Source of the DNA: a virus
DNA length: 64,000 nt
Strand: one strand, 5' to 3'
Virus record (IMG/VR): IMGVR_UViG_3300027850_000003
Span: 1 to 64,000 of that record
The notes below the pieces were generated by a model. The model was given only the letters and a program-made list of their open reading frames with translations. It was not told the DNA's origin and searched no databases. Position numbers and translations under genes: made by a program. This document shows, piece after piece, positions 1 to 64,000 of the stretch (positions are counted from its first letter, which is position 1; every line of letters starts with the position of its first letter).

Positions 1-138
1 AGACAATGGTTGCCCACTTGCCCAAAAATGAAGGCTTCTGCGTGAAACATTGAATAATTTAGCAAGCTGTTCCCAGGTTAACCCGCTTAATCTTCTCAAT
101 TCGCTAAGAGATTTCTGCGTTGCTTCTTGATTGAGCAT
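1..138 (-). CDS. XRE-family HTH protein, partial (runs off the window edge)
   Basis: Manual translation MLNQEATQKSLSELRRLSGLTWEQLAKLFNVSRRSLHFWASG shows an XRE HTH pattern. Confidence 0.7.
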   Translation of the reverse strand, partial: MLNQEATQKSLSELRRLSGLTWEQLAKLFNVSRRSLHFWASGQPLS

Positions 139-192
139 TAGTATTCTCTTTAAATGTAAAGAAATGTTACGAAATGAAAATTAGTAATTGCC

Positions 193-969
193 TTGTACTA
201 TAATAGAGTAGTAAAGTTAAAAAGAATAATTTTTATGGACTTCAATAAATCTACTATTCAAATTGGTTCAACCTCTGCTGATGTATTTGTATCTGAAACA
301 AATGATTACTTTTACTCATTGACCTCAACTGCTGCTTTAATCGGAAAACCTGATAATTCAGCCCTACGCTTTCTTACCTCTAAGTCCTTCAAAGCTATGT
401 ATGGAGAGAGTTTTCAGCCCTACACTTTTACAGAAAAAAATCAAGACTACAAATTACTTCCGTGCAAAGTAGTTTCAAGTTATCTTATGTATTGGTGTAC
501 TAAAGGTAATGGAGAAGCAGCTAAAGTAATCTCTTCTTTGATGCAGGAGTCTTTGGAACTCAGAGCAGCTAAAGCATTTAATCAATTAACAGTCGAGAAA
601 GTCATTCAAGTTCAAAAGCTATCTGATGAATATCTGGTTACTAAAGCTAGAAGAGAAGCTAAAGACGAGCATTGTGCATTTCAACGTTCTTGCTGGCAGT
701 TAGGTTTTGTACCTTCTACTGTTCACGACTATTTAACTAAGCTAGTATTCGGGTATACTGCTAAAGAAGCTAGAGAATTACCAGAAGTTAACTTTGAAGA
801 TGAGATTTGGGAAGATTCAGAAATAGGAATCAACCATCATGAAGAACCAATCCTAATGAATCTATATCAAGCTATTAAGAGAAGATTTATCTCCTATAGG
901 AAAGGAACTTATATTGATAGAATTAATAGAGCTTATTTGGAACTCACTGAAAATGTACAACTAGGTTAG
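193..969 (+). CDS. Putative phage DNA-binding/antirepressor-like protein (paralog of 3641..4375)
   Basis: Shares YFYSLTS, YLMYWC, QESLELRA and KLVFGYTAKEARELP blocks with 3641..4375; true start probably ATG at 235. Confidence 0.5.
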   Translation: MYYNRVVKLKRIIFMDFNKSTIQIGSTSADVFVSETNDYFYSLTSTAALIGKPDNSALRFLTSKSFKAMYGESFQPYTFTEKNQDYKLLPCKVVSSYLMYWCTKGNGEAAKVISSLMQESLELRAAKAFNQLTVEKVIQVQKLSDEYLVTKARREAKDEHCAFQRSCWQLGFVPSTVHDYLTKLVFGYTAKEARELPEVNFEDEIWEDSEIGINHHEEPILMNLYQAIKRRFISYRKGTYIDRINRAYLELTENVQLG

Positions 970-977
970 TAATAATT

Positions 978-1012
978 TATCCTCTAGGACTTAATTTAAA
1001 TCTTAGAGGATA
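978..1012. terminator. Bidirectional intrinsic terminator
   Basis: TATCCTCTAGGA...TCTTAGAGGATA hairpin with flanking T tract between convergent genes. Confidence 0.65.
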
Positions 1013-1016
1013 TTTT

Positions 1017-1352
1017 TTACCCTAAATTAAAAGTTTTTTGACCTTCCCATTTTTCATCTCCAATATACCACTGATAATTCTCTTGATAAATACGAGGTAA
1101 CTTATAAGTAAATAGTATAGCATTTAATCTACTCTTAGTAGTCGCAGTCTGATATCTCGCGTCTTTTACTAATAATTCTTTTCCACTAAGTAGTTGGGCG
1201 ATAGTACGATCAAATAGGGTAATATATATGTCATCTACTGGATATTCCTTGTTTATAGGCTCATCTTTAATAACAATTACTCTGGTATTACTGTTTTTCC
1301 ACTCTTTCTTATTTTGAATAGCTTTAATCATTTGCTCTTCAATCTTTCTCAT
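1017..1352 (-). CDS. Conserved phage hypothetical protein
   Basis: MRKIEEQM...NTRV...TTKSRLNAIL...YQWY pattern resembles a widespread small phage protein. Confidence 0.6.
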   Translation of the reverse strand: MRKIEEQMIKAIQNKKEWKNSNTRVIVIKDEPINKEYPVDDIYITLFDRTIAQLLSGKELLVKDARYQTATTKSRLNAILFTYKLPRIYQENYQWYIGDEKWEGQKTFNLG

Positions 1353-1362
1353 AGTAATTCTC

Positions 1363-1809
1363 CTAGCTAAATATTAAATCTTCTTTATTTTGGTAAGAAA
1401 GTCTTAACCCTTTTACAAATTTTTCAGTCTTCTCTATCCAATTCCATGAATATTCTGTCTCTCCTTCTTCTACTGGTAAGAGGTCAATTAAAAGTTCTAA
1501 GCAATCTGCTATTTTTTTACAATATTTCCAAGAAATTGTACCATCACAATCGGAATGACTTAATAGTAAATTTAAAGAAGAATGTCTAAGACACTCCCAT
1601 TTAATAGGTAAATTTTTATCTAACTCTTGTAATATTCTGTCTGGTGGTGAAGAAGTCCATAAAGTAGGCATACCAGTTTCCAAAGGTTTATAGAATCCTT
1701 CCATAAGTTCTAAAGGTGGTAATCCTGCTACTTGAGCTATTCTTTTCCTCCAAGCCATAAATGCTCCATAACTGCCAACCCAAGTTTTGTGACTAATATT
1801 AAGTCCCAT
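1363..1809 (-). CDS. Phage hypothetical protein
   Basis: ORF with RBS; SYGAFMAWR and LLSHSDCDG motifs. Confidence 0.55.
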   Translation of the reverse strand: MGLNISHKTWVGSYGAFMAWRKRIAQVAGLPPLELMEGFYKPLETGMPTLWTSSPPDRILQELDKNLPIKWECLRHSSLNLLLSHSDCDGTISWKYCKKIADCLELLIDLLPVEEGETEYSWNWIEKTEKFVKGLRLSYQNKEDLIFS

Positions 1810-1869
1810 AAAATAGTCTCCTATATATTATGTTAAAGTCTTAGTAGAATAATAAATCTTATCTTAGCA

Positions 1870-3165
1870 ATGAATAGTAGTTTTCAAGAATCACTTTATA
1901 CCACGAATCATAGTAGTAAAATCTCTCGTTTATCTCAAAATACTGTACAAGAAATTAGTAGAGTAGATGATGTATCTTTAGCTGAATATCTTAGGATGTT
2001 ACATTCTGACCCAGTAGTTAAAGCTTGTGTAGATATAAAATGTCTTAGAGCTTCTAACACTTTTGGAATTTATCAGCATACTAAACCTGAAATAACTGAG
2101 TTTATGCAGTCTATGTTTGCTAATATGAAAGACACTCTTAAAAAAAATGTAGGAGAGTTAGCTGTTTGTTCTGCATTAGGTTTCTCAGTAGCTGAAATTA
2201 ACTTTAAGATAGATAAGATGTTTTTAGTCTTAGATTCTATCTATGTTTTAGATTTAGAGAAAGTTAAATTTAAAGGTTGTAAGGGGAATATTGAACACGT
2301 TCTTTACCATGATGGAAATAACTCTAATATCTATGTCCCTTATAAAAAAGTTATTCACGTAACTAACTCCTCCTCCACTACTTTTAACGATCCTTTTGGT
2401 TCGGCAGAGTGTAAAAGAGCTTATAAATATTCTAGAGCTAAGCTTGCAATTTTATCTGATATGGTACTTTCGGGAAGAAATTTAGCTACTGGCATTTTAA
2501 TAGGTAAAGTAGATAGCAATGTGACTACTAATACTACTGTTACTGATGCTTATGGGAATCATCTTATGGGAAGTGACGGAAAACCTATTAGAAAGAATGC
2601 TGCTCAAGCCCTATTTGAGAAGTTAGTTGCTTTGGAAAATCATTCAGTCTTAGTAACAGATAAAGCTAATGATATTTTTCCTATTACTGTTCCTGATGGT
2701 TCTCAGTTCTGGAATAACGCACTTCAACAATTAGATAAATATATTATGAGAAGTTTCGGTATTCCTACTCTAGTATTCGAGGAAGGTTCAGGAGCATTAG
2801 GAGTAGCTACTTTATCAGCAAAACAGTCCACTTTGTTAGATGCTACAGTTGAAGTAATTGTAACTCAAATCCAAGACCAGATTATAGAAAAAGTATGTAA
2901 ACCAATTATCCTATTTAATTTTGGTAAACAGAAAGATTATGGTAGATTTACTATTGATTCTAGTTCCGATCCTGGAATTGAAATGCAACAGTTACAATCT
3001 ATATTTACTGCTATATCAATGGGAATTTTTACCCCTGATGACCCAATTATTAACAATAGAATTAGAGGATTTTTAGGACTTCCACTACAAACTGAGAAAG
3101 AGATTGAAGAAGCTAAAGCACTTAAGCAATTAGATCAACAATCTCAAATGCAACAAGAGCTTTAG
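1870..3165 (+). CDS. Portal protein (DUF935/Mu gp29-like)
   Basis: 431 aa; DPVVKAC, ALGFSVAEI, DPFGSAECKRAY, LDKYIMRSFG and IRGFLGLP motifs typical of Mu-like portals. Confidence 0.8.
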   Translation: MNSSFQESLYTTNHSSKISRLSQNTVQEISRVDDVSLAEYLRMLHSDPVVKACVDIKCLRASNTFGIYQHTKPEITEFMQSMFANMKDTLKKNVGELAVCSALGFSVAEINFKIDKMFLVLDSIYVLDLEKVKFKGCKGNIEHVLYHDGNNSNIYVPYKKVIHVTNSSSTTFNDPFGSAECKRAYKYSRAKLAILSDMVLSGRNLATGILIGKVDSNVTTNTTVTDAYGNHLMGSDGKPIRKNAAQALFEKLVALENHSVLVTDKANDIFPITVPDGSQFWNNALQQLDKYIMRSFGIPTLVFEEGSGALGVATLSAKQSTLLDATVEVIVTQIQDQIIEKVCKPIILFNFGKQKDYGRFTIDSSSDPGIEMQQLQSIFTAISMGIFTPDDPIINNRIRGFLGLPLQTEKEIEEAKALKQLDQQSQMQQEL

Positions 3166-3640
3166 ATGTAGTTTACTTTCTACCCATAAACTTTACCAAT
3201 CTCCTAGTGATAGTAGCCAAGCTTTCATGTCATTATTCGGGATAAAACTACTTTCTTCAAAATTAATCATCTCTTCTAAAGCTTCAATAGTGTTTTCTTC
3301 TTTATAAACACATTCTTCTAATCTACTCAGTAACTCATCTACTAAATTAGAGTAATCTGTGACCGTAACTTGATAGTTATAATCGCTACTATTTTGTACT
3401 TTAGAGTTTAGTGTATTTGCCAATTCACGATATAGTTCTAGCTCTTCTTTAGTTATCATCTGGACTCGTACCTTTTTATAATAAGAATGATTAAACTTCC
3501 ATCTCTATAAAGGTTTTGGACTCGTACCTTTTTCTTCATAACGTTTAATTATACTTTAGACGGGAATCATAAGAAATTTGTATTTGTTGTTTAGCAGCTA
3601 TAAAGTTAAACTATAAAGGTACTGAAGAGAAAAGCTAATT

Positions 3641-4375
3641 ATGTTCACTAAGACTTCTGCTCAAATTGGTGGTTTTAAGGCAACTGTATTTTTGGATAAT
3701 GACACTAACGAGTATTTTTACTCACTGACTTCTGTAGCTGAATTAGTAGCAAAACCTCCTTCTAGCCCCTCGGAATTTTTAACTTCTAGAGCCTTCAAAG
3801 CTAGTTATAGTAAGGCTTTTACCCCCTCGGAATTTTCCGATGAAACAGGCGCTAGATATAAATTGTTATCCTGTGACGTTGCCTTAGAATATCTGATGTA
3901 TTGGTGTCAGAAAGGTGATAAAAAAGCATCTGCTATTATTTTTGCATTGGCTCAAGAATCTTTAGAACTCAGAGCTAGAAAAGCATTTGGAACTCTCACT
4001 TTAGAAACCCTCTCAGATGTTCACAAATTGACTGATGACGCTCTTATTACAGCTTTAAGGATAAATGCTAAGGATGCTCACAACACCTTTCAAAGGGCGT
4101 GTTACGGCTCGAAAATGAATCCAAGTGCAGTCCATGATAGAGTGACAAAATTAGTATTCGGATATACTGCTAAAGAAGCTAGAGAACTCCCTATGACAGA
4201 TTTAGAAGACGATGTTTGGTTAAATCAAGCTATTGGTATTAATCATGAACACACTAAGGACAGAGCGTTAATGCAAACTTACCGAGACGTTAAGAATAAA
4301 ATTTTCTCCTATAGAAAAGGAACTTGGGAAGAGAAAGTAGATAGAGCTTATCAAGAAGCTACAGAAAATATTTAG
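3641..4375 (+). CDS. Putative DNA-binding/antirepressor-like protein (paralog of 193..969)
   Basis: Aligns over its full length with 193..969. Confidence 0.5.
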   Translation: MFTKTSAQIGGFKATVFLDNDTNEYFYSLTSVAELVAKPPSSPSEFLTSRAFKASYSKAFTPSEFSDETGARYKLLSCDVALEYLMYWCQKGDKKASAIIFALAQESLELRARKAFGTLTLETLSDVHKLTDDALITALRINAKDAHNTFQRACYGSKMNPSAVHDRVTKLVFGYTAKEARELPMTDLEDDVWLNQAIGINHEHTKDRALMQTYRDVKNKIFSYRKGTWEEKVDRAYQEATENI

Positions 4376-4384
4376 TAAATAATT

Positions 4385-4414
4385 AGAGGTAGAAATCAAC
4401 TAAGACTCTACCTC
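4385..4414. terminator. Bidirectional intrinsic terminator
   Basis: AGAGGTAGA...TCTACCTCT followed by T tract between convergent genes. Confidence 0.65.
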
Positions 4415-4421
4415 TTTCTTT

Positions 4422-4841
4422 TTATTTTAGGAATTCTTCTTCTAAGATATCAGCTATTTGATTAAAGTCTAATTCCCAAACATCGTTTAACTCAGCTAAA
4501 CTATAATAACCCCACGTATTAACTCTATCTTCTTTTTTATAATTTTCTTCTAGTATTTCTATTAGTTTTGGATTTTCTAAGCTGATTTTAAAAAGATGTG
4601 TTCTTTCTTCTAAGTCCAATAAGTTTAGAATACTCTTAGGTAATACACTCTCTTCATTTAAAATAGTACAGCAATCATCTTCTTCAAGTAGCGCTTCCCA
4701 GTCTATCCTGTTAGTGAGGTCACAGAGAACTCCTAGACAACAAAACTTATTATCTCTACTCCTTAAATAGGATTGTCCCTGTTGATACTCTCCACTTCTA
4801 AGAGCTTCGATCCATTCTTTGATAAAAATTAAGTTAGTCAT
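4422..4841 (-). CDS. Conserved phage hypothetical protein
   Basis: WIEALRSGEYQQG...FCCLGVLCD...LND...FNQIAD motif common in phages. Confidence 0.65.
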   Translation of the reverse strand: MTNLIFIKEWIEALRSGEYQQGQSYLRSRDNKFCCLGVLCDLTNRIDWEALLEEDDCCTILNEESVLPKSILNLLDLEERTHLFKISLENPKLIEILEENYKKEDRVNTWGYYSLAELNDVWELDFNQIADILEEEFLK

Positions 4842-4906
4842 ATTTTTTTTAAAATACCAACATTAACAGCATGAGAAGAAAGATAATCAACATAAGTTCC
4901 ATCATA

Positions 4907-5638
4907 TTAAACCCACCCTAAAGCTTCAGAAATTACTGGAAATTGTTCTTTAAATATAGCTTGAATCTGTAATGCTATTTCTCTATGTTCTTTTTGTACT
5001 CCTTCTCCTAATGCACGTACTTGAATATAGTGAATCCAGTTTCTAAGGTTATTCTTCATATAAAGTCTAGTAGTCATTGTAGTAGGTAGAAGGAAGCGAA
5101 TAGTTTCTTTAGCTATTCCTTTTTTTAATAAGCGTTTATATAGTTTAAGACTATTACTTAAATGCTCTTGAACCTCATCAAATATTTCTTCTATTCTATC
5201 TGTATCATCATAACTGTCACTATTAATAAGATTTAAGAAATTTTCAGTGTATAGTTCAACACTTTCCTCACTCACACGAGCTATTCTATCTAAACTATTT
5301 TGTCTATTCTTGTCGTCTTGAAGTCTAAATTCTATTGGCTCTAAAGATTCTACCTCTGCATATCTTGCTGAAAACTGTTGAAATTTAGCTTGATGTCTCA
5401 ATAGTTGAGCAGAAATTGCCTGACTGGTAACTATCTCAACTGTCATGTCCACTTGTTCAAATATAGACCAATGAGACTTTCTCACACAGTAGTTAAGAAG
5501 CTTATTTGCAGTATCTAGATTATTTTGATTTTTGGGGTTTGACACACGAGCTATAAATACAATATATTGCTCAGGAGTAGGAATTTTACCTTCAATCTTT
5601 ATTACTGGTTGAGTTAAGCTAACTAATTTAACTGTCAT
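4907..5638 (-). CDS. thyX: Flavin-dependent thymidylate synthase
   Basis: HWSIFE, QLLRH...FQQFSARY and NLRNWIHYIQVR ThyX signature. Confidence 0.95.
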   Translation of the reverse strand: MTVKLVSLTQPVIKIEGKIPTPEQYIVFIARVSNPKNQNNLDTANKLLNYCVRKSHWSIFEQVDMTVEIVTSQAISAQLLRHQAKFQQFSARYAEVESLEPIEFRLQDDKNRQNSLDRIARVSEESVELYTENFLNLINSDSYDDTDRIEEIFDEVQEHLSNSLKLYKRLLKKGIAKETIRFLLPTTMTTRLYMKNNLRNWIHYIQVRALGEGVQKEHREIALQIQAIFKEQFPVISEALGWV

Positions 5639-5930
5639 ATAATAGTTCCTCTACCATTTGATAAGCCAAGTCATAGTAAGAACTCTCATTACAAGAGTAA
5701 TTATAAGTATCATACCGATTAAGATTTTCTAGCCAATACCTCCAACTAAAATCGCTTAACTGTTCCCAGCCTAAAAATTCTAAGGTTCTTAATACTTCTA
5801 ATTCACTAATGCTTAAAGGTAGTACAATATCTATACTTCCCTTATTAGCTAAGATTTTAGTATTAGGAATAATACTTAAGAATACAGATAAACCTTGACA
5901 AATATTTAGAGTGTTATTATTTTGCATTGT

Positions 5931-6485
5931 TTATTCTTTTTTTACTCTTAGTTGAATATCTTCTAAGCTTAGCTCTTCTTCTTGAGTATATAAAGCTTCT
6001 AAATACTCCCACATATACAAAATAGTAAAATTATCCTCCATCTTATCTCTTAAGAGTTCAGAAAATAAAGGAAACTCTTTCTTATATATTTTATATAACT
6101 TAGGATTATCGTCTAAGCTACACTCTGTATTAACTATCCTATCTACCAATTTAACCATCAGAGCTTTTCTATTAGTCTTAATTTTCTCAGCAGTTTTCTT
6201 TAGACTTTCTACTCTATTCTTAGCTGGAGTATTAGTGACTGCATAAACTATATCTGCTACTTCTTTACCGAATTGAATCCTTAATGTCTCATGGCTAACC
6301 CAACAATCTTCTATTGAGTCATGTAACCAAGCAGATGCTAATATAACTTCATCTTTTACTTTAAATAAACCTTTAAGAGTAGAATAGACATCTCTTAAGT
6401 GAGAAATATAAGGTAGTTCTCCATACTTTTGATTTCTGTGAACTATACTGGCAAATTCCTTAGCTCTAGCAATTAAGTCTGACAT
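5931..6485 (-). CDS. HD-domain hydrolase, SpoT/Mesh1-like
   Basis: HRNQKYGELPYISH, AWLHDSIED and VKLVDRIVN motifs of RelA/SpoT HD domain. Confidence 0.85.
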   Translation of the reverse strand: MSDLIARAKEFASIVHRNQKYGELPYISHLRDVYSTLKGLFKVKDEVILASAWLHDSIEDCWVSHETLRIQFGKEVADIVYAVTNTPAKNRVESLKKTAEKIKTNRKALMVKLVDRIVNTECSLDDNPKLYKIYKKEFPLFSELLRDKMEDNFTILYMWEYLEALYTQEEELSLEDIQLRVKKE

Positions 6486-7150
6486 TATTTTATTCCTAAA
6501 TTTTTAAGTTCATTAATATTAGATATCATAACTAATATAGTAAATAGGTCATTACCAGGATGTACTCTACCATACTTACTCATCACTTTATTCCATTTAT
6601 AATAGTTACTCCCTAAATAGAAAAGAGTAGTAGCAAATGGTGAAGAATCACTAAACTTTTTTAACTCGTACTCTTTAAGAAAAAATTGAGCTAATCTATA
6701 TAGTTTATAAGTAACTAATAAGTGAAAAGTAGCAATAAATAGCTCTACATTAGTTAAGTCTCCAGGGATAAATTTAACTCTCTTATTTAACTCGCAGAAG
6801 GGGTAAGGGTAAAGTAATTGGTAAGTTTTAGTCTCAACAGCAGATTTTAAAAGAATAACAGCTTCTCTAACTCTTCCTTCTTCATATTCACTAATTAGTT
6901 TAGGGACTGCTTTATCTATTAAAGAGAACGGAGGATTTAACCAAACTGTACCAAACCAAGCTAAAGATAAACCATCATTTTCTTTAGTAAAATATCTCTC
7001 AGCTTTTACTGTTTTATTAGCTGAATGATTAGACATAGGGTCTAAATTAATATGTCCTAGAACTTCTCTAGCTGCTTCTATTAGATATTCAGGAGTATTA
7101 TGCTCATCACTATTACTGGATGTTAATACCTTTAATTGAGAGCTTTTCAT
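6485..7150 (-). CDS. DNA N6-adenine methyltransferase (phage Dam-type)
   Basis: DEHNTP, LDP, DGL and WLNPPF motifs. Confidence 0.85.
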   Translation of the reverse strand: MKSSQLKVLTSSNSDEHNTPEYLIEAAREVLGHINLDPMSNHSANKTVKAERYFTKENDGLSLAWFGTVWLNPPFSLIDKAVPKLISEYEEGRVREAVILLKSAVETKTYQLLYPYPFCELNKRVKFIPGDLTNVELFIATFHLLVTYKLYRLAQFFLKEYELKKFSDSSPFATTLFYLGSNYYKWNKVMSKYGRVHPGNDLFTILVMISNINELKNLGIK

Positions 7151-7518
7151 TAGTACAGCACTACCTTTAAACCTAAATCATATTTCTTAGCATTGTTTAT
7201 CATATTTTGACTACCTTTACTACCCTCTTTCACCATAAATACTATGCAGTGAGTAGCATATTTAGCCATTTCTTGATTTCTTACCATACCTGCTCCTCTA
7301 CCAAGACCATTCCAATCAGGGGTAAAGTATTTAACAGGGTATTCTTTGTTATGAGCATAAGTTGAACCCATACTATCCGCTCCTCTAGCACCTCCAGAAA
7401 TTACTTCAATATTTTTATCATTCAGTAAAGAGAGGTATTCGTCTACTTCTTTATTCAGTAACTCCCAAGCTTCATCGCTATGAAATTCTCTGGAACCTGC
7501 AATTATTAATTTAATCAT
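7150..7518 (-). CDS. SLOG/YspA-like (DUF2493) protein
   Basis: IIAGSR, ISGGARGAD, AGMVRNQEM and SKGS motifs. Confidence 0.85.
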   Translation of the reverse strand: MIKLIIAGSREFHSDEAWELLNKEVDEYLSLLNDKNIEVISGGARGADSMGSTYAHNKEYPVKYFTPDWNGLGRGAGMVRNQEMAKYATHCIVFMVKEGSKGSQNMINNAKKYDLGLKVVLY

Positions 7519-7605
7519 AATAAGAAATACGGTATGTGGGAAAATACTAAGAGTGTAAAATTAGTCTTTTAATGTGTAGGGGTTAGTCACCTCCCCTATT
7601 TATTT

Positions 7606-8151
7606 TTACTTCAGTCCAGAACTTCCAAAGCCTTTTCCTCCTCTATCTTTCTTTGGTATAGAATCAATTACAGTAAAGTCAATATTTGCTCTTGATACAC
7701 ATTGAATTTGTGCTACTCTATCTCCAATCTCATAAGGCTTTAACTCTTCAATTAAATGATAGAAAATAAGTGAATATTCTCCTGTATATCCCTCATCACC
7801 AGTACCAATTCCATTAGAAAGTATTAGTCCAGTCTTATAAATAGAACTTCTAGCCCTTATCTGTAATTCAGCTTCTTGTGGAAGGTCTAAAGCAAATCCT
7901 AAACCATATTGATATCCATAAGGACTATTACCATAATACCCATCTAGTACGTCAGTATAAATAGCTTTTTTACTAACTGCAAAAACATCATAACAAGAGT
8001 CAGTATAATTAGCTTTTTCTGGTAATCTAGCTTCTGGATGAAGTAATTGAATTCCTACTTGATGAGTTAAACACTTCTTAGTAATATCTAAAATTATTTC
8101 CTCAGTATTTCCGTTAAAACTATCCCCAATATGAACATTATATTTATTCAT
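7606..8151 (-). CDS. dut: Trimeric dUTPase
   Basis: RSS, GTGDEGYTGE, GDRVAQ and RGGKGFGSSG motifs. Confidence 0.93.
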   Translation of the reverse strand: MNKYNVHIGDSFNGNTEEIILDITKKCLTHQVGIQLLHPEARLPEKANYTDSCYDVFAVSKKAIYTDVLDGYYGNSPYGYQYGLGFALDLPQEAELQIRARSSIYKTGLILSNGIGTGDEGYTGEYSLIFYHLIEELKPYEIGDRVAQIQCVSRANIDFTVIDSIPKKDRGGKGFGSSGLK

Positions 8152-8734
8152 TGTTTTAGTTCTCCATCAATTTTTTCTTCTAGTTCCTTAATAGTCTCAA
8201 TCATTTCTTCTACTAGAAATTTTAGAGATTCTACTATGTCTTCAGGTTTAATATCGTAACCCTTGAGCATTGAGGTATAGTCTTGCTGATACTCTTCTGC
8301 TTTATTGCTCACACTCTGTACTCCTAAAAAGTATTTGGAAATATACGCTTTAATAAGTTAAAGTACATTCACTATTAAAACAATACCCTGTCTCTCCATC
8401 TTCTTCTTCTATTGTTTTTTTATAGAAATAACCATTAATATCCTCTATTACAACGTGAAAATCTTTATTAGTTATTTGTTTTTTAACTACTCTTGCTATT
8501 AGCTCATCTATTACTAAATATGTGCTTATGAGAATAACATCATTTTCTACTAAACCATAAAGCTCTAAAAAACTAACAGTGCTATCATAACCACTATCTA
8601 AAATTATATCTACAAAAGGAGAAATACTAAAATCAGATATAGCTTCTCCTCTTCTACAGTAAATAATTATTGGTTTTAAATCTTCTATCTCAGCTAGTAT
8701 TTTTGTGATACTTTTAACGTTCATATCTAATCCC

Positions 8735-9373
8735 TTAAAACTTAGGTGGATTATAGTCTGTAACCTTAGCTTCCCAATATAGCTCGTTAATACCTAGTTT
8801 CTTAGTAGTATATCTAGTAACCCAGAATAAATAAGTAGAACTTCTATTTAATAGAGCAGAAGTCTCTTTCTTACTATTAGTGATAGGTGCTAATCCATAA
8901 AGAGTTGCATACCACTCAGAATAAGAACTTTCTAACTTTCTAAAACTAATACGAGCAAAGTCTAACCATAAGAGTCTAATATCTCTAAAGGATAAGAAGT
9001 CTCTGCAATCGTCTAAATCTAACTGAAGATAATTGATTCTGTTATCTAAGGTTTCTACTACTGTATTAGGAAAGATATGATTAATAGAATCGTCACTTCC
9101 CCAAGTAAAACAATAAGTACCTAATGAATGGAGATTTTCTATAAACCATTGAATCTGATATTCGTCAAACTTTTCTAAAAAAGGATCTTGCAAATGACAG
9201 ACTAACACCATTGATAAAGCCCATTTAGTCTTCTCAATTTCTCCGTAAACTCTATGAGCAGGAGAATGTTTCGGTAATCTGAGTCCTTTAATAAACTCAG
9301 AAGATAAATCATCCCCCTTACCGTAATGCTTAGTGCCTAGTTTAATTCTTGGTACTTTCTTACTAATATTCAC
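8735..9373 (-). CDS. PduO-type cob(I)alamin adenosyltransferase-like protein
   Basis: N-terminal GKGD...RLPKHS...VYGEIE, ARISFRKLE and LNRSSTYLFWVTRY resemble PduO motifs (TGD..G, YGTVDE, R..RRAER, LNRLSD.LF..AR). Confidence 0.65.
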   Translation of the reverse strand: MNISKKVPRIKLGTKHYGKGDDLSSEFIKGLRLPKHSPAHRVYGEIEKTKWALSMVLVCHLQDPFLEKFDEYQIQWFIENLHSLGTYCFTWGSDDSINHIFPNTVVETLDNRINYLQLDLDDCRDFLSFRDIRLLWLDFARISFRKLESSYSEWYATLYGLAPITNSKKETSALLNRSSTYLFWVTRYTTKKLGINELYWEAKVTDYNPPKF

Positions 9374-10217
9374 GTAATACTATTCTCCCACTCTTCTAAT
9401 AGTTGAATAGACATTAGTAGTTTTTCTAATCCAACATGAATATCTAACTTTTCCCATTGAATAGCTTCTTCACCTAATAAAGTTACTTTAGTTATCTCTT
9501 CCTCTGTCTTATCTATTAAACACTTAAAATCAATAACAGGGATAGCATAGGGAAAAATATTAATAGATGTATCTGACCTATACTCATCTTTTAAATAGAA
9601 TATTAATTCAATACTTTTAGTAGAGGGAAAATATGTTACACCTTCTATCTTCCAGTGCATTTTTTTTATATTTTTGTTTCGCTGCTTCCATTTAGTAATC
9701 ATAAATTATCTCCCAAATTCCATGATAAAGAACGCAAACATATACAGAGCAATACCCCAAAACAAGATATCTATTATGAGTTCCATATTTCTAACCTTGT
9801 TCTGCTACCCATAAAAAGATAAAAATTGCAATGAAAATACATCCAACGGCAAAGAAAAAGTTTAACATGATTAGTTTTATAATTTCATATTGTAATTTCC
9901 AAAATCATCTTTTGAAAGTCAGGACAACTAGCCCACTGACTCATTCTCATATCTTTAGTCATAGTTAACTCTAAGTCCTCATAGTGAGCTATTAGTGGTA
10001 AACTATGCAAGTGACAAAACCCTCTTACTACGTTAAATATTGAAGCAGCAGAGGTAGATATCTTATAAGACTCTTTCTCTGTATCCTTTAAGAACTTGTT
10101 AAGAGATTGAATTACCTTATACTCAGAATGAAGTAGACTGTCTCTCATATAGTAGAAGTAAATTGTCTTAGTCATAAAAGTAATACGGTATGTAGAAAAC
10201 TCAGTGGATTTAGTACA

Positions 10218-10970
10218 TTATCTAAGAATATTTTGAATAAAGTTTGAATAATCTTCTTTTATAGGTAAGTTTTCATCCACCTTTAATACTCTTCTAGTAG
10301 TTACAACTTCTTTTTCAGTAATTGGGTTATATCCTTTCTTTTCATAATTCTTCCAATAAATACCTGTACCTCTTCTCTGCCAAGTAGGAGTATCATTAAA
10401 GTTAATCCCGTTACTAAATAAAAGTTCATTTTTAAATTCTTTAGTTTGCTTATCTAGCATTGAAGTAGCTTTTCTAGCGCTATTACCTAGCTTTCTTAAT
10501 GTCCAATAAGACCATCCATTTAACGCACATCTGGTAGCATCCGCCTGTCTCCAGTTAAAATAATCTACTACTAAAGATTTATTAGCTAAAGAGCAAAGTC
10601 TGCTATCAAAACTAACTATCTTATTAGAAATGTAAGAAAAATTAGAGCTAGCGATACTAGCTGAGATAGATACTAGCTTTTCAACTGATTTGTCAAAAAG
10701 ATTCCAATTGTCAATAGGAAATAAAATAGATATTTCATCTGACTCAGTATAAGCATAAAGTCCTTCTAATTCAAGCATTAAAGCTTCAGTAGTCTCTACC
10801 ATGAAGTTATGAAATTTACAATCAAAAGGTTTGTTAAAATTCTCTAATTTAGTAAATTTAGAAAAAGAACGTCCATCAACTCTAATTATTGTATATGTTT
10901 CAGGTAGTAGTTTTAAACTGTGAAAATATTCAAAAGAACGCATCTTAGTCTCAAACATATCATTGTTCAT
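10218..10970 (-). CDS. tRNA(His) guanylyltransferase Thg1-like protein
   Basis: IRVDGRSFSKFT, KPFD, YTESDEISI, FDSR, YFNWRQAD and GINFND...RRG motifs. Confidence 0.93.
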   Translation of the reverse strand: MNNDMFETKMRSFEYFHSLKLLPETYTIIRVDGRSFSKFTKLENFNKPFDCKFHNFMVETTEALMLELEGLYAYTESDEISILFPIDNWNLFDKSVEKLVSISASIASSNFSYISNKIVSFDSRLCSLANKSLVVDYFNWRQADATRCALNGWSYWTLRKLGNSARKATSMLDKQTKEFKNELLFSNGINFNDTPTWQRRGTGIYWKNYEKKGYNPITEKEVVTTRRVLKVDENLPIKEDYSNFIQNILR

Positions 10971-11003
10971 ATTAATACCTCTTACTATTTACTAATTCAT
11001 TCG

Positions 11004-12008
11004 TTATTTTCTCACTCCTTGAATAAATCTTTTGCTAATATTATTTACTTTCCCAAATACTGAATCGTATATCTTATTTACTCCTCTAGTAAAATGAACT
11101 ACCTCAGTTAAAGCATTAAATACTCTATAAGCTGAATACTTACCTTTTGATAACTCTGCTCCTTTCTGTTCTTCTAAGAGTCTCATAGTTTCCTTAAATA
11201 GGTAGTTACTATCATAGTGTTCTACATTCTCTAACTCTAATGAATATCTAACTAGCTCAGTAATCTCCTTAGAATTTAAATCTAAAGAGTTCCAATACTG
11301 GTATAACTTAACAGTCTCTTGGAATGAGAAATCTTCTATATCAAAAGAAGTAAGCAGACTCTTATAGGTTTGGCTAGCATTTCCTCTATGACTTATAGTA
11401 TATCTCTGGTCGAAGTTACTAAGAGACATTCTAAGAGTGTTATCGCATACTACTCTGGTAATAGTTGAGTAAATTGCATTAGCTCCCTTATGATTACTCA
11501 GAAACATAAGAGTTAGTAGTAAGTCATCTCCTTCTACTACTGATAAAGTATTTTGCTCTAATTGAACCCAGAACATTTTACCTTGAAATAAGACCCCTGA
11601 ACTGTAATATTGTAATTTATCAGGAAACTCACTTCTTAGTTTCTCTGCTTTATCTAATACTTCTTTATGTTGGATAATTTCGTAAATATCCGAAACTGAA
11701 GAATTTAAAATAGTATTAATATCAGGTCTAGTTAGATAATGAACATCTTCACTAGGACTGAACCTATAATATTCATGAGTAAAATACGGTTTCTTTTCTA
11801 CTATGATATTCGAGACATTAGTATGATATTCAATATCTTCCTTAGTTATATTTCTATCATTAATAACTGTTGGAACCATTTTGAAACTTTCACCAGTATA
11901 AATGTTTCGATTAGTAGTTCCTGACCACCAAGGGAGTTCCTTGCCAATAAAGGGAATTAAAAACTCGGAGTTATCATTGATAGCTTCAACTTCGATACCG
12001 TGTGTCAT
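11004..12008 (-). CDS. DUF932-family phage protein
   Basis: SGVLFQGKMFW, NHKG, RVVCDNTL, ISHRG and VFNALTE motifs. Confidence 0.75.
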   Translation of the reverse strand: MTHGIEVEAINDNSEFLIPFIGKELPWWSGTTNRNIYTGESFKMVPTVINDRNITKEDIEYHTNVSNIIVEKKPYFTHEYYRFSPSEDVHYLTRPDINTILNSSVSDIYEIIQHKEVLDKAEKLRSEFPDKLQYYSSGVLFQGKMFWVQLEQNTLSVVEGDDLLLTLMFLSNHKGANAIYSTITRVVCDNTLRMSLSNFDQRYTISHRGNASQTYKSLLTSFDIEDFSFQETVKLYQYWNSLDLNSKEITELVRYSLELENVEHYDSNYLFKETMRLLEEQKGAELSKGKYSAYRVFNALTEVVHFTRGVNKIYDSVFGKVNNISKRFIQGVRK

Positions 12009-12151
12009 AGGTTTTATCCTTTAGTTAAGTGAATGAGTAGTTAGTTACTCCCTACTTTTCTATACTTTTACTTTCGTTTCTTATCTTACGAACGAGACTA
12101 TTGTGATTTGGAGTTGGGGAAGAGAAGATTATTAGTCATAAAACAGAAGTT

Positions 12152-12198
12152 TGTATTATTTATTTTATCTTAAGGCTCCAGAATTAAAATTTAATACA
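12152..12198. repeat. Left copy of 47-bp inverted repeat flanking helicase-like gene 1
   Basis: TGTATTATTTATTTTATCTTAAGGCTCCAGAATTAAAATTTAATACA matches reverse complement of 14235..14281 at 45/47 positions. Confidence 0.95.
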
Positions 12199-12474
12199 TT
12201 ATCGTTTCTATTTTTTCACTACTTTTTACTCTACTATCTTCTATTATTATATTTATTTTTAGAATTCATAAGTTTTACCTATTGTAATTTGGAGTTGGAT
12301 AGGAAATAGTGATGTTTTATTATCTAAAGTAGATAAATAGCGGGGAAAGATATATAAAATCGAGTAAGAACGCTTAAAAAAATATCTACTCAAAATGTAC
12401 TACTTTTAATTATAACCTTACTTTTTTTTGTACTATAATACTATTATAGCTCTTTATATACGAAAAAGTAATAG

Positions 12475-14154
12475 CTAAACTATCTCGTACCCTGCAACAG
12501 TTTTATTATTGACAGACTTTCTAGTAGCTTGAATATTAAAAATTCTCTCAATATCACTAGCTTTAGCTTTTTTCTCTAATCCAATATCCTCATAAAGTCT
12601 AGTTAAAATCACTTTTATATCCTTAGATAAGTAAAAACCAAGAGTGAAAAGATTCTTAACCTCTTTGTCTATAAACTCTTGTGATCTTAAGTTATTAAAT
12701 TCTTTTCTAATCTTATCCGGTTGAAATCCTAGTCTTTTATAATCTCTTTTAGATAAGACTCCAATAGTTTCTTTTATTAATGGACAAGCATTACTAGCAG
12801 CTTCTAAACTAATTTCGTCGTTGCAATAAGCTTTAATAATATTTCTTGCATTTTTACTAACTATAAAATCTAATTTGATGAAGGGGTTTTCTAAAATTTC
12901 AAATCTTTTACTTTCTTCATAAAAACAATTGATAGAAAGCCCATTCTTATAAACTTCAATGACATCTTTGTATCTCCTCTTCTCTAATAGGAGGAGTAGC
13001 TCATCAAAGTATACTTGTCCTTCTTCATTTCTAGCCAAATAACTATCTTCTGTGAATCCCTTAGCTGCTGCTTCTTTTTGCTTATCTGTTCCAGTATTAT
13101 AAAGACTTAACCAATCATTAGTAGTCTCAATTTTTGTTTCAATTATACTTTCAAATTCTTCTTTAGTAATACTTAAAGGATTTTCATTAAATATGTGGAT
13201 AATATAGTGCCTAAAAGGATTAGTTTCAGTTCTAATACGTCCAGCCACTTGAAAAATATCAGTGTCAATGGAAACTAATGTGTTTTTATTCCTGTTATTT
13301 GAGACAACAAAAGCTAAACCTGTATCTGAATAAATATCTACTCCTTTAAATGCACAGGAAATTATAAAATTGAACATTTTCTCTGGGTTATTAGCAGTAG
13401 AAATACCAAAATACCCTAATTTTTTCTTATTTTCTAATGTATTACTACAAATAACTCTACATTCACTTATTAATAGGTCACAAGATTCAATAATATCTCG
13501 AATCATAGTAACACTGTTGACATAAAAATAGGCAGCTTGAGGTTTTTTTCCGTCTATTTCAATGTCCAAGCATTCGTCTCTAAATTTAGCTACTATTTGC
13601 TTAACTTTATAAATCGGGTTAGTAGTTTTTAAGGGAGTAACTTTAACTTTTTCAATATTATCCCACTCTAATTCAGTATAAGGAAGGTTTTTTAATTGAG
13701 TAGGAAGAAACTCTTTCTCTATTGGAGTAGCTGAGATAAAACTTACTTTAGGAAAATTCTCAATTGTAGTTAGTAGAGTATTAATTGCTTTATTTCTATA
13801 AGCATAAGCGTCTAATAAGTCACTAAATTCATCAATAACAATGTGGTACAAAGGTGATATAAAAGAAGCTACTTTATGAAAAGAATCGTAAGTCACCATT
13901 ATTTTAGGTACTTCTGTATTCTCAATATAATCTTTTATTGTGACTTCAGTAACTCCTGAGTAAACCCCTAATATATCTTCTTTTCTTCTATTATTAGGGT
14001 ATTGAGCTACTTTATTATTTATCATAGCTACTGTAGGAACTACTAAGACTAGAGCATCTGAGTTCTCAAGAGCAAATGAACTACAACCACACCCTGTAAT
14101 TTTTTTGTCAACTATACCTAAAGGGATTTCTGAGTATTTGTCTGAATAATACAT
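12475..14154 (-). CDS. SF2 (DExD/H)-like helicase/origin-binding-like protein with putative C-terminal DNA-binding domain
   Basis: TGCGCS (degenerate Walker A), VVPT, TYDS, IIDEF, SATP, FKGVDIY, QVAGRIR motifs; paralog of 60645..62477. Confidence 0.75.
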   Translation of the reverse strand: MYYSDKYSEIPLGIVDKKITGCGCSSFALENSDALVLVVPTVAMINNKVAQYPNNRRKEDILGVYSGVTEVTIKDYIENTEVPKIMVTYDSFHKVASFISPLYHIVIDEFSDLLDAYAYRNKAINTLLTTIENFPKVSFISATPIEKEFLPTQLKNLPYTELEWDNIEKVKVTPLKTTNPIYKVKQIVAKFRDECLDIEIDGKKPQAAYFYVNSVTMIRDIIESCDLLISECRVICSNTLENKKKLGYFGISTANNPEKMFNFIISCAFKGVDIYSDTGLAFVVSNNRNKNTLVSIDTDIFQVAGRIRTETNPFRHYIIHIFNENPLSITKEEFESIIETKIETTNDWLSLYNTGTDKQKEAAAKGFTEDSYLARNEEGQVYFDELLLLLEKRRYKDVIEVYKNGLSINCFYEESKRFEILENPFIKLDFIVSKNARNIIKAYCNDEISLEAASNACPLIKETIGVLSKRDYKRLGFQPDKIRKEFNNLRSQEFIDKEVKNLFTLGFYLSKDIKVILTRLYEDIGLEKKAKASDIERIFNIQATRKSVNNKTVAGYEIV

Positions 14155-14234
14155 ACGCTGATTTAATTACTTTTTATGTTGTTTTATTTATTATAACTCA
14201 CTTTATATATAAAAAAGTAAAAACCCACCTAGAT

Positions 14235-14281
14235 TGTGTTAAATTTTAATTCTGGAGCCTTAAGATAAAATAAATAACACA
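14235..14281. repeat. Right copy of 47-bp inverted repeat
   Basis: Reverse complement of 12152..12198 with 2 mismatches. Confidence 0.95.
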
Positions 14282-14468
14282 TAATCGTCATAATTATATA
14301 ATCTATTTCTTAATTTTCCCAGCATTATAGTAAGTGATTAGCTATTATTGTAGTTAAATTTAGAATTTCTAAAAATAGCTATAATAATAATCTTTCAGCT
14401 ACTAAAGATTTACTGAAAATTAGAAAGAATAGATAATTACCAGGGAGTTTTTAGGCTCCCTTTCTCAT

Positions 14469-14675
14469 TTACTCTTTCAACTCATAATCAGTACAATTCT
14501 CAGCGTGGTATATTTCAGAAGGGTTTACAGCACAAGGAAGATGCTCATTCCCATTATAAAATACACATTCTGAGCAAGTAGGAGGTAGTTCTTCTATTAT
14601 CTTATATAGCCAGTCAGGATCGAAATCTTCTGGTAAATCTTCTAGCTCTTCAAATCCATCTTTTTCAATAGTCAT
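14469..14675 (-). CDS. Small Cys-rich protein, DUF6464-like
   Basis: CSECVFY...LPCAVNP...CTDYE motif resembling a cyanobacterial family. Confidence 0.6.
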   Translation of the reverse strand: MTIEKDGFEELEDLPEDFDPDWLYKIIEELPPTCSECVFYNGNEHLPCAVNPSEIYHAENCTDYELKE

Positions 14676-15729
14676 AATTAACTCCTAGTAATAATTAAGT
14701 AGACCAATATTTCAGATAGTAGTAAGCAAGTGCCTAGTGAGTTGTTTTCTGTCATGATACTTATCTTTTTAAATGTTTCCCAAGTTTTTTCGGTCAACAC
14801 ATTATGAATTATCATTGTTAGAGTTTTTCCAAATAGACCCAAATACTACCTCGCATCGCTACCGCCTCTTTAACATAGTGATATCCTAGTGCCAGCCAAT
14901 CTCTATTACCTAATGATGAAGCTAACTCGTCAAAAGTGTCAATAGCTACCCAACCATTAATGCCGTCAAACGGGTGTTCTGTTATGTCAACCGCTTCTTG
15001 AATTGTCATCTTTATTTCCTAAGTTAGTAAGAGGAGTTTTATAATAGCTCCTCTAGTTATTATTTGTTAATTTAATTTATCTTTTACTGATTTAGTATCG
15101 TCTGTAACTTCACGATCAATTTTTTCTCTAGCTTTACTTTTTTCTTCAGGAGTAGAAGCTTCACGTCTGGGTTCCATTAGCTTATCTATTTCTTCTCTAG
15201 ATTCAGGGGAAACGTAGTTAGGGATATTCATATTATTTTTTCTACTATTTTATAATAATTTAGTTGTTTTCTTCTTCATTTAAAGGATAGTCATCTAGCG
15301 GAATAAATTCTGAGTCATCTTGTTTAGCTACCTCTACTGCCATTTCAAAAGCTTCAGGAATTTCTAGCTCCGTAGCAATCTGATAAACTTCTAGATCGAA
15401 CTCAGGTAAATTGAGGTCATTTGAAAAAGTCATAATTTTTACTCTCTACTTTTAGATAAATCATTACGTTTTCTACCATATCTTTAAAAGAACTAAAGTG
15501 ATTTATTTCTTCATCTCCTATAAACCAATAATACTGCTGTTCTAATTCATTTCCTTGTTCGTCATATTTTTCACTTAAATAGTCTTCTCCACTTTTATAA
15601 GTAAAATCATGTAAATTATCAATGAAATAGTCTAGTAGATTTTTATAGAAATTCTCGTGGTATTCAGTTTCCATAGTTTTTCTGATTTAAAAAGGTCTAA
15701 GATATTTCACCTAGACCTATAAAGGTTAA

Positions 15730-18700
15730 TTATTTACTTTTTTCTGGCATTAAACATTTATCTGAGTCACATCCTGTACTACCTGACTCCGCTACAAAGT
15801 CAAATCCTTTAGAATATTGGTTAACTAGAGTTACAAAGTCAGTAGAAATTTGTCTATTTTTTACTGCTTGCATTTCTTCTAAGTATTTCTCATGAGTAAT
15901 AGGTTCAAAAGGTAGTCTAGGAAACGTCTCTAGTGAGTCGAATTTCGCGAGTAAGGCAGCAGAGATGTAACCTTCATCATTTTGTATTAGGTTGTAGATA
16001 GCGGTTCCTAGTGGCTCGATTTCAGCTTCTGTGAGTTCGATAGTAGCTGAAACAGTATGAGTAGCATAGTATTTCTGAACTTGCATAAAAAAATCAAGTT
16101 GAGCTAGCACAGTGTTTTCGCTAGGGTTGTAATCTGCCTTATCCGCTATAGATGCCCAAGATACTTCTACTGGAATTTCTATTAACACTTCATTAACTCT
16201 TGGGTCATTTATGTCATTTAGTAGATTTCCATTTTCGTCTTTGCATGATTGAGAAGGAACAATATTATAGCCATAATCTTTACTAGCACTAACAATAGGA
16301 CTATTACTACTAAAAGTAATCCTACGAATATATCTAGTAGCTTTAGGAGCGTGCCAACCAGCCGAAGCATTAGTAAGTAAAGAAACGGAGCCTGAAGGTT
16401 GTACAACAGTATAACGATTAGGTTGTTTAATACTATGTCTTTTGCAATACTCTTCAACTGTTTCTCTTACACTATTTTTCCATAACTCTAAATAATAACG
16501 TTCAGTATCTAAGAAATATTGAGCTTCTGAAGAGTCTTTACTTCTTCCAGTTTTCCACCATAACAGCCAGTCAGCACCAAACTTATTGACAAAGAAATCG
16601 AATAATCCAGTAAAAGAAATTCCGATAATAGGATCAATTTCACGAGAATATTTAAAATCTTCAATATCAAATTCATGACTAAGTAAAGGTAAAGCTGCTA
16701 AGGTAGATGCTTTAAATGCTTCTACTTGTTCCAGTTCGTTATTTGGGTCTAAATTATTTAAATGTACTTGAGATAAGTTGCACAGAAATTTTTCACCTAA
16801 AACCTCAAAACAATTGTGAGTGACGATACCATTAGCAATAAAAGAGTTAGTTAATGGGACGTGTAAATCATAAACAGTTTCTTCTCCTACTTCTTTTACT
16901 GAAACTACATTAGAAGAATAACGTTTATTTACTGTCTCCTCTAAATAGTTTATTAAAGGTTTTTCTACCCATAAATCTGCTTGTTCTTGTTTAAGAGGAC
17001 AAAGAGGAAACCCAATTATTTCCACAAACCTATTAAAACTCTCAGCAAATATTGATAAAGTATAACTACCATTATTATTACTTATTTTTTTTGTACCATC
17101 TTTTAAAGTATACGGAACTCCTTTAGCTCCTGACTTTACAGCGCATCTAGTAGATGATATAATTCCTAAGTTTAAAAGTAAAATTTGTATTTGCTCTATA
17201 AATTTTTTTGATTTATTCACTAACAGTGCTTGACGAGCTACTGCTTTATTAATATTCCCTACTGAACCATCAGCAGAAAATAAACCTTGCAAAAAACCTA
17301 TAATAGTTTCTCTTCTCTCTTGAAAAAAGCTAACAGGTAACTCTTCTTTTGTTTGCACGTTTAATCTATCAAACCAATCACTTAACTTTAAAGAACAGGA
17401 TTTAAATTCATACACTCCTTTGTGTAGTCTAGGAATATATCTATGCTCAGTAATTGTCTCTAAAGCATAAAGAACTGTAGTTCCTGCTGTTAAATATTCT
17501 TTAGGATTAAATACGAATCCTTTAGCTAAATACTCCGCTCTATTTTTACTTCTGCTTTTCATTTTCACGTTATACCCATCACCATACCACCAACCTAGCA
17601 TTTGAGACTGTTCAGAATTAATATTATTCTTAGAATCTTCACCCCATTTTCCTTCTCCTTGTTGAAATAAAACTTTATGTTCGGAAGTTAAATTTTTAGT
17701 TTCTACCCAACCTTTATCCGTAAAATGTTGATGATTAGAAGTAGATTTAACAGACAAACCATTAGCTAGTTTTACTTCATAAATAGCTTTAACTCCTGTA
17801 GAAAATGCAATAGCCTGTGTTTGGATTACTCCAGAAAGACCAATAGTTCTTAAATCTACAGAAGTCTCAAAAGTTTTACCAGCTAAATCTTGAATAGGAA
17901 CTAAACCATTGGCAGTAGCAATTAGAGTATCCCCAATTAGGCAGGGGTTGGCAGAATACCGTTGCATTCGATGTTCTAGTTCTTTATTATCCATTTCTTT
18001 TAAAGATAGGAGATAGTTACTACCATCTCTTCTTGACTGACAATAGAGTGCAATAAACTCTAGCTTCTTTTCGCTTGTATTCAGTAAATCAACATTACCT
18101 CTAGCAATAGCTTCTGGAACATATTGAATTGCCCCTTCTCCTGAGTAGTATTGCTTTCTAACTGCTTCAATAATAGTTTCCAAATCAGGTTTATTATGGT
18201 AACAAAGAGTATGATTTCCAAATCTAAGCATATCTCGGTCAGGGTCAATTTTCCAGTTACCTTGATCATCCTGAACCCATAAATTATCTTTTGACTCAGA
18301 AAAGAATTTATCGCTTGGAGTTCCTTGATTAATTCTCGCACTTCTTCTGATGTTCCCGGAAACGGCTATTACCCCATGAATAGCTAAGATTTTACATATT
18401 TCTAAACTATTTAATTTTCTTCCTACTGAAGTGTTTAGTATTTTGATAATATTTTTAAGCCCTTCTTCTAGTCTCTCAGGGTTACTTAATCCTCCAAAAC
18501 CTTTAAGAATTTTCCCAGCAGGTCTTACTTCCGATAAATCTATATAAAGGTGAATTTTTTCATATTTTACATTTTCAAAGTTATAAGAGAAATCAAAGGA
18601 TGCAAATTTTAATAAGTCAGTAGCAATATCAACCCAACCTTCTTTAGAATCTCCTACTTTATATTTAATAACTAAAGCTTTAGAATCTGAGTCTAGTGAA

Positions 18701-19182
18701 CAAGTATAATTGCTACTCTCAAAGATATTATTCTCATTCCATTGAGAGCCTAGCTCAACTACTTCTTTTACTTCAATAGAGTAATTAATCTCGGGCAACT
18801 GACTAATAATATGCTCCTCAACTACTGTCCCAACTCCACATCCCATTAGTAAAGCTCTAAAGTTAAATCTAAACGCTTTCCAGCTATCTACTGGAACTGA
18901 GGCACAATTATATGCACCAATAAAGTTCTTCTGCTGTTTTACCCAGTCAGTACCTCCGATCCAAAACCATCTACCAGATACAAAGACAATGTTCTTATAA
19001 AAATACTCCCTAACTAACTCTAATTCTTTATCTGTCAACAATCCAAAATCTTGTAATCCTTTAATCGCTCTATCTTTAGCTTCTTGAGCTGTCTCCTTAG
19101 CCCCAGTTGCAGAAGTTCGAGAATAGCTACGAAGAAATAACGGGTAAGCAGTAGTAGCAGTGAAATCAGTATTCTGAGGCAT
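15730..19182 (-). CDS. nrdJ: Class II (adenosylcobalamin-dependent, monomeric RTPR-type) ribonucleotide reductase with intein
   Basis: SGRWFWIGGT, AYNC, GCGVG, GNIRRSA, ANP|C.E, LCNL, VQPSGSVSLL and C-terminal GCDSDKC motifs. Confidence 0.93.
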   Translation of the reverse strand: MPQNTDFTATTAYPLFLRSYSRTSATGAKETAQEAKDRAIKGLQDFGLLTDKELELVREYFYKNIVFVSGRWFWIGGTDWVKQQKNFIGAYNCASVPVDSWKAFRFNFRALLMGCGVGTVVEEHIISQLPEINYSIEVKEVVELGSQWNENNIFESSNYTCSLDSDSKALVIKYKVGDSKEGWVDIATDLLKFASFDFSYNFENVKYEKIHLYIDLSEVRPAGKILKGFGGLSNPERLEEGLKNIIKILNTSVGRKLNSLEICKILAIHGVIAVSGNIRRSARINQGTPSDKFFSESKDNLWVQDDQGNWKIDPDRDMLRFGNHTLCYHNKPDLETIIEAVRKQYYSGEGAIQYVPEAIARGNVDLLNTSEKKLEFIALYCQSRRDGSNYLLSLKEMDNKELEHRMQRYSANPCLIGDTLIATANGLVPIQDLAGKTFETSVDLRTIGLSGVIQTQAIAFSTGVKAIYEVKLANGLSVKSTSNHQHFTDKGWVETKNLTSEHKVLFQQGEGKWGEDSKNNINSEQSQMLGWWYGDGYNVKMKSRSKNRAEYLAKGFVFNPKEYLTAGTTVLYALETITEHRYIPRLHKGVYEFKSCSLKLSDWFDRLNVQTKEELPVSFFQERRETIIGFLQGLFSADGSVGNINKAVARQALLVNKSKKFIEQIQILLLNLGIISSTRCAVKSGAKGVPYTLKDGTKKISNNNGSYTLSIFAESFNRFVEIIGFPLCPLKQEQADLWVEKPLINYLEETVNKRYSSNVVSVKEVGEETVYDLHVPLTNSFIANGIVTHNCFEVLGEKFLCNLSQVHLNNLDPNNELEQVEAFKASTLAALPLLSHEFDIEDFKYSREIDPIIGISFTGLFDFFVNKFGADWLLWWKTGRSKDSSEAQYFLDTERYYLELWKNSVRETVEEYCKRHSIKQPNRYTVVQPSGSVSLLTNASAGWHAPKATRYIRRITFSSNSPIVSASKDYGYNIVPSQSCKDENGNLLNDINDPRVNEVLIEIPVEVSWASIADKADYNPSENTVLAQLDFFMQVQKYYATHTVSATIELTEAEIEPLGTAIYNLIQNDEGYISAALLAKFDSLETFPRLPFEPITHEKYLEEMQAVKNRQISTDFVTLVNQYSKGFDFVAESGSTGCDSDKCLMPEKSK
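16813..17943 (-). mobile_element. Intein with LAGLIDADG homing endonuclease (377 aa) in nrdJ
   Basis: Begins CLIGDT, ends VYDLHVPLTNSFIANGIVTHN followed by C; LGWWYGDG and FLQGLFSADG blocks. Confidence 0.95.
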
Positions 19183-19901
19183 ATTTTTATTTAAGAACGT
19201 TTACCTATTTTAACTTTGAAAATAAAGAAGATGCACATTGATTAGTTTTTTTAAATTCTTTCTTTAAGTCTATTACTAATCCATATCTTCCCCATCAAAC
19301 CAGTTAATTAAATATTTGATGTTTTCTCTAGTAAGCTTATAGCCTAGTATTTCTTTTTTTTCATCAAACCAGCACTTATAAATATTAGTTTCCCAATTTA
19401 AATATTGAATAATAAATTGAACATAAACTACAAATTGATACTCTAAATCATAAGGATAACAGACATAGTAATTAAGCGGTTTTATATTGGAATCTTGGCT
19501 AAATTGATAAGAGTTACAATAAATGTGCTTCAATATATCTACTACTTTTTCACCAATTTTAATACTATAATTCTCACAATAAGTAGTTAAATCTAAAACA
19601 TAATCTGTTAAAAATAATAATCTTCTATTTCTTTCATCAACTACCTCTTCTAATTCTTCGTTTAGTGTGTAGCTTCTAGTAATTAGAAAATTATGATATT
19701 CTTGTTCTAATTTAGTTTTATTCATTTTTTTAGAAATAGGTATTTAGTATAGCTTCTGTGTAGTCCTCTAAGTTCAATTTTTTAAGAATTTTAGTAGTAT
19801 TAATTTTGTTAACCTCCTTATTAGTCAACTTTAAAATTTCTTGTACTACGATCATTACTCCTTCCGTTTGTCCACTAAAATAAAAACTAGCTTCCATAAT
19901 A

Positions 19902-22031
19902 TTATTTATCATTCCAAGATTGATGAGTTAAACTATTAGGGTCAAATTCTGTGTCTACTGGAATACTTTTAATCCAGTATCTAAGTTCTTCATGTAAAAT
20001 GCTCATGACACAACTATTTATCTCATAGGAATAAGTTCTTAATCCTATCCAATCGAGTTCATCATAGCAATTATTACAGAACCTAGCTTGCCACTGTGGA
20101 TTCTTGAAAAATTCTATTTGAATCCTACCTTGAGCAAATTTAATAATATCTGCTTCTCCACATAACCAGATAAGAGATATTGAATCAGTATATGGAATTT
20201 CCCATTTAGTTCCCCAATCATTTATTTTTTCCTGCTTCTTTAGATGAACAGTTCTATTAGTAAATGTCTTACACTTCCCATAATTCCCGGTAGTAGGATT
20301 ACCATTAATATTATAAAAAGGAAACTTAATATTATAGCTATTAGAAGTTTTTACATAGGATTGAATAAAAGCATAGAGGACAGCATACGTTTCACGATAA
20401 GCCTTCTGAATTAACTTACATTGTTCAAGTGGTACATCAATACCATTCTTCTTAAACGAGGCTTGTATCCTTTTAGCTCCTGCCTGATTAAGACCGGAGT
20501 AATTAGCTGTCTTTCCCCAACTTCTATATTCTTTAACTAACTTACTGCCTTCTTCATGGTGCTTACAAAACTCTTCATAGCCTACTTCATAACCATTAAG
20601 TTTAGCAATAGTATGTCCCATAATTAAATGAGCATCTTTACCATTCTTATAAATTTCAAGTAAAACAGGGTCTTGTGTTAATTCTGTACAAATCCGATAA
20701 TGACTTGCAGATAAATCAATAACCCCAAGAAAATAATCATCAGGAGCTTTAAAGAACGTCCTAAAATCTGGTAAGTTTTCTTCCTTAAACCAAAAGGGAG
20801 TTTTAGCAGGGTTCTGAAGTTGAGTACCTATCGATATCTTCTTTCTATTGCCTCTAGAATTTCTATAACTCAAATCCCCAGTACAACTAGACCTCCCACT
20901 TCCACTAGCGGTCATCTGCCTATAATTGGTTCTTACACTATAAAAACTCTCTCCTTTATTTTTCCAAGCTACATCTTTAATCCCTTGTGCATATTGAATA
21001 AGTACATTAAGAGTTCTCATCTTCAATAATGCTTTAGCCTCTGGATACTCAACTCTCTTAAGAGCTTCTACATCTAAAGACTCTAAGCAGAGTTCTGACC
21101 ATTTTTCATTAAAGGCTTGTCTTAATAATTCAACTTGCCCCCAATTGATATTAGGAAAAGAAGTAACAAGTATTTTATTATATTCTTCTAATTTACTTCT
21201 ATATTTATTAATGTTCTCATCTAAGAGTTCTATGTCTAAAGGGAAGCCATAAACTTCCATCTGAATAAAGGCACTTAAAACTAAACACTCAGACATTACC
21301 GAGTAATACAAATCATTTTTAACTACTAAGTCTTGAATATAAGGAAGAAGTCTTAAAGGTAAAACGGAGTCATTACCTGAGTAGTTATACTTTGCATTTG
21401 ATACTCTCCATCCCCAATCTTCTTTCTGCTCAGTCTTATCTATTAAAAATTCTGTGTTATATAATATGTTTATTCTTTCTGTTATAGCTTTGAGAGAATG
21501 ACTTAAGAGACACCTATCAGCTCTATTTTTTGAAGCATTTCCTGGTATTACCTCTATCCCTGCCCATATCACTTGAGAGCAAAGCATTAAGTCTCTACAG
21601 TTTAGTAATTGAATACCAAAATGATATAGGAGAAAACATCCATCAAATTTGAGATTTTGACCTACTATAGGAATATCGGTATTTTCACATTTACTCTTAA
21701 GGATTAAAAAGAATTTAGAGTTAATAAATATAGCTTTCTTTTTCTCTATATCGTCTAAGTTACCCCCTAAATCATATATAAGAGCAAAATAATCATCCTC
21801 TACTTGAATAGAAATAGATATAAGACGAATAAGACCAAAGTGAAAATATAAAGCAGAATACTCCTCATCACCATGCGTTTCTAAATCTAGTCCTACTATC
21901 TTAGCTTTACTGAATAAGTCTAAATATTTATTCCACTCTTCTTCAGATACTTTTCCTTCAACTATTATATTTCTTTCTAGCTCAACATCTGGAGTTAGTA
22001 TATTTGACCACTTTAACTGTAATGTCTTCAT
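19902..22031 (-). CDS. polA: Family A DNA polymerase with 3'-5' exonuclease domain
   Basis: Exo DLETHG and GQNLKFD; SGRSSC; QNP; motif A DLSASHYR; motif B RSWGKTANYS; motif C YDEL. Confidence 0.9.
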   Translation of the reverse strand: MKTLQLKWSNILTPDVELERNIIVEGKVSEEEWNKYLDLFSKAKIVGLDLETHGDEEYSALYFHFGLIRLISISIQVEDDYFALIYDLGGNLDDIEKKKAIFINSKFFLILKSKCENTDIPIVGQNLKFDGCFLLYHFGIQLLNCRDLMLCSQVIWAGIEVIPGNASKNRADRCLLSHSLKAITERINILYNTEFLIDKTEQKEDWGWRVSNAKYNYSGNDSVLPLRLLPYIQDLVVKNDLYYSVMSECLVLSAFIQMEVYGFPLDIELLDENINKYRSKLEEYNKILVTSFPNINWGQVELLRQAFNEKWSELCLESLDVEALKRVEYPEAKALLKMRTLNVLIQYAQGIKDVAWKNKGESFYSVRTNYRQMTASGSGRSSCTGDLSYRNSRGNRKKISIGTQLQNPAKTPFWFKEENLPDFRTFFKAPDDYFLGVIDLSASHYRICTELTQDPVLLEIYKNGKDAHLIMGHTIAKLNGYEVGYEEFCKHHEEGSKLVKEYRSWGKTANYSGLNQAGAKRIQASFKKNGIDVPLEQCKLIQKAYRETYAVLYAFIQSYVKTSNSYNIKFPFYNINGNPTTGNYGKCKTFTNRTVHLKKQEKINDWGTKWEIPYTDSISLIWLCGEADIIKFAQGRIQIEFFKNPQWQARFCNNCYDELDWIGLRTYSYEINSCVMSILHEELRYWIKSIPVDTEFDPNSLTHQSWNDK

Positions 22032-23564
22032 TTTTCTCCTGATAATAAATCCTCTAAGAGTAACTAAGCCCTTAGAGGAAAACTAATCAAATATTACTTA
22101 TTCTATAAACTGTCAATATAGTTAATAGCATCTCTTTCTGCCTCTCCTACACTATAATAAAACTCATCCTCTTCAGCTTTTACTAACTCTTCACCTTTAT
22201 AAACTTTCCAAGAAGAAATATAGTTCCCTTCTAGTTCTGATTTAACCTCTACTCTTAATCCTTTATAATTATTTGTATATGTTTCGTCTTCACTATAGTA
22301 TTGAAGTTTTTTACCTAGTTCTAAGTTAATTAGCGTCTTAAGTCTTTTTAACTGAGAAGCTGAAAGTAAACTTAGCAAATAATCAAACATAGTTGTCCCC
22401 CCCCCTTATTGGTTTTTACACATCCAAGCATAAAACTTAATTATTTTTTCTTTTGTTAAGTTCAAATCCCCATAAGGGTCTTCTATACTTTTTATTTCCC
22501 TTAGTCTAGTAGCTACTTGATTTCTGAATTCAGTTCTCTTATACTTGTCCATTAAATATAAATACATAAATCTAGAAATATACTCATAGAACTTAGTAAC
22601 TAAGTTGCTAACAAGAATACTTAACTGAAACAGTGATACCTGAAACTCAAGTGATAATTTATTCATTAAAATTTAGGTCTATCTACAATACTACTAGGAG
22701 ATACTAAACTTATTTTTTTTCCTGTTAGTTGACAATATAGATTAGCTTGTTCTTCTAGTTTATTAATAAAAGTCTCAAACTCTTTTTTTATAGGGTCAAT
22801 CTTTGATCCATAAAAATATTTTGGATTTTTATAAGGATTATTTTGAACTTTTCCAATTAGCCATCCTTTCTGTAATCCTTCTTCATAATTAATAGTAATA
22901 GTGACCCCTTTATAAGTATATATTTCGTCTGTGCTTAGCATATCCAACTTTTCTTTCAATTTAGAGATTTCAACTTTAATTTTCGCAATTTTACATTCTT
23001 TATCTGTAAGTACGATTTTAGTTACATTAGACTGAGCCATTTCTGCTTTCCCTTTACCTTCAATTATTTTATCTACTCTCAGCTTAAATTTATTTTCTAT
23101 TTCTCTAATAGAACTACTAATACACTTAAAAGTAGAGTTCTTATGAATTACACAAATACCAAAGTAATTATCTGCTTTAGGTTCTTTCCCAAAAGTTAAT
23201 CCATAGCCTCTATAAGATATTTTAGGTACTCCAGGCCAATTAGTACAGTCTAACCAGTCAGCGCAATACTCATCTACAAACTTTTTAAATTTAGAAATTA
23301 TTTTCTCATAATGAACACTCTCAATACTTTTCCGACGTTTCTTATAATTCTTACTCTCAAACTCTCCTAGATACCAAGCTCCGTTATTTTTTGGGTTCCT
23401 CTTAAGAGTTATCAACAACGATCTCCCTTTATAATCAATGTCTTTATAAGTATTTCCTCCCCATTCATGACGGACTTTTTCATAGATCATTTGTTCACTC
23501 ATTTCTTTTCCCTTACTTAATTAGGTTTTCTACTGAGTTAGTCACCTCCTCAGTCAAAAGCTAT

Positions 23565-24290
23565 TTATTCTGGATTAGCTTCATTATATAAATCGTCAGC
23601 TATTTTCTTTAAATCTGCTAATGACCTTCCTAAATGCACTACTGAAGAATCTACTTCACGTCCTAAAGCAGAAGATGTGCTGATAATATACTGAATACCT
23701 TTCCACTTGGGGGAATTTTCAATGAGTCCTTTTGGAGCAATATCTTCTCTCGTATATAAACGTAGTCCTATTCCAGTATAAAGAGCTATTGCTTTAACTC
23801 CTGCTCTTGCTTTAGCGTCATTAATATCTCTAGCATCAGGATTAATAATCGCGTTATTCTTATTATCCATTACTGGGAAGAACAATGATGGGGTTCTTAA
23901 ACTTGTTTCTCTATCTATTAACTGAGCTAAAACATACCAACCTCTATTGGCGTATAGTAATGTGTTAAGTAATGTGTTAAGCTCTTCTTCTAACTTAGCT
24001 TTTACTTTCCAATCTGTGACACTAAGTAATAGCTCTTTCTTTTCGTTAAGAAGTTTAGTAATATCTTCTTTTGCTTCTTTTTTAAAAGTATTTTCTATTT
24101 TATGTCCAAAAGAGTTATTCTCATCTCTTTCAAATTCAACCACTATCTCAGGGAAAAACTGGTTAAGTAGTTTATTAGCATTTGACCAAGAGAGGTATTC
24201 TAGCTCTACTTTCTTAGACACTCCTGGAATGAAAAGATAACTGTTATAAGCAGCGGTAAAACGTTCAGCAGAGATAGTTAGATAAGACAT
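23565..24290 (-). CDS. Single-strand annealing protein (Sak3/DUF1071-like)
   Basis: YLSWSNA, PVMDNKNNAI, DINDAKARAGVKAIA..GIGLRLY..ED motifs. Confidence 0.85.
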   Translation of the reverse strand: MSYLTISAERFTAAYNSYLFIPGVSKKVELEYLSWSNANKLLNQFFPEIVVEFERDENNSFGHKIENTFKKEAKEDITKLLNEKKELLLSVTDWKVKAKLEEELNTLLNTLLYANRGWYVLAQLIDRETSLRTPSLFFPVMDNKNNAIINPDARDINDAKARAGVKAIALYTGIGLRLYTREDIAPKGLIENSPKWKGIQYIISTSSALGREVDSSVVHLGRSLADLKKIADDLYNEANPE

Positions 24291-24291
24291 A

Positions 24292-25755
24292 TTATTTATC
24301 TTCTTTATAATTTAGAATTTCTTTTATACGATCTTGATGCTCTTGAGATAATAGTCCCCAAATAGTGTCCTGGTCAATTTTACTTAGACCTTTAAATGCG
24401 TGATTCACATCTTCCTTTGTGGATGCCTCTTGTAATAGAACTGAAACGTCTTGATGTTTAATCATTAACCTTTCAGATTTTCCTAATATTCCTAGTGAAC
24501 CATATAGGTCTAAGATATAGTCAGGAATATAGTAATAATCAATTCCCTTACTTCTATTAGATTCTATAAAAGAGGACTGTTGTAACCTCTCTAACGTTAT
24601 AGTCAGAGTATCGTTGTTTTCATGACTTAGTTTATTTGCTATCTCTTCAATAGTTAAACCAGTACAAACATTTTCTCTATACTCATTTTGTTTTAATAAG
24701 TTCACTATCTTGACTTCTAAAGATAAAATTTCTGATGATATACCTTCCTCTTCTAATAGTTCTAAAGACTCTTTACTTCCATCTCTCTTTCCCCTTACTA
24801 CAAAGGTCGCAGCTACCCCATCTCTAGGAGTAGTTTTTAATATAAGAGCATTATGAGGGTACTTAGCATTGATAAGTTTACCTTTCTCATCTACGTTCTT
24901 AAACACACTAATAAGTTGGTTAGCTTCCCCTTCAATTGCAGATGTACCTGCTGCTTTCCCTGACTTATTATGATGGTGAAGAAGTATAATTGACAAGTTA
25001 TTAGCAATACTAAATGCTTGTAAATCCCCTACAGGGCCCGCCCATTCTGCACTATTCTCTGATAATCCTGAACCTCTCATAGCTCTTCTAAGAGTATCAA
25101 TAATAACTAGGCTAACCTTATTCTCTTTACCATACCTCTTAATATCTTTTTCTAATTGTCTCAAACCATCGTATATCTTAAGAGTTCTTATAATTATAAT
25201 TTGGTCAGTCTCAAGAGCTTTTAAAATATCTGTATTATCTTCATTATCAAAATCAGAACTCATAAGTCTTGCTTGAACTAACTTAGTAGGTTCTTCTAAC
25301 TGATAAAAAAGAATAGTACCTACTCGCCTAGTTGGAAACCCTAAGAACTCTTTACTAATAATAAGAGATTGAAGTAAGAAGTACATAAATCGACTTTTAC
25401 CAGTTTTAGCATAAGCAGATAAAAGGTTAACTCCAGTAGTAAAAATTCTAGGAACAATATCCCCTGTCAATTCCGTGTTTTTATAGTTAAGTATCTCCTT
25501 TAAGGTGTAAGCTCTTACAGTATCTACTTTAGGGGTAGCCCTTTCAAAATAATGTTTCCTCACATCATCTAGTTTAAAGCCTAAAACGTCCACATAAAGC
25601 CTGTGAATATTTATTAAATCAGCCTCTACTTGTAACGCAGAATACTCATACTTTTCTACTGCTGAGTGGAGGCTATCTAGGTGATTGATGTATGCTTGGG
25701 TTACAGCGGTATCTTTAAACGGGATAACGTTATTTACTTGAGAATTCATTTTCAA
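24292..25755 (-). CDS. RecA-fold replicative helicase (AAA_25/RepA-like)
   Basis: Walker A AYAKTGKS, QLEE, IIDT, LLHH..K and GTSAI motifs; adjacent to primase. Confidence 0.85.
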   Translation of the reverse strand: MKMNSQVNNVIPFKDTAVTQAYINHLDSLHSAVEKYEYSALQVEADLINIHRLYVDVLGFKLDDVRKHYFERATPKVDTVRAYTLKEILNYKNTELTGDIVPRIFTTGVNLLSAYAKTGKSRFMYFLLQSLIISKEFLGFPTRRVGTILFYQLEEPTKLVQARLMSSDFDNEDNTDILKALETDQIIIIRTLKIYDGLRQLEKDIKRYGKENKVSLVIIDTLRRAMRGSGLSENSAEWAGPVGDLQAFSIANNLSIILLHHHNKSGKAAGTSAIEGEANQLISVFKNVDEKGKLINAKYPHNALILKTTPRDGVAATFVVRGKRDGSKESLELLEEEGISSEILSLEVKIVNLLKQNEYRENVCTGLTIEEIANKLSHENNDTLTITLERLQQSSFIESNRSKGIDYYYIPDYILDLYGSLGILGKSERLMIKHQDVSVLLQEASTKEDVNHAFKGLSKIDQDTIWGLLSQEHQDRIKEILNYKEDK

Positions 25756-26614
25756 ATATTTCCTTTAAATTATTATTATGAATTTCTTCTATATAATCTG
25801 CTATATCATAACCTCTCTTAAAATAAAGTCCTTGCCCTAAAGGTTCCAGTAGTTTAGTTCTGATATCAAATATCTTAGTAGGAATATTTAAACTCCAAGA
25901 TGCCTGTTGAAATACAGTAGCTTTTTTTAGTCCTGGTACATCCAAGTCTGGAATATACAAAAATTGCTTGACATTAGGTATAAGAGATTTACTAAGCATT
26001 AAGACTTCTTTAATTTTCTCTAAAGAGTAAGAATAAGTAGTATGGTAAGTGAACGCTTCTATTCCTTGTGCGTTAAGATACTCAACACATTTTTCTCCTT
26101 CTACTACTAATATCAACTCTCCTATAAGAGGTCTTTGATTACTATATATAGGAAAAAGATTATCTCCTATACCATTTACCCAATCACTAGAAACTAACAC
26201 TTGAGGAAATATACTTTTCTTTCCACTACTTTTTACTTTGTTTATTCTTAAGGTTCTTTGTGTATTACTATAAGAGTAAATAATTTTAGCATTAGGGTTA
26301 GAGTACCCCTCATCTAAGTTATGGAGAGAAGGAGGATTAAATATAGGAGATAATTTAACGTTTAATAGATTTGATACTTCTTGGATAATTATTGGTAACT
26401 TCTTCACCTTTTTCTCATAAGGGATACTTGAATTTTTAAATATCTCGTAGGAGATAGATTGAATGTTACAAAGACACTTATAATTCTTATATTTTAGAGT
26501 ATTCTTATTTATTTTTAATCCTGTACTTTTACACTTAGGACATAAATATTCTATCCAAGTTGAATGCTCTTTAACTAATACTAACCGAGAAGCAAAGAGT
26601 TCTAAAATATCCAT
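25730..26614 (-). CDS. DNA primase (Zn finger + TOPRIM)
   Basis: CPKC...CLC, VVEGEKC, PDLDVPG and YDIADY motifs. Confidence 0.8.
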   Translation of the reverse strand: MDILELFASRLVLVKEHSTWIEYLCPKCKSTGLKINKNTLKYKNYKCLCNIQSISYEIFKNSSIPYEKKVKKLPIIIQEVSNLLNVKLSPIFNPPSLHNLDEGYSNPNAKIIYSYSNTQRTLRINKVKSSGKKSIFPQVLVSSDWVNGIGDNLFPIYSNQRPLIGELILVVEGEKCVEYLNAQGIEAFTYHTTYSYSLEKIKEVLMLSKSLIPNVKQFLYIPDLDVPGLKKATVFQQASWSLNIPTKIFDIRTKLLEPLGQGLYFKRGYDIADYIEEIHNNNLKEIFENEFSSK

Positions 26615-26634
26615 TGCTTAGTACCATAATAGAT

Positions 26635-27453
26635 TTATCCTTTAGTTTTAAGCTCTATTCGGTCAGGTAAAAAATTATTAGGAGCAATACGGGGATAACC
26701 TCTATCATCATCGTAAACTCCTAAACTTTCTTTCATCTTACTCCAATCACATTTTTTCTTATCGTAGTACCCTTGTAATAACTCTTTATAAATACTCCAA
26801 TATCTACCTAACTTCATAGGGTTAAGGTAATAGTAAGTTGTCATCTTAGGACTAACTATAACTAATAGAGCTTTATTTAATCCATAAGTGAGTTGAGTAG
26901 AAAAGTTAAAAGCAGCACAATAAGCAGATAGTTGAAGGCAATACCCTATTAAATGTACTGGTTGTTTAGCTTTATTAGGATTCTTGTAGTCTATAATAAA
27001 AAGCTCTTGAGGGTTCTTAAATACTGAGGTACTTGTTTTATAGTGAACAAAATCTGAAACATTGAGGCATGAGACATTATCCATTTTTCCTCCAAAACCT
27101 TTTCCTTCTTCAAGATAGGCTACTTTAGTCTCAAGAAATAAAGCAGAGGAAGTAATATCAATAAGGTCTTTATATCCATCTAGATACTTTTTCTCTTCAT
27201 TGCTAAACTTATCTACCATTTCAGTAAATTTAGCAGTATTAGTATGAAGATTATACAGCGCCTTATGAATATTAGTCCCCCTCATCCTAGCTGAAGAACA
27301 AGTAGTATCCGCTTTTAAAGGATTTCTACTCTTCCAATCGTTTAAGAATTTCTTATCTTCGTGATAGGAGATTATTTGGGTCACAGAGGGACACTTTTGG
27401 TCATTAACTTTATAGTATCTCTCGAATCCCTTATCTACTAGCTCAATTTTCAT
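26635..27453 (-). CDS. PD-(D/E)XK exonuclease
   Basis: PSVTQII, RGTNIH, E...GKMD, IIDYK and QLSAY motifs. Confidence 0.85.
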   Translation of the reverse strand: MKIELVDKGFERYYKVNDQKCPSVTQIISYHEDKKFLNDWKSRNPLKADTTCSSARMRGTNIHKALYNLHTNTAKFTEMVDKFSNEEKKYLDGYKDLIDITSSALFLETKVAYLEEGKGFGGKMDNVSCLNVSDFVHYKTSTSVFKNPQELFIIDYKNPNKAKQPVHLIGYCLQLSAYCAAFNFSTQLTYGLNKALLVIVSPKMTTYYYLNPMKLGRYWSIYKELLQGYYDKKKCDWSKMKESLGVYDDDRGYPRIAPNNFLPDRIELKTKG

Positions 27454-27870
27454 CAGTTTTTCATGTTCACTTCCCCTTTATTTTAACCTGATTCAGGATA
27501 GTATTTTCGCCAAATATCTCCTCTAACTTTTCTTCTAAATCTTTGGCTATTTCTACTAGAGAGTTATAAGGTTCCATTACTATCTCAATAATGTTTTTGT
27601 ATTCTAAGTGGGTATTGAATTCACTTTTATCAACGTGAACTATAAATTTAAGTTCTCTAAGTTTAGTTACTAATCCTTGAAAGCTTAAGAGATAGTTAGT
27701 ATTTTCAAACTCTAAAGGGTTAATTTCTATTTTTAAGAGATTCTGATATCTGGAAGGTACTAAAGATATTACTGCTTTTTTCTGGTATTTTTTAAGTTCT
27801 CTCATTATATAAAATGGGTCAACTAGCTCTTAACCAATTGACCCCTAATTAAATTAAACTACATTACTAC

Positions 27871-28326
27871 TTATCCGGCAAAAGATGGTCTTGAGGGCTT
27901 ATCTGAAGGAATAGAAAACTCTCCTTTTGGTACTAAGTTATCTTCTTTAAAGCTCTCAGGTGATTCTTTTCCTCCTTCAGGTTTCTTAGAATCGAATGTT
28001 CCCCGTGTTACTCCATAGGCATCAATAGCTAAGTTCAATGAACATTTACCTTCATTAGAATAGGATGCAGAGTATTGATTTAAAGTATAAGGCATCTTAC
28101 CTGCCACCATTACACAACTACCTTTTTTCAGAGTAGCCATAAACTTATCATCTGCTGAGACGTTATAGGATACTTTGTACCAGATGGTAGCATCTGATTT
28201 GGTTTCCTTATCCTTAGCATTTTGAGCTAAAGTGAATTTCCAAATAGCTCCTCCATCGGGGAAATGGTGGACAGTTGGGTCGTTGATTAGATTACCATTG
28301 AGAGTAATAACGCAAAAAGTAGCCAT
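27871..28326 (-). CDS. ssb: Single-stranded DNA-binding protein
   Basis: ITLNGNLINDP, FTLA, TIWYKV and LKKGSCVMVAG OB-fold pattern. Confidence 0.8.
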   Translation of the reverse strand: MATFCVITLNGNLINDPTVHHFPDGGAIWKFTLAQNAKDKETKSDATIWYKVSYNVSADDKFMATLKKGSCVMVAGKMPYTLNQYSASYSNEGKCSLNLAIDAYGVTRGTFDSKKPEGGKESPESFKEDNLVPKGEFSIPSDKPSRPSFAG

Positions 28327-30477
28327 AGATTTAGTTTCCTGTGTTAGTTGTTATATTGTAACGTAAAATTGAACTTAGTGACCAGCATTGAAAGAAGCTA
28401 GTATCACTTTTTAAATCTTCTAATGAATCTGGTCAATCATTTAGGGATTTTAAAACTACTATCAGCTTCATCTTCAAAAGAATTCTCAGTAGATAGTTCT
28501 TTACCTCCTGCTTTTAAGTAGCTTACCATTGTTTTTCCAGCCTCTGATAAGGTCAGAACCTTAGCGAATACTCCCAATAGAGTTTCATATCTAATCTTAT
28601 CAGACTTTCCTTGTAGATGAGGTTGAATTTGTAGTGACCAATCATTTTCTAATTCTTCATCTATAGCCTCTTCTAAGTCTTTAGAGAGTTCGTAAAGCTT
28701 ATTTAGTAGGAATCTTTGAATGTTTAGTAGATTAATTTTCTTACGTTCTAAGGCTCTACGAATAACCTTATGACTTCTCCTACAAATCGCAGCTCCACTA
28801 AGCTTTTCTTCTTTCTTAGTTTTATCTAGATACTCCCCATCTACTTTCTCAAGAGGCATTGCGGATAATAATACATCTCTAAATTGTTCAAAGTCTTCAT
28901 TATCTGGAGACTCATAAGACTTATCAGGGTAAGCAGAAATAAACATGAATTGAGCAAGTGTTGTCATATTAGTTTTTATTAAAGAGTAAAGGAAAACTAC
29001 TTAATATTACGCTACTAAGTAGTTCCAAGTTGATTAGTACCACTCAGCAGTAGACTCAGATACTTGAGAAGTAGGATGTTTAATGATAGGTACTTTATCA
29101 CTATTACACTGTTCAAGATAAAGCTTGTTCTCTTTTTCAATCTTACACTGGACTTTTCCTAAATGAGCAGCAACTACTATAAGAGGATCGTGTCCTGGAA
29201 TAGCAAGATCAAGAGTTTTAGAGAGAAAGTGAGCAGAATAACCTAAATAGTAAGCAGAAAATAAATAAGCTTCCTCTTTTTCAGGGTAAACTTCTTTAAA
29301 TTTCTTTTTGATTTCTGGAATATTTAGATTGATAGGAGTATTCATTTAGCTTACTTCAATGATATATCTTTATTCTACATCATTATCAGTATCTTCATTA
29401 TTATAATATTCCGACACTAACGCCATAAACTTCACCATTGATTTCTCGTCTAAGTCTCCTAAAAATAAAAGATTCCCTAAATCCCTCAAGTACACTCCTA
29501 ATGTTTTAGGATATAGTCTGTCTTGTGGTAATAGCTCTTCAACTACTTCCTTGAGAACATCTCTAAACCTCCTATACAACTCTGGAGGTAAATCAAATTT
29601 GTTACTTTTTAATATTGACATAGCAGTTCTATATATGCTAACTCATGTGCTTTCAGTATTCTTACTATATGTTGAACCCCCCTTGTCATAGGAAGTTCAT
29701 AAGACTCATTCTCGTAAGGTACAAGCATTAAGGAATTTTTGTATTTATCTATCCCTAGCAGTAGCCACAAATCATCCTCTGTAGTTATATCTCTATAGAC
29801 GTGGAGGAGAGATATTGCCATTAAAAGGGTAGCTAAATCTGGCTCTTTATTCATTTTTTTAAGTATAGGGGGGACACAGATTACTCTATATCCCCAAGAA
29901 CAACTATTTAGTTAAAGGCTACTACATATTTCCTCATGTTGGTTTTCTTTTTTTCTAAGTTATGAGGAACGTAAGAAAGTGCAGTAGTTCTTACAAATTC
30001 TCTAAACTGACTATTCTTAACCAACAAGAGCAAACCTAACATCTTAGGAGTAAATTGATAGCTTATCTTTGTCAATCCTTTACCTTCTACCGATATCTGT
30101 GCTAAGTTTTTATCCATTAAAGTTAAATTCTCCACTTTGAGGTCTTCTTGAAACTTTAAGACAAAATACCTAGTACGTTGGTAGTTGTCAGGGTACTTAT
30201 CTCCAAAGGTATAGATAGATAGTTCAGGAAGACTTAATTTATCCCCTAAGCTAGATGATAGAAACTCTTCAACTAAATTTATTACTGCTCTTTTGTCTTG
30301 CTCATCGTCACTAAGAAAAGTGTTGACGATCGTAGAGTTAGGAAGGTTCATCATCTAATTATGCTCCAAGTAGTAGGTCGATTATTTCCGAGGTCTGCAA
30401 TAGCTTGTTCTAGAGAGGTTAATTCTTGAGTTTTCCCATTATAAATAGGAATGACTTGTTCAGAACTAACCTTTTCA

Positions 30478-31185
30478 CTAGGCCTTGGTTTTTTGTCTTT
30501 GTCTGTTGATAGAAACATACTGGTTCTTCCATTGAATAGGAAATATAGTTTTAGCTTGTGCTACTAAATGTACTATTTCTCTGCTATCTGTGTTTAGAAT
30601 CCTCCTTAACGTATCTATGGAATATAAGTCACCAGGTCTTCTCCTTAGTAACGTAATTAGGTCAACGTATTCTCTCTTTACTGGTATTTTTAACCACTTA
30701 GAAAGATTAGATAAGTATTGAGAAACGTGAGACTCCCCTTTAATATTTAAATAGCTAACCCCAGGAGCCTCAAATTCATTGCTAGTAAGGTCAACCTTAT
30801 ACTTTTTTCCTTTAACACAGTAGAACGGGTCAAGCTTTTTGTTTTCATACTTAGTCAAGTAGTTAGTACAATTTTTTGCACTCGATTTAGCTTGAAAACC
30901 CCAAACATCATCTCCTTTTCTGAGAAGAACATCTATTTTAAGATTAATGTTGAACACAGAGTTCACTCCTGTCTCATACACTTCTGCATCTAAAAACCTA
31001 CAAACATTTACTATTTTCAGCTCATTGCTCCTATTAGGAGTATTATTTTGAACAGGTAGAACATAGTAATCGTTATGGTAATTAATACCAATCGCTTTAT
31101 TCTCTTGAAATCCTAAATGTCTCAGAACTTCAAAATCAGAGAGTTCAATTTTTACAGCCTTTCCATAAAATCCAAAGCTAACCAT
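30478..31185 (-). CDS. Putative PD-(D/E)XK nuclease-fold protein
   Basis: KIDVLL...GFQAKSS motif. Confidence 0.45.
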   Translation of the reverse strand: MVSFGFYGKAVKIELSDFEVLRHLGFQENKAIGINYHNDYYVLPVQNNTPNRSNELKIVNVCRFLDAEVYETGVNSVFNINLKIDVLLRKGDDVWGFQAKSSAKNCTNYLTKYENKKLDPFYCVKGKKYKVDLTSNEFEAPGVSYLNIKGESHVSQYLSNLSKWLKIPVKREYVDLITLLRRRPGDLYSIDTLRRILNTDSREIVHLVAQAKTIFPIQWKNQYVSINRQRQKTKA

Positions 31186-33109
31186 TTGTTCCTCCTAAAT
31201 TTACAAAAAAAGACCTAGCATTTCTACTAAGTCTTTTGACAACTACTAAAGTGGAATCAATTAGATAGGTTGCTCTAAATATTGATTATAGAATTTAGAG
31301 GAAACTGCTTTCCCCTTTAAATCAGGAACCAGACTCTCAGGAGCTAAATCACTTCCATAATTCATCATGAAAGACTCATAAATTTTGTACTCTGGGTGAT
31401 TTTGCATAGGAGCCTTTGTGTCCTGTATTGGCTGAAGTTCCAATAGCACAGACATTAGGGAGTCGCGAATTGCTGCTACTTCAATATCATCCCAATCCTC
31501 ACGAGGCTCATAATACTCCAAAATCTCTTGATATAGTGCTTGTTCCTCATCTGATACAATCACAACCCAAATCTGTAAATTCTCAAAGAAAGATTGAATT
31601 CCTTGAGAGGTATTAGAAACTGGGTCTAACAAGAAAAAGATAACCTGTTTCGTCAACCCTTTTGCAGGTAAGTATTTTTTCAGAAAACGATACTCACTGC
31701 AAGCTTTCCGAATTGCACTCTTGATGTTTTCTCCTAAACCGTAAGATAGCTGAGAACGAAGAAGATTTTCAAGAGAAAAAAGGTCTTCATCATTAAATAC
31801 GATTGCATGGTTCAAGATGGACATATGTTTAGCCTCGTGAGGATTGGTAAATGCTACTTAAAAGGTTAACTCAGTAGCTTAGTTTGACCTAAGATTTATT
31901 CTTCAAACGTACCTATTAAGCCTTCTCTCATAAACTTAAGAAGCATTTCCTTAGCAGACATATTTTGGTCGTATAAATTTAGTGCTATACTCTTAAGCAA
32001 TTCAAATTGTTCTACAGTTATATTGGAAAGTATAACTCTATTTTTTACGTTTTCAAAGTCTTTCTCAAGATTCATTAATCTAATCCTAATACAGTTTTTA
32101 AAGCTTGGTTAAGGTAGCTGATATCGTTACTAGATATAGTCTCCACCGATCTGTGGAGTTCAAAATTAACCCCTTCAACGTTTCAGAGCGCACTTCGGCT
32201 GAGTTATTTAGCGGAGAATTAAATTGTAATCATTATCAAACAATGGAACAAACTCATCCCAGTAAATTAATGGATCTAGTCTGCCCCATAAAAGCTTCTC
32301 CCAATTCTTCTCAGTTCTATAATAATTAATTTCAGAGTAAAATTTAGCTTCTCTCACTGCAAGATTAAAACTAAACTTACAATCTTCTTTCCATTCTTTT
32401 ACTTGCTTAGTATTATTGATTCTCCTCATTGCTGTTAATCGCCCTTCAGTAAAATAAGGAGCTTCCAAATATTGAATTTGACATACTTCAGGAATATCTG
32501 AATTTGGATATAGCTCTACTAAAGCTAATGTGTTGGAATTGAGTCTTAAGAATCGGTACTTAACTGGTACTATCATAAAAACCTCCAAAGAGAAAAGAAA
32601 TTTAACGAGACTATACTTTTTCCTTAATTACTCTAATTTTTCCATCAGAACCTAAATAACTAAAAACCTCCCATTGTGAAGTAGAAGAGCAGTTTACCAA
32701 TACTCCTAAGTTGTTTAAAACTCTTTCTTCCCAATCAGAGTACAAATCATTAAGAGAAATAGTAAGACTGTCATTAACTGAAATATCACTAACATCCTCT
32801 AACGGTGCTACATACACCTTTTCAGTAAAAATAATAGTAATATTGACACTAATATCTTGCTCTATTAGGGGATAAATGTCTCTTGGACTTTCCACTACTG
32901 CATCCCATCCTCCTGTTATCCAATGCCCTTGTAGTATCCTAGACTCATCTAAAGCTTTCTGGACATTAATTAAGGTCATAATTTTCTTTGATAGTAAGAG
33001 TGAGCTTTCATTGTTCTAATAATCTGCACATCTAAATAAAAGAATACTCGTACTAATTGTTTCTAACTAATACGAGCAAATTTTATTTTTTTTCTTTAAA
33101 CCTTAAGAG

Positions 33110-33478
33110 CTAAGAACCAAATCCTAACTCAATTGCATTCTCAATAATAGGGAGAAAGTCTAGAGGATACGCAGCAACATGAGCGGTTTGTTGTTTTCCA
33201 CTTTTATCAACATAGCGTTTAATAGCTTGAGCAGGTTTTTTACCAGTTAGATTTCTATATCCTACTGCAATGTCCGGTACACCATTTTCAAAAGTACGCC
33301 GATCGTCCTCAAACCCAAGCTCTGTAAGCATTTCAACTAGCTTTTTTGACATCTGCTGAACGTCCAAATTACTTCGAGAAATACCTAGTAGCTGACACAA
33401 TCCGTATTTTGTAATACTTCCTTTTCCTTCTTTATCTACTGATATTTCTGACCGAATACCTTTAAGCACTTCTACCAT
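33110..33478 (-). CDS. Putative DNA-binding protein, possibly internally deleted
   Basis: GKGSITKYGLCQLLGIS...GVPDIAV resembles cyanobacterial phage DNA-binding proteins; has its own promoter. Confidence 0.4.
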   Translation of the reverse strand: MVEVLKGIRSEISVDKEGKGSITKYGLCQLLGISRSNLDVQQMSKKLVEMLTELGFEDDRRTFENGVPDIAVGYRNLTGKKPAQAIKRYVDKSGKQQTAHVAAYPLDFLPIIENAIELGFGS

Positions 33479-33533
33479 TTGAGAATTTAAATTAGAAAGT
33501 CATTATTTTTATTTGTTTTAATTGTTCTACTTT

Positions 33534-33562
33534 ATTCTAATTGATAACAGCAGATTTGTCAA
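33534..33562 (-). promoter_or_regulatory. Sigma70-type promoter
   Basis: TTGACA-17 bp-TAGAAT on minus strand upstream of 33478. Confidence 0.75.
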
Positions 33563-34001
33563 GCAACTTCTAAAAAATACCTATTAAATCTACTACCAAT
33601 CACAATCATCTCTACTACACTTAATACCTTCAGGATTATACTTATTACACTTAGTACAAATATAAAGGTTATTAATAACTTCTAAGGCTTGAGTAGCAGT
33701 AATAGATGCGTTCATTTCACCTTGTTTTAAAGGGATTATTTGTCTATCATCTACTTTATTAATAAATTTTTTTACCCAATCAGGGTTATCTATCGCCTTA
33801 AATATTTTAGTATTCAAAAAATGAGTACACCCAAAATCTAAGGAAAATATATCATCTCTTTTACCTTTAATACAGTTAAAGATAGGGCAACCTACAAGTC
33901 TGCGTTGCTCCCCTACTATCTCATCTTCACTTTTACTTTTCAACCAAGATTTGAACTCGTCTAATGTCAAGGGATAGCTCATAGTATTTTTCCTCTAAGA
34001 G

Positions 34002-34475
34002 TTAAACGTAAACTTCTATGTCAAATAAGCAATCTTTAAATGTATCTGTAATTACTTCAATAACTTTTTCTCTATTCAATCCGCCTTGTCCACATCCTAT
34101 AAGAGGTACAGCTAACAAAGGAGACGGGTACTCATTATTAGGGAATATACTTATAATATCTATTACTAGCTGGGCTAATCCTTTTTCTATCCAATCTATT
34201 TTTGAGGGCTTCCTCCAATCTTCTTTAGTACAAAAATTAATGATACGTCTATCTCCTTTTAAGTAGTCTTCTACTTTAGGATAATAAAATAATAAATCAC
34301 CTCCTTTAGGACTAGAAGAGGAACAGAAAGACTTATAAAATTTAAAGTTCTCAGGAAATCGTTGTTTCATCTCAAGAGCTAACCCTTTTCCCATAACCCC
34401 TTTAGTATTAACTGGGTTAATTAAATAGTTAGCCGTCGAACTAAATATGTCTTGATCTTTCTTAAATATAATCAT
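34002..34475 (-). CDS. Macrodomain protein (DarG/ADP-ribose hydrolase-like)
   Basis: INPVNTKGVMGKGLALEMK, IINFCTKEDWR and PLIGCGQGGL motifs. Confidence 0.9.
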   Translation of the reverse strand: MIIFKKDQDIFSSTANYLINPVNTKGVMGKGLALEMKQRFPENFKFYKSFCSSSSPKGGDLLFYYPKVEDYLKGDRRIINFCTKEDWRKPSKIDWIEKGLAQLVIDIISIFPNNEYPSPLLAVPLIGCGQGGLNREKVIEVITDTFKDCLFDIEVYV

Positions 34476-35262
34476 AGAAGTAATCCTCCATTAATTCTTT
34501 AGTAGTTATCTCGTTTACAAGACTCTCAATTTTATAACTTCCTGCTTTACTATCCTTGCTTATGAAGTTACTAGGATTATTCTTAAACAATCTATTATTA
34601 AGAGCTTGAGTCCCATTTTTGTATAACATATCAAGGGATAAGTTTTTCCCGGTCTCTACTCCTAATAGTGGTCTGTTTCTCTTAAGACTTTTGATTGTCT
34701 CGGAGATTTTATTGATTCTTTTTTCTGGTACTTTATGTCTCATGAGTTTTCTCCTAGAGTTTAGTAGCTAAAGTGTCAATTAATTAGATATAGTCTCAAT
34801 GATTGTAAGGGTAAAGTTGATTAACTAATAGGAGTAAAATTGCGCCTACCAATATTTGAGATAAACTACTAATCGAATAATTTCTAATGATAGAGTTAAT
34901 GGTTCTATCACTTATTCCAAAAGTTAATAAAAATACAACTAACCACCAGCATTGAAGCTTACTCATACAAACCTACTTTATTAGGAAAGATTATTTCTAA
35001 TTGATTATATAAATTTTTTGCTACTTCTTCTATTGCTACTGTTCTAGAAAGTTCAAAATTCCAATCTTGTAGATGTTTGCTATTCTCTGCTAAAAAAGTG
35101 CCTTCTACTTCCCAACTATATTCCCACAAAAATTTTGCTAAGAGATTAAGCTCCTCTTTAGTAAGTCTTAGCTTCCCTCCTATAGATACTTGGATATAAT
35201 ATTCTTCAAGTTGAATATCGTCATGAATCTTAATTAATATTTTGTTGTACTTATCCATAAGA

Positions 35263-35724
35263 TTATTCATCTTTAGTATCCACTAAATAAAGACCAATCG
35301 CATCAATAGTATCTAACTCTTTTTTAGGAATTTTAGATACATCCATTTTTTTAGCTACCCAAAACCTAACCTCATCTTTACTAGCATTTCCTTTTCCGGT
35401 TAACCTAAGTTTCATAGTCTTGGGGGAAATAGTTCGATAAATAGAATTAGTTAGGTAACATTCAAGCTCTACTATACCAACTACCTTAGATAGATTAGAA
35501 CCATTAAGTCCAGCTAATACGGGTAATTCAACTAAACAATCTTCTATCTTATGTTCAGAAAACAGATTAGATAGAAAAACCTTAATAGAATTTAATCTTT
35601 CACCATTACTTTCTTTAGGAGTAGTAGTGAATGTTCCGTATTTGATTAGTTCGTTATTACTGGATATTGCCCAACCTAATCGAGTAAATCCTATATCGAG
35701 GTAAATATTTGAGATATCAGTCAT
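35263..35724 (-). CDS. ruvC: Holliday junction resolvase
   Basis: LDIGFTRLGW, VE, TGKGNASKDEV and DTIDAI motifs. Confidence 0.9.
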   Translation of the reverse strand: MTDISNIYLDIGFTRLGWAISSNNELIKYGTFTTTPKESNGERLNSIKVFLSNLFSEHKIEDCLVELPVLAGLNGSNLSKVVGIVELECYLTNSIYRTISPKTMKLRLTGKGNASKDEVRFWVAKKMDVSKIPKKELDTIDAIGLYLVDTKDE

Positions 35725-36533
35725 GCTACAACCTTTTTTCTTATCATAGCATGACTTAAAAATCTACTAGCTATCACTTAAATGAAACAGACTGTAAACC
35801 TGTTATTGTCGTTAAGGTTTACTATTAGAAATGGAACTCTCTTTCAAACTTTTCTCCTGTCTTTAAGTTCATTACTCTTTTAATTTTTGGTTTAGTTTTT
35901 TGTTTGCTAATAAGGGTAACTTCCATTGTTTCCCTATAAACACATTTAGGTACTTCCTCAAAAAAGAGTCTGTTTTTACCTCTACCTAGATATTCATTAG
36001 ACTTTATGGTATAAGTTCCTTTGCATCCTGGAAAAACTACTACATCCCCTGTTTCTAAATTTCTTACTAATTTAGTCTCAGGAAATTCTTCAACCTTAGA
36101 CTCTACTGAACTCATCTTCCTCTCAAAATATAGCTTTTTTACATCATTGAGACTAATATCGAAAACCCCATAGAACAGAGCATGAGCCTCAACTAACTGC
36201 TGTCTTAGTTCAAGCGGACTCCAATCATTCTTCTCTTCTTTTCCTGCTAAGTCATCAAGATAAACACAAAGTTGGTCTAACATATTATCCTCTTTTTTAC
36301 TACCTAAATATGTGAATTGCTCTGTATCACCATAAAGCCTAGAAGCATTCATACCTTCATAATAAATTTCAGTTGCTGCATCTGCATACATCTTCACGCT
36401 CCTTACTGTACAAACACTTTTACTATATGGAGGATTTACTACATCTCCTACTTTCAATTCACTAGCTCTTATAGTCATTGTGATTTCTCCTAAGTAAATT
36501 GGTAATAGTTTAACGTCATTACGGACAAAGAAC

Positions 36534-37649
36534 TTACTTTTTGCTATCGTAATGTTGATTCATTACTTTACAACTAAGATTATTACTATCTAACGTTCTT
36601 ACTATTATACCTTCCACTGCCCAGTTATCATTTATCTCATAATCATTAAAAATACCTTCAGCAATTTCTACTAAATGATTGTAGTCTTTAGGGAAAATTT
36701 GAGTATAAGTGACGTACTCTAGTTCTAATTCTTTACAGATGGATTCTACTTCTTTAGGTAGTAGTTTAGTAGCATAGCCACCACTTAAATCTAAATCATC
36801 TATTCCAAATATTGATAATCCTGATTTTAGTTTAGAGTGTGGATTTTGTTTATTACCAGAACCTTTAGTTACTTCCGACCCATATATCTCACCTCTAAAA
36901 GCTAACTGTCTGTTATACCTTAAGGCTTTTTCGTATAGCCCTGTAGAATGTGCAAGTTTGACCCATCTATCTTCATTACTTGGATTATCTGCATCTTTCT
37001 TTTCTAATACTCTACTGCACACACCTACTGTTAGCCCACTTTCTTTCTCTTTAACATACAGAGAAAAACTAGAACCATCTATCTTTAAGGAATAACCAAT
37101 AGACTCCCCCGATTCAATAAGCCTATTAATATAAGATTTGAGATTTGCGCTGTTTTCTTCGTCAGTTTTATATAGAAATCCTGGTAGATTACCTTTAGTA
37201 TTACCAGTACCAAATTTTTCAGGTTCTTCATACTTAGTAATATTTAAAAACTCAGCTAAGTCATTCACATCTTCAGGAATATCTACTTCATTTTCAGGTA
37301 AAAGAATACCATTTGAATAAATAACGTCGCTACTATTCTCCTTAGTAAAGTTAAATTTAATAGCTCTAATCCTATTATTTCTGCCTAGTTTAGATTTTTT
37401 AGGATCACCATTAGGAGTTATAAAGCTACTAAATAGTTTCGTATCAGGAACACAGTAGTCAGGTTGAATATATAGCGCTTTATCTCCAATCTGATATAAA
37501 TCTTTTTGAGACACTACATTGAACCCACATTCCTCCCCATTAAGGAATGAGAAATTAATTAGTTCTATATTTGTAGCTTCTTCTCCCGTTCCTTTCTTAA
37601 TTAGTGGGTATTTAACAGTGATAGTTACAATTTCTACTGGATTAATCAT
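36534..37649 (-). CDS. RNA ligase (Rnl2/DRB0094-like)
   Basis: KTDEE, KIDGSS, VCSR, RGEIYG, EGIIVR and CKV nucleotidyltransferase motifs. Confidence 0.88.
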   Translation of the reverse strand: MINPVEIVTITVKYPLIKKGTGEEATNIELINFSFLNGEECGFNVVSQKDLYQIGDKALYIQPDYCVPDTKLFSSFITPNGDPKKSKLGRNNRIRAIKFNFTKENSSDVIYSNGILLPENEVDIPEDVNDLAEFLNITKYEEPEKFGTGNTKGNLPGFLYKTDEENSANLKSYINRLIESGESIGYSLKIDGSSFSLYVKEKESGLTVGVCSRVLEKKDADNPSNEDRWVKLAHSTGLYEKALRYNRQLAFRGEIYGSEVTKGSGNKQNPHSKLKSGLSIFGIDDLDLSGGYATKLLPKEVESICKELELEYVTYTQIFPKDYNHLVEIAEGIFNDYEINDNWAVEGIIVRTLDSNNLSCKVMNQHYDSKK

Positions 37650-39512
37650 TTTTTGTACTCAGTTCTTAATCTAAAAAACTCTTCTAACTCCTCAATATAA
37701 TTCACTACACTAAACAAGAATAATGAATTAAGAGCCTCATCTTCTCCATGTCTGTCTTCTGATAACTTCCATGCTAAACATATAGTAGCTAATGAAACAT
37801 CTCGGTATAATAGATCATCATAAAATCTAACTTTGAGTTTATCAATTAGTCCTGCTTTCTTCTCTAGTGGAGTAGGTTCTTCTAAATCAACTTCATAAGC
37901 ACCCGACTCGATTAAGTCTTTTACTGTCAACATAATAGTAAATTAAGAATTGAATAGTTTATTTCAAGGTAACTCTGAAGAAATTACTTTAGCATTGTCT
38001 TTGTTGGTGGTGGCTTCTAAAAGCTTAAAAACCTTACCAGTAAAGAGTTGTAGATTTTTAAGTAGCTCTCTATTGGTAGGCTCGTTAACTCGGAGTAATT
38101 AAACTACCCCCCCACGTAAATCTGATGGTAATTTTTTTTCTATTATTGGCATCCTATAAACGAGTAAAACTCTTACCTACAGAAGGTTCTAGACTTTTAA
38201 ATATACTTTTATTGGCAGGGCTTCAAGTCGTTTTAATCTTCTTCTTCAAAAACATTGTCTACTGACTCGCTTAGCTTTAAAAGTTCATCTACCTCTTCTT
38301 CTTCTTCTTCTTCTGAGTAATCATTTGACTCCACTACTCTTTCCTCAATAAAACTATTGCCTACTATAATAGGAAATTCAATAATATTTATAGTTAGAGT
38401 CTTATTACAAGAGATAACTGAGTAATTAAAATCTCCGTAGTCATCGTAATACCCATAAGTAGCGTGAAGAATCCTATAAAAAGAGTCTTGAGAGTTATAT
38501 TTAATTGATATAGGTATATTGAAAGGTTCAGTATCCTCAGCACTGTTTACATCTATTTTCTCTACAAACTCTAATATAGTTTTATCTAGTTCTTGTAAAT
38601 CTCTTAAGGGTAATTCTAAGATATACTTCTTAGCTACTGGTTTCTCTTTCTTTTGTCTTTTCTTAGGGGTGGGTTTTTCAGTTTCTTCTATATCAATATT
38701 CTTGATAGGTTTAGAGATAGTATCTTCAAAAATTATATGAAGTTTATCTATAAATATGTTAAGTTCAATAGGAGCTTTTTTAGCACTTAATACTCTCAGG
38801 AAATCTATAGTAGCTAATGGTAATTCTTTTGTTACCTCTATAGGTTGAAATTTACACCTAAGAGTAATAGAAATAAGTGCTGAATCTAGCAAGTAATATA
38901 GCTCACACTCACTATTTTTTACTTCAATCGCACAAGCCTTAAGAGATTTATTAATACCTAAATCATCTAGTCGGAAGAATTCTTTATAATCTCTAGGGTC
39001 TAAGAGTTCAACAATGCTGTTATCAGGAGTCTCATTACCTAATAGATAGTCTGTAACTTGACCTACTTCTAATTCTTCAATCTTCTTAGTTATGGATTCC
39101 AGTACAGTAGCCATATTAGCAGATTATAAATTTACTGACGTGTTCAAAATTAATATCAACTTTACTTAGAACTAATTTTTGATATTTAACAGGAAGTTCT
39201 GAATAATCTCTAGTCCTAATAATCGCACTAAGAAGATTAAAAGGAAAAAATAAGTGCTTTGTAGGTTGCTGAGTAGCTTTAAATTTTTCATCTTCAAAAT
39301 AGAGTTTAATATAACTTTCAAACGTAACTTTCCATTCTAGTTCTATTCCCTCTTTCATAATATATTGCCAAATCATCTTATCAATTTGAACAAACACGAA
39401 CCTAGTAAGAATATCTTCAGGTAAAAAGTCAGCAGTTAAATTTATGCAAGTACCTGTTTTAGCGAATACTCTTTGATTAGGAGTTAAAAATTGCCAGAGC
39501 TGTCTATCTTGT

Positions 39513-40220
39513 TTAGTTTTTAGTTTTAGACTCATTTTTTCCGATAATTAGTGACCAACCTTTGTGACTTTTTTGCTTACCTATAACTAAAGTAGAAACC
39601 CCAGCAGCAGCTAAATTAAACTTAGTTACAAATTCACATTGTAAGAGAGTATGTGTTCCATGTTCTTTATGGGTAAGCGTCACACTATTACCTCTATTAT
39701 TTATGTTAAGTACATTGCTACATTTATTTTCTGCTAGTACCCAATCTCCAACTCTGTTTCGTTTTTTACTAACTAAATCACATACACGATCTAGTTCTGG
39801 ATATTTTATTCTCAGTTCTAATCTGGTTCCAGTAACTACTCCGTATTTAGGGTTATACAAGTTAACAATTTCAGGGTTATATGTTAGATTATTTTCCCCA
39901 TCTATTCCACCTCCTTTGGCTGTATTATACCCTTTAGCAGTATTACAAGTGTCTAAATCAGCGATAAAAAATCTTTCATATTCGTATACCTTTTCATGTT
40001 CAACTTTTGCTAAAATATACCATTGCCAACTCTCAGGAGGATAAAATTTAAGTGCATTAGCAAAATGATGGGAGTATTTTACAGTATTTTTGAAATGATC
40101 TTTTTTTCTAATTGCTAAAGTTCTAGTCGTAAATCCAATATATTTCTTGCCACTAATACTATTTTCAGCACAGTAGATAGTAGCTAAAGGTTTTCTAGTA
40201 TCAGTAGCAAGAGAAGACAT
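39513..40220 (-). CDS. Free-standing GIY-YIG homing endonuclease
   Basis: TIYCAEN...KYIGFT, R, E and GYN motifs plus NUMOD-like C-terminal repeats. Confidence 0.85.
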   Translation of the reverse strand: MSSLATDTRKPLATIYCAENSISGKKYIGFTTRTLAIRKKDHFKNTVKYSHHFANALKFYPPESWQWYILAKVEHEKVYEYERFFIADLDTCNTAKGYNTAKGGGIDGENNLTYNPEIVNLYNPKYGVVTGTRLELRIKYPELDRVCDLVSKKRNRVGDWVLAENKCSNVLNINNRGNSVTLTHKEHGTHTLLQCEFVTKFNLAAAGVSTLVIGKQKSHKGWSLIIGKNESKTKN

Positions 40221-40233
40221 AAGACTTAACTCC

Positions 40234-40788
40234 TTAGATAAATTTAATTAACTGATTAACTAGAGATTCATTCTCTCTATCGTATCTTTGAGATTGATTA
40301 TTGATTACTATTCCGTCACTATTTGGTTTGAGGTAGGACTCATAATTAGATTCAGAATCTGCTTTACTATTATTTATTAAATCACTTTGAACGTACAGAG
40401 ACTTATAGTTGACTGTATAATCTTTAAAACATCTACCTAATTTTTTAAAATATAAGGACTCATACGGGTAGCGACAATCTGACACCACTATTTTAGTATT
40501 TTTAGGTAGGTTAAAAAGAATCTGATTATAAACATATTTACAGTGAATATAAATATCTACTTCTTTCATCTTTTCTCCCAACTCAATTAGGTAAGGTCTA
40601 GCGACTTCTTTTCTTTCCCTCTCCTCTAATTGCTTTAAAGTAATACCATGAATAAGACAGTAGTTTAACTTAATCAATCCTGCTAATTTCAAGTGAAGAT
40701 ATCCAAATCGTTCTTCTAGAATCTTAGCAATATGGTCTTTCCCAGACCCAATAAAGCCTGACAATGCTAGAATTTTTATTTCTTTCAT
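40234..40788 (-). CDS. Deoxynucleoside monophosphate kinase
   Basis: GFIGSGKD P-loop and VVSDCRYPYE motif. Confidence 0.8.
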   Translation of the reverse strand: MKEIKILALSGFIGSGKDHIAKILEERFGYLHLKLAGLIKLNYCLIHGITLKQLEERERKEVARPYLIELGEKMKEVDIYIHCKYVYNQILFNLPKNTKIVVSDCRYPYESLYFKKLGRCFKDYTVNYKSLYVQSDLINNSKADSESNYESYLKPNSDGIVINNQSQRYDRENESLVNQLIKFI

Positions 40789-41887
40789 CTTTTCTCTTTT
40801 TTATTAACTACTAAAAAGGGAGATAAGAACTACCTCCCAATATTTCTAATACAATTCTTTCTCTAGTTCTAACTGTTCTTTAGCCGTAGTACAATTAGAT
40901 AGCCACTCTTCATTTTGTCTTCTCAATTCCTCTAAATTTAAATTCTTTGGGAATCCATAAAGGAAATATTGAGTCTCTGAAATAACTTGTTTACCTACAT
41001 CTTCTAACTTCCAAGAATGTGTATTAGAGTAAGGGGAATGCAGTAGATGACAATGACTTGCCACAGAATAATAGCGACAACCAAAGCAACTTTCAGTTAG
41101 TTTTGTAGCAAATGGGCATTGAATAGACTCACAGATATTAATCATTTTTTCTCCTTAGTTAATTGAGTTAGTAGTTAGTTACTTCCTACTAATTAAACTA
41201 TTAGCTCTTACTTAGAACTGGAACCAGGATATGAGCGGAACAAAGCGGAACATAAGATAACTAGCCAACAGGCTTGCCAAAAGTCAATTACAGTAAGTCC
41301 AAAAATCACAGGAATCACTGCATTCCAGGCTACCATCACAATCAAACCTGATAGAAAAGATAGAAGAATTAAACCAATGACAAGTTCGAGAAATGTCCAA
41401 GTTGTTGAATTCATGTGTTTTTTCTTGTAATTTTTCTAGTTTTATGACATCTCGGTCAAAAATCTATTTCTTTGAAGTCTTACAACGTAGAATTTTCCGA
41501 AGCCATTTAATAGGAATAGCTACAAAAACGTACAGAAACTCTCGTCTACTCATTTTCTTCTATCTCACAACTATAAGGATAAAATTCAATTGATTCAGTA
41601 ATATTATTATCTGAAACTTCTAAAGTATTAATCCAAGGAAGATTACTTTTAATACCTCTATTTTTCTGATAAATAATAGCCTTAGTAACTTCTTTAGGAT
41701 TAGGTACTTGATCTAAAAAACTAAGAGAAAGAATATAACTCCAAAAAATAAAGAAATTATGATCCAAAACTAAGTTATAAGTGTTCTCCCAAGCTATTCC
41801 TCCTGACTCAATTGAATTATTAGAAATCAAGTCTAGTGGAAATACTCTTTTTTTACTTCCTACTATAAATTCAATTTTCATTTTCAT

Positions 41888-42250
41888 CTAAAACACTTGA
41901 AATATAACACTGCTATCTGTAAAGCCTACTATGGAAGTTCTATCTTCTAAATAGTCTTGTAATATCTCTTTTAGCTCCTTCTCTTCAATATCCTCCCAAT
42001 TAATTACCTCATCATTATAAACAAAATCATTAATATCTAAACTATATTCCTCAATAAACTCGTCAAAAATTAGTTCATTGAAATCACAACAAAAGCCAAT
42101 AACATCTAGCTCTATTTCTTCCCCTATATCTTCTTCCAAATATTCTAAATAATCAAAAAGTAATCGTAAACCAGAAGGACTAAAATTATCTTCTCGATTG
42201 TAATCTTTAAATTCTTTAATAAAATCATCTACATCAACTGTCTTTTTCAT
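41888..42250 (-). CDS. Conserved acidic phage hypothetical protein
   Basis: REDNFSPSGLRLLFDYLE...IELDVIGFCCDF motif. Confidence 0.6.
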   Translation of the reverse strand: MKKTVDVDDFIKEFKDYNREDNFSPSGLRLLFDYLEYLEEDIGEEIELDVIGFCCDFNELIFDEFIEEYSLDINDFVYNDEVINWEDIEEKELKEILQDYLEDRTSIVGFTDSSVIFQVF

Positions 42251-42296
42251 AAATTCTCCTTACCATCTAAGAGCTAAAGAATAAAGTCTAAAGAGA

Positions 42297-42848
42297 TTAT
42301 TCAAAAGTTATCTTACACCCGGGTAAGCTCCCTCTTAAAGAATTTATTTGAGCTAAGTCTAAAGGATTACCAAACAAATTGAGTTCAACTAACCCCGTAA
42401 GAGATTTTAAACTATTTATATCTTTTATCTGATTACTTTTTAGTCCTAAGAGCTTAAGGTTTCTCATATTAGTTAGAGGAGAAATATCAGTAATTTGATT
42501 GAAACCTAAGAATAATTCTCTTAGTCCTACGAGTTCTTCAATTCCGTCAAGAAACCTAATATTGTTTCCAATTAGGTTTAGATGTACTAGACTTTCCATA
42601 TTACAAATAGGAGTAATATCAGTAATTCGGTTATTAAATAAGACCAAATACTCAGGTCTTAGAGATTTAATAGGCTCTAAGGATAAAATATCTGATTCAT
42701 TAAGAGTTACTTGTTTTTGATTTTTCCAGTACCAGGCTGTATCCTCTAAGAAGAATGCCCCGGATTTCTTTTTTAGAACATCAATAGTAAATCTATCTTC
42801 TGGAGATAAATTGTCATAATTCTTCAAATAGTCGAGTAATGTGTTCAT
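42297..42848 (-). CDS. Leucine-rich repeat protein (internalin-like)
   Basis: About five 22-aa LxxLxLxxNxIxDIxPL repeats. Confidence 0.9.
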   Translation of the reverse strand: MNTLLDYLKNYDNLSPEDRFTIDVLKKKSGAFFLEDTAWYWKNQKQVTLNESDILSLEPIKSLRPEYLVLFNNRITDITPICNMESLVHLNLIGNNIRFLDGIEELVGLRELFLGFNQITDISPLTNMRNLKLLGLKSNQIKDINSLKSLTGLVELNLFGNPLDLAQINSLRGSLPGCKITFE

Positions 42849-43426
42849 TATTTTAATATAAATTTACTGGAAACTGTTTTTTTTGATTCTACTATTCAAT
42901 CACTGTTTTACCTCATATTTATACCCGAGACTCAAGTATTTCTGAGCAGTGGCAAATCCTGATTGAGACGACATCTTAACATCTGGAACATAAAATCGAG
43001 ATTGTTTATAGTTTATCCATTTATCTTTCTCAAACACTTCAAGGGATAGGGGAGAGTCCTCAGATACTCTTGTCCATCTTAATAGTTTATTCATCGTTTA
43101 ATTGTCCTATTATAGTAATCAGATTAATAATAAGGAGTATATCTTAGTCTTAATTATCTCCTAAAATATTCACAGCATCAACTATTGATAGTAAAGTGAC
43201 CTTAATCTTCTTACTTATCATTTTATTGAAAAGAGTAGAGATTCTTAAAGCTTCTCTTTCACTATCAACTCCATAGATGGAAATAATAGTATCTAAATCT
43301 ATCTCATCGGTGTTCTGTAACGAGTAAGAGATAGGTCTAGCTACTAAGACATTTTCCTCTTCTTGAACGATTCTTACAGCATAGAACCTTTTTAATATAG
43401 GGGCAGTATCTTCTTTTACCCAAGTC

Positions 43427-43657
43427 TTAAGTAGCACTACTCCTCCAATTAGACTCATAAGGTTTATCCGGTTCCTGTCCTAATTCTTTGCAAAATTCTA
43501 GATAATCGTCGATTGAATTTTGAAATTCTTGCTGAGCTTCTTCAATGGTTTTTGCTTTAAAGGTCACTACGTCATTAATGTCAAGCACTAGACCAAACAG
43601 AATACCAGCTTCTAAATCAACTTCAATGCTTGCACTGTAACCTTTGTAAGTCATCAT
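43427..43657 (-). CDS. hicB: HicB-family antitoxin (solo)
   Basis: MTYKGYSASIEVD...LFGLVLDINDVVTF...SIDDYLEFCKELGQEPDKPY; no hicA nearby. Confidence 0.85.
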   Translation of the reverse strand: MMTYKGYSASIEVDLEAGILFGLVLDINDVVTFKAKTIEEAQQEFQNSIDDYLEFCKELGQEPDKPYESNWRSSAT

Positions 43658-52161: not shown

Positions 52162-55080
52162 TTAGCAGTGATTCAAAGCGTATTCTAACGCCTCTAGATG
52201 GTTAGTTAGGTTTTGGCTTATTGACTCTCTCCAGCTAGGTATGACTGTATCAAGTTTATGCTCTAGAGTGTCAATTGATAGCTGTAACAAACTCTCTATT
52301 CCCACGTTAGGCTGATAACTTTGGAAGATATCTATTAGCTGAATCTTGACTCGATAGTTCCAAGTCTGAGCTGAAGTATCTAATAAACTCCACGGTGTTA
52401 GAAGTACACCATCTGAAGTTCTAAAACCTATCTTGAGATTAGATAAAATATGTAGCTCATCAATGAATGCCCCCCAAACTATTTGCGAGTGATGTCCTCT
52501 AGTTTTGTAGTGAATACTAGCCAGTAGATCCCCAGGGTTTTTACAACTGAGAACTACTCCAGCTAACTCTAACTCTGCCTCTGATTTTGCCCATACTTTC
52601 CAGTTTTTGATCATTGCATCGAATAAAATCTGATTATCGTGTTGATCGTAAACCTCAAGAGTTAAGAGATTGACCAATTTTCCTATATTTACCTCCGAGT
52701 TTGAAGTATAAGGAATTGTGAACTTTTTAAACTCTTTTAGAACTTGTGGCAACCCTTTTGAGTTACCCGTGAACCCTAATAGATCCTTAGTAGACACTGT
52801 TTGAGTCGTTTTGTTTTCTCTCTCTCTTGAGAATAGTCGAACATTATTGTTGATAAACTTTTGACAAATAGCGTTTAGATCGCTTTGTGTTTTTTGAAGT
52901 AGATCAAAGTCTTTTCTCTCATTAGTACACTTAAGGAATGACTGCAAGTTATCCAGAGAAAAACCTAGAGATGATGAGACTTTGACTGGTATCTTACCTT
53001 GCCGTTCCTTATCTCCTATAGGTTTAGTGATTGAGATTAATTGGCGTGTTTGAATATCTCCGTTGAGATATATTTCAACTACTAGCCGTTTGTCAGTCCT
53101 AACAATCATCTCTGACTCGGAGTTAGTAAATGATTTGTCTACTTTCTCACCTTCCTTTAACCTCTTTTTGTAGAATGGGTATACAGACATTAGATGCGCT
53201 TTAATCTCATCATTAGTAGGATAATCTTCCTTAAAGTGCTTTGAGAGTATTTGTGGGATACGTCTCAACCAATTTATCACTAAAGGAATACTAGATCGCC
53301 GAGTAACTCTCTCATCCCCTAAGACTGTCATCGAATAGGTGGGCTTCTCAGTTTCTACTGTCTCAACTATCTTGATGTTGCCGAGTACATGGTATCGGTA
53401 GTAATTATCAGAGTAGCTAGATTCATGCTTTATGTAGTTCTCATTAAGCACAGATCGTATTGATTGTGTTGCTCCTAGAACATCTGTTTTATCAGGTTTT
53501 ATTCCTGATTTGATGTTAGACGTTAGTTGGTCTAATTGAGAGATGATTAGATTGACATTAGTATTAGTGTTTTTTAACTGCACTAATTCAGTTATCTGCT
53601 TAGCTATATGCTCTAACAAATCCCTAGATGGGAGTTTATCAGAAAGATAAATGGTTAAGTCTAATGGATTAGTCCTTATTGGCAGTGCGATTAGTTGCCA
53701 TTGTTGATTAGACTTCTGTACTGTTAAGATACATGGGACGTTTCCTAAGATTGTTCTTAACTGCAATTCGTGATTGTTAGTCCGGGAACCATCGATCTTG
53801 ACTGGTTTAGGTTCTACTCTCTCTGTGATTGTGGCAGGTTTGGGGGGTGATGCGGGTAAATTAGGATGATCAAAACCTTTAAACCATACCGGGGAAACTA
53901 GAAATTTTTCTTGTACTTTGTTTGCAGAAGATACATCCACTTTCTGATTTACACTATCAAGGTATCTCAGAGACTTTGAGGTTTCCCAATGATTAGAATC
54001 TTTATCCATTGGGGATAGGTGTTCTAGACCTATTTTCCACACAGAGAGATCCGGGAATATTTCAGGATCAGAAACTATTGGGTGTAAGTTATGCTCGTTA
54101 GAATCTTTGTTGAAATATGCTAAATGTCTACTCTCCGGGTCAAAGTATGCTATTTTACTCATCCCCTGCACCCACCTACTATCCACTTTCTTGAGATAGG
54201 TTTGGCACAAAAAAGTTTTTTCTTTCTCCTGCACTTTGATAATAGACGGCTCTAATAATGATGCATAGATAGGAGCCGACTCTCTCCCATTTCTTTCTAT
54301 TATCGAACCTTTGCGGTTTTTGATTTCTGCGATTTTCTGTGAGCGATGCACTACTTTTCTCAAATTGCCATCTTGATTGACTTCATAACTTACCGCCGGA
54401 TAGCAGTAAAGAGTCACGGCGTTATATTTTCCGGTTTCTAACTCCCTAATAAAATCTGACTTTTGCCCGGTGGCAGACAGTAAAGCGTTAAGGAATGGCT
54501 CGATGTCCTCATACTTTAAGATTGTTGGGATCTTGACGATCCTGTTTTCTGAATCTTTTTGCCCCATGAAGATAGGGATAGAAAGAGCTAAGTCTTCATC
54601 ATCATCATCATCAGAATTACCAGTTACTGGATCTGAAATCGTTGATTGCTCGACTATCTCAGGTGGATCAATAGGTTCCGAGTCAAAATCATCACTATCA
54701 CCATCATCATCTGAGAATAAATCACTAATCAGTCCGGAGGATACTTTTTCAGTAAACGGGGCAACAGGTGTAGTCTGATTAACCTCTGCTACTTTTTGCG
54801 GTTCATTTATACCTCCGAATAGACCAGTCTCAACACTAAACTCAACATCAACCTCAGCACCATAAATTTGTAATAGCTTTACGTCAGGCAATCTCCCTAA
54901 CGCAGTTCTTAGCTCAGAAATTTTAATCACTCTGCAAGTATCAAAAACTCTTAAAGCTTGACGATCCCATTCATAAACAACACTCTCAATCGTGAAGGTG
55001 AGTAATAGAGGATACTCCGTAAATGCAGATTTCAGAAGATTAAAACCTTCAATCTTATCTTTGATTTTGGGATTGTACAT
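52162..55080 (-). CDS. Large hypothetical early protein (972 aa)
   Basis: Long ORF with GGAG RBS; acidic linker near aa 120-165; no recognised motif. Confidence 0.7.
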   Translation of the reverse strand: MYNPKIKDKIEGFNLLKSAFTEYPLLLTFTIESVVYEWDRQALRVFDTCRVIKISELRTALGRLPDVKLLQIYGAEVDVEFSVETGLFGGINEPQKVAEVNQTTPVAPFTEKVSSGLISDLFSDDDGDSDDFDSEPIDPPEIVEQSTISDPVTGNSDDDDDEDLALSIPIFMGQKDSENRIVKIPTILKYEDIEPFLNALLSATGQKSDFIRELETGKYNAVTLYCYPAVSYEVNQDGNLRKVVHRSQKIAEIKNRKGSIIERNGRESAPIYASLLEPSIIKVQEKEKTFLCQTYLKKVDSRWVQGMSKIAYFDPESRHLAYFNKDSNEHNLHPIVSDPEIFPDLSVWKIGLEHLSPMDKDSNHWETSKSLRYLDSVNQKVDVSSANKVQEKFLVSPVWFKGFDHPNLPASPPKPATITERVEPKPVKIDGSRTNNHELQLRTILGNVPCILTVQKSNQQWQLIALPIRTNPLDLTIYLSDKLPSRDLLEHIAKQITELVQLKNTNTNVNLIISQLDQLTSNIKSGIKPDKTDVLGATQSIRSVLNENYIKHESSYSDNYYRYHVLGNIKIVETVETEKPTYSMTVLGDERVTRRSSIPLVINWLRRIPQILSKHFKEDYPTNDEIKAHLMSVYPFYKKRLKEGEKVDKSFTNSESEMIVRTDKRLVVEIYLNGDIQTRQLISITKPIGDKERQGKIPVKVSSSLGFSLDNLQSFLKCTNERKDFDLLQKTQSDLNAICQKFINNNVRLFSRERENKTTQTVSTKDLLGFTGNSKGLPQVLKEFKKFTIPYTSNSEVNIGKLVNLLTLEVYDQHDNQILFDAMIKNWKVWAKSEAELELAGVVLSCKNPGDLLASIHYKTRGHHSQIVWGAFIDELHILSNLKIGFRTSDGVLLTPWSLLDTSAQTWNYRVKIQLIDIFQSYQPNVGIESLLQLSIDTLEHKLDTVIPSWRESISQNLTNHLEALEYALNHC

Positions 55081-55109
55081 TTTTCTCCGATGCCTTAGTA
55101 ACAGGCTAT

Positions 55110-55164
55110 GGCTAACTAGGGAATTGCACCTTAGTGATGGGCTTTATTTATTTACCTAATAGCC
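55110..55164 (-). ncRNA. Mini tRNA-like element 7
   Basis: GGCTA/TAGCC; CTAAGG-TGCAATT-CCCTAG. Confidence 0.6.
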
Positions 55165-55595
55165 GTTAGACTACAAGCCTTTGATTTGTTCTAAGTAGAT
55201 CGAAAAATCATCCTGTTGTGCTTTGTTTTTCTCTATTAGCTCTTTCAAAGATGCTAGAAGACCATCAATAAAATTACACCTTTCAGAGATAGGGAGCAGG
55301 TCTCCGTTATCCACCAGCCACGGTAAATTTACTATACCGTCATCAGCTTTATAGTATATTCCAACTTTCCCATCGTACTCTAATAAAAAATCTCCCTCTA
55401 AGCTATCTCGTATGTAACTCTCGACTTCTGTGTAAAGGATCTTTTCGATGACTAAATCAACTAATTTCTCAAACTGATTTTTGGTTAGTGACATGATTTT
55501 CTTTATCTTTCTAACGTGTTTTCTCAGTCAGTATAGATCACTTTTTAAGTAACCTATATTTGATGAGATGTCCTTAGTTACCTCGGACGATTGAG

Positions 55596-55883
55596 TTATG
55601 GGAATAGTCTATTTGACTCTGCAATTAAAGAGATAAGCTCAACAGTTTCAAATGTCCTTTGAGATTTTTCACTTCCTAGTGAGATATAATTGAAATCTCT
55701 GTCACATATCAAATCTAAATACTGAATAGAATTAGCACGTATTCCGACTTTACTCATTGTTACTATCTGATAAGCGTTCCCATTGGTGAAGTGTTCAGTG
55801 AATGTCACAACGTCCCAATCGCGGAATAAATCAGGTGCATCTTTAACTGTGGAAGCTACTGTGTACTGTGTTTGAGTAGTCAT
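55596..55883 (-). CDS. Hypothetical protein (paralog of 56800..57414 N-terminal half)
   Basis: MTTQTQ.TVASTVK and DLICDRDFNY shared. Confidence 0.65.
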   Translation of the reverse strand: MTTQTQYTVASTVKDAPDLFRDWDVVTFTEHFTNGNAYQIVTMSKVGIRANSIQYLDLICDRDFNYISLGSEKSQRTFETVELISLIAESNRLFP

Positions 55884-55926
55884 TGTGTATCCTTTGTGTA
55901 AAAGTCACCCGGAATTAGGTAACAAA

Positions 55927-55976
55927 GCTCTAATCAAGACTTTCACTTGATAGTAAGATATAAGAACCTATAGAGC
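55927..55976 (-). ncRNA. Mini tRNA-like element 8 (TTCTTATAT subfamily)
   Basis: GCTCTA/TAGAGC; TAGG-TTCTTATAT-CTTA; ATCAAG-TGAAAGT-CTTGAT. Confidence 0.75.
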
Positions 55977-56229
55977 AGTTAGACTTAGTAATTTTCCGTT
56001 TCTACGGTAATCTTGAATCCCACTACCTTTAGATACATTTTGAAGTGCGATTTCTCAACACCTTTACCTCCTACATCTACAAAATTACTCTTATAGTAGA
56101 CGTTGAACCGCCCATCATCAGTGTACATTCCCACATTCAGTGCATCAGAAAACAAGTCGATAGAACCGTTAGCAGTTACGATTAATGTCATGGTCTTAGC
56201 AGCTAGTCGGTAAAGAATTACTAGCAACA

Positions 56230-56290
56230 CTCTTTCTAGGAGTCGAACCTAGATCAAGCTAACCCGATTATTTAATCGTATAGCAAAGAG
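56230..56290 (-). ncRNA. Mini tRNA-like element 9
   Basis: CTCTTT/AAAGAG; CTAGG-TTCGACT-CCTAG; extended middle arm GCTA..CGATTA/TAATCG..TAGC. Confidence 0.7.
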
Positions 56291-56743
56291 AAGAAATTAG
56301 ATGCGGGGATAATTTTGTATATCCGTCTCGCAGAACTCTAGGTATTCTACACTATTTAGCTCCACCTGCTCGTTGTAAGCAGCGTTTGTATCCGAGATAT
56401 GCTCAGGTTGTTTAGTAACAGGTTTTACTAATTTAGCTTTGGGATTGCGTGTGCGTTGTGTCGCTAGGTTTCCCCAGCTTACTACCTCAAAGTTTGGTTC
56501 GATCCAGTTCCCCCAGTCACTTTTATTAGTAGAGCCAATTGGAAAGTGAGCCGGACTTTGACTCGCCCACAGTTTAGCTTGACCTATTGCCTTTACCTCC
56601 GACAGGAAGAAGCTAACAGTGATCCCGCCTGGATTAGGTACACTCCAGAACTCATTAAGATTGACAGAAGTGTTAATTGTGTTAGTGGTAATCATGGTAC
56701 AAGATAAGCTACATGGAATAAGAAATTTCTCATATAGCTAATT

Positions 56744-56792
56744 CCCCAAATAAGACTTTCACTTAAAAGACAGATATAAGAACTGTTAGGGC
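56744..56792 (-). ncRNA. Mini tRNA-like element 10 (TTCTTATAT subfamily)
   Basis: CCCTA/TGGG closing; ACAG-TTCTTATAT-CTGT (covariant); TAAG-TGAAAGT-CTTA. Confidence 0.7.
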
Positions 56793-56799
56793 GGTTGAG

Positions 56800-57414
56800 T
56801 TAGATGATAAAACAGAACACGTTACGGATGAACTCAACACTTTTCATTTTCTCTCCGTCAATTTTCCCGTAGTGGAATAAAGCAGAACATAACCTATCAT
56901 CAATTTCACCTACACTTCCTCTGAACGCTCCTAGTATTCGCCAAAAGCAGATACTTACTACACAATCATCATCACATTGAATGTGGATTATAGCATCTGA
57001 TATTGGGTGCAAACCTTCTGCACGGAATACCAAGTTACCTAGTGAATATTGCAAGATTTTGGCTGATGAGTCTAAGACTTGTTCCTTCAAGGATTGACTT
57101 TTGATCGTACCCGTAGCTGACAAGGTTTTTACCTCATAATCCAGTTCCCGTTGCCTGATGCTTTCTAGTGCGTTATCTGATGCTGAGAGATAATTGAAAT
57201 CTCTGTCACATATTAAGTCAGTAAAGTGATTAGAGCTGGCGCTCAGTTCATTTTTACTCGTCACTACTATCTGGTAGATACCTCCGTAATTAGCAACATA
57301 TTCAGTCGATGTTACAACGTGCCAACTCGAAAATAGCTCAGGTACGTCACCTTTAACTGTAGAAGCTACTGTAGGCTGTGTTTGAGTAGTCATGTGCTTT
57401 CTCCGATAAGTCAC
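56800..57414 (-). CDS. Hypothetical protein (paralog of 55596..55883 with C-terminal extension)
   Basis: Shared N-terminal domain; true start probably ATG at 57393. Confidence 0.6.
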   Translation of the reverse strand: MTYRRKHMTTQTQPTVASTVKGDVPELFSSWHVVTSTEYVANYGGIYQIVVTSKNELSASSNHFTDLICDRDFNYLSASDNALESIRQRELDYEVKTLSATGTIKSQSLKEQVLDSSAKILQYSLGNLVFRAEGLHPISDAIIHIQCDDDCVVSICFWRILGAFRGSVGEIDDRLCSALFHYGKIDGEKMKSVEFIRNVFCFII

Positions 57415-57432
57415 CCGGTATTAGGTAACGAT

Positions 57433-57483
57433 GCTCTAGTTAAGATTTTCACTTAACAGTTAGGATATAAGAACCTATAGAGC
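57433..57483 (-). ncRNA. Mini tRNA-like element 11 (TTCTTATAT subfamily)
   Basis: GCTCTA/TAGAGC; TAGG-TTCTTATAT-CCTA; GTTAAG-TGAAAAT-CTTAAC. Confidence 0.75.
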
Positions 57484-57920
57484 GGTTGAGTTAATCCTTT
57501 AGACGATCCATGATGTCATCTTTTGTCATCCAAGCTTGATACATTGAGTCTAACTTAGAATGAATTCGGCAACCTGTACTGATAAACTCTTCCCCGTCCT
57601 CATCAAGGTGAGACTGGAATGAGAAACCGCACGATGATTTAAAAATGCAATGTACCAGTTCCCCGACGATGTAGGGAGTGCCAACTACTTTTAACTGCCA
57701 CCGGATCGAGTTTGGATTACCGAGATAGTCAAGAGTCTCAAACTGAAAACCCGCATCGACTAAGTTGTGCTCAATCTTTAGTGCCTGTGAGACTTGGGTT
57801 AACAGTTCAGCAACCTCTGGGTTAGAAGAGAGATACTGTTGGCAGAATGCAGTTTGTGTAATAGCCATTTGATTTTCTCCGTTTGTTGTGTGTAAAAGTC
57901 ACCCGGTAGTGAGTGACAAA

Positions 57921-57981
57921 GCTCATAGAAGGAATCGAACCTTCTTCTCTTGATTTGAGATTGTCCCGCACACGATCGAGT
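57921..57981 (-). ncRNA. Mini tRNA-like element 12
   Basis: AGAAGG-TTCGATT-CCTTCT T-arm; CTC/GAG closing stem. Confidence 0.6.
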
Positions 57982-58184
57982 AACTCCTAAGAGATTTTAG
58001 ACCGTGATTAGTAGGTGACTTATTTTCCCGGGCGGGCTAGATAACTATTATAGTAAGAACTTTTTAGCTCCTACCTAGCAACCTAGATCCGCGGGGATGA
58101 TTTGAGGTACGCAGGTAACTTAGCGATCTCTTATCTTTGATATCTCCTCCTGGTAACTTAGGAAGTGTGTTTCTTAACTCTTAT

Positions 58185-58213
58185 AATCTATCTTTTATCT
58201 CTTAGAGTGTCAA
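58185..58213 (-). promoter_or_regulatory. Sigma70-type early promoter
   Basis: TTGACA-17 bp-TAGATT pointing into the early region. Confidence 0.8.
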
Positions 58214-58345
58214 GTCTTTTTAAACTTTTCTCTTATAAGATTTTCTGATGGACTAAAGGTTAGAAGTTCCTTTTAGGCTTATGAAAGCTTTAAAGGTTTG
58301 GCGCGGTTAGAGTGCTGTGTGTGTCCTCCCCGTTTCCATGTATTT

Positions 58346-58374
58346 AAGATAACAAGTCTTTAGGGATGTGTCAA
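58346..58374 (-). promoter_or_regulatory. Sigma70-type early promoter with extended -10
   Basis: TTGACA-17 bp-TATCTT preceded by TGn. Confidence 0.75.
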
Positions 58375-58998
58375 GCCCTTAAGCGTGTTACTTTCAAACT
58401 ACTTTTCCACTACACGTCTCGGTATCTCTTAAGACTTCTAAGGTGGTCTATAGGGATATAGATAGATAGTACATTTAACGCTCCAGCATCGGTTGAGCAG
58501 GAAGATAGAGCCATCTGGTAGCATTCTGGTAAGGATTAATAGGGATAATATAAGCAATCCCATGTAGTAGTCTGATAATGGACTAGGGTTCCACTACTAA
58601 ATAGGGATAGGGCTTAGGTCTAGCTGAGATGGTAGCAGTCTATGGGAGTACAGGTATAGTAGACGCTCTCGAACCATTACACAGTCTATGGTCTAGGTTC
58701 ACAATCAATCGAACACCTATATATAAGGATCATAGGGTAGCAGATAGTTATCAGATGTCAAGTTAAAATATCTTATAGGTATAATGGATGGAATAGGGAA
58801 TGGTTATATGGAGGTATGTATATGATATATAAGTGAGAGTATACAATGTATAAGAGGCATATTTTGGGGATTTGTGAGTTATTACCCCCTTAACCCTATA
58901 ACAACTAAACCAAACCTAATAACAAATAACCACATTAAATATTAGTTTAAAATACCAAGTAGAATAAGAATAGAGAACATTAATAGTAGATATACAAT

Positions 58999-59673
58999 AT
59001 GGCATTTGAAAAGAAATGGGATTGGGAGTCAATCAGAATGGACTATATGATAGGAGAGATATACATTAATAAGAGTGGTTTAGAAACACATCGACCATTC
59101 ACCATCGCTCGACTATCTGAAAAACATGGAATTCCAAACCCTACAATAGCTGAAAGATGTAAAAAAGAAAAATGGGTTCATCAACGTAACCTATTAGACT
59201 CTCAACTAAAAAGAAGAATGACTGAAGGTAAAGTCACTTCTATATTAGGAGAAGCTAGTATGTTTGATAACTTAGCTCTTGCACAACTAGGTAAAACTAG
59301 CGAATTAGTAAACGCCTATTTTAAACAATATACTGATGTCTTAGCTAGGGACATTAACACTTATGAGTTAGAGTCAGAAGTATACGAACCTCCTAAGATT
59401 AATCCCAGAGACTTAAAGGATATAGTAGGAGTAATCAAAGAAATCCATACCTTATCCAAAGTAATAATGGGAACAGATACTCTCCAAGACAAACTAGAAG
59501 AGATACAAAATAAAAATAAGACTAAACAATTTAAACCCACTGAGATGAATGACAGGATCAAAAAACTCTTAGAGGAAAGACAACGAATGCAATCTATGAT
59601 GAGCCAAGAGAAACGAGCAGTTGAGGAAGTAAATATCTTCAACGTAAAAACAATAACTGAGATAGAATCTTAA
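58999..59673 (+). CDS. Probable terminase small subunit
   Basis: DWESIRMDY...TIARLSEKHGIPNPTIAERCKKEKW HTH pattern typical of TerS, coiled-coil C-terminus. Confidence 0.65.
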   Translation: MAFEKKWDWESIRMDYMIGEIYINKSGLETHRPFTIARLSEKHGIPNPTIAERCKKEKWVHQRNLLDSQLKRRMTEGKVTSILGEASMFDNLALAQLGKTSELVNAYFKQYTDVLARDINTYELESEVYEPPKINPRDLKDIVGVIKEIHTLSKVIMGTDTLQDKLEEIQNKNKTKQFKPTEMNDRIKKLLEERQRMQSMMSQEKRAVEEVNIFNVKTITEIES

Positions 59674-59683
59674 CCCTTAATAT

Positions 59684-59718
59684 AAAAAGAACTCCTTAGC
59701 TAAATACTAGGGAGTTTT
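59684..59718. terminator. Bidirectional intrinsic terminator
   Basis: AAAAAGAACTCCTTAG...CTAGGGAGTTTT between convergent genes. Confidence 0.7.
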
Positions 59719-60579
59719 ATTACTATAAGAGTTAAAAAAGGAGCTTTGAAACTATCTTAACTCCTATACTTTCCAGTTATCTAAGTTAGTAATATCTAAA
59801 TCATTAGTAGCAAAATGTTCAACTGCTTTATCAGTAGCTTTAGTAAAGTCCTGGTCAATGAAAGCTTTTATTTTATAAGACTTCTCACTATGCTCAATAG
59901 TTAAATAATTATGCTTAGAGTCTAATAGTGAAAGAGTTAAGAGGTATTTATTACAGAAGCTAGGTAGCTGCTTAGGAATAGCCACATAGCATGAACCACA
60001 CTCTTCAACGTTTCCCATTAAATTATTATTGAGATCAATCCATTGACATTTAGAGACTTTAACAGTAGTGATAGAAGGTTTAATAGTAAATTCTTTTTTC
60101 TCCAATTGAGCTATTGACTTTTTACTTGCTAAGTCAGTTTTTTCTATTTTTTGTTCAGGTATTTGGTAGCAGTATTCATAACCAGAAGAGAAGAAGGAGT
60201 CTAAATAGTCTACTTGAGTAAACTTATCGAAGTAGGAATGATTATAGATAATAATAGTACCAAATTCAGTATCAATCCTTTTCTTAATGTGGATGATATC
60301 TTCTTTATTACGGATTAGGAAATTAGTAAGTATTTGCTGAATCATTATTTTATTATTAATAGTTTTCTAGTTACTCCTTACATTATAGCAAGATAAGAGC
60401 TATTCTCCTAGCTACTAATATAGGAATGAGAGAACGAGTTCAGGCGAGAGAAAGAATGAGACTTAGTTACCTTGAGTTATTGGAAGAGTAGGATTCTTCC
60501 TTTTTTTACTGTAACTATACTTTTGGTTAGTCTATTATTTCAGATATTTTTGGAAAAACTTACAAAACTTATTTATTAG

Positions 60580-60610
60580 ATTCCATTTTTTACAGTAATT
60601 ATTCAGTATA
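60580..60610. repeat. Left copy of 31-bp perfect inverted repeat flanking helicase-like gene 2
   Basis: ATTCCATTTTTTACAGTAATTATTCAGTATA equals reverse complement of 62507..62537. Confidence 0.95.
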
Positions 60611-60644
60611 ATAGATATATAAACTAATAAAAAAGGTAATATCT

Positions 60645-62477
60645 GTGTCTGATATAATTAAAATCCAAGCTCCTGAGTCTGCTCTTTATATGAGTAACTT
60701 TATGACTGAGCTTCCTCACGGCATTATAAATAAAAAAGCTTGCGGAGTAGGAGGTAGTTTCATTGCTATTACTAATCCAGAGAATTATATTATTGCTGTA
60801 CCTACTACAGAATTAATAAAGAATAAATGTTTTCAACACTCTGATTTACTAGGTATTTACTCAATTAAAGATAGTGGAGTTACCTTCAAAATGTTTAAAG
60901 AGTATATTGAGACTCATAAAGTCTTTAAGATAATGACAACCTATGATTCTTTACCTAGAGTAGTCAAATGGTTAAAAGCTTTAAAATTAAATGTCTATGA
61001 AGACTTTAAACTTTTAATAGATGAGTACCATAAAATTCTTAGTGATTATAGTTATAGAGATAAAGCAATACAAGGGCTATTAGAAGAGTCATTAAAATTT
61101 AACTACTATACTTTCCTTTCTGCTACTCCGATTAACCCTAAGTTTATTCCTAAAGAATTAGTCGAATTACCTTACTATGAAATTGAATGGCATAGTACCA
61201 AAAGTATTAAACCTTATAGGAAAAAGACTGCTAAACCTTTACTTCATGCAGCTCATATCATTAGCAATTATAAAGCTAATAACTATTCCGCTGAACTTAA
61301 AGTAGACGGACAAATCTGTATTAGTAATGAAGCGTATTTCTTTGTAAACTCAGTTCATTCTATAGCAGATATCTTACACGCAACTAACTTAGTTCCAAGT
61401 GAAGTAAAAATTATCTGTGCTAATAATTCCACTAATAGAGATGTGTTAGACCCTTTTCCTATTTCATCAGTAACAGATACAAATAAACCTTTTACATTTG
61501 TTACTTCTAAATCTTTTTTAGGATGCGACTTCTACTCAGAAAGTGGGATAGTTTATATGATTAGTAATGTAAATAAGAAACATACTCTACTAGATATTTC
61601 AACTGATATTTTTCAGATTAGTGGGAGAATCAGAAATACTAATAATCCTTTTAGAAATATTCTTTTCCACATTTATAATACTGGAACTTCTGATTTAACT
61701 AAAGAAGAGTTTGAAACTATTTTAGAAGAGAAAGTAGCTAATACTAATGTTCAAATAGAAACTTTTAATGGACTAAGTGAACTAGCAAAGAAAGCTAATC
61801 TTAAAAGATACTCAATGGATTTAGAAGATGATTATAGTTATTACAATCCAGATACTAATCTCTTACAATTTAATGAACTAAAGAAACTAAATGAAGAGTT
61901 TCAGTTTAGTATTATCAATGATATTTATACTAATGGTTTCTCAGTTAGAAGTGCTTATGAAAATGCAGGATTTGATGTAAGTGAAGATCAAGAATATATT
62001 TCCTATGAAGAAGATTTCATTGAAAATATGACAAAGATTAGCTTCAAAGGTATCATGCTAGAGTATTGTAAGCTAGCAGATAATATTGAGAATTTAGATT
62101 TAGAATTTGTAAACAGTAGAAGATTTACTTTAGAAAAACTAGCTCAAGAAAATTTATCATTAGATATAAAAGAGATAGTAAAAAAAGTAGGAACTAAAAG
62201 AATCCGAACACTAAATTATGCTAAAGTAGCTATCAACAAAGAATTATATAGCAAGTGTGATGAGGTGAAAGATGCTATTAGTGAAGCGATCTACAACAAA
62301 CTAGAGAAGAATACTTTTTATTCTACAGCTCAAATTAAACAAGTTTTAGGAAAAATTTATAAAGATTTTAAGATTGAAAAAACACCTAAAGCAGTAGAAC
62401 TTGATAAATATTGTAGTATTCGCAAGGTAAGTAGAACTGTAGAAAATAAATTAGTTAAAGGAGTCTTTATAGTGTAA
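60645..62477 (+). CDS. SF2-like helicase/origin-binding-like protein (paralog of 12475..14154)
   Basis: CGVGGS, AVPT, TYDS, IDEYH, SATP, FLGCDFY and QISGRIR motifs. Confidence 0.75.
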   Translation: MSDIIKIQAPESALYMSNFMTELPHGIINKKACGVGGSFIAITNPENYIIAVPTTELIKNKCFQHSDLLGIYSIKDSGVTFKMFKEYIETHKVFKIMTTYDSLPRVVKWLKALKLNVYEDFKLLIDEYHKILSDYSYRDKAIQGLLEESLKFNYYTFLSATPINPKFIPKELVELPYYEIEWHSTKSIKPYRKKTAKPLLHAAHIISNYKANNYSAELKVDGQICISNEAYFFVNSVHSIADILHATNLVPSEVKIICANNSTNRDVLDPFPISSVTDTNKPFTFVTSKSFLGCDFYSESGIVYMISNVNKKHTLLDISTDIFQISGRIRNTNNPFRNILFHIYNTGTSDLTKEEFETILEEKVANTNVQIETFNGLSELAKKANLKRYSMDLEDDYSYYNPDTNLLQFNELKKLNEEFQFSIINDIYTNGFSVRSAYENAGFDVSEDQEYISYEEDFIENMTKISFKGIMLEYCKLADNIENLDLEFVNSRRFTLEKLAQENLSLDIKEIVKKVGTKRIRTLNYAKVAINKELYSKCDEVKDAISEAIYNKLEKNTFYSTAQIKQVLGKIYKDFKIEKTPKAVELDKYCSIRKVSRTVENKLVKGVFIV

Positions 62478-62506
62478 TTACCTTTTCTCTAAGTATTTTT
62501 ATCCTA

Positions 62507-62537
62507 TATACTGAATAATTACTGTAAAAAATGGAAT
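62507..62537. repeat. Right copy of 31-bp perfect inverted repeat
   Basis: Reverse complement of 60580..60610 (31/31). Confidence 0.95.
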
Positions 62538-62562
62538 ACTAAGTTATAATAGAGGTAGTTAA

Positions 62563-62895
62563 GTGAGAACTCTCAGCATTAAATTACCTCTTTCTTTTAT
62601 GACCTATTTCAATTTAAAACCAGTCCAAGACCAGAAAGGAATCTATCTTCTATACGTTAAAGATGAGCTTGCTTATGTAGGTAAAAGCAATAATATTTTA
62701 ATAAGACCACAACAGCGTTTTTATATTACAGATAAAGAATCATCTACTAAAGATATAGATAGAATTGAATATTATGTTTGTAACTCCTTAACAGACTGTG
62801 AACGACTAGAGACTTATCTTATTAATACTTTTGCTCCTAAATATAATTTAGATGAAGTTTCTCCTGATAAATTAACTTTAGTAATTGGTAATTAG
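62563..62895 (+). CDS. Stand-alone GIY-YIG domain (paralog of the N-terminus of 45064..45879)
   Basis: GIYLLY...YVGKSNNI.IR...LETYLI...PKYN; lacks the C-terminal domain. Confidence 0.75.
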   Translation: MRTLSIKLPLSFMTYFNLKPVQDQKGIYLLYVKDELAYVGKSNNILIRPQQRFYITDKESSTKDIDRIEYYVCNSLTDCERLETYLINTFAPKYNLDEVSPDKLTLVIGN

Positions 62896-63047
62896 TAATA
62901 GTCTATTTTGTTTTTTTTTATCCATAAATATCTCATAGTAGAGGTAATAAGTTAATATACTTAATTGAGAGATAGAAAGAATAAACTAACTCATTTATCT
63001 TTCTTCTCTTCAATAAAGTACACTAAATATAGTACATAAAAAATAAG

Positions 63048-63419
63048 ATGCAGTTACTAATTCCAAGACTTAAGTTAATAAAATTCGGTAGAAAACTAGG
63101 TAGTAAAGATAAAAAGAAGAGAAACTTAAAAGCTAAAAATGTTACTTATCAAGGAGTCAAATACAAGTTAGGAGCTAGTAAAATCAGTACCAATAAGAAT
63201 AAGAAAAGGGTTAGAGAAATTACTAACTTATCTACTGGAGCAACTAAGAAAGTACATTATGGTTATAAACCTATGGATAACTACGGTAATGGTCATAGAA
63301 GTGAGAAGAGAAGAAATAATTATTTATCGAGAAGTGCTGGTATAAGAGATGGACAAGGGAACCTAACTAAAGGTAATCCCATGTCTCCTAATTTTCTAAG
63401 TAGAGAAGATTTATGGTAG
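63048..63419 (+). CDS. Highly basic hypothetical protein
   Basis: GRKLGSKDKKKR motif; C-terminal VHYG...RRNNYLSRS...SPNFLSREDLW. Confidence 0.55.
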   Translation: MQLLIPRLKLIKFGRKLGSKDKKKRNLKAKNVTYQGVKYKLGASKISTNKNKKRVREITNLSTGATKKVHYGYKPMDNYGNGHRSEKRRNNYLSRSAGIRDGQGNLTKGNPMSPNFLSREDLW

Positions 63420-64000
63420 TGTAAATATTTTACTCATCTTCAAATAAAAGTTTAATTAGCCCATTATGTTCTTTTAGTAACTTACTATTATAGATAGTAA
63501 TCTTTGCATATATCTTTCCATTATCAGAAGGGGATATCATAGCTGTTCCTACTTGTTCTCCAGTGGAAACAATTACTACTGGAACTTTTTTCTCGTCTAC
63601 ACTTTTATTCATTATTTTCTTTTCTAGTTATTTGATTAGTAAAATACTCGTACACTTTATCTTTGTCTAAGAAGGAACAACTAGATATCCTAGTAGCATG
63701 AGTACATCCATTAGCGTATAAAGAATATTTGTTTTTCTCTTTAATTGCGTAGTAACCGAATTTTCCAAGATCCCATTCCCAAATGATACTAGATTTTTTT
63801 ATTTTTGACATATAGCTCTTTATATTTCTTAGTTACAAGCTTAGTAGCATCAATAAAATGATGACCACCAAATACAGCAAAGTTCAATTGAGTGAGCCTA
63901 GTATAACAATCTAAAGTGTTCCAGTTGAATCCTACTACACATTTATGATTAGGACTTTTAACTACCATGCTTCCATTATCATTCTCTACTAAATGACCTC

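Follow-up and report, generated by a model that had tools for sequence, protein, structure and literature searches.

The origin-binding protein of the herpesviruses, UL9/OBP, has been described as having an N-terminal body of the SF2 helicase type and, C-terminal to it, a domain of 316 aa that binds DNA in a sequence-specific manner, and in the HSV-1 protein the P-loop lysine K87 touches the nucleotide (PMC12543377). Herpes-type origin-binding proteins form the Pfam family Herpes_ori_bp (PF02399; PMC3632103, PMC5862659). The UL9/OBP sites are inverted copies that lie tens of bp apart. DNA transposons are bounded by terminal inverted repeats, and free-standing GIY-YIG homing endonucleases represent selfish, movable gene content. 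The alpha protein of phage P4 and the Rep proteins of iteron plasmids have a winged-helix tail and repeated short words near the gene, and their motor is of the SF3 type or absent. P4 alpha is organized in the order primase, helicase, winged helix, and iteron Rep proteins regulate their own expression through a site over their own promoter. In T4-type phages, single genes are flanked by promoter-containing repeats termed PeSLs, which are described as direct repeats that follow one promoter/stem-loop consensus across many unrelated ORFs; these cassettes vary in presence among closely related phages, and where one is missing a single chimeric repeat is left (Arbiol et al. 2010, PMC2839356).

The locus analyzed here lies in a 129,969-bp (130-kb) freshwater phage contig; the window, that is, the whole stretch of DNA that was analyzed, is 64,000 nucleotides long. 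The original prediction was that a helicase-like gene, p1, is bracketed by a 47-bp inverted repeat, and that the unit is either a new kind of mobile or invertible element or an origin module in which the protein binds its own flanking sites. Our preferred reading, which is tentative, is that the p1 unit is a portable cassette in which a sequence-specific DNA binder is paired with the sites that it recognizes, and that it serves as an initiator-origin module. The features of the unit are as follows:

12152..12198, no strand: left arm of p1, a 47-bp inverted repeat in the order rc(W), 9-nt centre, W'; word W is AGATAAAATAAATAATACA on the minus strand, with W' as its degenerate counterpart on the plus strand
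12199..12474, no strand: spacer from the left arm to the p1 stop codon
12475..14154, minus strand: gene p1 (protein P0001, 559 aa), with an SF2 helicase-like core, then a helical stretch, and at the C-terminus (residues ~489-559) a predicted winged-helix tail
Motifs of P0001: P-loop TGCGCS; DE at residues 108-109; SAT at 141-143; QvaGRIR at 302-308
14180..14198, minus strand: third copy of W (AGTTATAATAAATAAAACA), overlapping a TATAAT-like box 25-45 nt before the p1 start codon
14235..14281, no strand: right arm of p1, reverse complementary to the left arm at 45/47 positions
14263-14281, plus strand: word W within the right arm

The reverse complementarity of 12152-12198 and 14235-14281 was borne out far above chance. 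The 47-nt arms are 96% complementary (45/47) with 2036 nt between them, and the local alignment of the left flank with the reverse complement of the right flank scored 42.0, compared with a mean of 11.4 and a maximum of 14.0 in 100 shuffles. An 18-nt core of the arms has two occurrences in the window, where 0.14 would be expected; none of the 100 shuffles reached a count of two, and no further copy was found in the whole 129,969-bp contig. The two mismatches are as had been claimed (TGTATTA...TAATACA vs TGTGTTA...TAACACA), but the self-complementarity claimed for each arm was at the chance level: the RNA minimum free energies were -4.2 to -7.5 kcal/mol (shuffle p 0.04-0.24), and the self-reverse-complement score equaled the shuffle mean. 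A hairpin formed by each arm was considered and set aside as unsupported, its basis being one coordinated pair of changes only. The copy of W at 14180..14198 and the right arm are inverted relative to each other across 64 nt, and the spacer contains a second copy of a 20-mer that is present at 12098-12117.

In its terminal inverted repeats (47 nt, 45/47) the unit resembles a DNA transposon, and it is unlike one in several respects. The outer flanks (…CAGAAGTT before the left arm and TAATCGTC… after the right arm) have no direct repeat in common, in agreement with the predicted lack of an obvious target-site duplication. The predicted lack of a transposase or recombinase also held: P0001 matched no such family in Pfam, PHROG, NCBIfam or PADLOC, and neither Resolvase (PF00239) nor Phage_integrase (PF00589) matched anywhere in the contig. 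In addition, the ends differ between copies, and the empty allele described below keeps a whole arm. Searches with the region 11000-15700 gave no Rfam match at E <= 1 and no megablast match in the phage collection. No homologue of the p1 arm was found in the fetched loci, the top score of 20 coming from an unrelated rumen locus, and the arm scored at the shuffle level in the related phages G001 and G002.

The only gene within the repeat had been claimed to be SF2-like, and p1 is indeed the sole long ORF (12475-14154, minus strand), with three short ORFs (44-52 aa) also overlapping the unit. The AF2 model of P0001 (pLDDT 86.6) and its Foldseek matches revealed two tandem RecA-like domains; the model gave at least 500 matches at E <= 0.001, and among the matches listed all were SF2 helicases. 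P0001 itself has no Pfam match, while the Pfam DEAD model matched 9 of the 29 aligned relatives, with a best E of 3.2e-8. P0001 was without a nuclease domain, its sole PADLOC match was a Cas3d stretch at E 0.0028, NCBIfam gave nothing, and a profile search of PDB sequences returned only E >= 0.038, for a phage tail tube and a PVC protein. Relatives in viral contigs were obtained by the alignment-based scan and not by the single-protein scan. The family comprises 3763 clusters at 50% identity, for which Pfam has no dedicated model; a search for fused forms (980-2795 aa) gave none, an absence that is weak evidence.

The SF2 motifs II (DE), III (SAT) and VI (QxxGRxxR) are present in the P0001 family, and D108, E109, S141, A142, T143, Q302, G305, R306 and R308 are invariant in the alignment of 29 relatives (A1), as are K17 and K48. 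The Walker A lysine is absent. The claim that the canonical lysine is lacking (TGCGCS) applied to P0001 and to every relative examined, with GxGK[ST] in 0/29 members of alignment A1 and 0/42 further homologues and a family consensus of TGCGxT. A Walker A mutant of the T5 D2 protein is described as having lost its ATPase and helicase activity (PMC3632103). Because the lysine is missing, and given this precedent and that of K87 in HSV-1 OBP, the sequence suggests that the SF2-like core of P0001 may not be a functional helicase.

The C-terminal part of P0001 was modeled with a pLDDT of 87. When the last ~70 aa were compared with winged-helix DNA binders by VIA-align, the Z scores were 7.0 for the RFX-DBD on DNA, 6.2 for RFX5, 5.4 for the NrS-1 C-terminal region, 4.9 for DpnI on DNA and 4.5 for the P4 origin-binding domain (1ka8), all of them at or below the level that VIA-align rates as common. 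Foldseek with the tail alone found nothing at E < 0.3 (best E 0.33). The modeled tail looks like a DNA-binding domain. A predicted dimer of two C-terminal modules scored 0.00 against a mark of 0.42, a result that is neutral regarding binding. The same module was found at the ends of two GIY-YIG nucleases of the contig (E 9e-6 and 1e-8), which P0001 resembles in this respect, although it has no nuclease domain. GIY-YIG genes adjoin p2 and p4, two of the paralogues of p1. Two GIY-YIG genes of the contig are listed here with the features of p4:

45064..45879, minus strand: GIY-YIG nuclease in which the C-terminal 105 aa show homology to residues 458-559 of P0001
60580..60640, no strand: left arm of p4, its own 61-bp inverted repeat (85%), with the first 31 nt perfect
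60645..62477, plus strand: p4 (610 aa, 36% identical to p1)
62477..62537, no strand: right arm of p4, starting on the final base of the stop codon
62563..62895, plus strand: lone GIY-YIG nuclease domain (110 aa), directly 3' of the right arm of p4

The region upstream of the GIY-YIG gene at 45064..45879 contains a stretch that is identical (24/24 nt) to the promoter stretch of p1.

With regard to overall architecture, the protein resembles UL9/OBP: an SF2 helicase-type body precedes a C-terminal domain, for which DNA binding is predicted in P0001, and the candidate sites are inverted copies. The suggested comparison with UL9-like origin-binding proteins gave a mixed result. UL9 (9hgi_B) was the rank-1 Foldseek match to P0001 (E 3.4e-9, TMq 0.41, rmsd 23.6), but it was no better than DbpA, Snf2 and WRN, which tie with it (E 3.4e-9 to 7e-9, TMq 0.35-0.41). 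The Herpes_ori_bp model matched neither P0001 (E <= 1) nor any of the 29 relatives (E <= 0.01). Unlike UL9/OBP, the P0001 family has no P-loop lysine, the tail is predicted to be a small winged helix of about 70 aa, the p1 sites are 2 kb apart around the gene, and the phage has five paralogues with private sites each. P4 alpha and the iteron Rep proteins share with P0001 the winged-helix tail, which in P0001 is predicted, and the repeated words, and differ from it in having no sequence homology to P0001, whose motor is SF2-like and lacks the P-loop lysine; the p1-type sites, moreover, bracket the gene.

The contig encodes five members of the family (p1-p5), which are 35-49% identical, and two family-gene fragments. 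Long inverted repeats of their own bracket p1, p4 and p5, and short inverted words bracket p3; p2 and its orthologue have no bracket whatever. When the whole contig was compared with itself by BLAST, only three inverted pairs were spaced by less than 4 kb, and these bracket p1, p4 and p5. When the inverted-repeat score of the flanks was determined for 267 ORFs (those of at least 150 aa in three related phages, G000, G001 and G002), the top six were all family genes (42, 38.5, 28.5, 24.5, 18 and 18), and the maximum among the 257 non-family ORFs was 17.0. The arms of p1, p4 and p5 are mutually unrelated, and each cassette of p1, p3, p4 and p5 contains at least three copies of its own word:

p1: 12152-12170 (minus), 14180-14198 (minus) and 14263-14281 (plus), plus a degenerate partner in each arm
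p3: 86947 (minus), 86961 (minus), 87041 (minus), 87084 (plus) and 88906 (minus)
p4: 60497-60518, 60581-60602 and 62515-62536, the first of these being a third partial copy of the arm
p5: 102447 (plus), 104300 (plus) and 104353 (minus)

An 80% orthologue of p3 in G003 (locus L014) has the identical word and the identical bracket among different neighbours. The orthologues at loci L011 and L013 have flanks in common, while the paralogues have no words in common. In this phage clade, the family is tied to private inverted repeats. The expectation that homologues are generally flanked in this manner held for the close relatives within the clade and mostly failed for distant homologues, with flags at 6/57 testable metagenome loci and at a minority of the 76 testable viral loci.

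Homologues on bacterial contigs sit in phage or mobile-element contexts and give no functional clue. In Cyclobacterium, genes for a large terminase and a Dam methylase follow the homologue at a distance of 2.3 kb, and the Sphingobacterium homologue adjoins a T5orf172 protein and an Eco57I-type methylase. A further homologue, in a 26-kb viral contig, lies between HNH/winged-HTH genes and an NgoBV restriction-modification pair.

The arms could instead be regulatory only. They would then represent either a duplicated promoter/operator with convergent sense and antisense transcription, or the two sides of a long stem that forms around the ORF in a read-through RNA and controls processing or translation, as the RNase III stems that flank rRNA genes do. 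The upstream arms of p4 and p5 carry a TATAAT box, which in the left arm of p4 is accompanied by AAGG immediately 5' of the start codon; the downstream copy, 3' of the stop codon, points inward. A TATAAT-like box of p1, at about 12425-12445, also faces inward. In sequencing run X2, the changes 12169 C>T and 14264 G>A fall at mirror positions of the two p1 arms, and this paired change would preserve an RNA pair. Nevertheless, we consider a purely regulatory role to be improbable. The promoter-like matches in the p1 region are at the chance level (15 vs 14.5 expected, no enrichment), and there is no Rfam match. The perfect 31 nt of the p4 arm are upstream of the -10 box and so outside the transcript of its own promoter, the transcribed part of that arm differs mostly through A/T transversions, and the p1 arm is likewise upstream of the p1 promoter. 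Furthermore, a stem needs no extra copies of the word in both orientations, such as the four upstream of p3, and the multi-copy, movable pattern would be left unexplained.

The locus is not fixed. The comparison with related phages that had been proposed for the detection of empty sites showed two sites empty in syntenic relatives, G001 and G002 having neither the p2 nor the p3 block at the corresponding positions. An 86% orthologue of p2 adjoins the portal gene in G002, and a 69% relative of p1 occupies a p4-type locus in G001. The two family-gene fragments lie beside p2 and p3. Nucleotide-exact insertion boundaries relative to G001 and G002 were not obtained, the intergenic DNA being too diverged. 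An allele that lacks p1 itself was found in runs X3 and X4, which belong to different studies; in one short, low-depth contig from each, at 85% likeness, position 12189 is joined to 14291 and a single arm is kept. By eye, the first 38 nt of this arm are left-arm-like, and the last 9 nt agree with the right arm at 8/9 positions, compared with 5/9 for the left arm; the 17 letters between the two sides of the joint are, also by eye, closer to the end of the right arm than to that of the left. In run X4, the depth over parts of the spacer and the 3' end of p1 equals that of the flanks and is close to nil over the gene body. In all runs with the p1 stretch, the contigs break inside the arms. A variant in run X2 is missing 12216-12469, which indicates that this part of the spacer is dispensable. 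Mobility in the sense of a portable cassette is therefore supported, given the five paralogues, the shifting positions, the two empty sites and the one-arm allele. The unit is not a classical transposon, as it has neither a transposase nor a target duplication and its arms are private to each copy.

These observations would also be expected if the cassette were purely selfish and had no replication role, its dyad arms acting as PeSL-like recombination sites. Since the two half-sites of an arm are inverted, half-sites in direct order are shared by any two arms; a crossover between these would remove the gene, with one chimeric arm left behind, and insertion would follow the same path in reverse. 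The crossover would be promoted by P0001, perhaps assisted by the GIY-YIG nucleases nearby that have the tail in common with it. The chimeric-looking arm of the empty allele, the varying positions and empty sites among lineages, the gene fragments beside p2 and p3 and the GIY-YIG genes that directly flank p2 and p4 all agree with this explanation, as does the precedent of phages RB49/phi1, in which a single chimeric PeSL is described in place of a cassette (PMC2839356). PeSLs, on the other hand, are direct repeats of one common sequence, whereas the p1-type repeats are inverted, private to each copy and confined to one protein family, with arm hairpins at the chance level. P0001 is without a nuclease or recombinase domain, circles or junctions were not seen, the chimeric appearance of the single arm could be mere divergence of a related strain, and the conservation of a 560-aa helicase-like body across the 3763 clusters would be left unexplained. 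For these reasons we regard a purely selfish cassette as rather unlikely, and it is compatible with the initiator-origin reading rather than exclusive of it.

The geometry of inverted repeats also fits an invertible segment, in which a site-specific recombinase flips the gene at its arms. The closest relative of p1 in G001 lies on the strand opposite to all of its neighbours, while p1 is co-oriented with its own, and a low-depth contig from run X1 joins 12479-12554 (minus) to 12319-12404 (plus). The X1 joint, however, involves only a piece of the spacer in a record that is about 90% alike, and the G001 gene is at another locus and hence reflects no in-place inversion. As no serine or tyrosine recombinase (PF00239, PF00589) is encoded by the contig, and as flipping a complete gene with its own promoter changes nothing obvious, inversion is very improbable.

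We therefore return to the initiator-origin module. Binding of P0001 to its own sites is supported indirectly, by the predicted winged-helix tail, the sharing of this tail with the GIY-YIG nucleases, the private words and a primase fusion. The latter was observed in one relative, P0124, which has a BT4734-like_N domain (E 4.9e-10); it was found in 1/150 of the relatives listed and is a singleton on a 4.1-kb contig. Its organization is similar to that of P4 alpha. BT4734-like proteins are counted as one family of archaeo-eukaryotic primases (PMC5862659). The initiator-origin reading also draws on the specific tie of the family to private inverted repeats, the words that travel with the gene, the paired change of both p1 arms in run X2 and the portability of the cassettes. 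The p1 gene is located within a block of replication genes, with class II RNR and PolA nearby. The cumulative minimum of the GC skew, which in G000 lies near 56 kb and 4.6 kb from p4, was examined as a sign of an origin and rejected, as it coincides with a switch of the gene strand.

In the mechanism that we propose, the winged-helix tail would recognize a private word, about 19 bp long. Two inverted half-sites would make up each 47-bp arm, and a fifth half-site would lie over the p1 promoter, where bound protein may bring about autoregulation similar to that of iteron Rep. With protein bound to both arms and facing across the gene, the SF2-like core would melt or remodel the DNA, and replication would start. 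The cassette would be a private initiator-plus-origin module, one of five in this phage, and recombination at the sites would allow a module to be gained, lost or moved among related phages; such modules would be exchangeable because the sites travel with the gene. In known origins the sites are tens of bp apart, which counts against an origin with arms spaced by 2 kb, and we know of no precedent for five initiators in one phage. The missing Walker A lysine, the tie of UL9 with other helicases, the common level of the winged-helix Z scores, the bracketless p2, the mostly unbracketed distant homologues, the single primase fusion and the low depth of the two empty-allele contigs also weigh against this reading.

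A bolder version of this proposal, which we consider speculative and distinctly unlikely, is that such portable origins constitute a new class of mobile element of large phages, in which a lysine-less SF2 protein and its dyad sites replicate the surrounding DNA. The elements would jump between co-infecting genomes by half-site crossover, and GIY-YIG nucleases that captured the DNA-binding tail from a rival cassette lineage would attack the sites of that lineage, so that cassettes compete for loci.

Among the full texts covered, no paper was found on the P0001 family or on phage helicase genes bracketed by inverted repeats. To our knowledge, hardly any replication origin has been mapped in the large uncultured phages. 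Should each cassette prove to be an initiator that has a site of its own, these origins would be readable directly from the sequence. The result would also define a large unnamed family that is helicase-shaped and has given up the canonical P-loop lysine. Pairs of origin and initiator would then be movable, competing modules inside virus genomes that exchange DNA-binding tails with homing nucleases. Even if P0001 is merely a selfish DNA binder, the family would still provide a clean natural set of matched protein-site pairs.

The inverted repeat that brackets the helicase-like gene p1 was borne out by the flank alignments. Alignment of the left flank of p1 with the reverse complement of its right flank gave a score of 42.0, far beyond those of shuffled flanks (n = 100; mean 11.4, maximum 14.0). 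The features of the unit are as follows.

12152-12198, left arm of p1, reverse complementary to the right arm at 45/47 positions
14235-14281, right arm of p1, 2036 nt from the left arm
12475-14154, minus strand, p1 (559 aa)
14180-14198, minus strand, extra copy of the half-site word W, covering a TATAAT-like box ahead of p1

The two arm mismatches are at mirror positions close to the arm ends, as the original prediction had claimed. The 18-nt arm core has two sites in the window compared to 0.14 expected, both being the p1 arms, and no third site was found anywhere in the 129,969-bp contig. The further claim that each arm forms a hairpin fared poorly, as the folding energies were -4.2 to -7.5 kcal/mol with shuffle p values of 0.04-0.24 and the self-complementarity scores equaled the shuffle mean. 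Each arm is a dyad in which the first 19 nt are the reverse complement of W (AGATAAAATAAATAATACA) and the final 19 nt are a degenerate W. That the arms are purely regulatory repeats is quite improbable, since the conserved arm parts fall outside the transcripts and the extra copies of the word weaken this explanation. A direct 20-mer, CTATTGTGATTTGGAGTTGG, was also observed at 12098-12117 and 12279-12298 (19/20), with one copy outside the unit and one inside; it lies upstream of the DUF932 gene, and a weak third copy is located at 18830-18849 on the minus strand.

The viral contig whose first 64 kb make up the window has a GC content of 32% and carries two family fragments besides five full paralogues. 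The four full paralogues other than p1, which are 35-49% identical to it, are listed below.

60645-62477, plus strand, p4
87089-88876, plus strand, p3
102520-104304, plus strand, p5
119410-121092, plus strand, p2

Both p4 and p5 are bracketed by their own inverted repeats (61 nt, score 38.5, and 41 nt, score 28.5, respectively), which are unrelated in sequence to the p1 arms. There is no long repeat at p3; inverted copies of an 11-nt word bracket the gene, with three more copies upstream. No bracket of any kind was found in the flanks of p2. Apart from those bracketing p1, p4 and p5, the entire contig has no inverted pairs less than 4 kb apart. As a control, flank scores were calculated for all 267 ORFs of 150 aa or more in this contig and in two syntenic relatives, G001 and G002. 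The six top scores all belonged to family genes, and the highest score among the 257 non-family ORFs was 17.0. Among 76 testable viral loci, a score at least 4 over the shuffle maximum was confined to L013, L014 and L052 (L010 and L059 were marginal), and 6 of 57 testable metagenome loci were flagged for a bracket, mostly distant rumen phage genes. The idea that homologues are generally flanked by inverted repeats holds for three of the five copies in this contig, by long repeats, and fails for p2 and most loci outside the clade. In L120, a metagenome contig with a 47% relative, long direct repeats rather than inverted ones flank the gene (alignment score 155.5), and the frame is disrupted after 123 codons.

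The original prediction had named a locus fixed in relatives among the circumstances that would count against its proposal. The locus is not fixed in related phages; blocks are absent and lineages are found at other positions. Each of G001 (146.5 kb) and G002 (150.4 kb) shares synteny with the present genome, G000, over about 98 ORFs. The p2 block (117930-122576) and the p3 block (86747-90773) are absent from both, where their flanking genes lie side by side or are separated by about 250 nt. In G002, the 86% orthologue of p2 is next to the portal gene, and G001 has a 69% relative of p1 at the locus occupied by p4 in G000. Family copies in G000 to G005 number 5, 2, 3, 3 (two full plus a fragment), 1 and 1.

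In L014, a locus of another phage, an 80% orthologue of p3 is preceded and followed by the p3 word, with unchanged spacing to the start and stop codons, and its neighbors differ from those of p3. The orthologues at L011 and L013 have flanks in common, including inverted words right before the start and right after the stop, and comparison of the paralogue flanks revealed no words in common. In metagenome run X2, both p1 arms have the same change, 12169 C>T in the left arm and 14264 G>A at the mirror position in the right arm. Taken together, these observations indicate that the words move with the gene and change along with it.

Parts of the p1 stretch were present in runs of four studies, all kept as contigs. 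In X2, the gene is present with both its arms, and 12216-12469 (254 nt between the left arm and the stop codon) is replaced by 10 other letters. A low-depth contig of X1 joins 12479-12554 (minus strand) to 12319-12404 (plus strand), which points to a variant or paralogue with part of the spacer inverted. In each of X3 and X4, one contig, short and of low depth (shorter sides of 52 and 40 letters, respectively), connects 12189 with 14291 in the same orientation, which skips p1 and retains a single arm. By our reasoning, collapse of inverted repeats in a de Bruijn graph would yield inversion-type joints and not a same-strand deletion joint. The retained arm is left-arm-like over 38 nt; by eye, agreement of its final 9 nt is 8/9 with the right arm and 5/9 with the left. 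This fits a crossover between half-sites in direct order, but the mixed appearance may also be plain divergence. The evidence for an empty allele in X3 and X4 is thin. In the likely source run, contigs break inside both p1 arms.

The unit shares its population pattern with PeSL cassettes but differs from them in anatomy. A recombination cassette of a purely selfish, PeSL-like type (PMC2839356) is unlikely, and would be compatible with the reading proposed below. An invertible switch is highly improbable, as it would lack a recombinase (Resolvase PF00239 and Phage_integrase PF00589 are absent from the contig). The unit was also rejected as a classical transposon.

No match to the p1 protein was found in Pfam, PHROG or NCBIfam. 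Its AlphaFold model (29 relatives, pLDDT 86.6) has an SF2 helicase fold with two RecA domains, and Pfam DEAD matches are present in 9 of the 29 relatives. In the alignment of these relatives, SF2 motifs II, III and VI are invariant and the Walker A lysine is absent from all 29. A further 42 homologues, down to 23% identity, likewise lack the lysine and read TGCGxT. Tests for the UL9 family were negative both for its Pfam model and for its catalytic lysine, which rules out membership. The family comprises 3763 clusters at 50% identity (E <= 0.001), from phages, prophages and Bacteroidota elements. One member, P0124 (901 aa; 4.1 kb Logan contig), has an N-terminal BT4734-like_N domain, which PMC5862659 assigns to the AEP primases. 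In another, P0086 (919 aa), the N-terminal 320 aa are unrelated and matched no Pfam model. The top match among species genomes, L200 (37% identity), is on an 11-kb contig of a Pseudanabaena MAG, which hints that the phage clade may infect filamentous cyanobacteria.

The final 100-120 residues of the p1 protein share homology with the C-terminal regions of two GIY-YIG nucleases encoded in this genome.

45064-45879, minus strand, GIY-YIG nuclease with a tail homologous to that of p1
121036-121827 (L009:1444-2235), beyond the window, minus strand, GIY-YIG nuclease overlapping the p2 3' end

When the tail was modelled alone (pLDDT 87), approximately its last 70 residues formed a winged helix. The nearest solved structure was RFX on DNA (Z 7.0), and lower-ranked structures included the NrS-1 C-terminal region, DpnI on DNA and the P4 origin-binding domain, with all scores at a level rated common; Foldseek alone found nothing with the tail model. 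The p1 tail is of a type by which homing nucleases locate their targets. The p1 promoter region at 14193-14216 is identical (24/24 nt) to 45941-45964, upstream of the first nuclease gene, and the similarity extends into a word-like AATAAAACA stretch. The winged-helix tail of the second nuclease is closest to the helicase-like gene of L123, a lineage absent from G000, as if it had been borrowed from a rival cassette.

Other genes were noticed as follows.

15730-19182, minus strand, class II ribonucleotide reductase, interrupted by a LAGLIDADG-containing intein; its G001 homologue has only 430 aa over the matched part
10218-10970, minus strand, Thg1-like tRNA-His guanylyltransferase near the unit, with a homologue in G002 only
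11004-12008, minus strand, DUF932 protein near the unit, with a homologue in neither G001 nor G002
36534-37649, minus strand, RNA ligase near the unit, with a homologue in G001 only
4422-4841 in the window, and 122069-122479 and 125615-126010 in G000, all minus strand, three-copy family of 131-139-aa ORFs

The copies of the last family are similar at the DNA level, one lies inside the p2 insertion block, and no Pfam match was found for them.

The genome-wide control, the dyad arms, the one-arm empty p1 allele and the X2 paired change are new here, as are the family-wide lysine loss and the primase-fused relative; full-text literature searches found no description of this family or of phage helicase genes bracketed by inverted repeats. 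We propose that the unit is a cassette of a putative site-specific DNA-binding protein and its own sites, because of the homing-nuclease-type tail, the three or more private words of each bracketed copy, including one over its own promoter, and the joint movement of words and gene. The missing P-loop lysine, the 2-kb site spacing and the unbracketed p2 count against a role in replication. Nevertheless, the likeliest function is that the cassette module would start replication, given the helicase-type body, a plan similar to those of UL9 (PMC12543377) and of initiators with a winged-helix tail, the primase fusion in one relative, and the replication genes around p1. The unit would most likely work like an initiator-origin pair, yet outside the UL9 family.

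Follow-up and report, generated by a model that had tools for sequence, protein, structure and literature searches.

A long inverted repeat framing a helicase-like gene of a freshwater phage looks more like the recombination joint of a swappable cassette than a conserved binding site

In the 129,969-bp record of a freshwater virus, a phage, the gene P2, one of five paralogs encoding a helicase-like protein, is framed by a long inverted repeat (IR) that is real, brackets the open reading frame (ORF) and is private to its paralog. Strain comparisons showed this IR to be young in evolutionary terms, with a decay close to the neutral rate. The long repeats of this record look more like recombination joints of swappable cassettes than like conserved binding sites. 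The explanation we favour, albeit tentatively, is that a young inverted duplication of the P2 leader serves as a recombination joint for the cassette, as do the promoter/terminator motifs called PeSLs (promoter-early stem-loops) of T4-type phages. According to this reading, a perfect 31-bp repeat would be the outer half, still free of mismatches, of an inverted duplication that covers 61 bp of P2's own leader, with a −10-like box and the ribosome-binding region. The IR would frame a single-gene cassette for an SF2 helicase-like protein with a DNA-binding-type C-terminal domain, and in this phage lineage the gene would have multiplied to five copies located in variable regions. There, cassettes may be swapped, flipped and lost among co-circulating strains, with the short leader copies as the joints of exchange. 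The downstream, inverted leader copy would stem from an inversion or from a replacement in opposite orientation, and recombination or gene conversion between the arms may have held the outer 31 bp identical. As a consequence, the gene could flip yet keep the same leader, and its 3′ end would acquire a weak inward-facing promoter. The protein would not need to bind the arms.

For large phages, the mechanisms by which variable regions turn over are known in detail for the T4 type only. The present locus offers a compact system for the swapping, flipping and spread of single genes among co-infecting phages, with strain-resolved breakpoints, a five-copy family, three inverted frames and a homing-type nuclease that shares the C-terminal module of the framed protein.

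The inverted repeat at P2 and its counterparts in the record

The window analysed here is a stretch of 64,000 nucleotides (positions 1 to 64,000 of the record), and its main features are listed in Table 1. The sequence ATTCCATTTTTTACAGTAATTATTCAGTATA at positions 60580–60610 is an exact inverted match of positions 62507–62537, and the predicted distances were confirmed: 34 nt separate the left copy from the GTG start codon, and 29 nt separate the stop codon from the right copy. Beyond these 31 bp, the repeat extends to 61 nt at 85% identity (54/61 in an alignment with one gap). The perfect 31 bp form its outer half, and the match between the arms is uneven (31/31 in the outer part, then 23/~30 in the inner part), as a conversion tract would leave. 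The full arms abut the ORF, with a gap of 4 nt to the start and of 0 nt to the stop. When up to three mismatches were allowed, the 31-mer was found at these two sites only. A third, partial copy is found 84 nt ahead of the left arm, overlapping with the T-run of a terminator-like hairpin (60482–60500); the repeat motif of P2 is present in only three copies in the record, with no genome-wide consensus. The outermost flanks of the IR, TTATTAG and ACTAAGT, show no target-site duplication. Exact searches of viral contigs with the arm cores of P2, P1 and P4 gave 0 matches each, the window's own record possibly having been left out of that collection, and a DNA-level search of a phage collection with the locus gave no match either.

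Table 1. Positions of the features discussed in the text
Feature	Position	Strand	Remarks
P1 IR arm	12152..12198		partner 14235-14281; 47 nt at 96%, 39 perfect
P1, 559 aa	12475..14154	-	paralog of P2
P1 leader unit, TTACTTTTT-36 nt-AAAAAGTAA	14167..14220	-	adjoins the start codon
P1 IR second arm	14235..14281		81 nt upstream of the P1 start
Third, partial arm copy	60497..60518	+	first 22 nt of the arm, 86%, direct orientation
P2 IR left arm	60580..60640	+	perfect core 60580-60610; 60611-60640 less identical; TATAAT at 60607-60612
AAGG, Shine-Dalgarno-like run	60634..60637	+	inside the left arm, which stops 4 nt before the GTG start
P2 ORF, 610 aa	60645..62477	+	GTG start
P2 protein domains	residues ~4-460; 447-454; 457-610		SF2 helicase-like core; low-confidence linker; C-terminal domain
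P2 IR right arm	62477..62537	-	perfect core 62507-62537; inner end shares the last base of the stop codon
Small GIY-YIG nuclease ORF	62563..62895	+	directly outside the right arm; start probably ATG 62601

A chance origin of these repeats could be rejected. Among IRs with arms 100–6000 nt apart, the longest perfect ones in the record measured 39, 31, 26, 17 and 17 nt, whereas the longest perfect IR per simulation was 15–20 nt in 30 first-order Markov simulations. The record contains five perfect IRs of at least 16 nt, and the three longest each flank one paralog of the helicase-shaped gene (P1, P2 and P4, in order of length), with gaps of 2044, 1896 and 1868 nt. This agrees with the original prediction, which had considered chance unlikely for such gene-plus-flanking-IR units and had proposed that they define an element family: the units are real, and three of the five paralogs have an IR of their own. 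P1 and P2 are 33% identical over their full length (E 2e-96), so their paralogy is real.

The P2 repeat had also been described as unrelated to the 47-bp repeat of P1. The arms are private to each gene, but a 10-nt inner inverted pair beside the ORF ends is common to both units (AAAAGGTAAT in the P2 unit and AAAAAGTAAT in the P1 unit). The common inner 10-mer reads AAAA[A/G]GTAAT, while the P1 ortholog in the related record G003 has AAAAAAAGTAACA. At P1 the pair lies 11 nt and 2 nt from the ORF ends. A second copy of the P1 leader unit (12418–12471) adjoins the stop codon, and the inner 36 nt put the two copies in direct orientation. The motif AAAAAG[GT]NAA is not a general ribosome-binding signal, with 4 of its 29 occurrences located at most 15 nt from an ORF start. 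Elsewhere in the record, the DUF932 neighbour of P1 had no homolog in five related records, and no tRNA genes were detected in the region 45000–59000.

Both TATAAT sequences noted in the original prediction are present, one overlapping the left copy and one following the right copy at 62545–62550. Since TATAAT occurs 103 times on the two strands of the window (1.6 per kb), its overlap with the left arm alone carries little weight. A promoter scan over the left arm found no sigma-70-type site on the plus strand, where the TATAAT has no −35 element at 16–18 nt. On the right arm, TTTACA-16-TAGGAT is a candidate promoter that points inward. The scan returned 14 promoter-like sites, no enrichment over the shuffle mean of 13.0, and none of P2, P1 and P4 had an excess of such sites around it. 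The proposal that promoter overlap reflects autoregulation is weak at P2; it finds a better case at P4, where ATGACA-17-TATAAT matches the consensus at 11 of 12 positions. The internal A-run/T-run hairpin of the arm was no stabler than shuffles (z −0.45 and −0.90). Taken together, hairpins inside the arms and inside the leader units of P1 and P5 gave z values from −0.01 to −1.13, again without added stability. The terminator-like hairpin just upstream of P2 displayed a z of −2.15.

The helicase-like protein and its nuclease neighbours

The helicase-like protein is widespread and has no known function. The AlphaFold model of P2 (pLDDT 83.8) contains the two tandem RecA-like domains typical of SF2 proteins, as judged by VIA-align and Foldseek (E about 1e-10). 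Over residues ~4–460, VIA-align matched Prp2 (6zm2; Z 20.0, rmsd 3.9, 291 residues aligned) as well as eIF4A and DbpA (Z 19). Motifs II (D126-E127), III (S159-A160-T161) and VI (Q324/G327/R328/R330) were invariant in 29 sequences, and these SF2 motifs are present in all five paralogs. Motif I, however, does not conform to the Walker A pattern GxGK[ST]. The odd ATP-binding loop reads NKKACGVGGS, the position of the Walker A lysine is occupied by G, M, C or L in the five paralogs, and an invariant lysine, K30, sits six residues upstream. Judging from the model, P2 adopts the fold of an SF2 helicase, and its motif I is non-canonical. The best Foldseek match was UL9 (9hgi, E 1.1e-10), tied with Brr2, BLM and DbpA. 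UL9 was not among the 50 best VIA-align entries listed for P2, PF02399 (Herpes_ori_bp) matched neither P1 nor P2 at E up to 0.1, and a profile of 29 family sequences retrieved no UL9 chain from the solved structures at E up to 1. No curated family matched the helicase-like protein; in Pfam, PHROGs, NCBIfam and PADLOC there was no match to a transposase, integrase or recombinase family, and the sole PADLOC match was to Cas3d (E 0.0028, for P1).

The C-terminal domain, which had been predicted to be diverged, is indeed the most diverged part of the protein, with 21–34% identity between paralogs as compared to 39–59% in the helicase core. Its last ~70 residues matched winged-helix structures, namely the RFX DNA-binding domain (1dp7; Z 5.6, rmsd 2.9, 66 aligned) and Nse1 (7dg2; Z 5.6), at a Z that lies below the structure tool's own reliability bar of 8. 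A Pfam search of 21 C-terminal domains yielded no family in common. Because GIY-YIG nucleases possess a homologous domain and the last ~70 residues resemble, if weakly, a winged helix, the C-terminal domain is plausibly DNA-binding. The nucleases in question are encoded at positions 121036–121827 of the record and at 3527–3835 of L087, which carries another allele of P2.

Nuclease genes adjoin the helicase-like gene in the window, in the related record G004 (locus L081), in L087 and at P5. The small ORF directly outside the right arm of P2 matches PF01541 (E 2.5e-05, above its cut-off). This ORF is facultative, since it is missing from strain L086 and from contig 27 of run X4, where position 62562 is joined to 62997. 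Based on its GIY-YIG domain and this pattern of presence and absence, we class it as a facultative gene of the homing-endonuclease type.

Homologs and strains

The helicase-like protein has homologs in 208 database clusters at E up to 0.001. Their carriers include gut Bacteroidales phages and integrase-linked elements in Bacteroides and Prevotella genomes, with a tyrosine integrase at most 3 kb away in four of the five bacterial loci scanned. Long IRs are not a family trait. A comparable IR was absent from 56/56 viral, 31/31 bacterial and 6/6 named or gut phage loci, as well as from a P1 ortholog at 69% identity. The original prediction had regarded absence of the IR from orthologous loci as evidence against itself, and with these loci and the L087 allele this absence is largely what we found. 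Relatives nevertheless showed weaker IRs beside family members, L078 having one of 25 nt at 92%, L074 one of 23 nt at 91% and L077 one of 13 nt, and perfect runs of at least 9 nt within 45 nt of the ORF ends were present in 6 of 42 non-redundant loci versus 2% of mismatched pairs, which hints at something family-specific. The orthologs in G003 and G004 have other neighbours, and the copy number ranges from 1 to 5 among six related records. Many homolog contigs are ~2.0–2.9 kb long, short contigs being the rule in that collection. Longer fused homologs (1069–3050 aa) were searched for and none was found. Two homologs of 915–919 aa carry an N-terminal extension without a Pfam match even at E 5, an Atlas cluster fused to BT4734-like_N (TM 0.70) was a lead that sequence did not confirm, and a single-protein search for the locus among viral contigs found none.

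In the 98.5% identical strain L085 the IR is kept, with 30 differences over 1990 nt, one of which falls in the 125 arm positions. In L086, a 95% identical strain in which the protein is 97% identical, the arms differ at 13/125 positions, as compared to 51/611 third codon positions, a decay close to the synonymous rate. The arms of L086 do not evolve in concert, because their identity to each other (48/59) is no better than that of cross-genome arm pairs (50/61 and 49/61). L087 carries a 56% identical allele at the same locus, from which the IR is absent, and the flanks on either side, ending at 60472 and resuming at 62997, share 95% identity. The alleles of the gene beside the nuclease are swapped as blocks with sharp borders at these two positions.

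The homology with L085 starts at 60569–60580 and X2 contig 15 starts at 60580, the outer edge of the left arm, while the homology with L086, X3 contig 20 and X4 contig 25 starts at 60495–60500, where the third copy begins. Strain breakpoints of two independent classes coincide with the 5′ edges of the left arm and the third copy, the two leader copies in direct orientation. A joint from 59175 to 60803 in X3 was disregarded, as it had 21 letters only on one side. No breakpoint was seen at the right arm, since all sampled strains run on to 62562 or beyond. Neither a flipped nor an excised P2 cassette was present in the three assemblies that span it (window, L085 and L086), all of which show the same orientation; the k=31 contigs likewise gave no inversion or excision joint for it, but they cannot resolve orientation, and in the probable source run they break off at both arms, as a 31-bp repeat must cause at k=31. 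The surroundings of the cassette have also been rearranged. L086 carries a 444-nt insert ahead of the cassette with the remnant of another helicase-like N-terminus, and a 193-aa ORF (59735–60371) is inverted in L085 and in X1 and X2 contigs and missing in L086. The old leader of this inverted or deleted neighbour gene stays behind, pointing at it. Remnants of earlier cassettes are located 100–500 nt away in L086 and L085.

Alternative explanations and known systems

Some observations do not fit easily with the leader as a joint: taken alone, this reading leaves unexplained the restriction of the three long IRs to a single gene family, no right-arm breakpoint or flipped cassette was seen, and the repeat exists in three copies only. 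The restriction to one family would fit the idea of the original prediction that each C-terminal domain binds its own repeats, either as operators for autoregulation or looping or as origin-like initiator sites. We regard this as possible, though clearly less probable than a leader joint. It would fit the C-terminal domain being the most diverged part, common to GIY-YIG nucleases and matching winged helices at Z 5.6, the nuclease genes beside the helicase-like gene at four places (window, G004, L087 and P5), the enrichment of short ORF-abutting IRs (6/42 versus 2%) and the inner 10-mer common to P1 and P2. In addition, four of five bacterial loci lie near tyrosine integrases, a frequent location of replication genes. 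By analogy, the arrangement may be likened to HSV-1 UL9 acting on the inverted boxes of oriS, the features in common being inverted sites close to the gene and an SF2 core with a potentially DNA-binding domain C-terminal to it. Were the arms binding sites, the locus would reveal both the function of the protein and its target sequence. However, the long IRs are absent from all the viral, bacterial and phage loci counted above and from the closest orthologs, and the arms decay at about the synonymous rate next to a protein that is 97% identical. Moreover, the UL9 match is tied with Brr2, BLM and DbpA, PF02399 is not matched, motif I lacks the GK[ST] lysine and the winged-helix Z stays below 8. 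The UL9 boxes lie tens of bp apart around an AT-rich spacer, whereas the arms of P2 lie 1.9 kb apart around a gene, a spacing unlike any known origin geometry. It is unlikely, though conceivable, that the proteins are sequence-specific initiators or remodellers whose winged-helix module reads short inverted sites framing the gene that encodes them, and that the GIY-YIG nucleases borrowed this module to cut rival genomes at such sites. If so, gene, sites and nuclease would constitute a new self-spreading, orientation-independent cassette in large phages, and long perfect repeats would mark the most recently active copies.

The position of the arms could also point to RNA. Conceivably, the 5′ leader and the 3′ trailer pair with each other, which would hide the ribosome-binding site, create an RNase III substrate and limit expression of the gene, comparable to retroregulation or to the processing stems of rRNA. 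The close fit of the arms to start and stop (4 and 0 nt at P2; 11 and 2 nt for the P1 inner pair) speaks for such pairing, as does the AAGG run, which would pair with CCTT at 62481–62484. Furthermore, the sole arm change in L085, an A replaced by G at position 60585, would retain a G-U pair, and position 60585 is changed on both arms in L086. Nevertheless, we consider this quite improbable. If the TATAAT in the left arm is a −10 box, the 31-nt core sits upstream of the transcript start, and the terminator-like hairpin lies directly upstream. In L086 the core has two uncompensated changes and an indel, with complementarity no better than in cross-genome pairs, and an RNA device offers no reason for the restriction to one family. 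Similarly low is the probability that the right arm is a functionless scar, left over from an earlier, oppositely oriented copy of the cassette. The neutral-like decay of the arms and the remnants of earlier cassettes in L086 and L085 are in agreement with a scar, but three independent perfect cores of 26–39 nt must then all be very recent, and the boundary of the scar must match the stop codon to the base. By far the least probable are transposon-like units, in which the helicase-like protein, perhaps with the GIY-YIG nuclease, would act on terminal inverted repeats. Such units would account for the gene-between-IRs layout seen three times in the record, for orthologs in differing contexts, for the strain breakpoint at the outer edge of the left arm and for the many homolog contigs of ~2.0–2.9 kb, as repeat-broken assemblies would give. 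On the other hand, the flanks lack a target-site duplication, the arms differ from copy to copy, and neither a transposase, integrase or recombinase match nor an empty site turned up. No breakpoint falls at the right arm, and the family changes context without IRs in most genomes.

The PeSLs, to which we compare the duplicated leader, were shown to act as recombination joints in T4-type phages, and T4 recombination needs less than 50 bp of homology (PMC2839356; PMC4122927). As described there (Arbiol et al. 2010, PMC2839356; Comeau et al. 2014, PMC4122927), they are short composite leader motifs before a start codon that flank single genes in variable regions, with strain indel and replacement joints inside the motifs, as was observed here. 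PeSLs flank genes as direct repeats, with a ~100-bp genome-wide consensus and a G/C-rich stem-loop, and give rise to excised mini-circles. The copies at P2 are, in contrast, inverted, private to one gene (three in the record) and without a stable hairpin, and neither circular nor flipped forms were seen.

The Ssn nucleases offer another case of a gene set between inverted copies of a sequence that the encoded protein might recognise, but there the GIY-YIG nuclease itself is framed (NTS-ssnA-NTS) and the repeat occurs in hundreds of copies (Chenal et al. 2025, PMC11893778). The P2 unit is not an Ssn-type cassette: its arms enclose a helicase-like gene and leave the GIY-YIG gene outside, and each repeat has two to three copies (three at P2). 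Invertible segments (Mu G, P1 C, Hin/Gin type) and insertion sequences are further known systems bounded by inverted repeats, and with these the units share a gene-sized segment between inverted repeats of 26–47 bp. The features of an insertion sequence or DNA transposon are lacking: there is no target duplication and no transposase match, and the arms are unique to each unit. A Hin/Gin-type invertible segment is likewise improbable, as no invertase lies in or beside the unit, the neighbours have no recombinase domain and the three spanning assemblies show one orientation.

T-even phages carry free-standing GIY-YIG homing endonucleases of the Seg type, with co-conversion of flanking markers. 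The nuclease ORF beside P2 resembles these in being an intergenic GIY-YIG gene next to a conserved gene, present or absent between 95% identical strains, with the alleles of its neighbour replaced blockwise between the borders at 60472 and 62997. Homing would account for the replacement of alleles, but not for the inverted repeat. GIY-YIG endonucleases among the known homing enzymes (I-TevI type) carry a DNA-binding module, and we know of no description of a nuclease module that is homologous to the C-terminal domain of a neighbouring protein. In contrast to the Seg type, two of the nucleases found here have a DNA-binding module of precisely this kind.

Inverted repeats around the helicase-like genes

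The original prediction had placed a perfect 31-bp inverted repeat (IR) and two TATAAT boxes around P2, one of five full-length helicase-like paralogs (P1 to P5) in the 129,969-bp virus record (~31% G+C), of which the window forms the first 64 kb. Both were borne out, with 34 nt between the left copy and the GTG start codon and 29 nt between the stop codon and the right copy. The full repeat proved to be longer, however, with arms of 61 nt at 85% identity (54/61 with one gap). At this length, the left arm stops 4 nt short of the P2 start codon, and the right arm takes in the final base of the stop codon. No further copy of the 31-mer was detected in the record when up to 3 mismatches were allowed. 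Perfect IRs of at least 16 nt with arms 100-6000 nt apart numbered five in the record, and the three longest (39, 31 and 26 nt) flank P1, P2 and P4, respectively, one paralog each, their arms being separated by 2044, 1896 and 1868 nt. By chance, the longest IR per simulation reached 15-20 nt in 30 first-order Markov simulations. No IR flanks P3 or P5. P3 has direct repeats of a promoter-like motif plus a hairpin terminator, and a convergent GIY-YIG gene overlaps P5 at its 3′ end. The record also holds one copy of the P2-type C-terminal domain within another gene.

Coordinates of the P2 unit, its paralogs and other features of the record
Feature	Position	Strand	Remark
P1	12475..14154	minus
P2	60645..62477	plus	610 aa; framed by the 31-bp IR
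P3	87098..88876
P4	102520..104304
P5	119410..121092
P2 left arm	60580-60640		perfect part 60580-60610
P2 right arm	62477-62537		perfect part 62507-62537
TATAAT boxes	60607-60612; 62545-62550
Third copy of arm start	60497-60518		direct orientation
Terminator-like hairpin	60482-60500		z -2.15
193-aa ORF	59764..60345 (region 59735-60371)	minus	neighbour of the P2 unit
GIY-YIG nuclease gene with shared C-terminal domain	121036-121827 (L011:3130-3921)	minus	beside P5
GIY-YIG nuclease gene with shared C-terminal domain	L087:3020-3835		downstream of helicase-like gene
Thg1-like gene	10218-10970	minus
Ribonucleotide reductase gene	15730-19182	minus	B12-type; split by intein
Direct repeat, 32 nt	122427-122458; 125961-125992		perfect; outside window
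Direct-repeat stretch	55686-57906		G+C 0.41; no tRNA genes

A third copy (86%) of the opening 22 nt of the arm overlaps the T-run in a terminator-like hairpin, and both classes of strain breakpoint fall at the starts of the two direct copies, namely the copy at 60497 and the left arm. Each P2 arm carries ATTCCATTTTTTA at its start and the near-complement TAAAAAAGGTAAT at its end, 35 nt apart. At P1, TTACTTTTT and AAAAAGTAA, spaced by 36 nt, adjoin both start and stop, and a similar pair lies upstream of P5. As hairpins, the pairs of P2, P1 and P5 were no more stable than shuffled sequence, and perfect 9-nt stems at ~35-36-nt spacing were not enriched in the genome. We regard them as sequence signatures that the leaders have in common and not as structures. 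None of the three units (P2, P1, P4) showed enrichment of promoter-like matches; P4 has a good match (11/12) overlapping its arm, and the only match within a P2 arm faces inward from the right arm (9/12).

The family comprises 208 clusters (E up to 0.001). A comparable flanking IR was found at none of 6 loci of named or gut phages, none of 56 IMG/VR loci (longest perfect IR 13 nt, versus 15 nt in direct-repeat controls) and none of 31 loci of bacterial genomes, which are mainly from Bacteroidales and include one from Pseudanabaena. The expectation that orthologous loci would carry the repeat largely failed, as a P1 ortholog at 69% identity (L077) has a perfect run of 13 nt only and the L087 allele of P2 has no IR. 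Among large relatives, G003 and G004 are closest; they hold two and three copies of the gene, with weaker flanking IRs of 25 nt at 92% (L078), 23 nt at 91% (L074), 15 nt perfect (L075) and, at L077, 13 nt perfect. Direct-orientation matches reach similar E-values at these loci. Their P1 and P5 orthologs have different neighbours. Copy number is 1, 1, 2, 2 and 3 in five related records versus 5 in this one; in G002, one of the two matches is partial only. A perfect complementary run of at least 9 nt within 45 nt of the ORF ends was present at 6 of 42 non-redundant loci, versus 2% of mismatched upstream/downstream pairs, which points to a family tendency towards ORF-framing repeats, the long IRs being special to this phage. 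Tyrosine integrase genes lie within 3 kb of homologs at four of the five bacterial loci scanned (L099, L105, L115, L120 and L103; Bacteroides, Prevotella and Pseudanabaena), and HNH endonuclease genes adjoin homologs in L099, L103 and Psychrobacter phage D'Alembert.

Strain variation at the P2 locus

Three metagenome contigs (L085, L086 and L087) cover the P2 locus, and the strain statistics come from two of them. L085 differs from the window at 30 of 1990 positions over 60576-62565, with 1 of 125 arm positions changed (60585, A to G). The ORF has 21 changes in 1833 positions, 18 of them at third codon positions, giving 0-1 amino-acid changes. Homology of L085 with the window starts at 60569-60580, where the left arm has its outer edge; the ~125 nt upstream are unlike the window. 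L086 shows 99 differences, with 13 of 125 arm positions changed (10.4%) versus 51 of 611 third codon positions (8.3%). Its own arms match at 48/59, no better than the cross-genome pairs (L086 left with window right, 50/61; the reverse, 49/61), which indicates that they are diverging independently, with 60585/62532, changed in both arms, as the single exception.

Homology of L086 with the window starts at 60495-60500. Upstream of the P2 cassette it carries a 444-nt insert (L086:1372-1816), within which the fragment 1545-1665 matches codons of the helicase-like N-terminus (window 60707-60827) at 69% identity; it is a remnant of an earlier, different helicase-like allele. L086 lacks the GIY-YIG ORF. 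The L087 flanks are 95% identical to the window, up to 60472 and from 62997, and enclose another allele, with a helicase-like protein of 56% identity and a diverged GIY-YIG gene. Logan contigs of four sequencing runs (X1 to X4) agreed with these joints: X2 contig 15 starts at 60580, X3 contig 20 and X4 contig 25 start at 60500, X2 and X3 contigs depart from the window at 60469/60470, and X4 contig 27 joins 62562 to 62997, leaving out the GIY-YIG gene. In the probable source run, contigs end at both arms because a 31-bp repeat meets k=31, and orientation is not readable from them. The GIY-YIG ORF beside the right arm behaves as a free-standing homing-type gene. The neighbouring 193-aa ORF forms a separate cassette, inverted in L085, in X2 contigs and, as a minor form, in X1 contigs, and missing from L086. 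The L085 inversion left the original leader (60345-60494) where it was, so that it now faces the gene's 3′ end.

The helicase-like protein and its C-terminal domain

The P2 protein has no family match in Pfam, NCBIfam or PADLOC and only a partial, weak one in PHROGs. Its model (pLDDT 83.8) has a standard SF2 two-RecA core, and VIA-align matched residues 4-460 to Prp2 (Z 20.0, rmsd 3.9, 291 aligned residues) and to eIF4A and DbpA (Z ~19). Motifs II (DE), III (SAT) and VI (QxxGRxR) are invariant among 29 homologs. Motif I reads NKxxxGxGxS/T; the lysine of GK[ST] is missing, and a lysine farther upstream is invariant (29 homologs, 5 paralogs). The SF2 fold is present, but the Walker A test was negative. 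The HSV-1 helicase UL9 (9hgi), top Foldseek match of P2 but level with Brr2, BLM and DbpA, was not among the 50 entries listed by VIA-align. By profile, the protein is no member of the UL9/D2 family (PF02399), which T5 D2 carries according to PMC3632103. Our limited full-text search yielded no description of this gene family or its repeats.

Identity across the five paralogs is 39-59% in the core, 22-51% in the middle and 21-34% in the C-terminal domain (residues 457-610). Modelled alone (pLDDT 90.3), this domain gave weak structural matches, all below the tool's reliability bar: the best of them pair its last ~70 residues with winged-helix domains, those of Nse1 (7dg2, Z 5.6), of RFX (1dp7, DNA-binding domain, Z 5.6) and of the primase-helicase of phage NrS-1 (6k9c, C-terminal region, Z 5.0). 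A putative DNA-binding role is better supported by two GIY-YIG nuclease genes with a C-terminal domain homologous to this one. Known homing enzymes of the GIY-YIG type have their DNA-binding module in the C-terminal part. The nuclease appears to have taken this putative module from the adjacent helicase-like gene, or the reverse.

Interpretation of the P2 unit and genome setting

Our leading reading, held tentatively, is that the P2 IR arose recently as an inverted duplicate of the gene's leader, marking and serving the joints of a swappable single-gene cassette. Arm identity is uneven, at 31/31 in the outer half and then ~23/30, as conversion between the arms would leave it; recombination between them would also flip the gene. 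The nearest documented mechanism is that of the PeSL (promoter-early stem-loop) motifs of T4-type phages (PMC2839356, PMC4122927), leader motifs flanking variable genes at which recombination inserts, deletes and replaces cassettes. Unlike PeSLs, the P2 copies are inverted, belong to this one gene and form no stable hairpin. The original prediction, in which each protein binds its own arms, is less probable: it would account for the restriction of such frames to this family and for the shared C-terminal module of the adjoining nucleases, but orthologs without IRs and the neutral-like arm decay in L086 speak against it. Pairing of leader with trailer in the RNA and a functionless scar both seem unlikely, and a transposon with terminal repeats is highly improbable. 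Compared with insertion sequences, Hin/Gin-type invertible segments and Ssn-type cassettes, the unit fell outside each class.

The P2 locus occurs twice (L088 and L089), 153,935 nt apart, in one 307,959-bp metagenome contig that looks like a head-to-tail double of a ~154-kb genome. Together with the 148.6-kb relative G001, rated complete, this suggests that the 130-kb record, rated 42% complete, is nearer 85%. Runs containing the stretch are labelled mainly as freshwater and salt-lake metagenomes. The longest direct repeat in the record is the 32-nt one (3534-nt spacing). Window 55686-57906 is a duplicated, rearranging stretch of higher G+C, with several 18-24-nt direct repeats ~1505 nt apart (55686/57190, 55866/57376, 55957/57464) and many contig joints at 56.8-57.9 kb in all four runs. 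The ribonucleotide reductase intein contains a LAGLIDADG domain, and the phage-encoded Thg1-like tRNA-His guanylyltransferase (PF04446, E 2.2e-31, plus Thg1C) has a homolog at 73% identity in G004.
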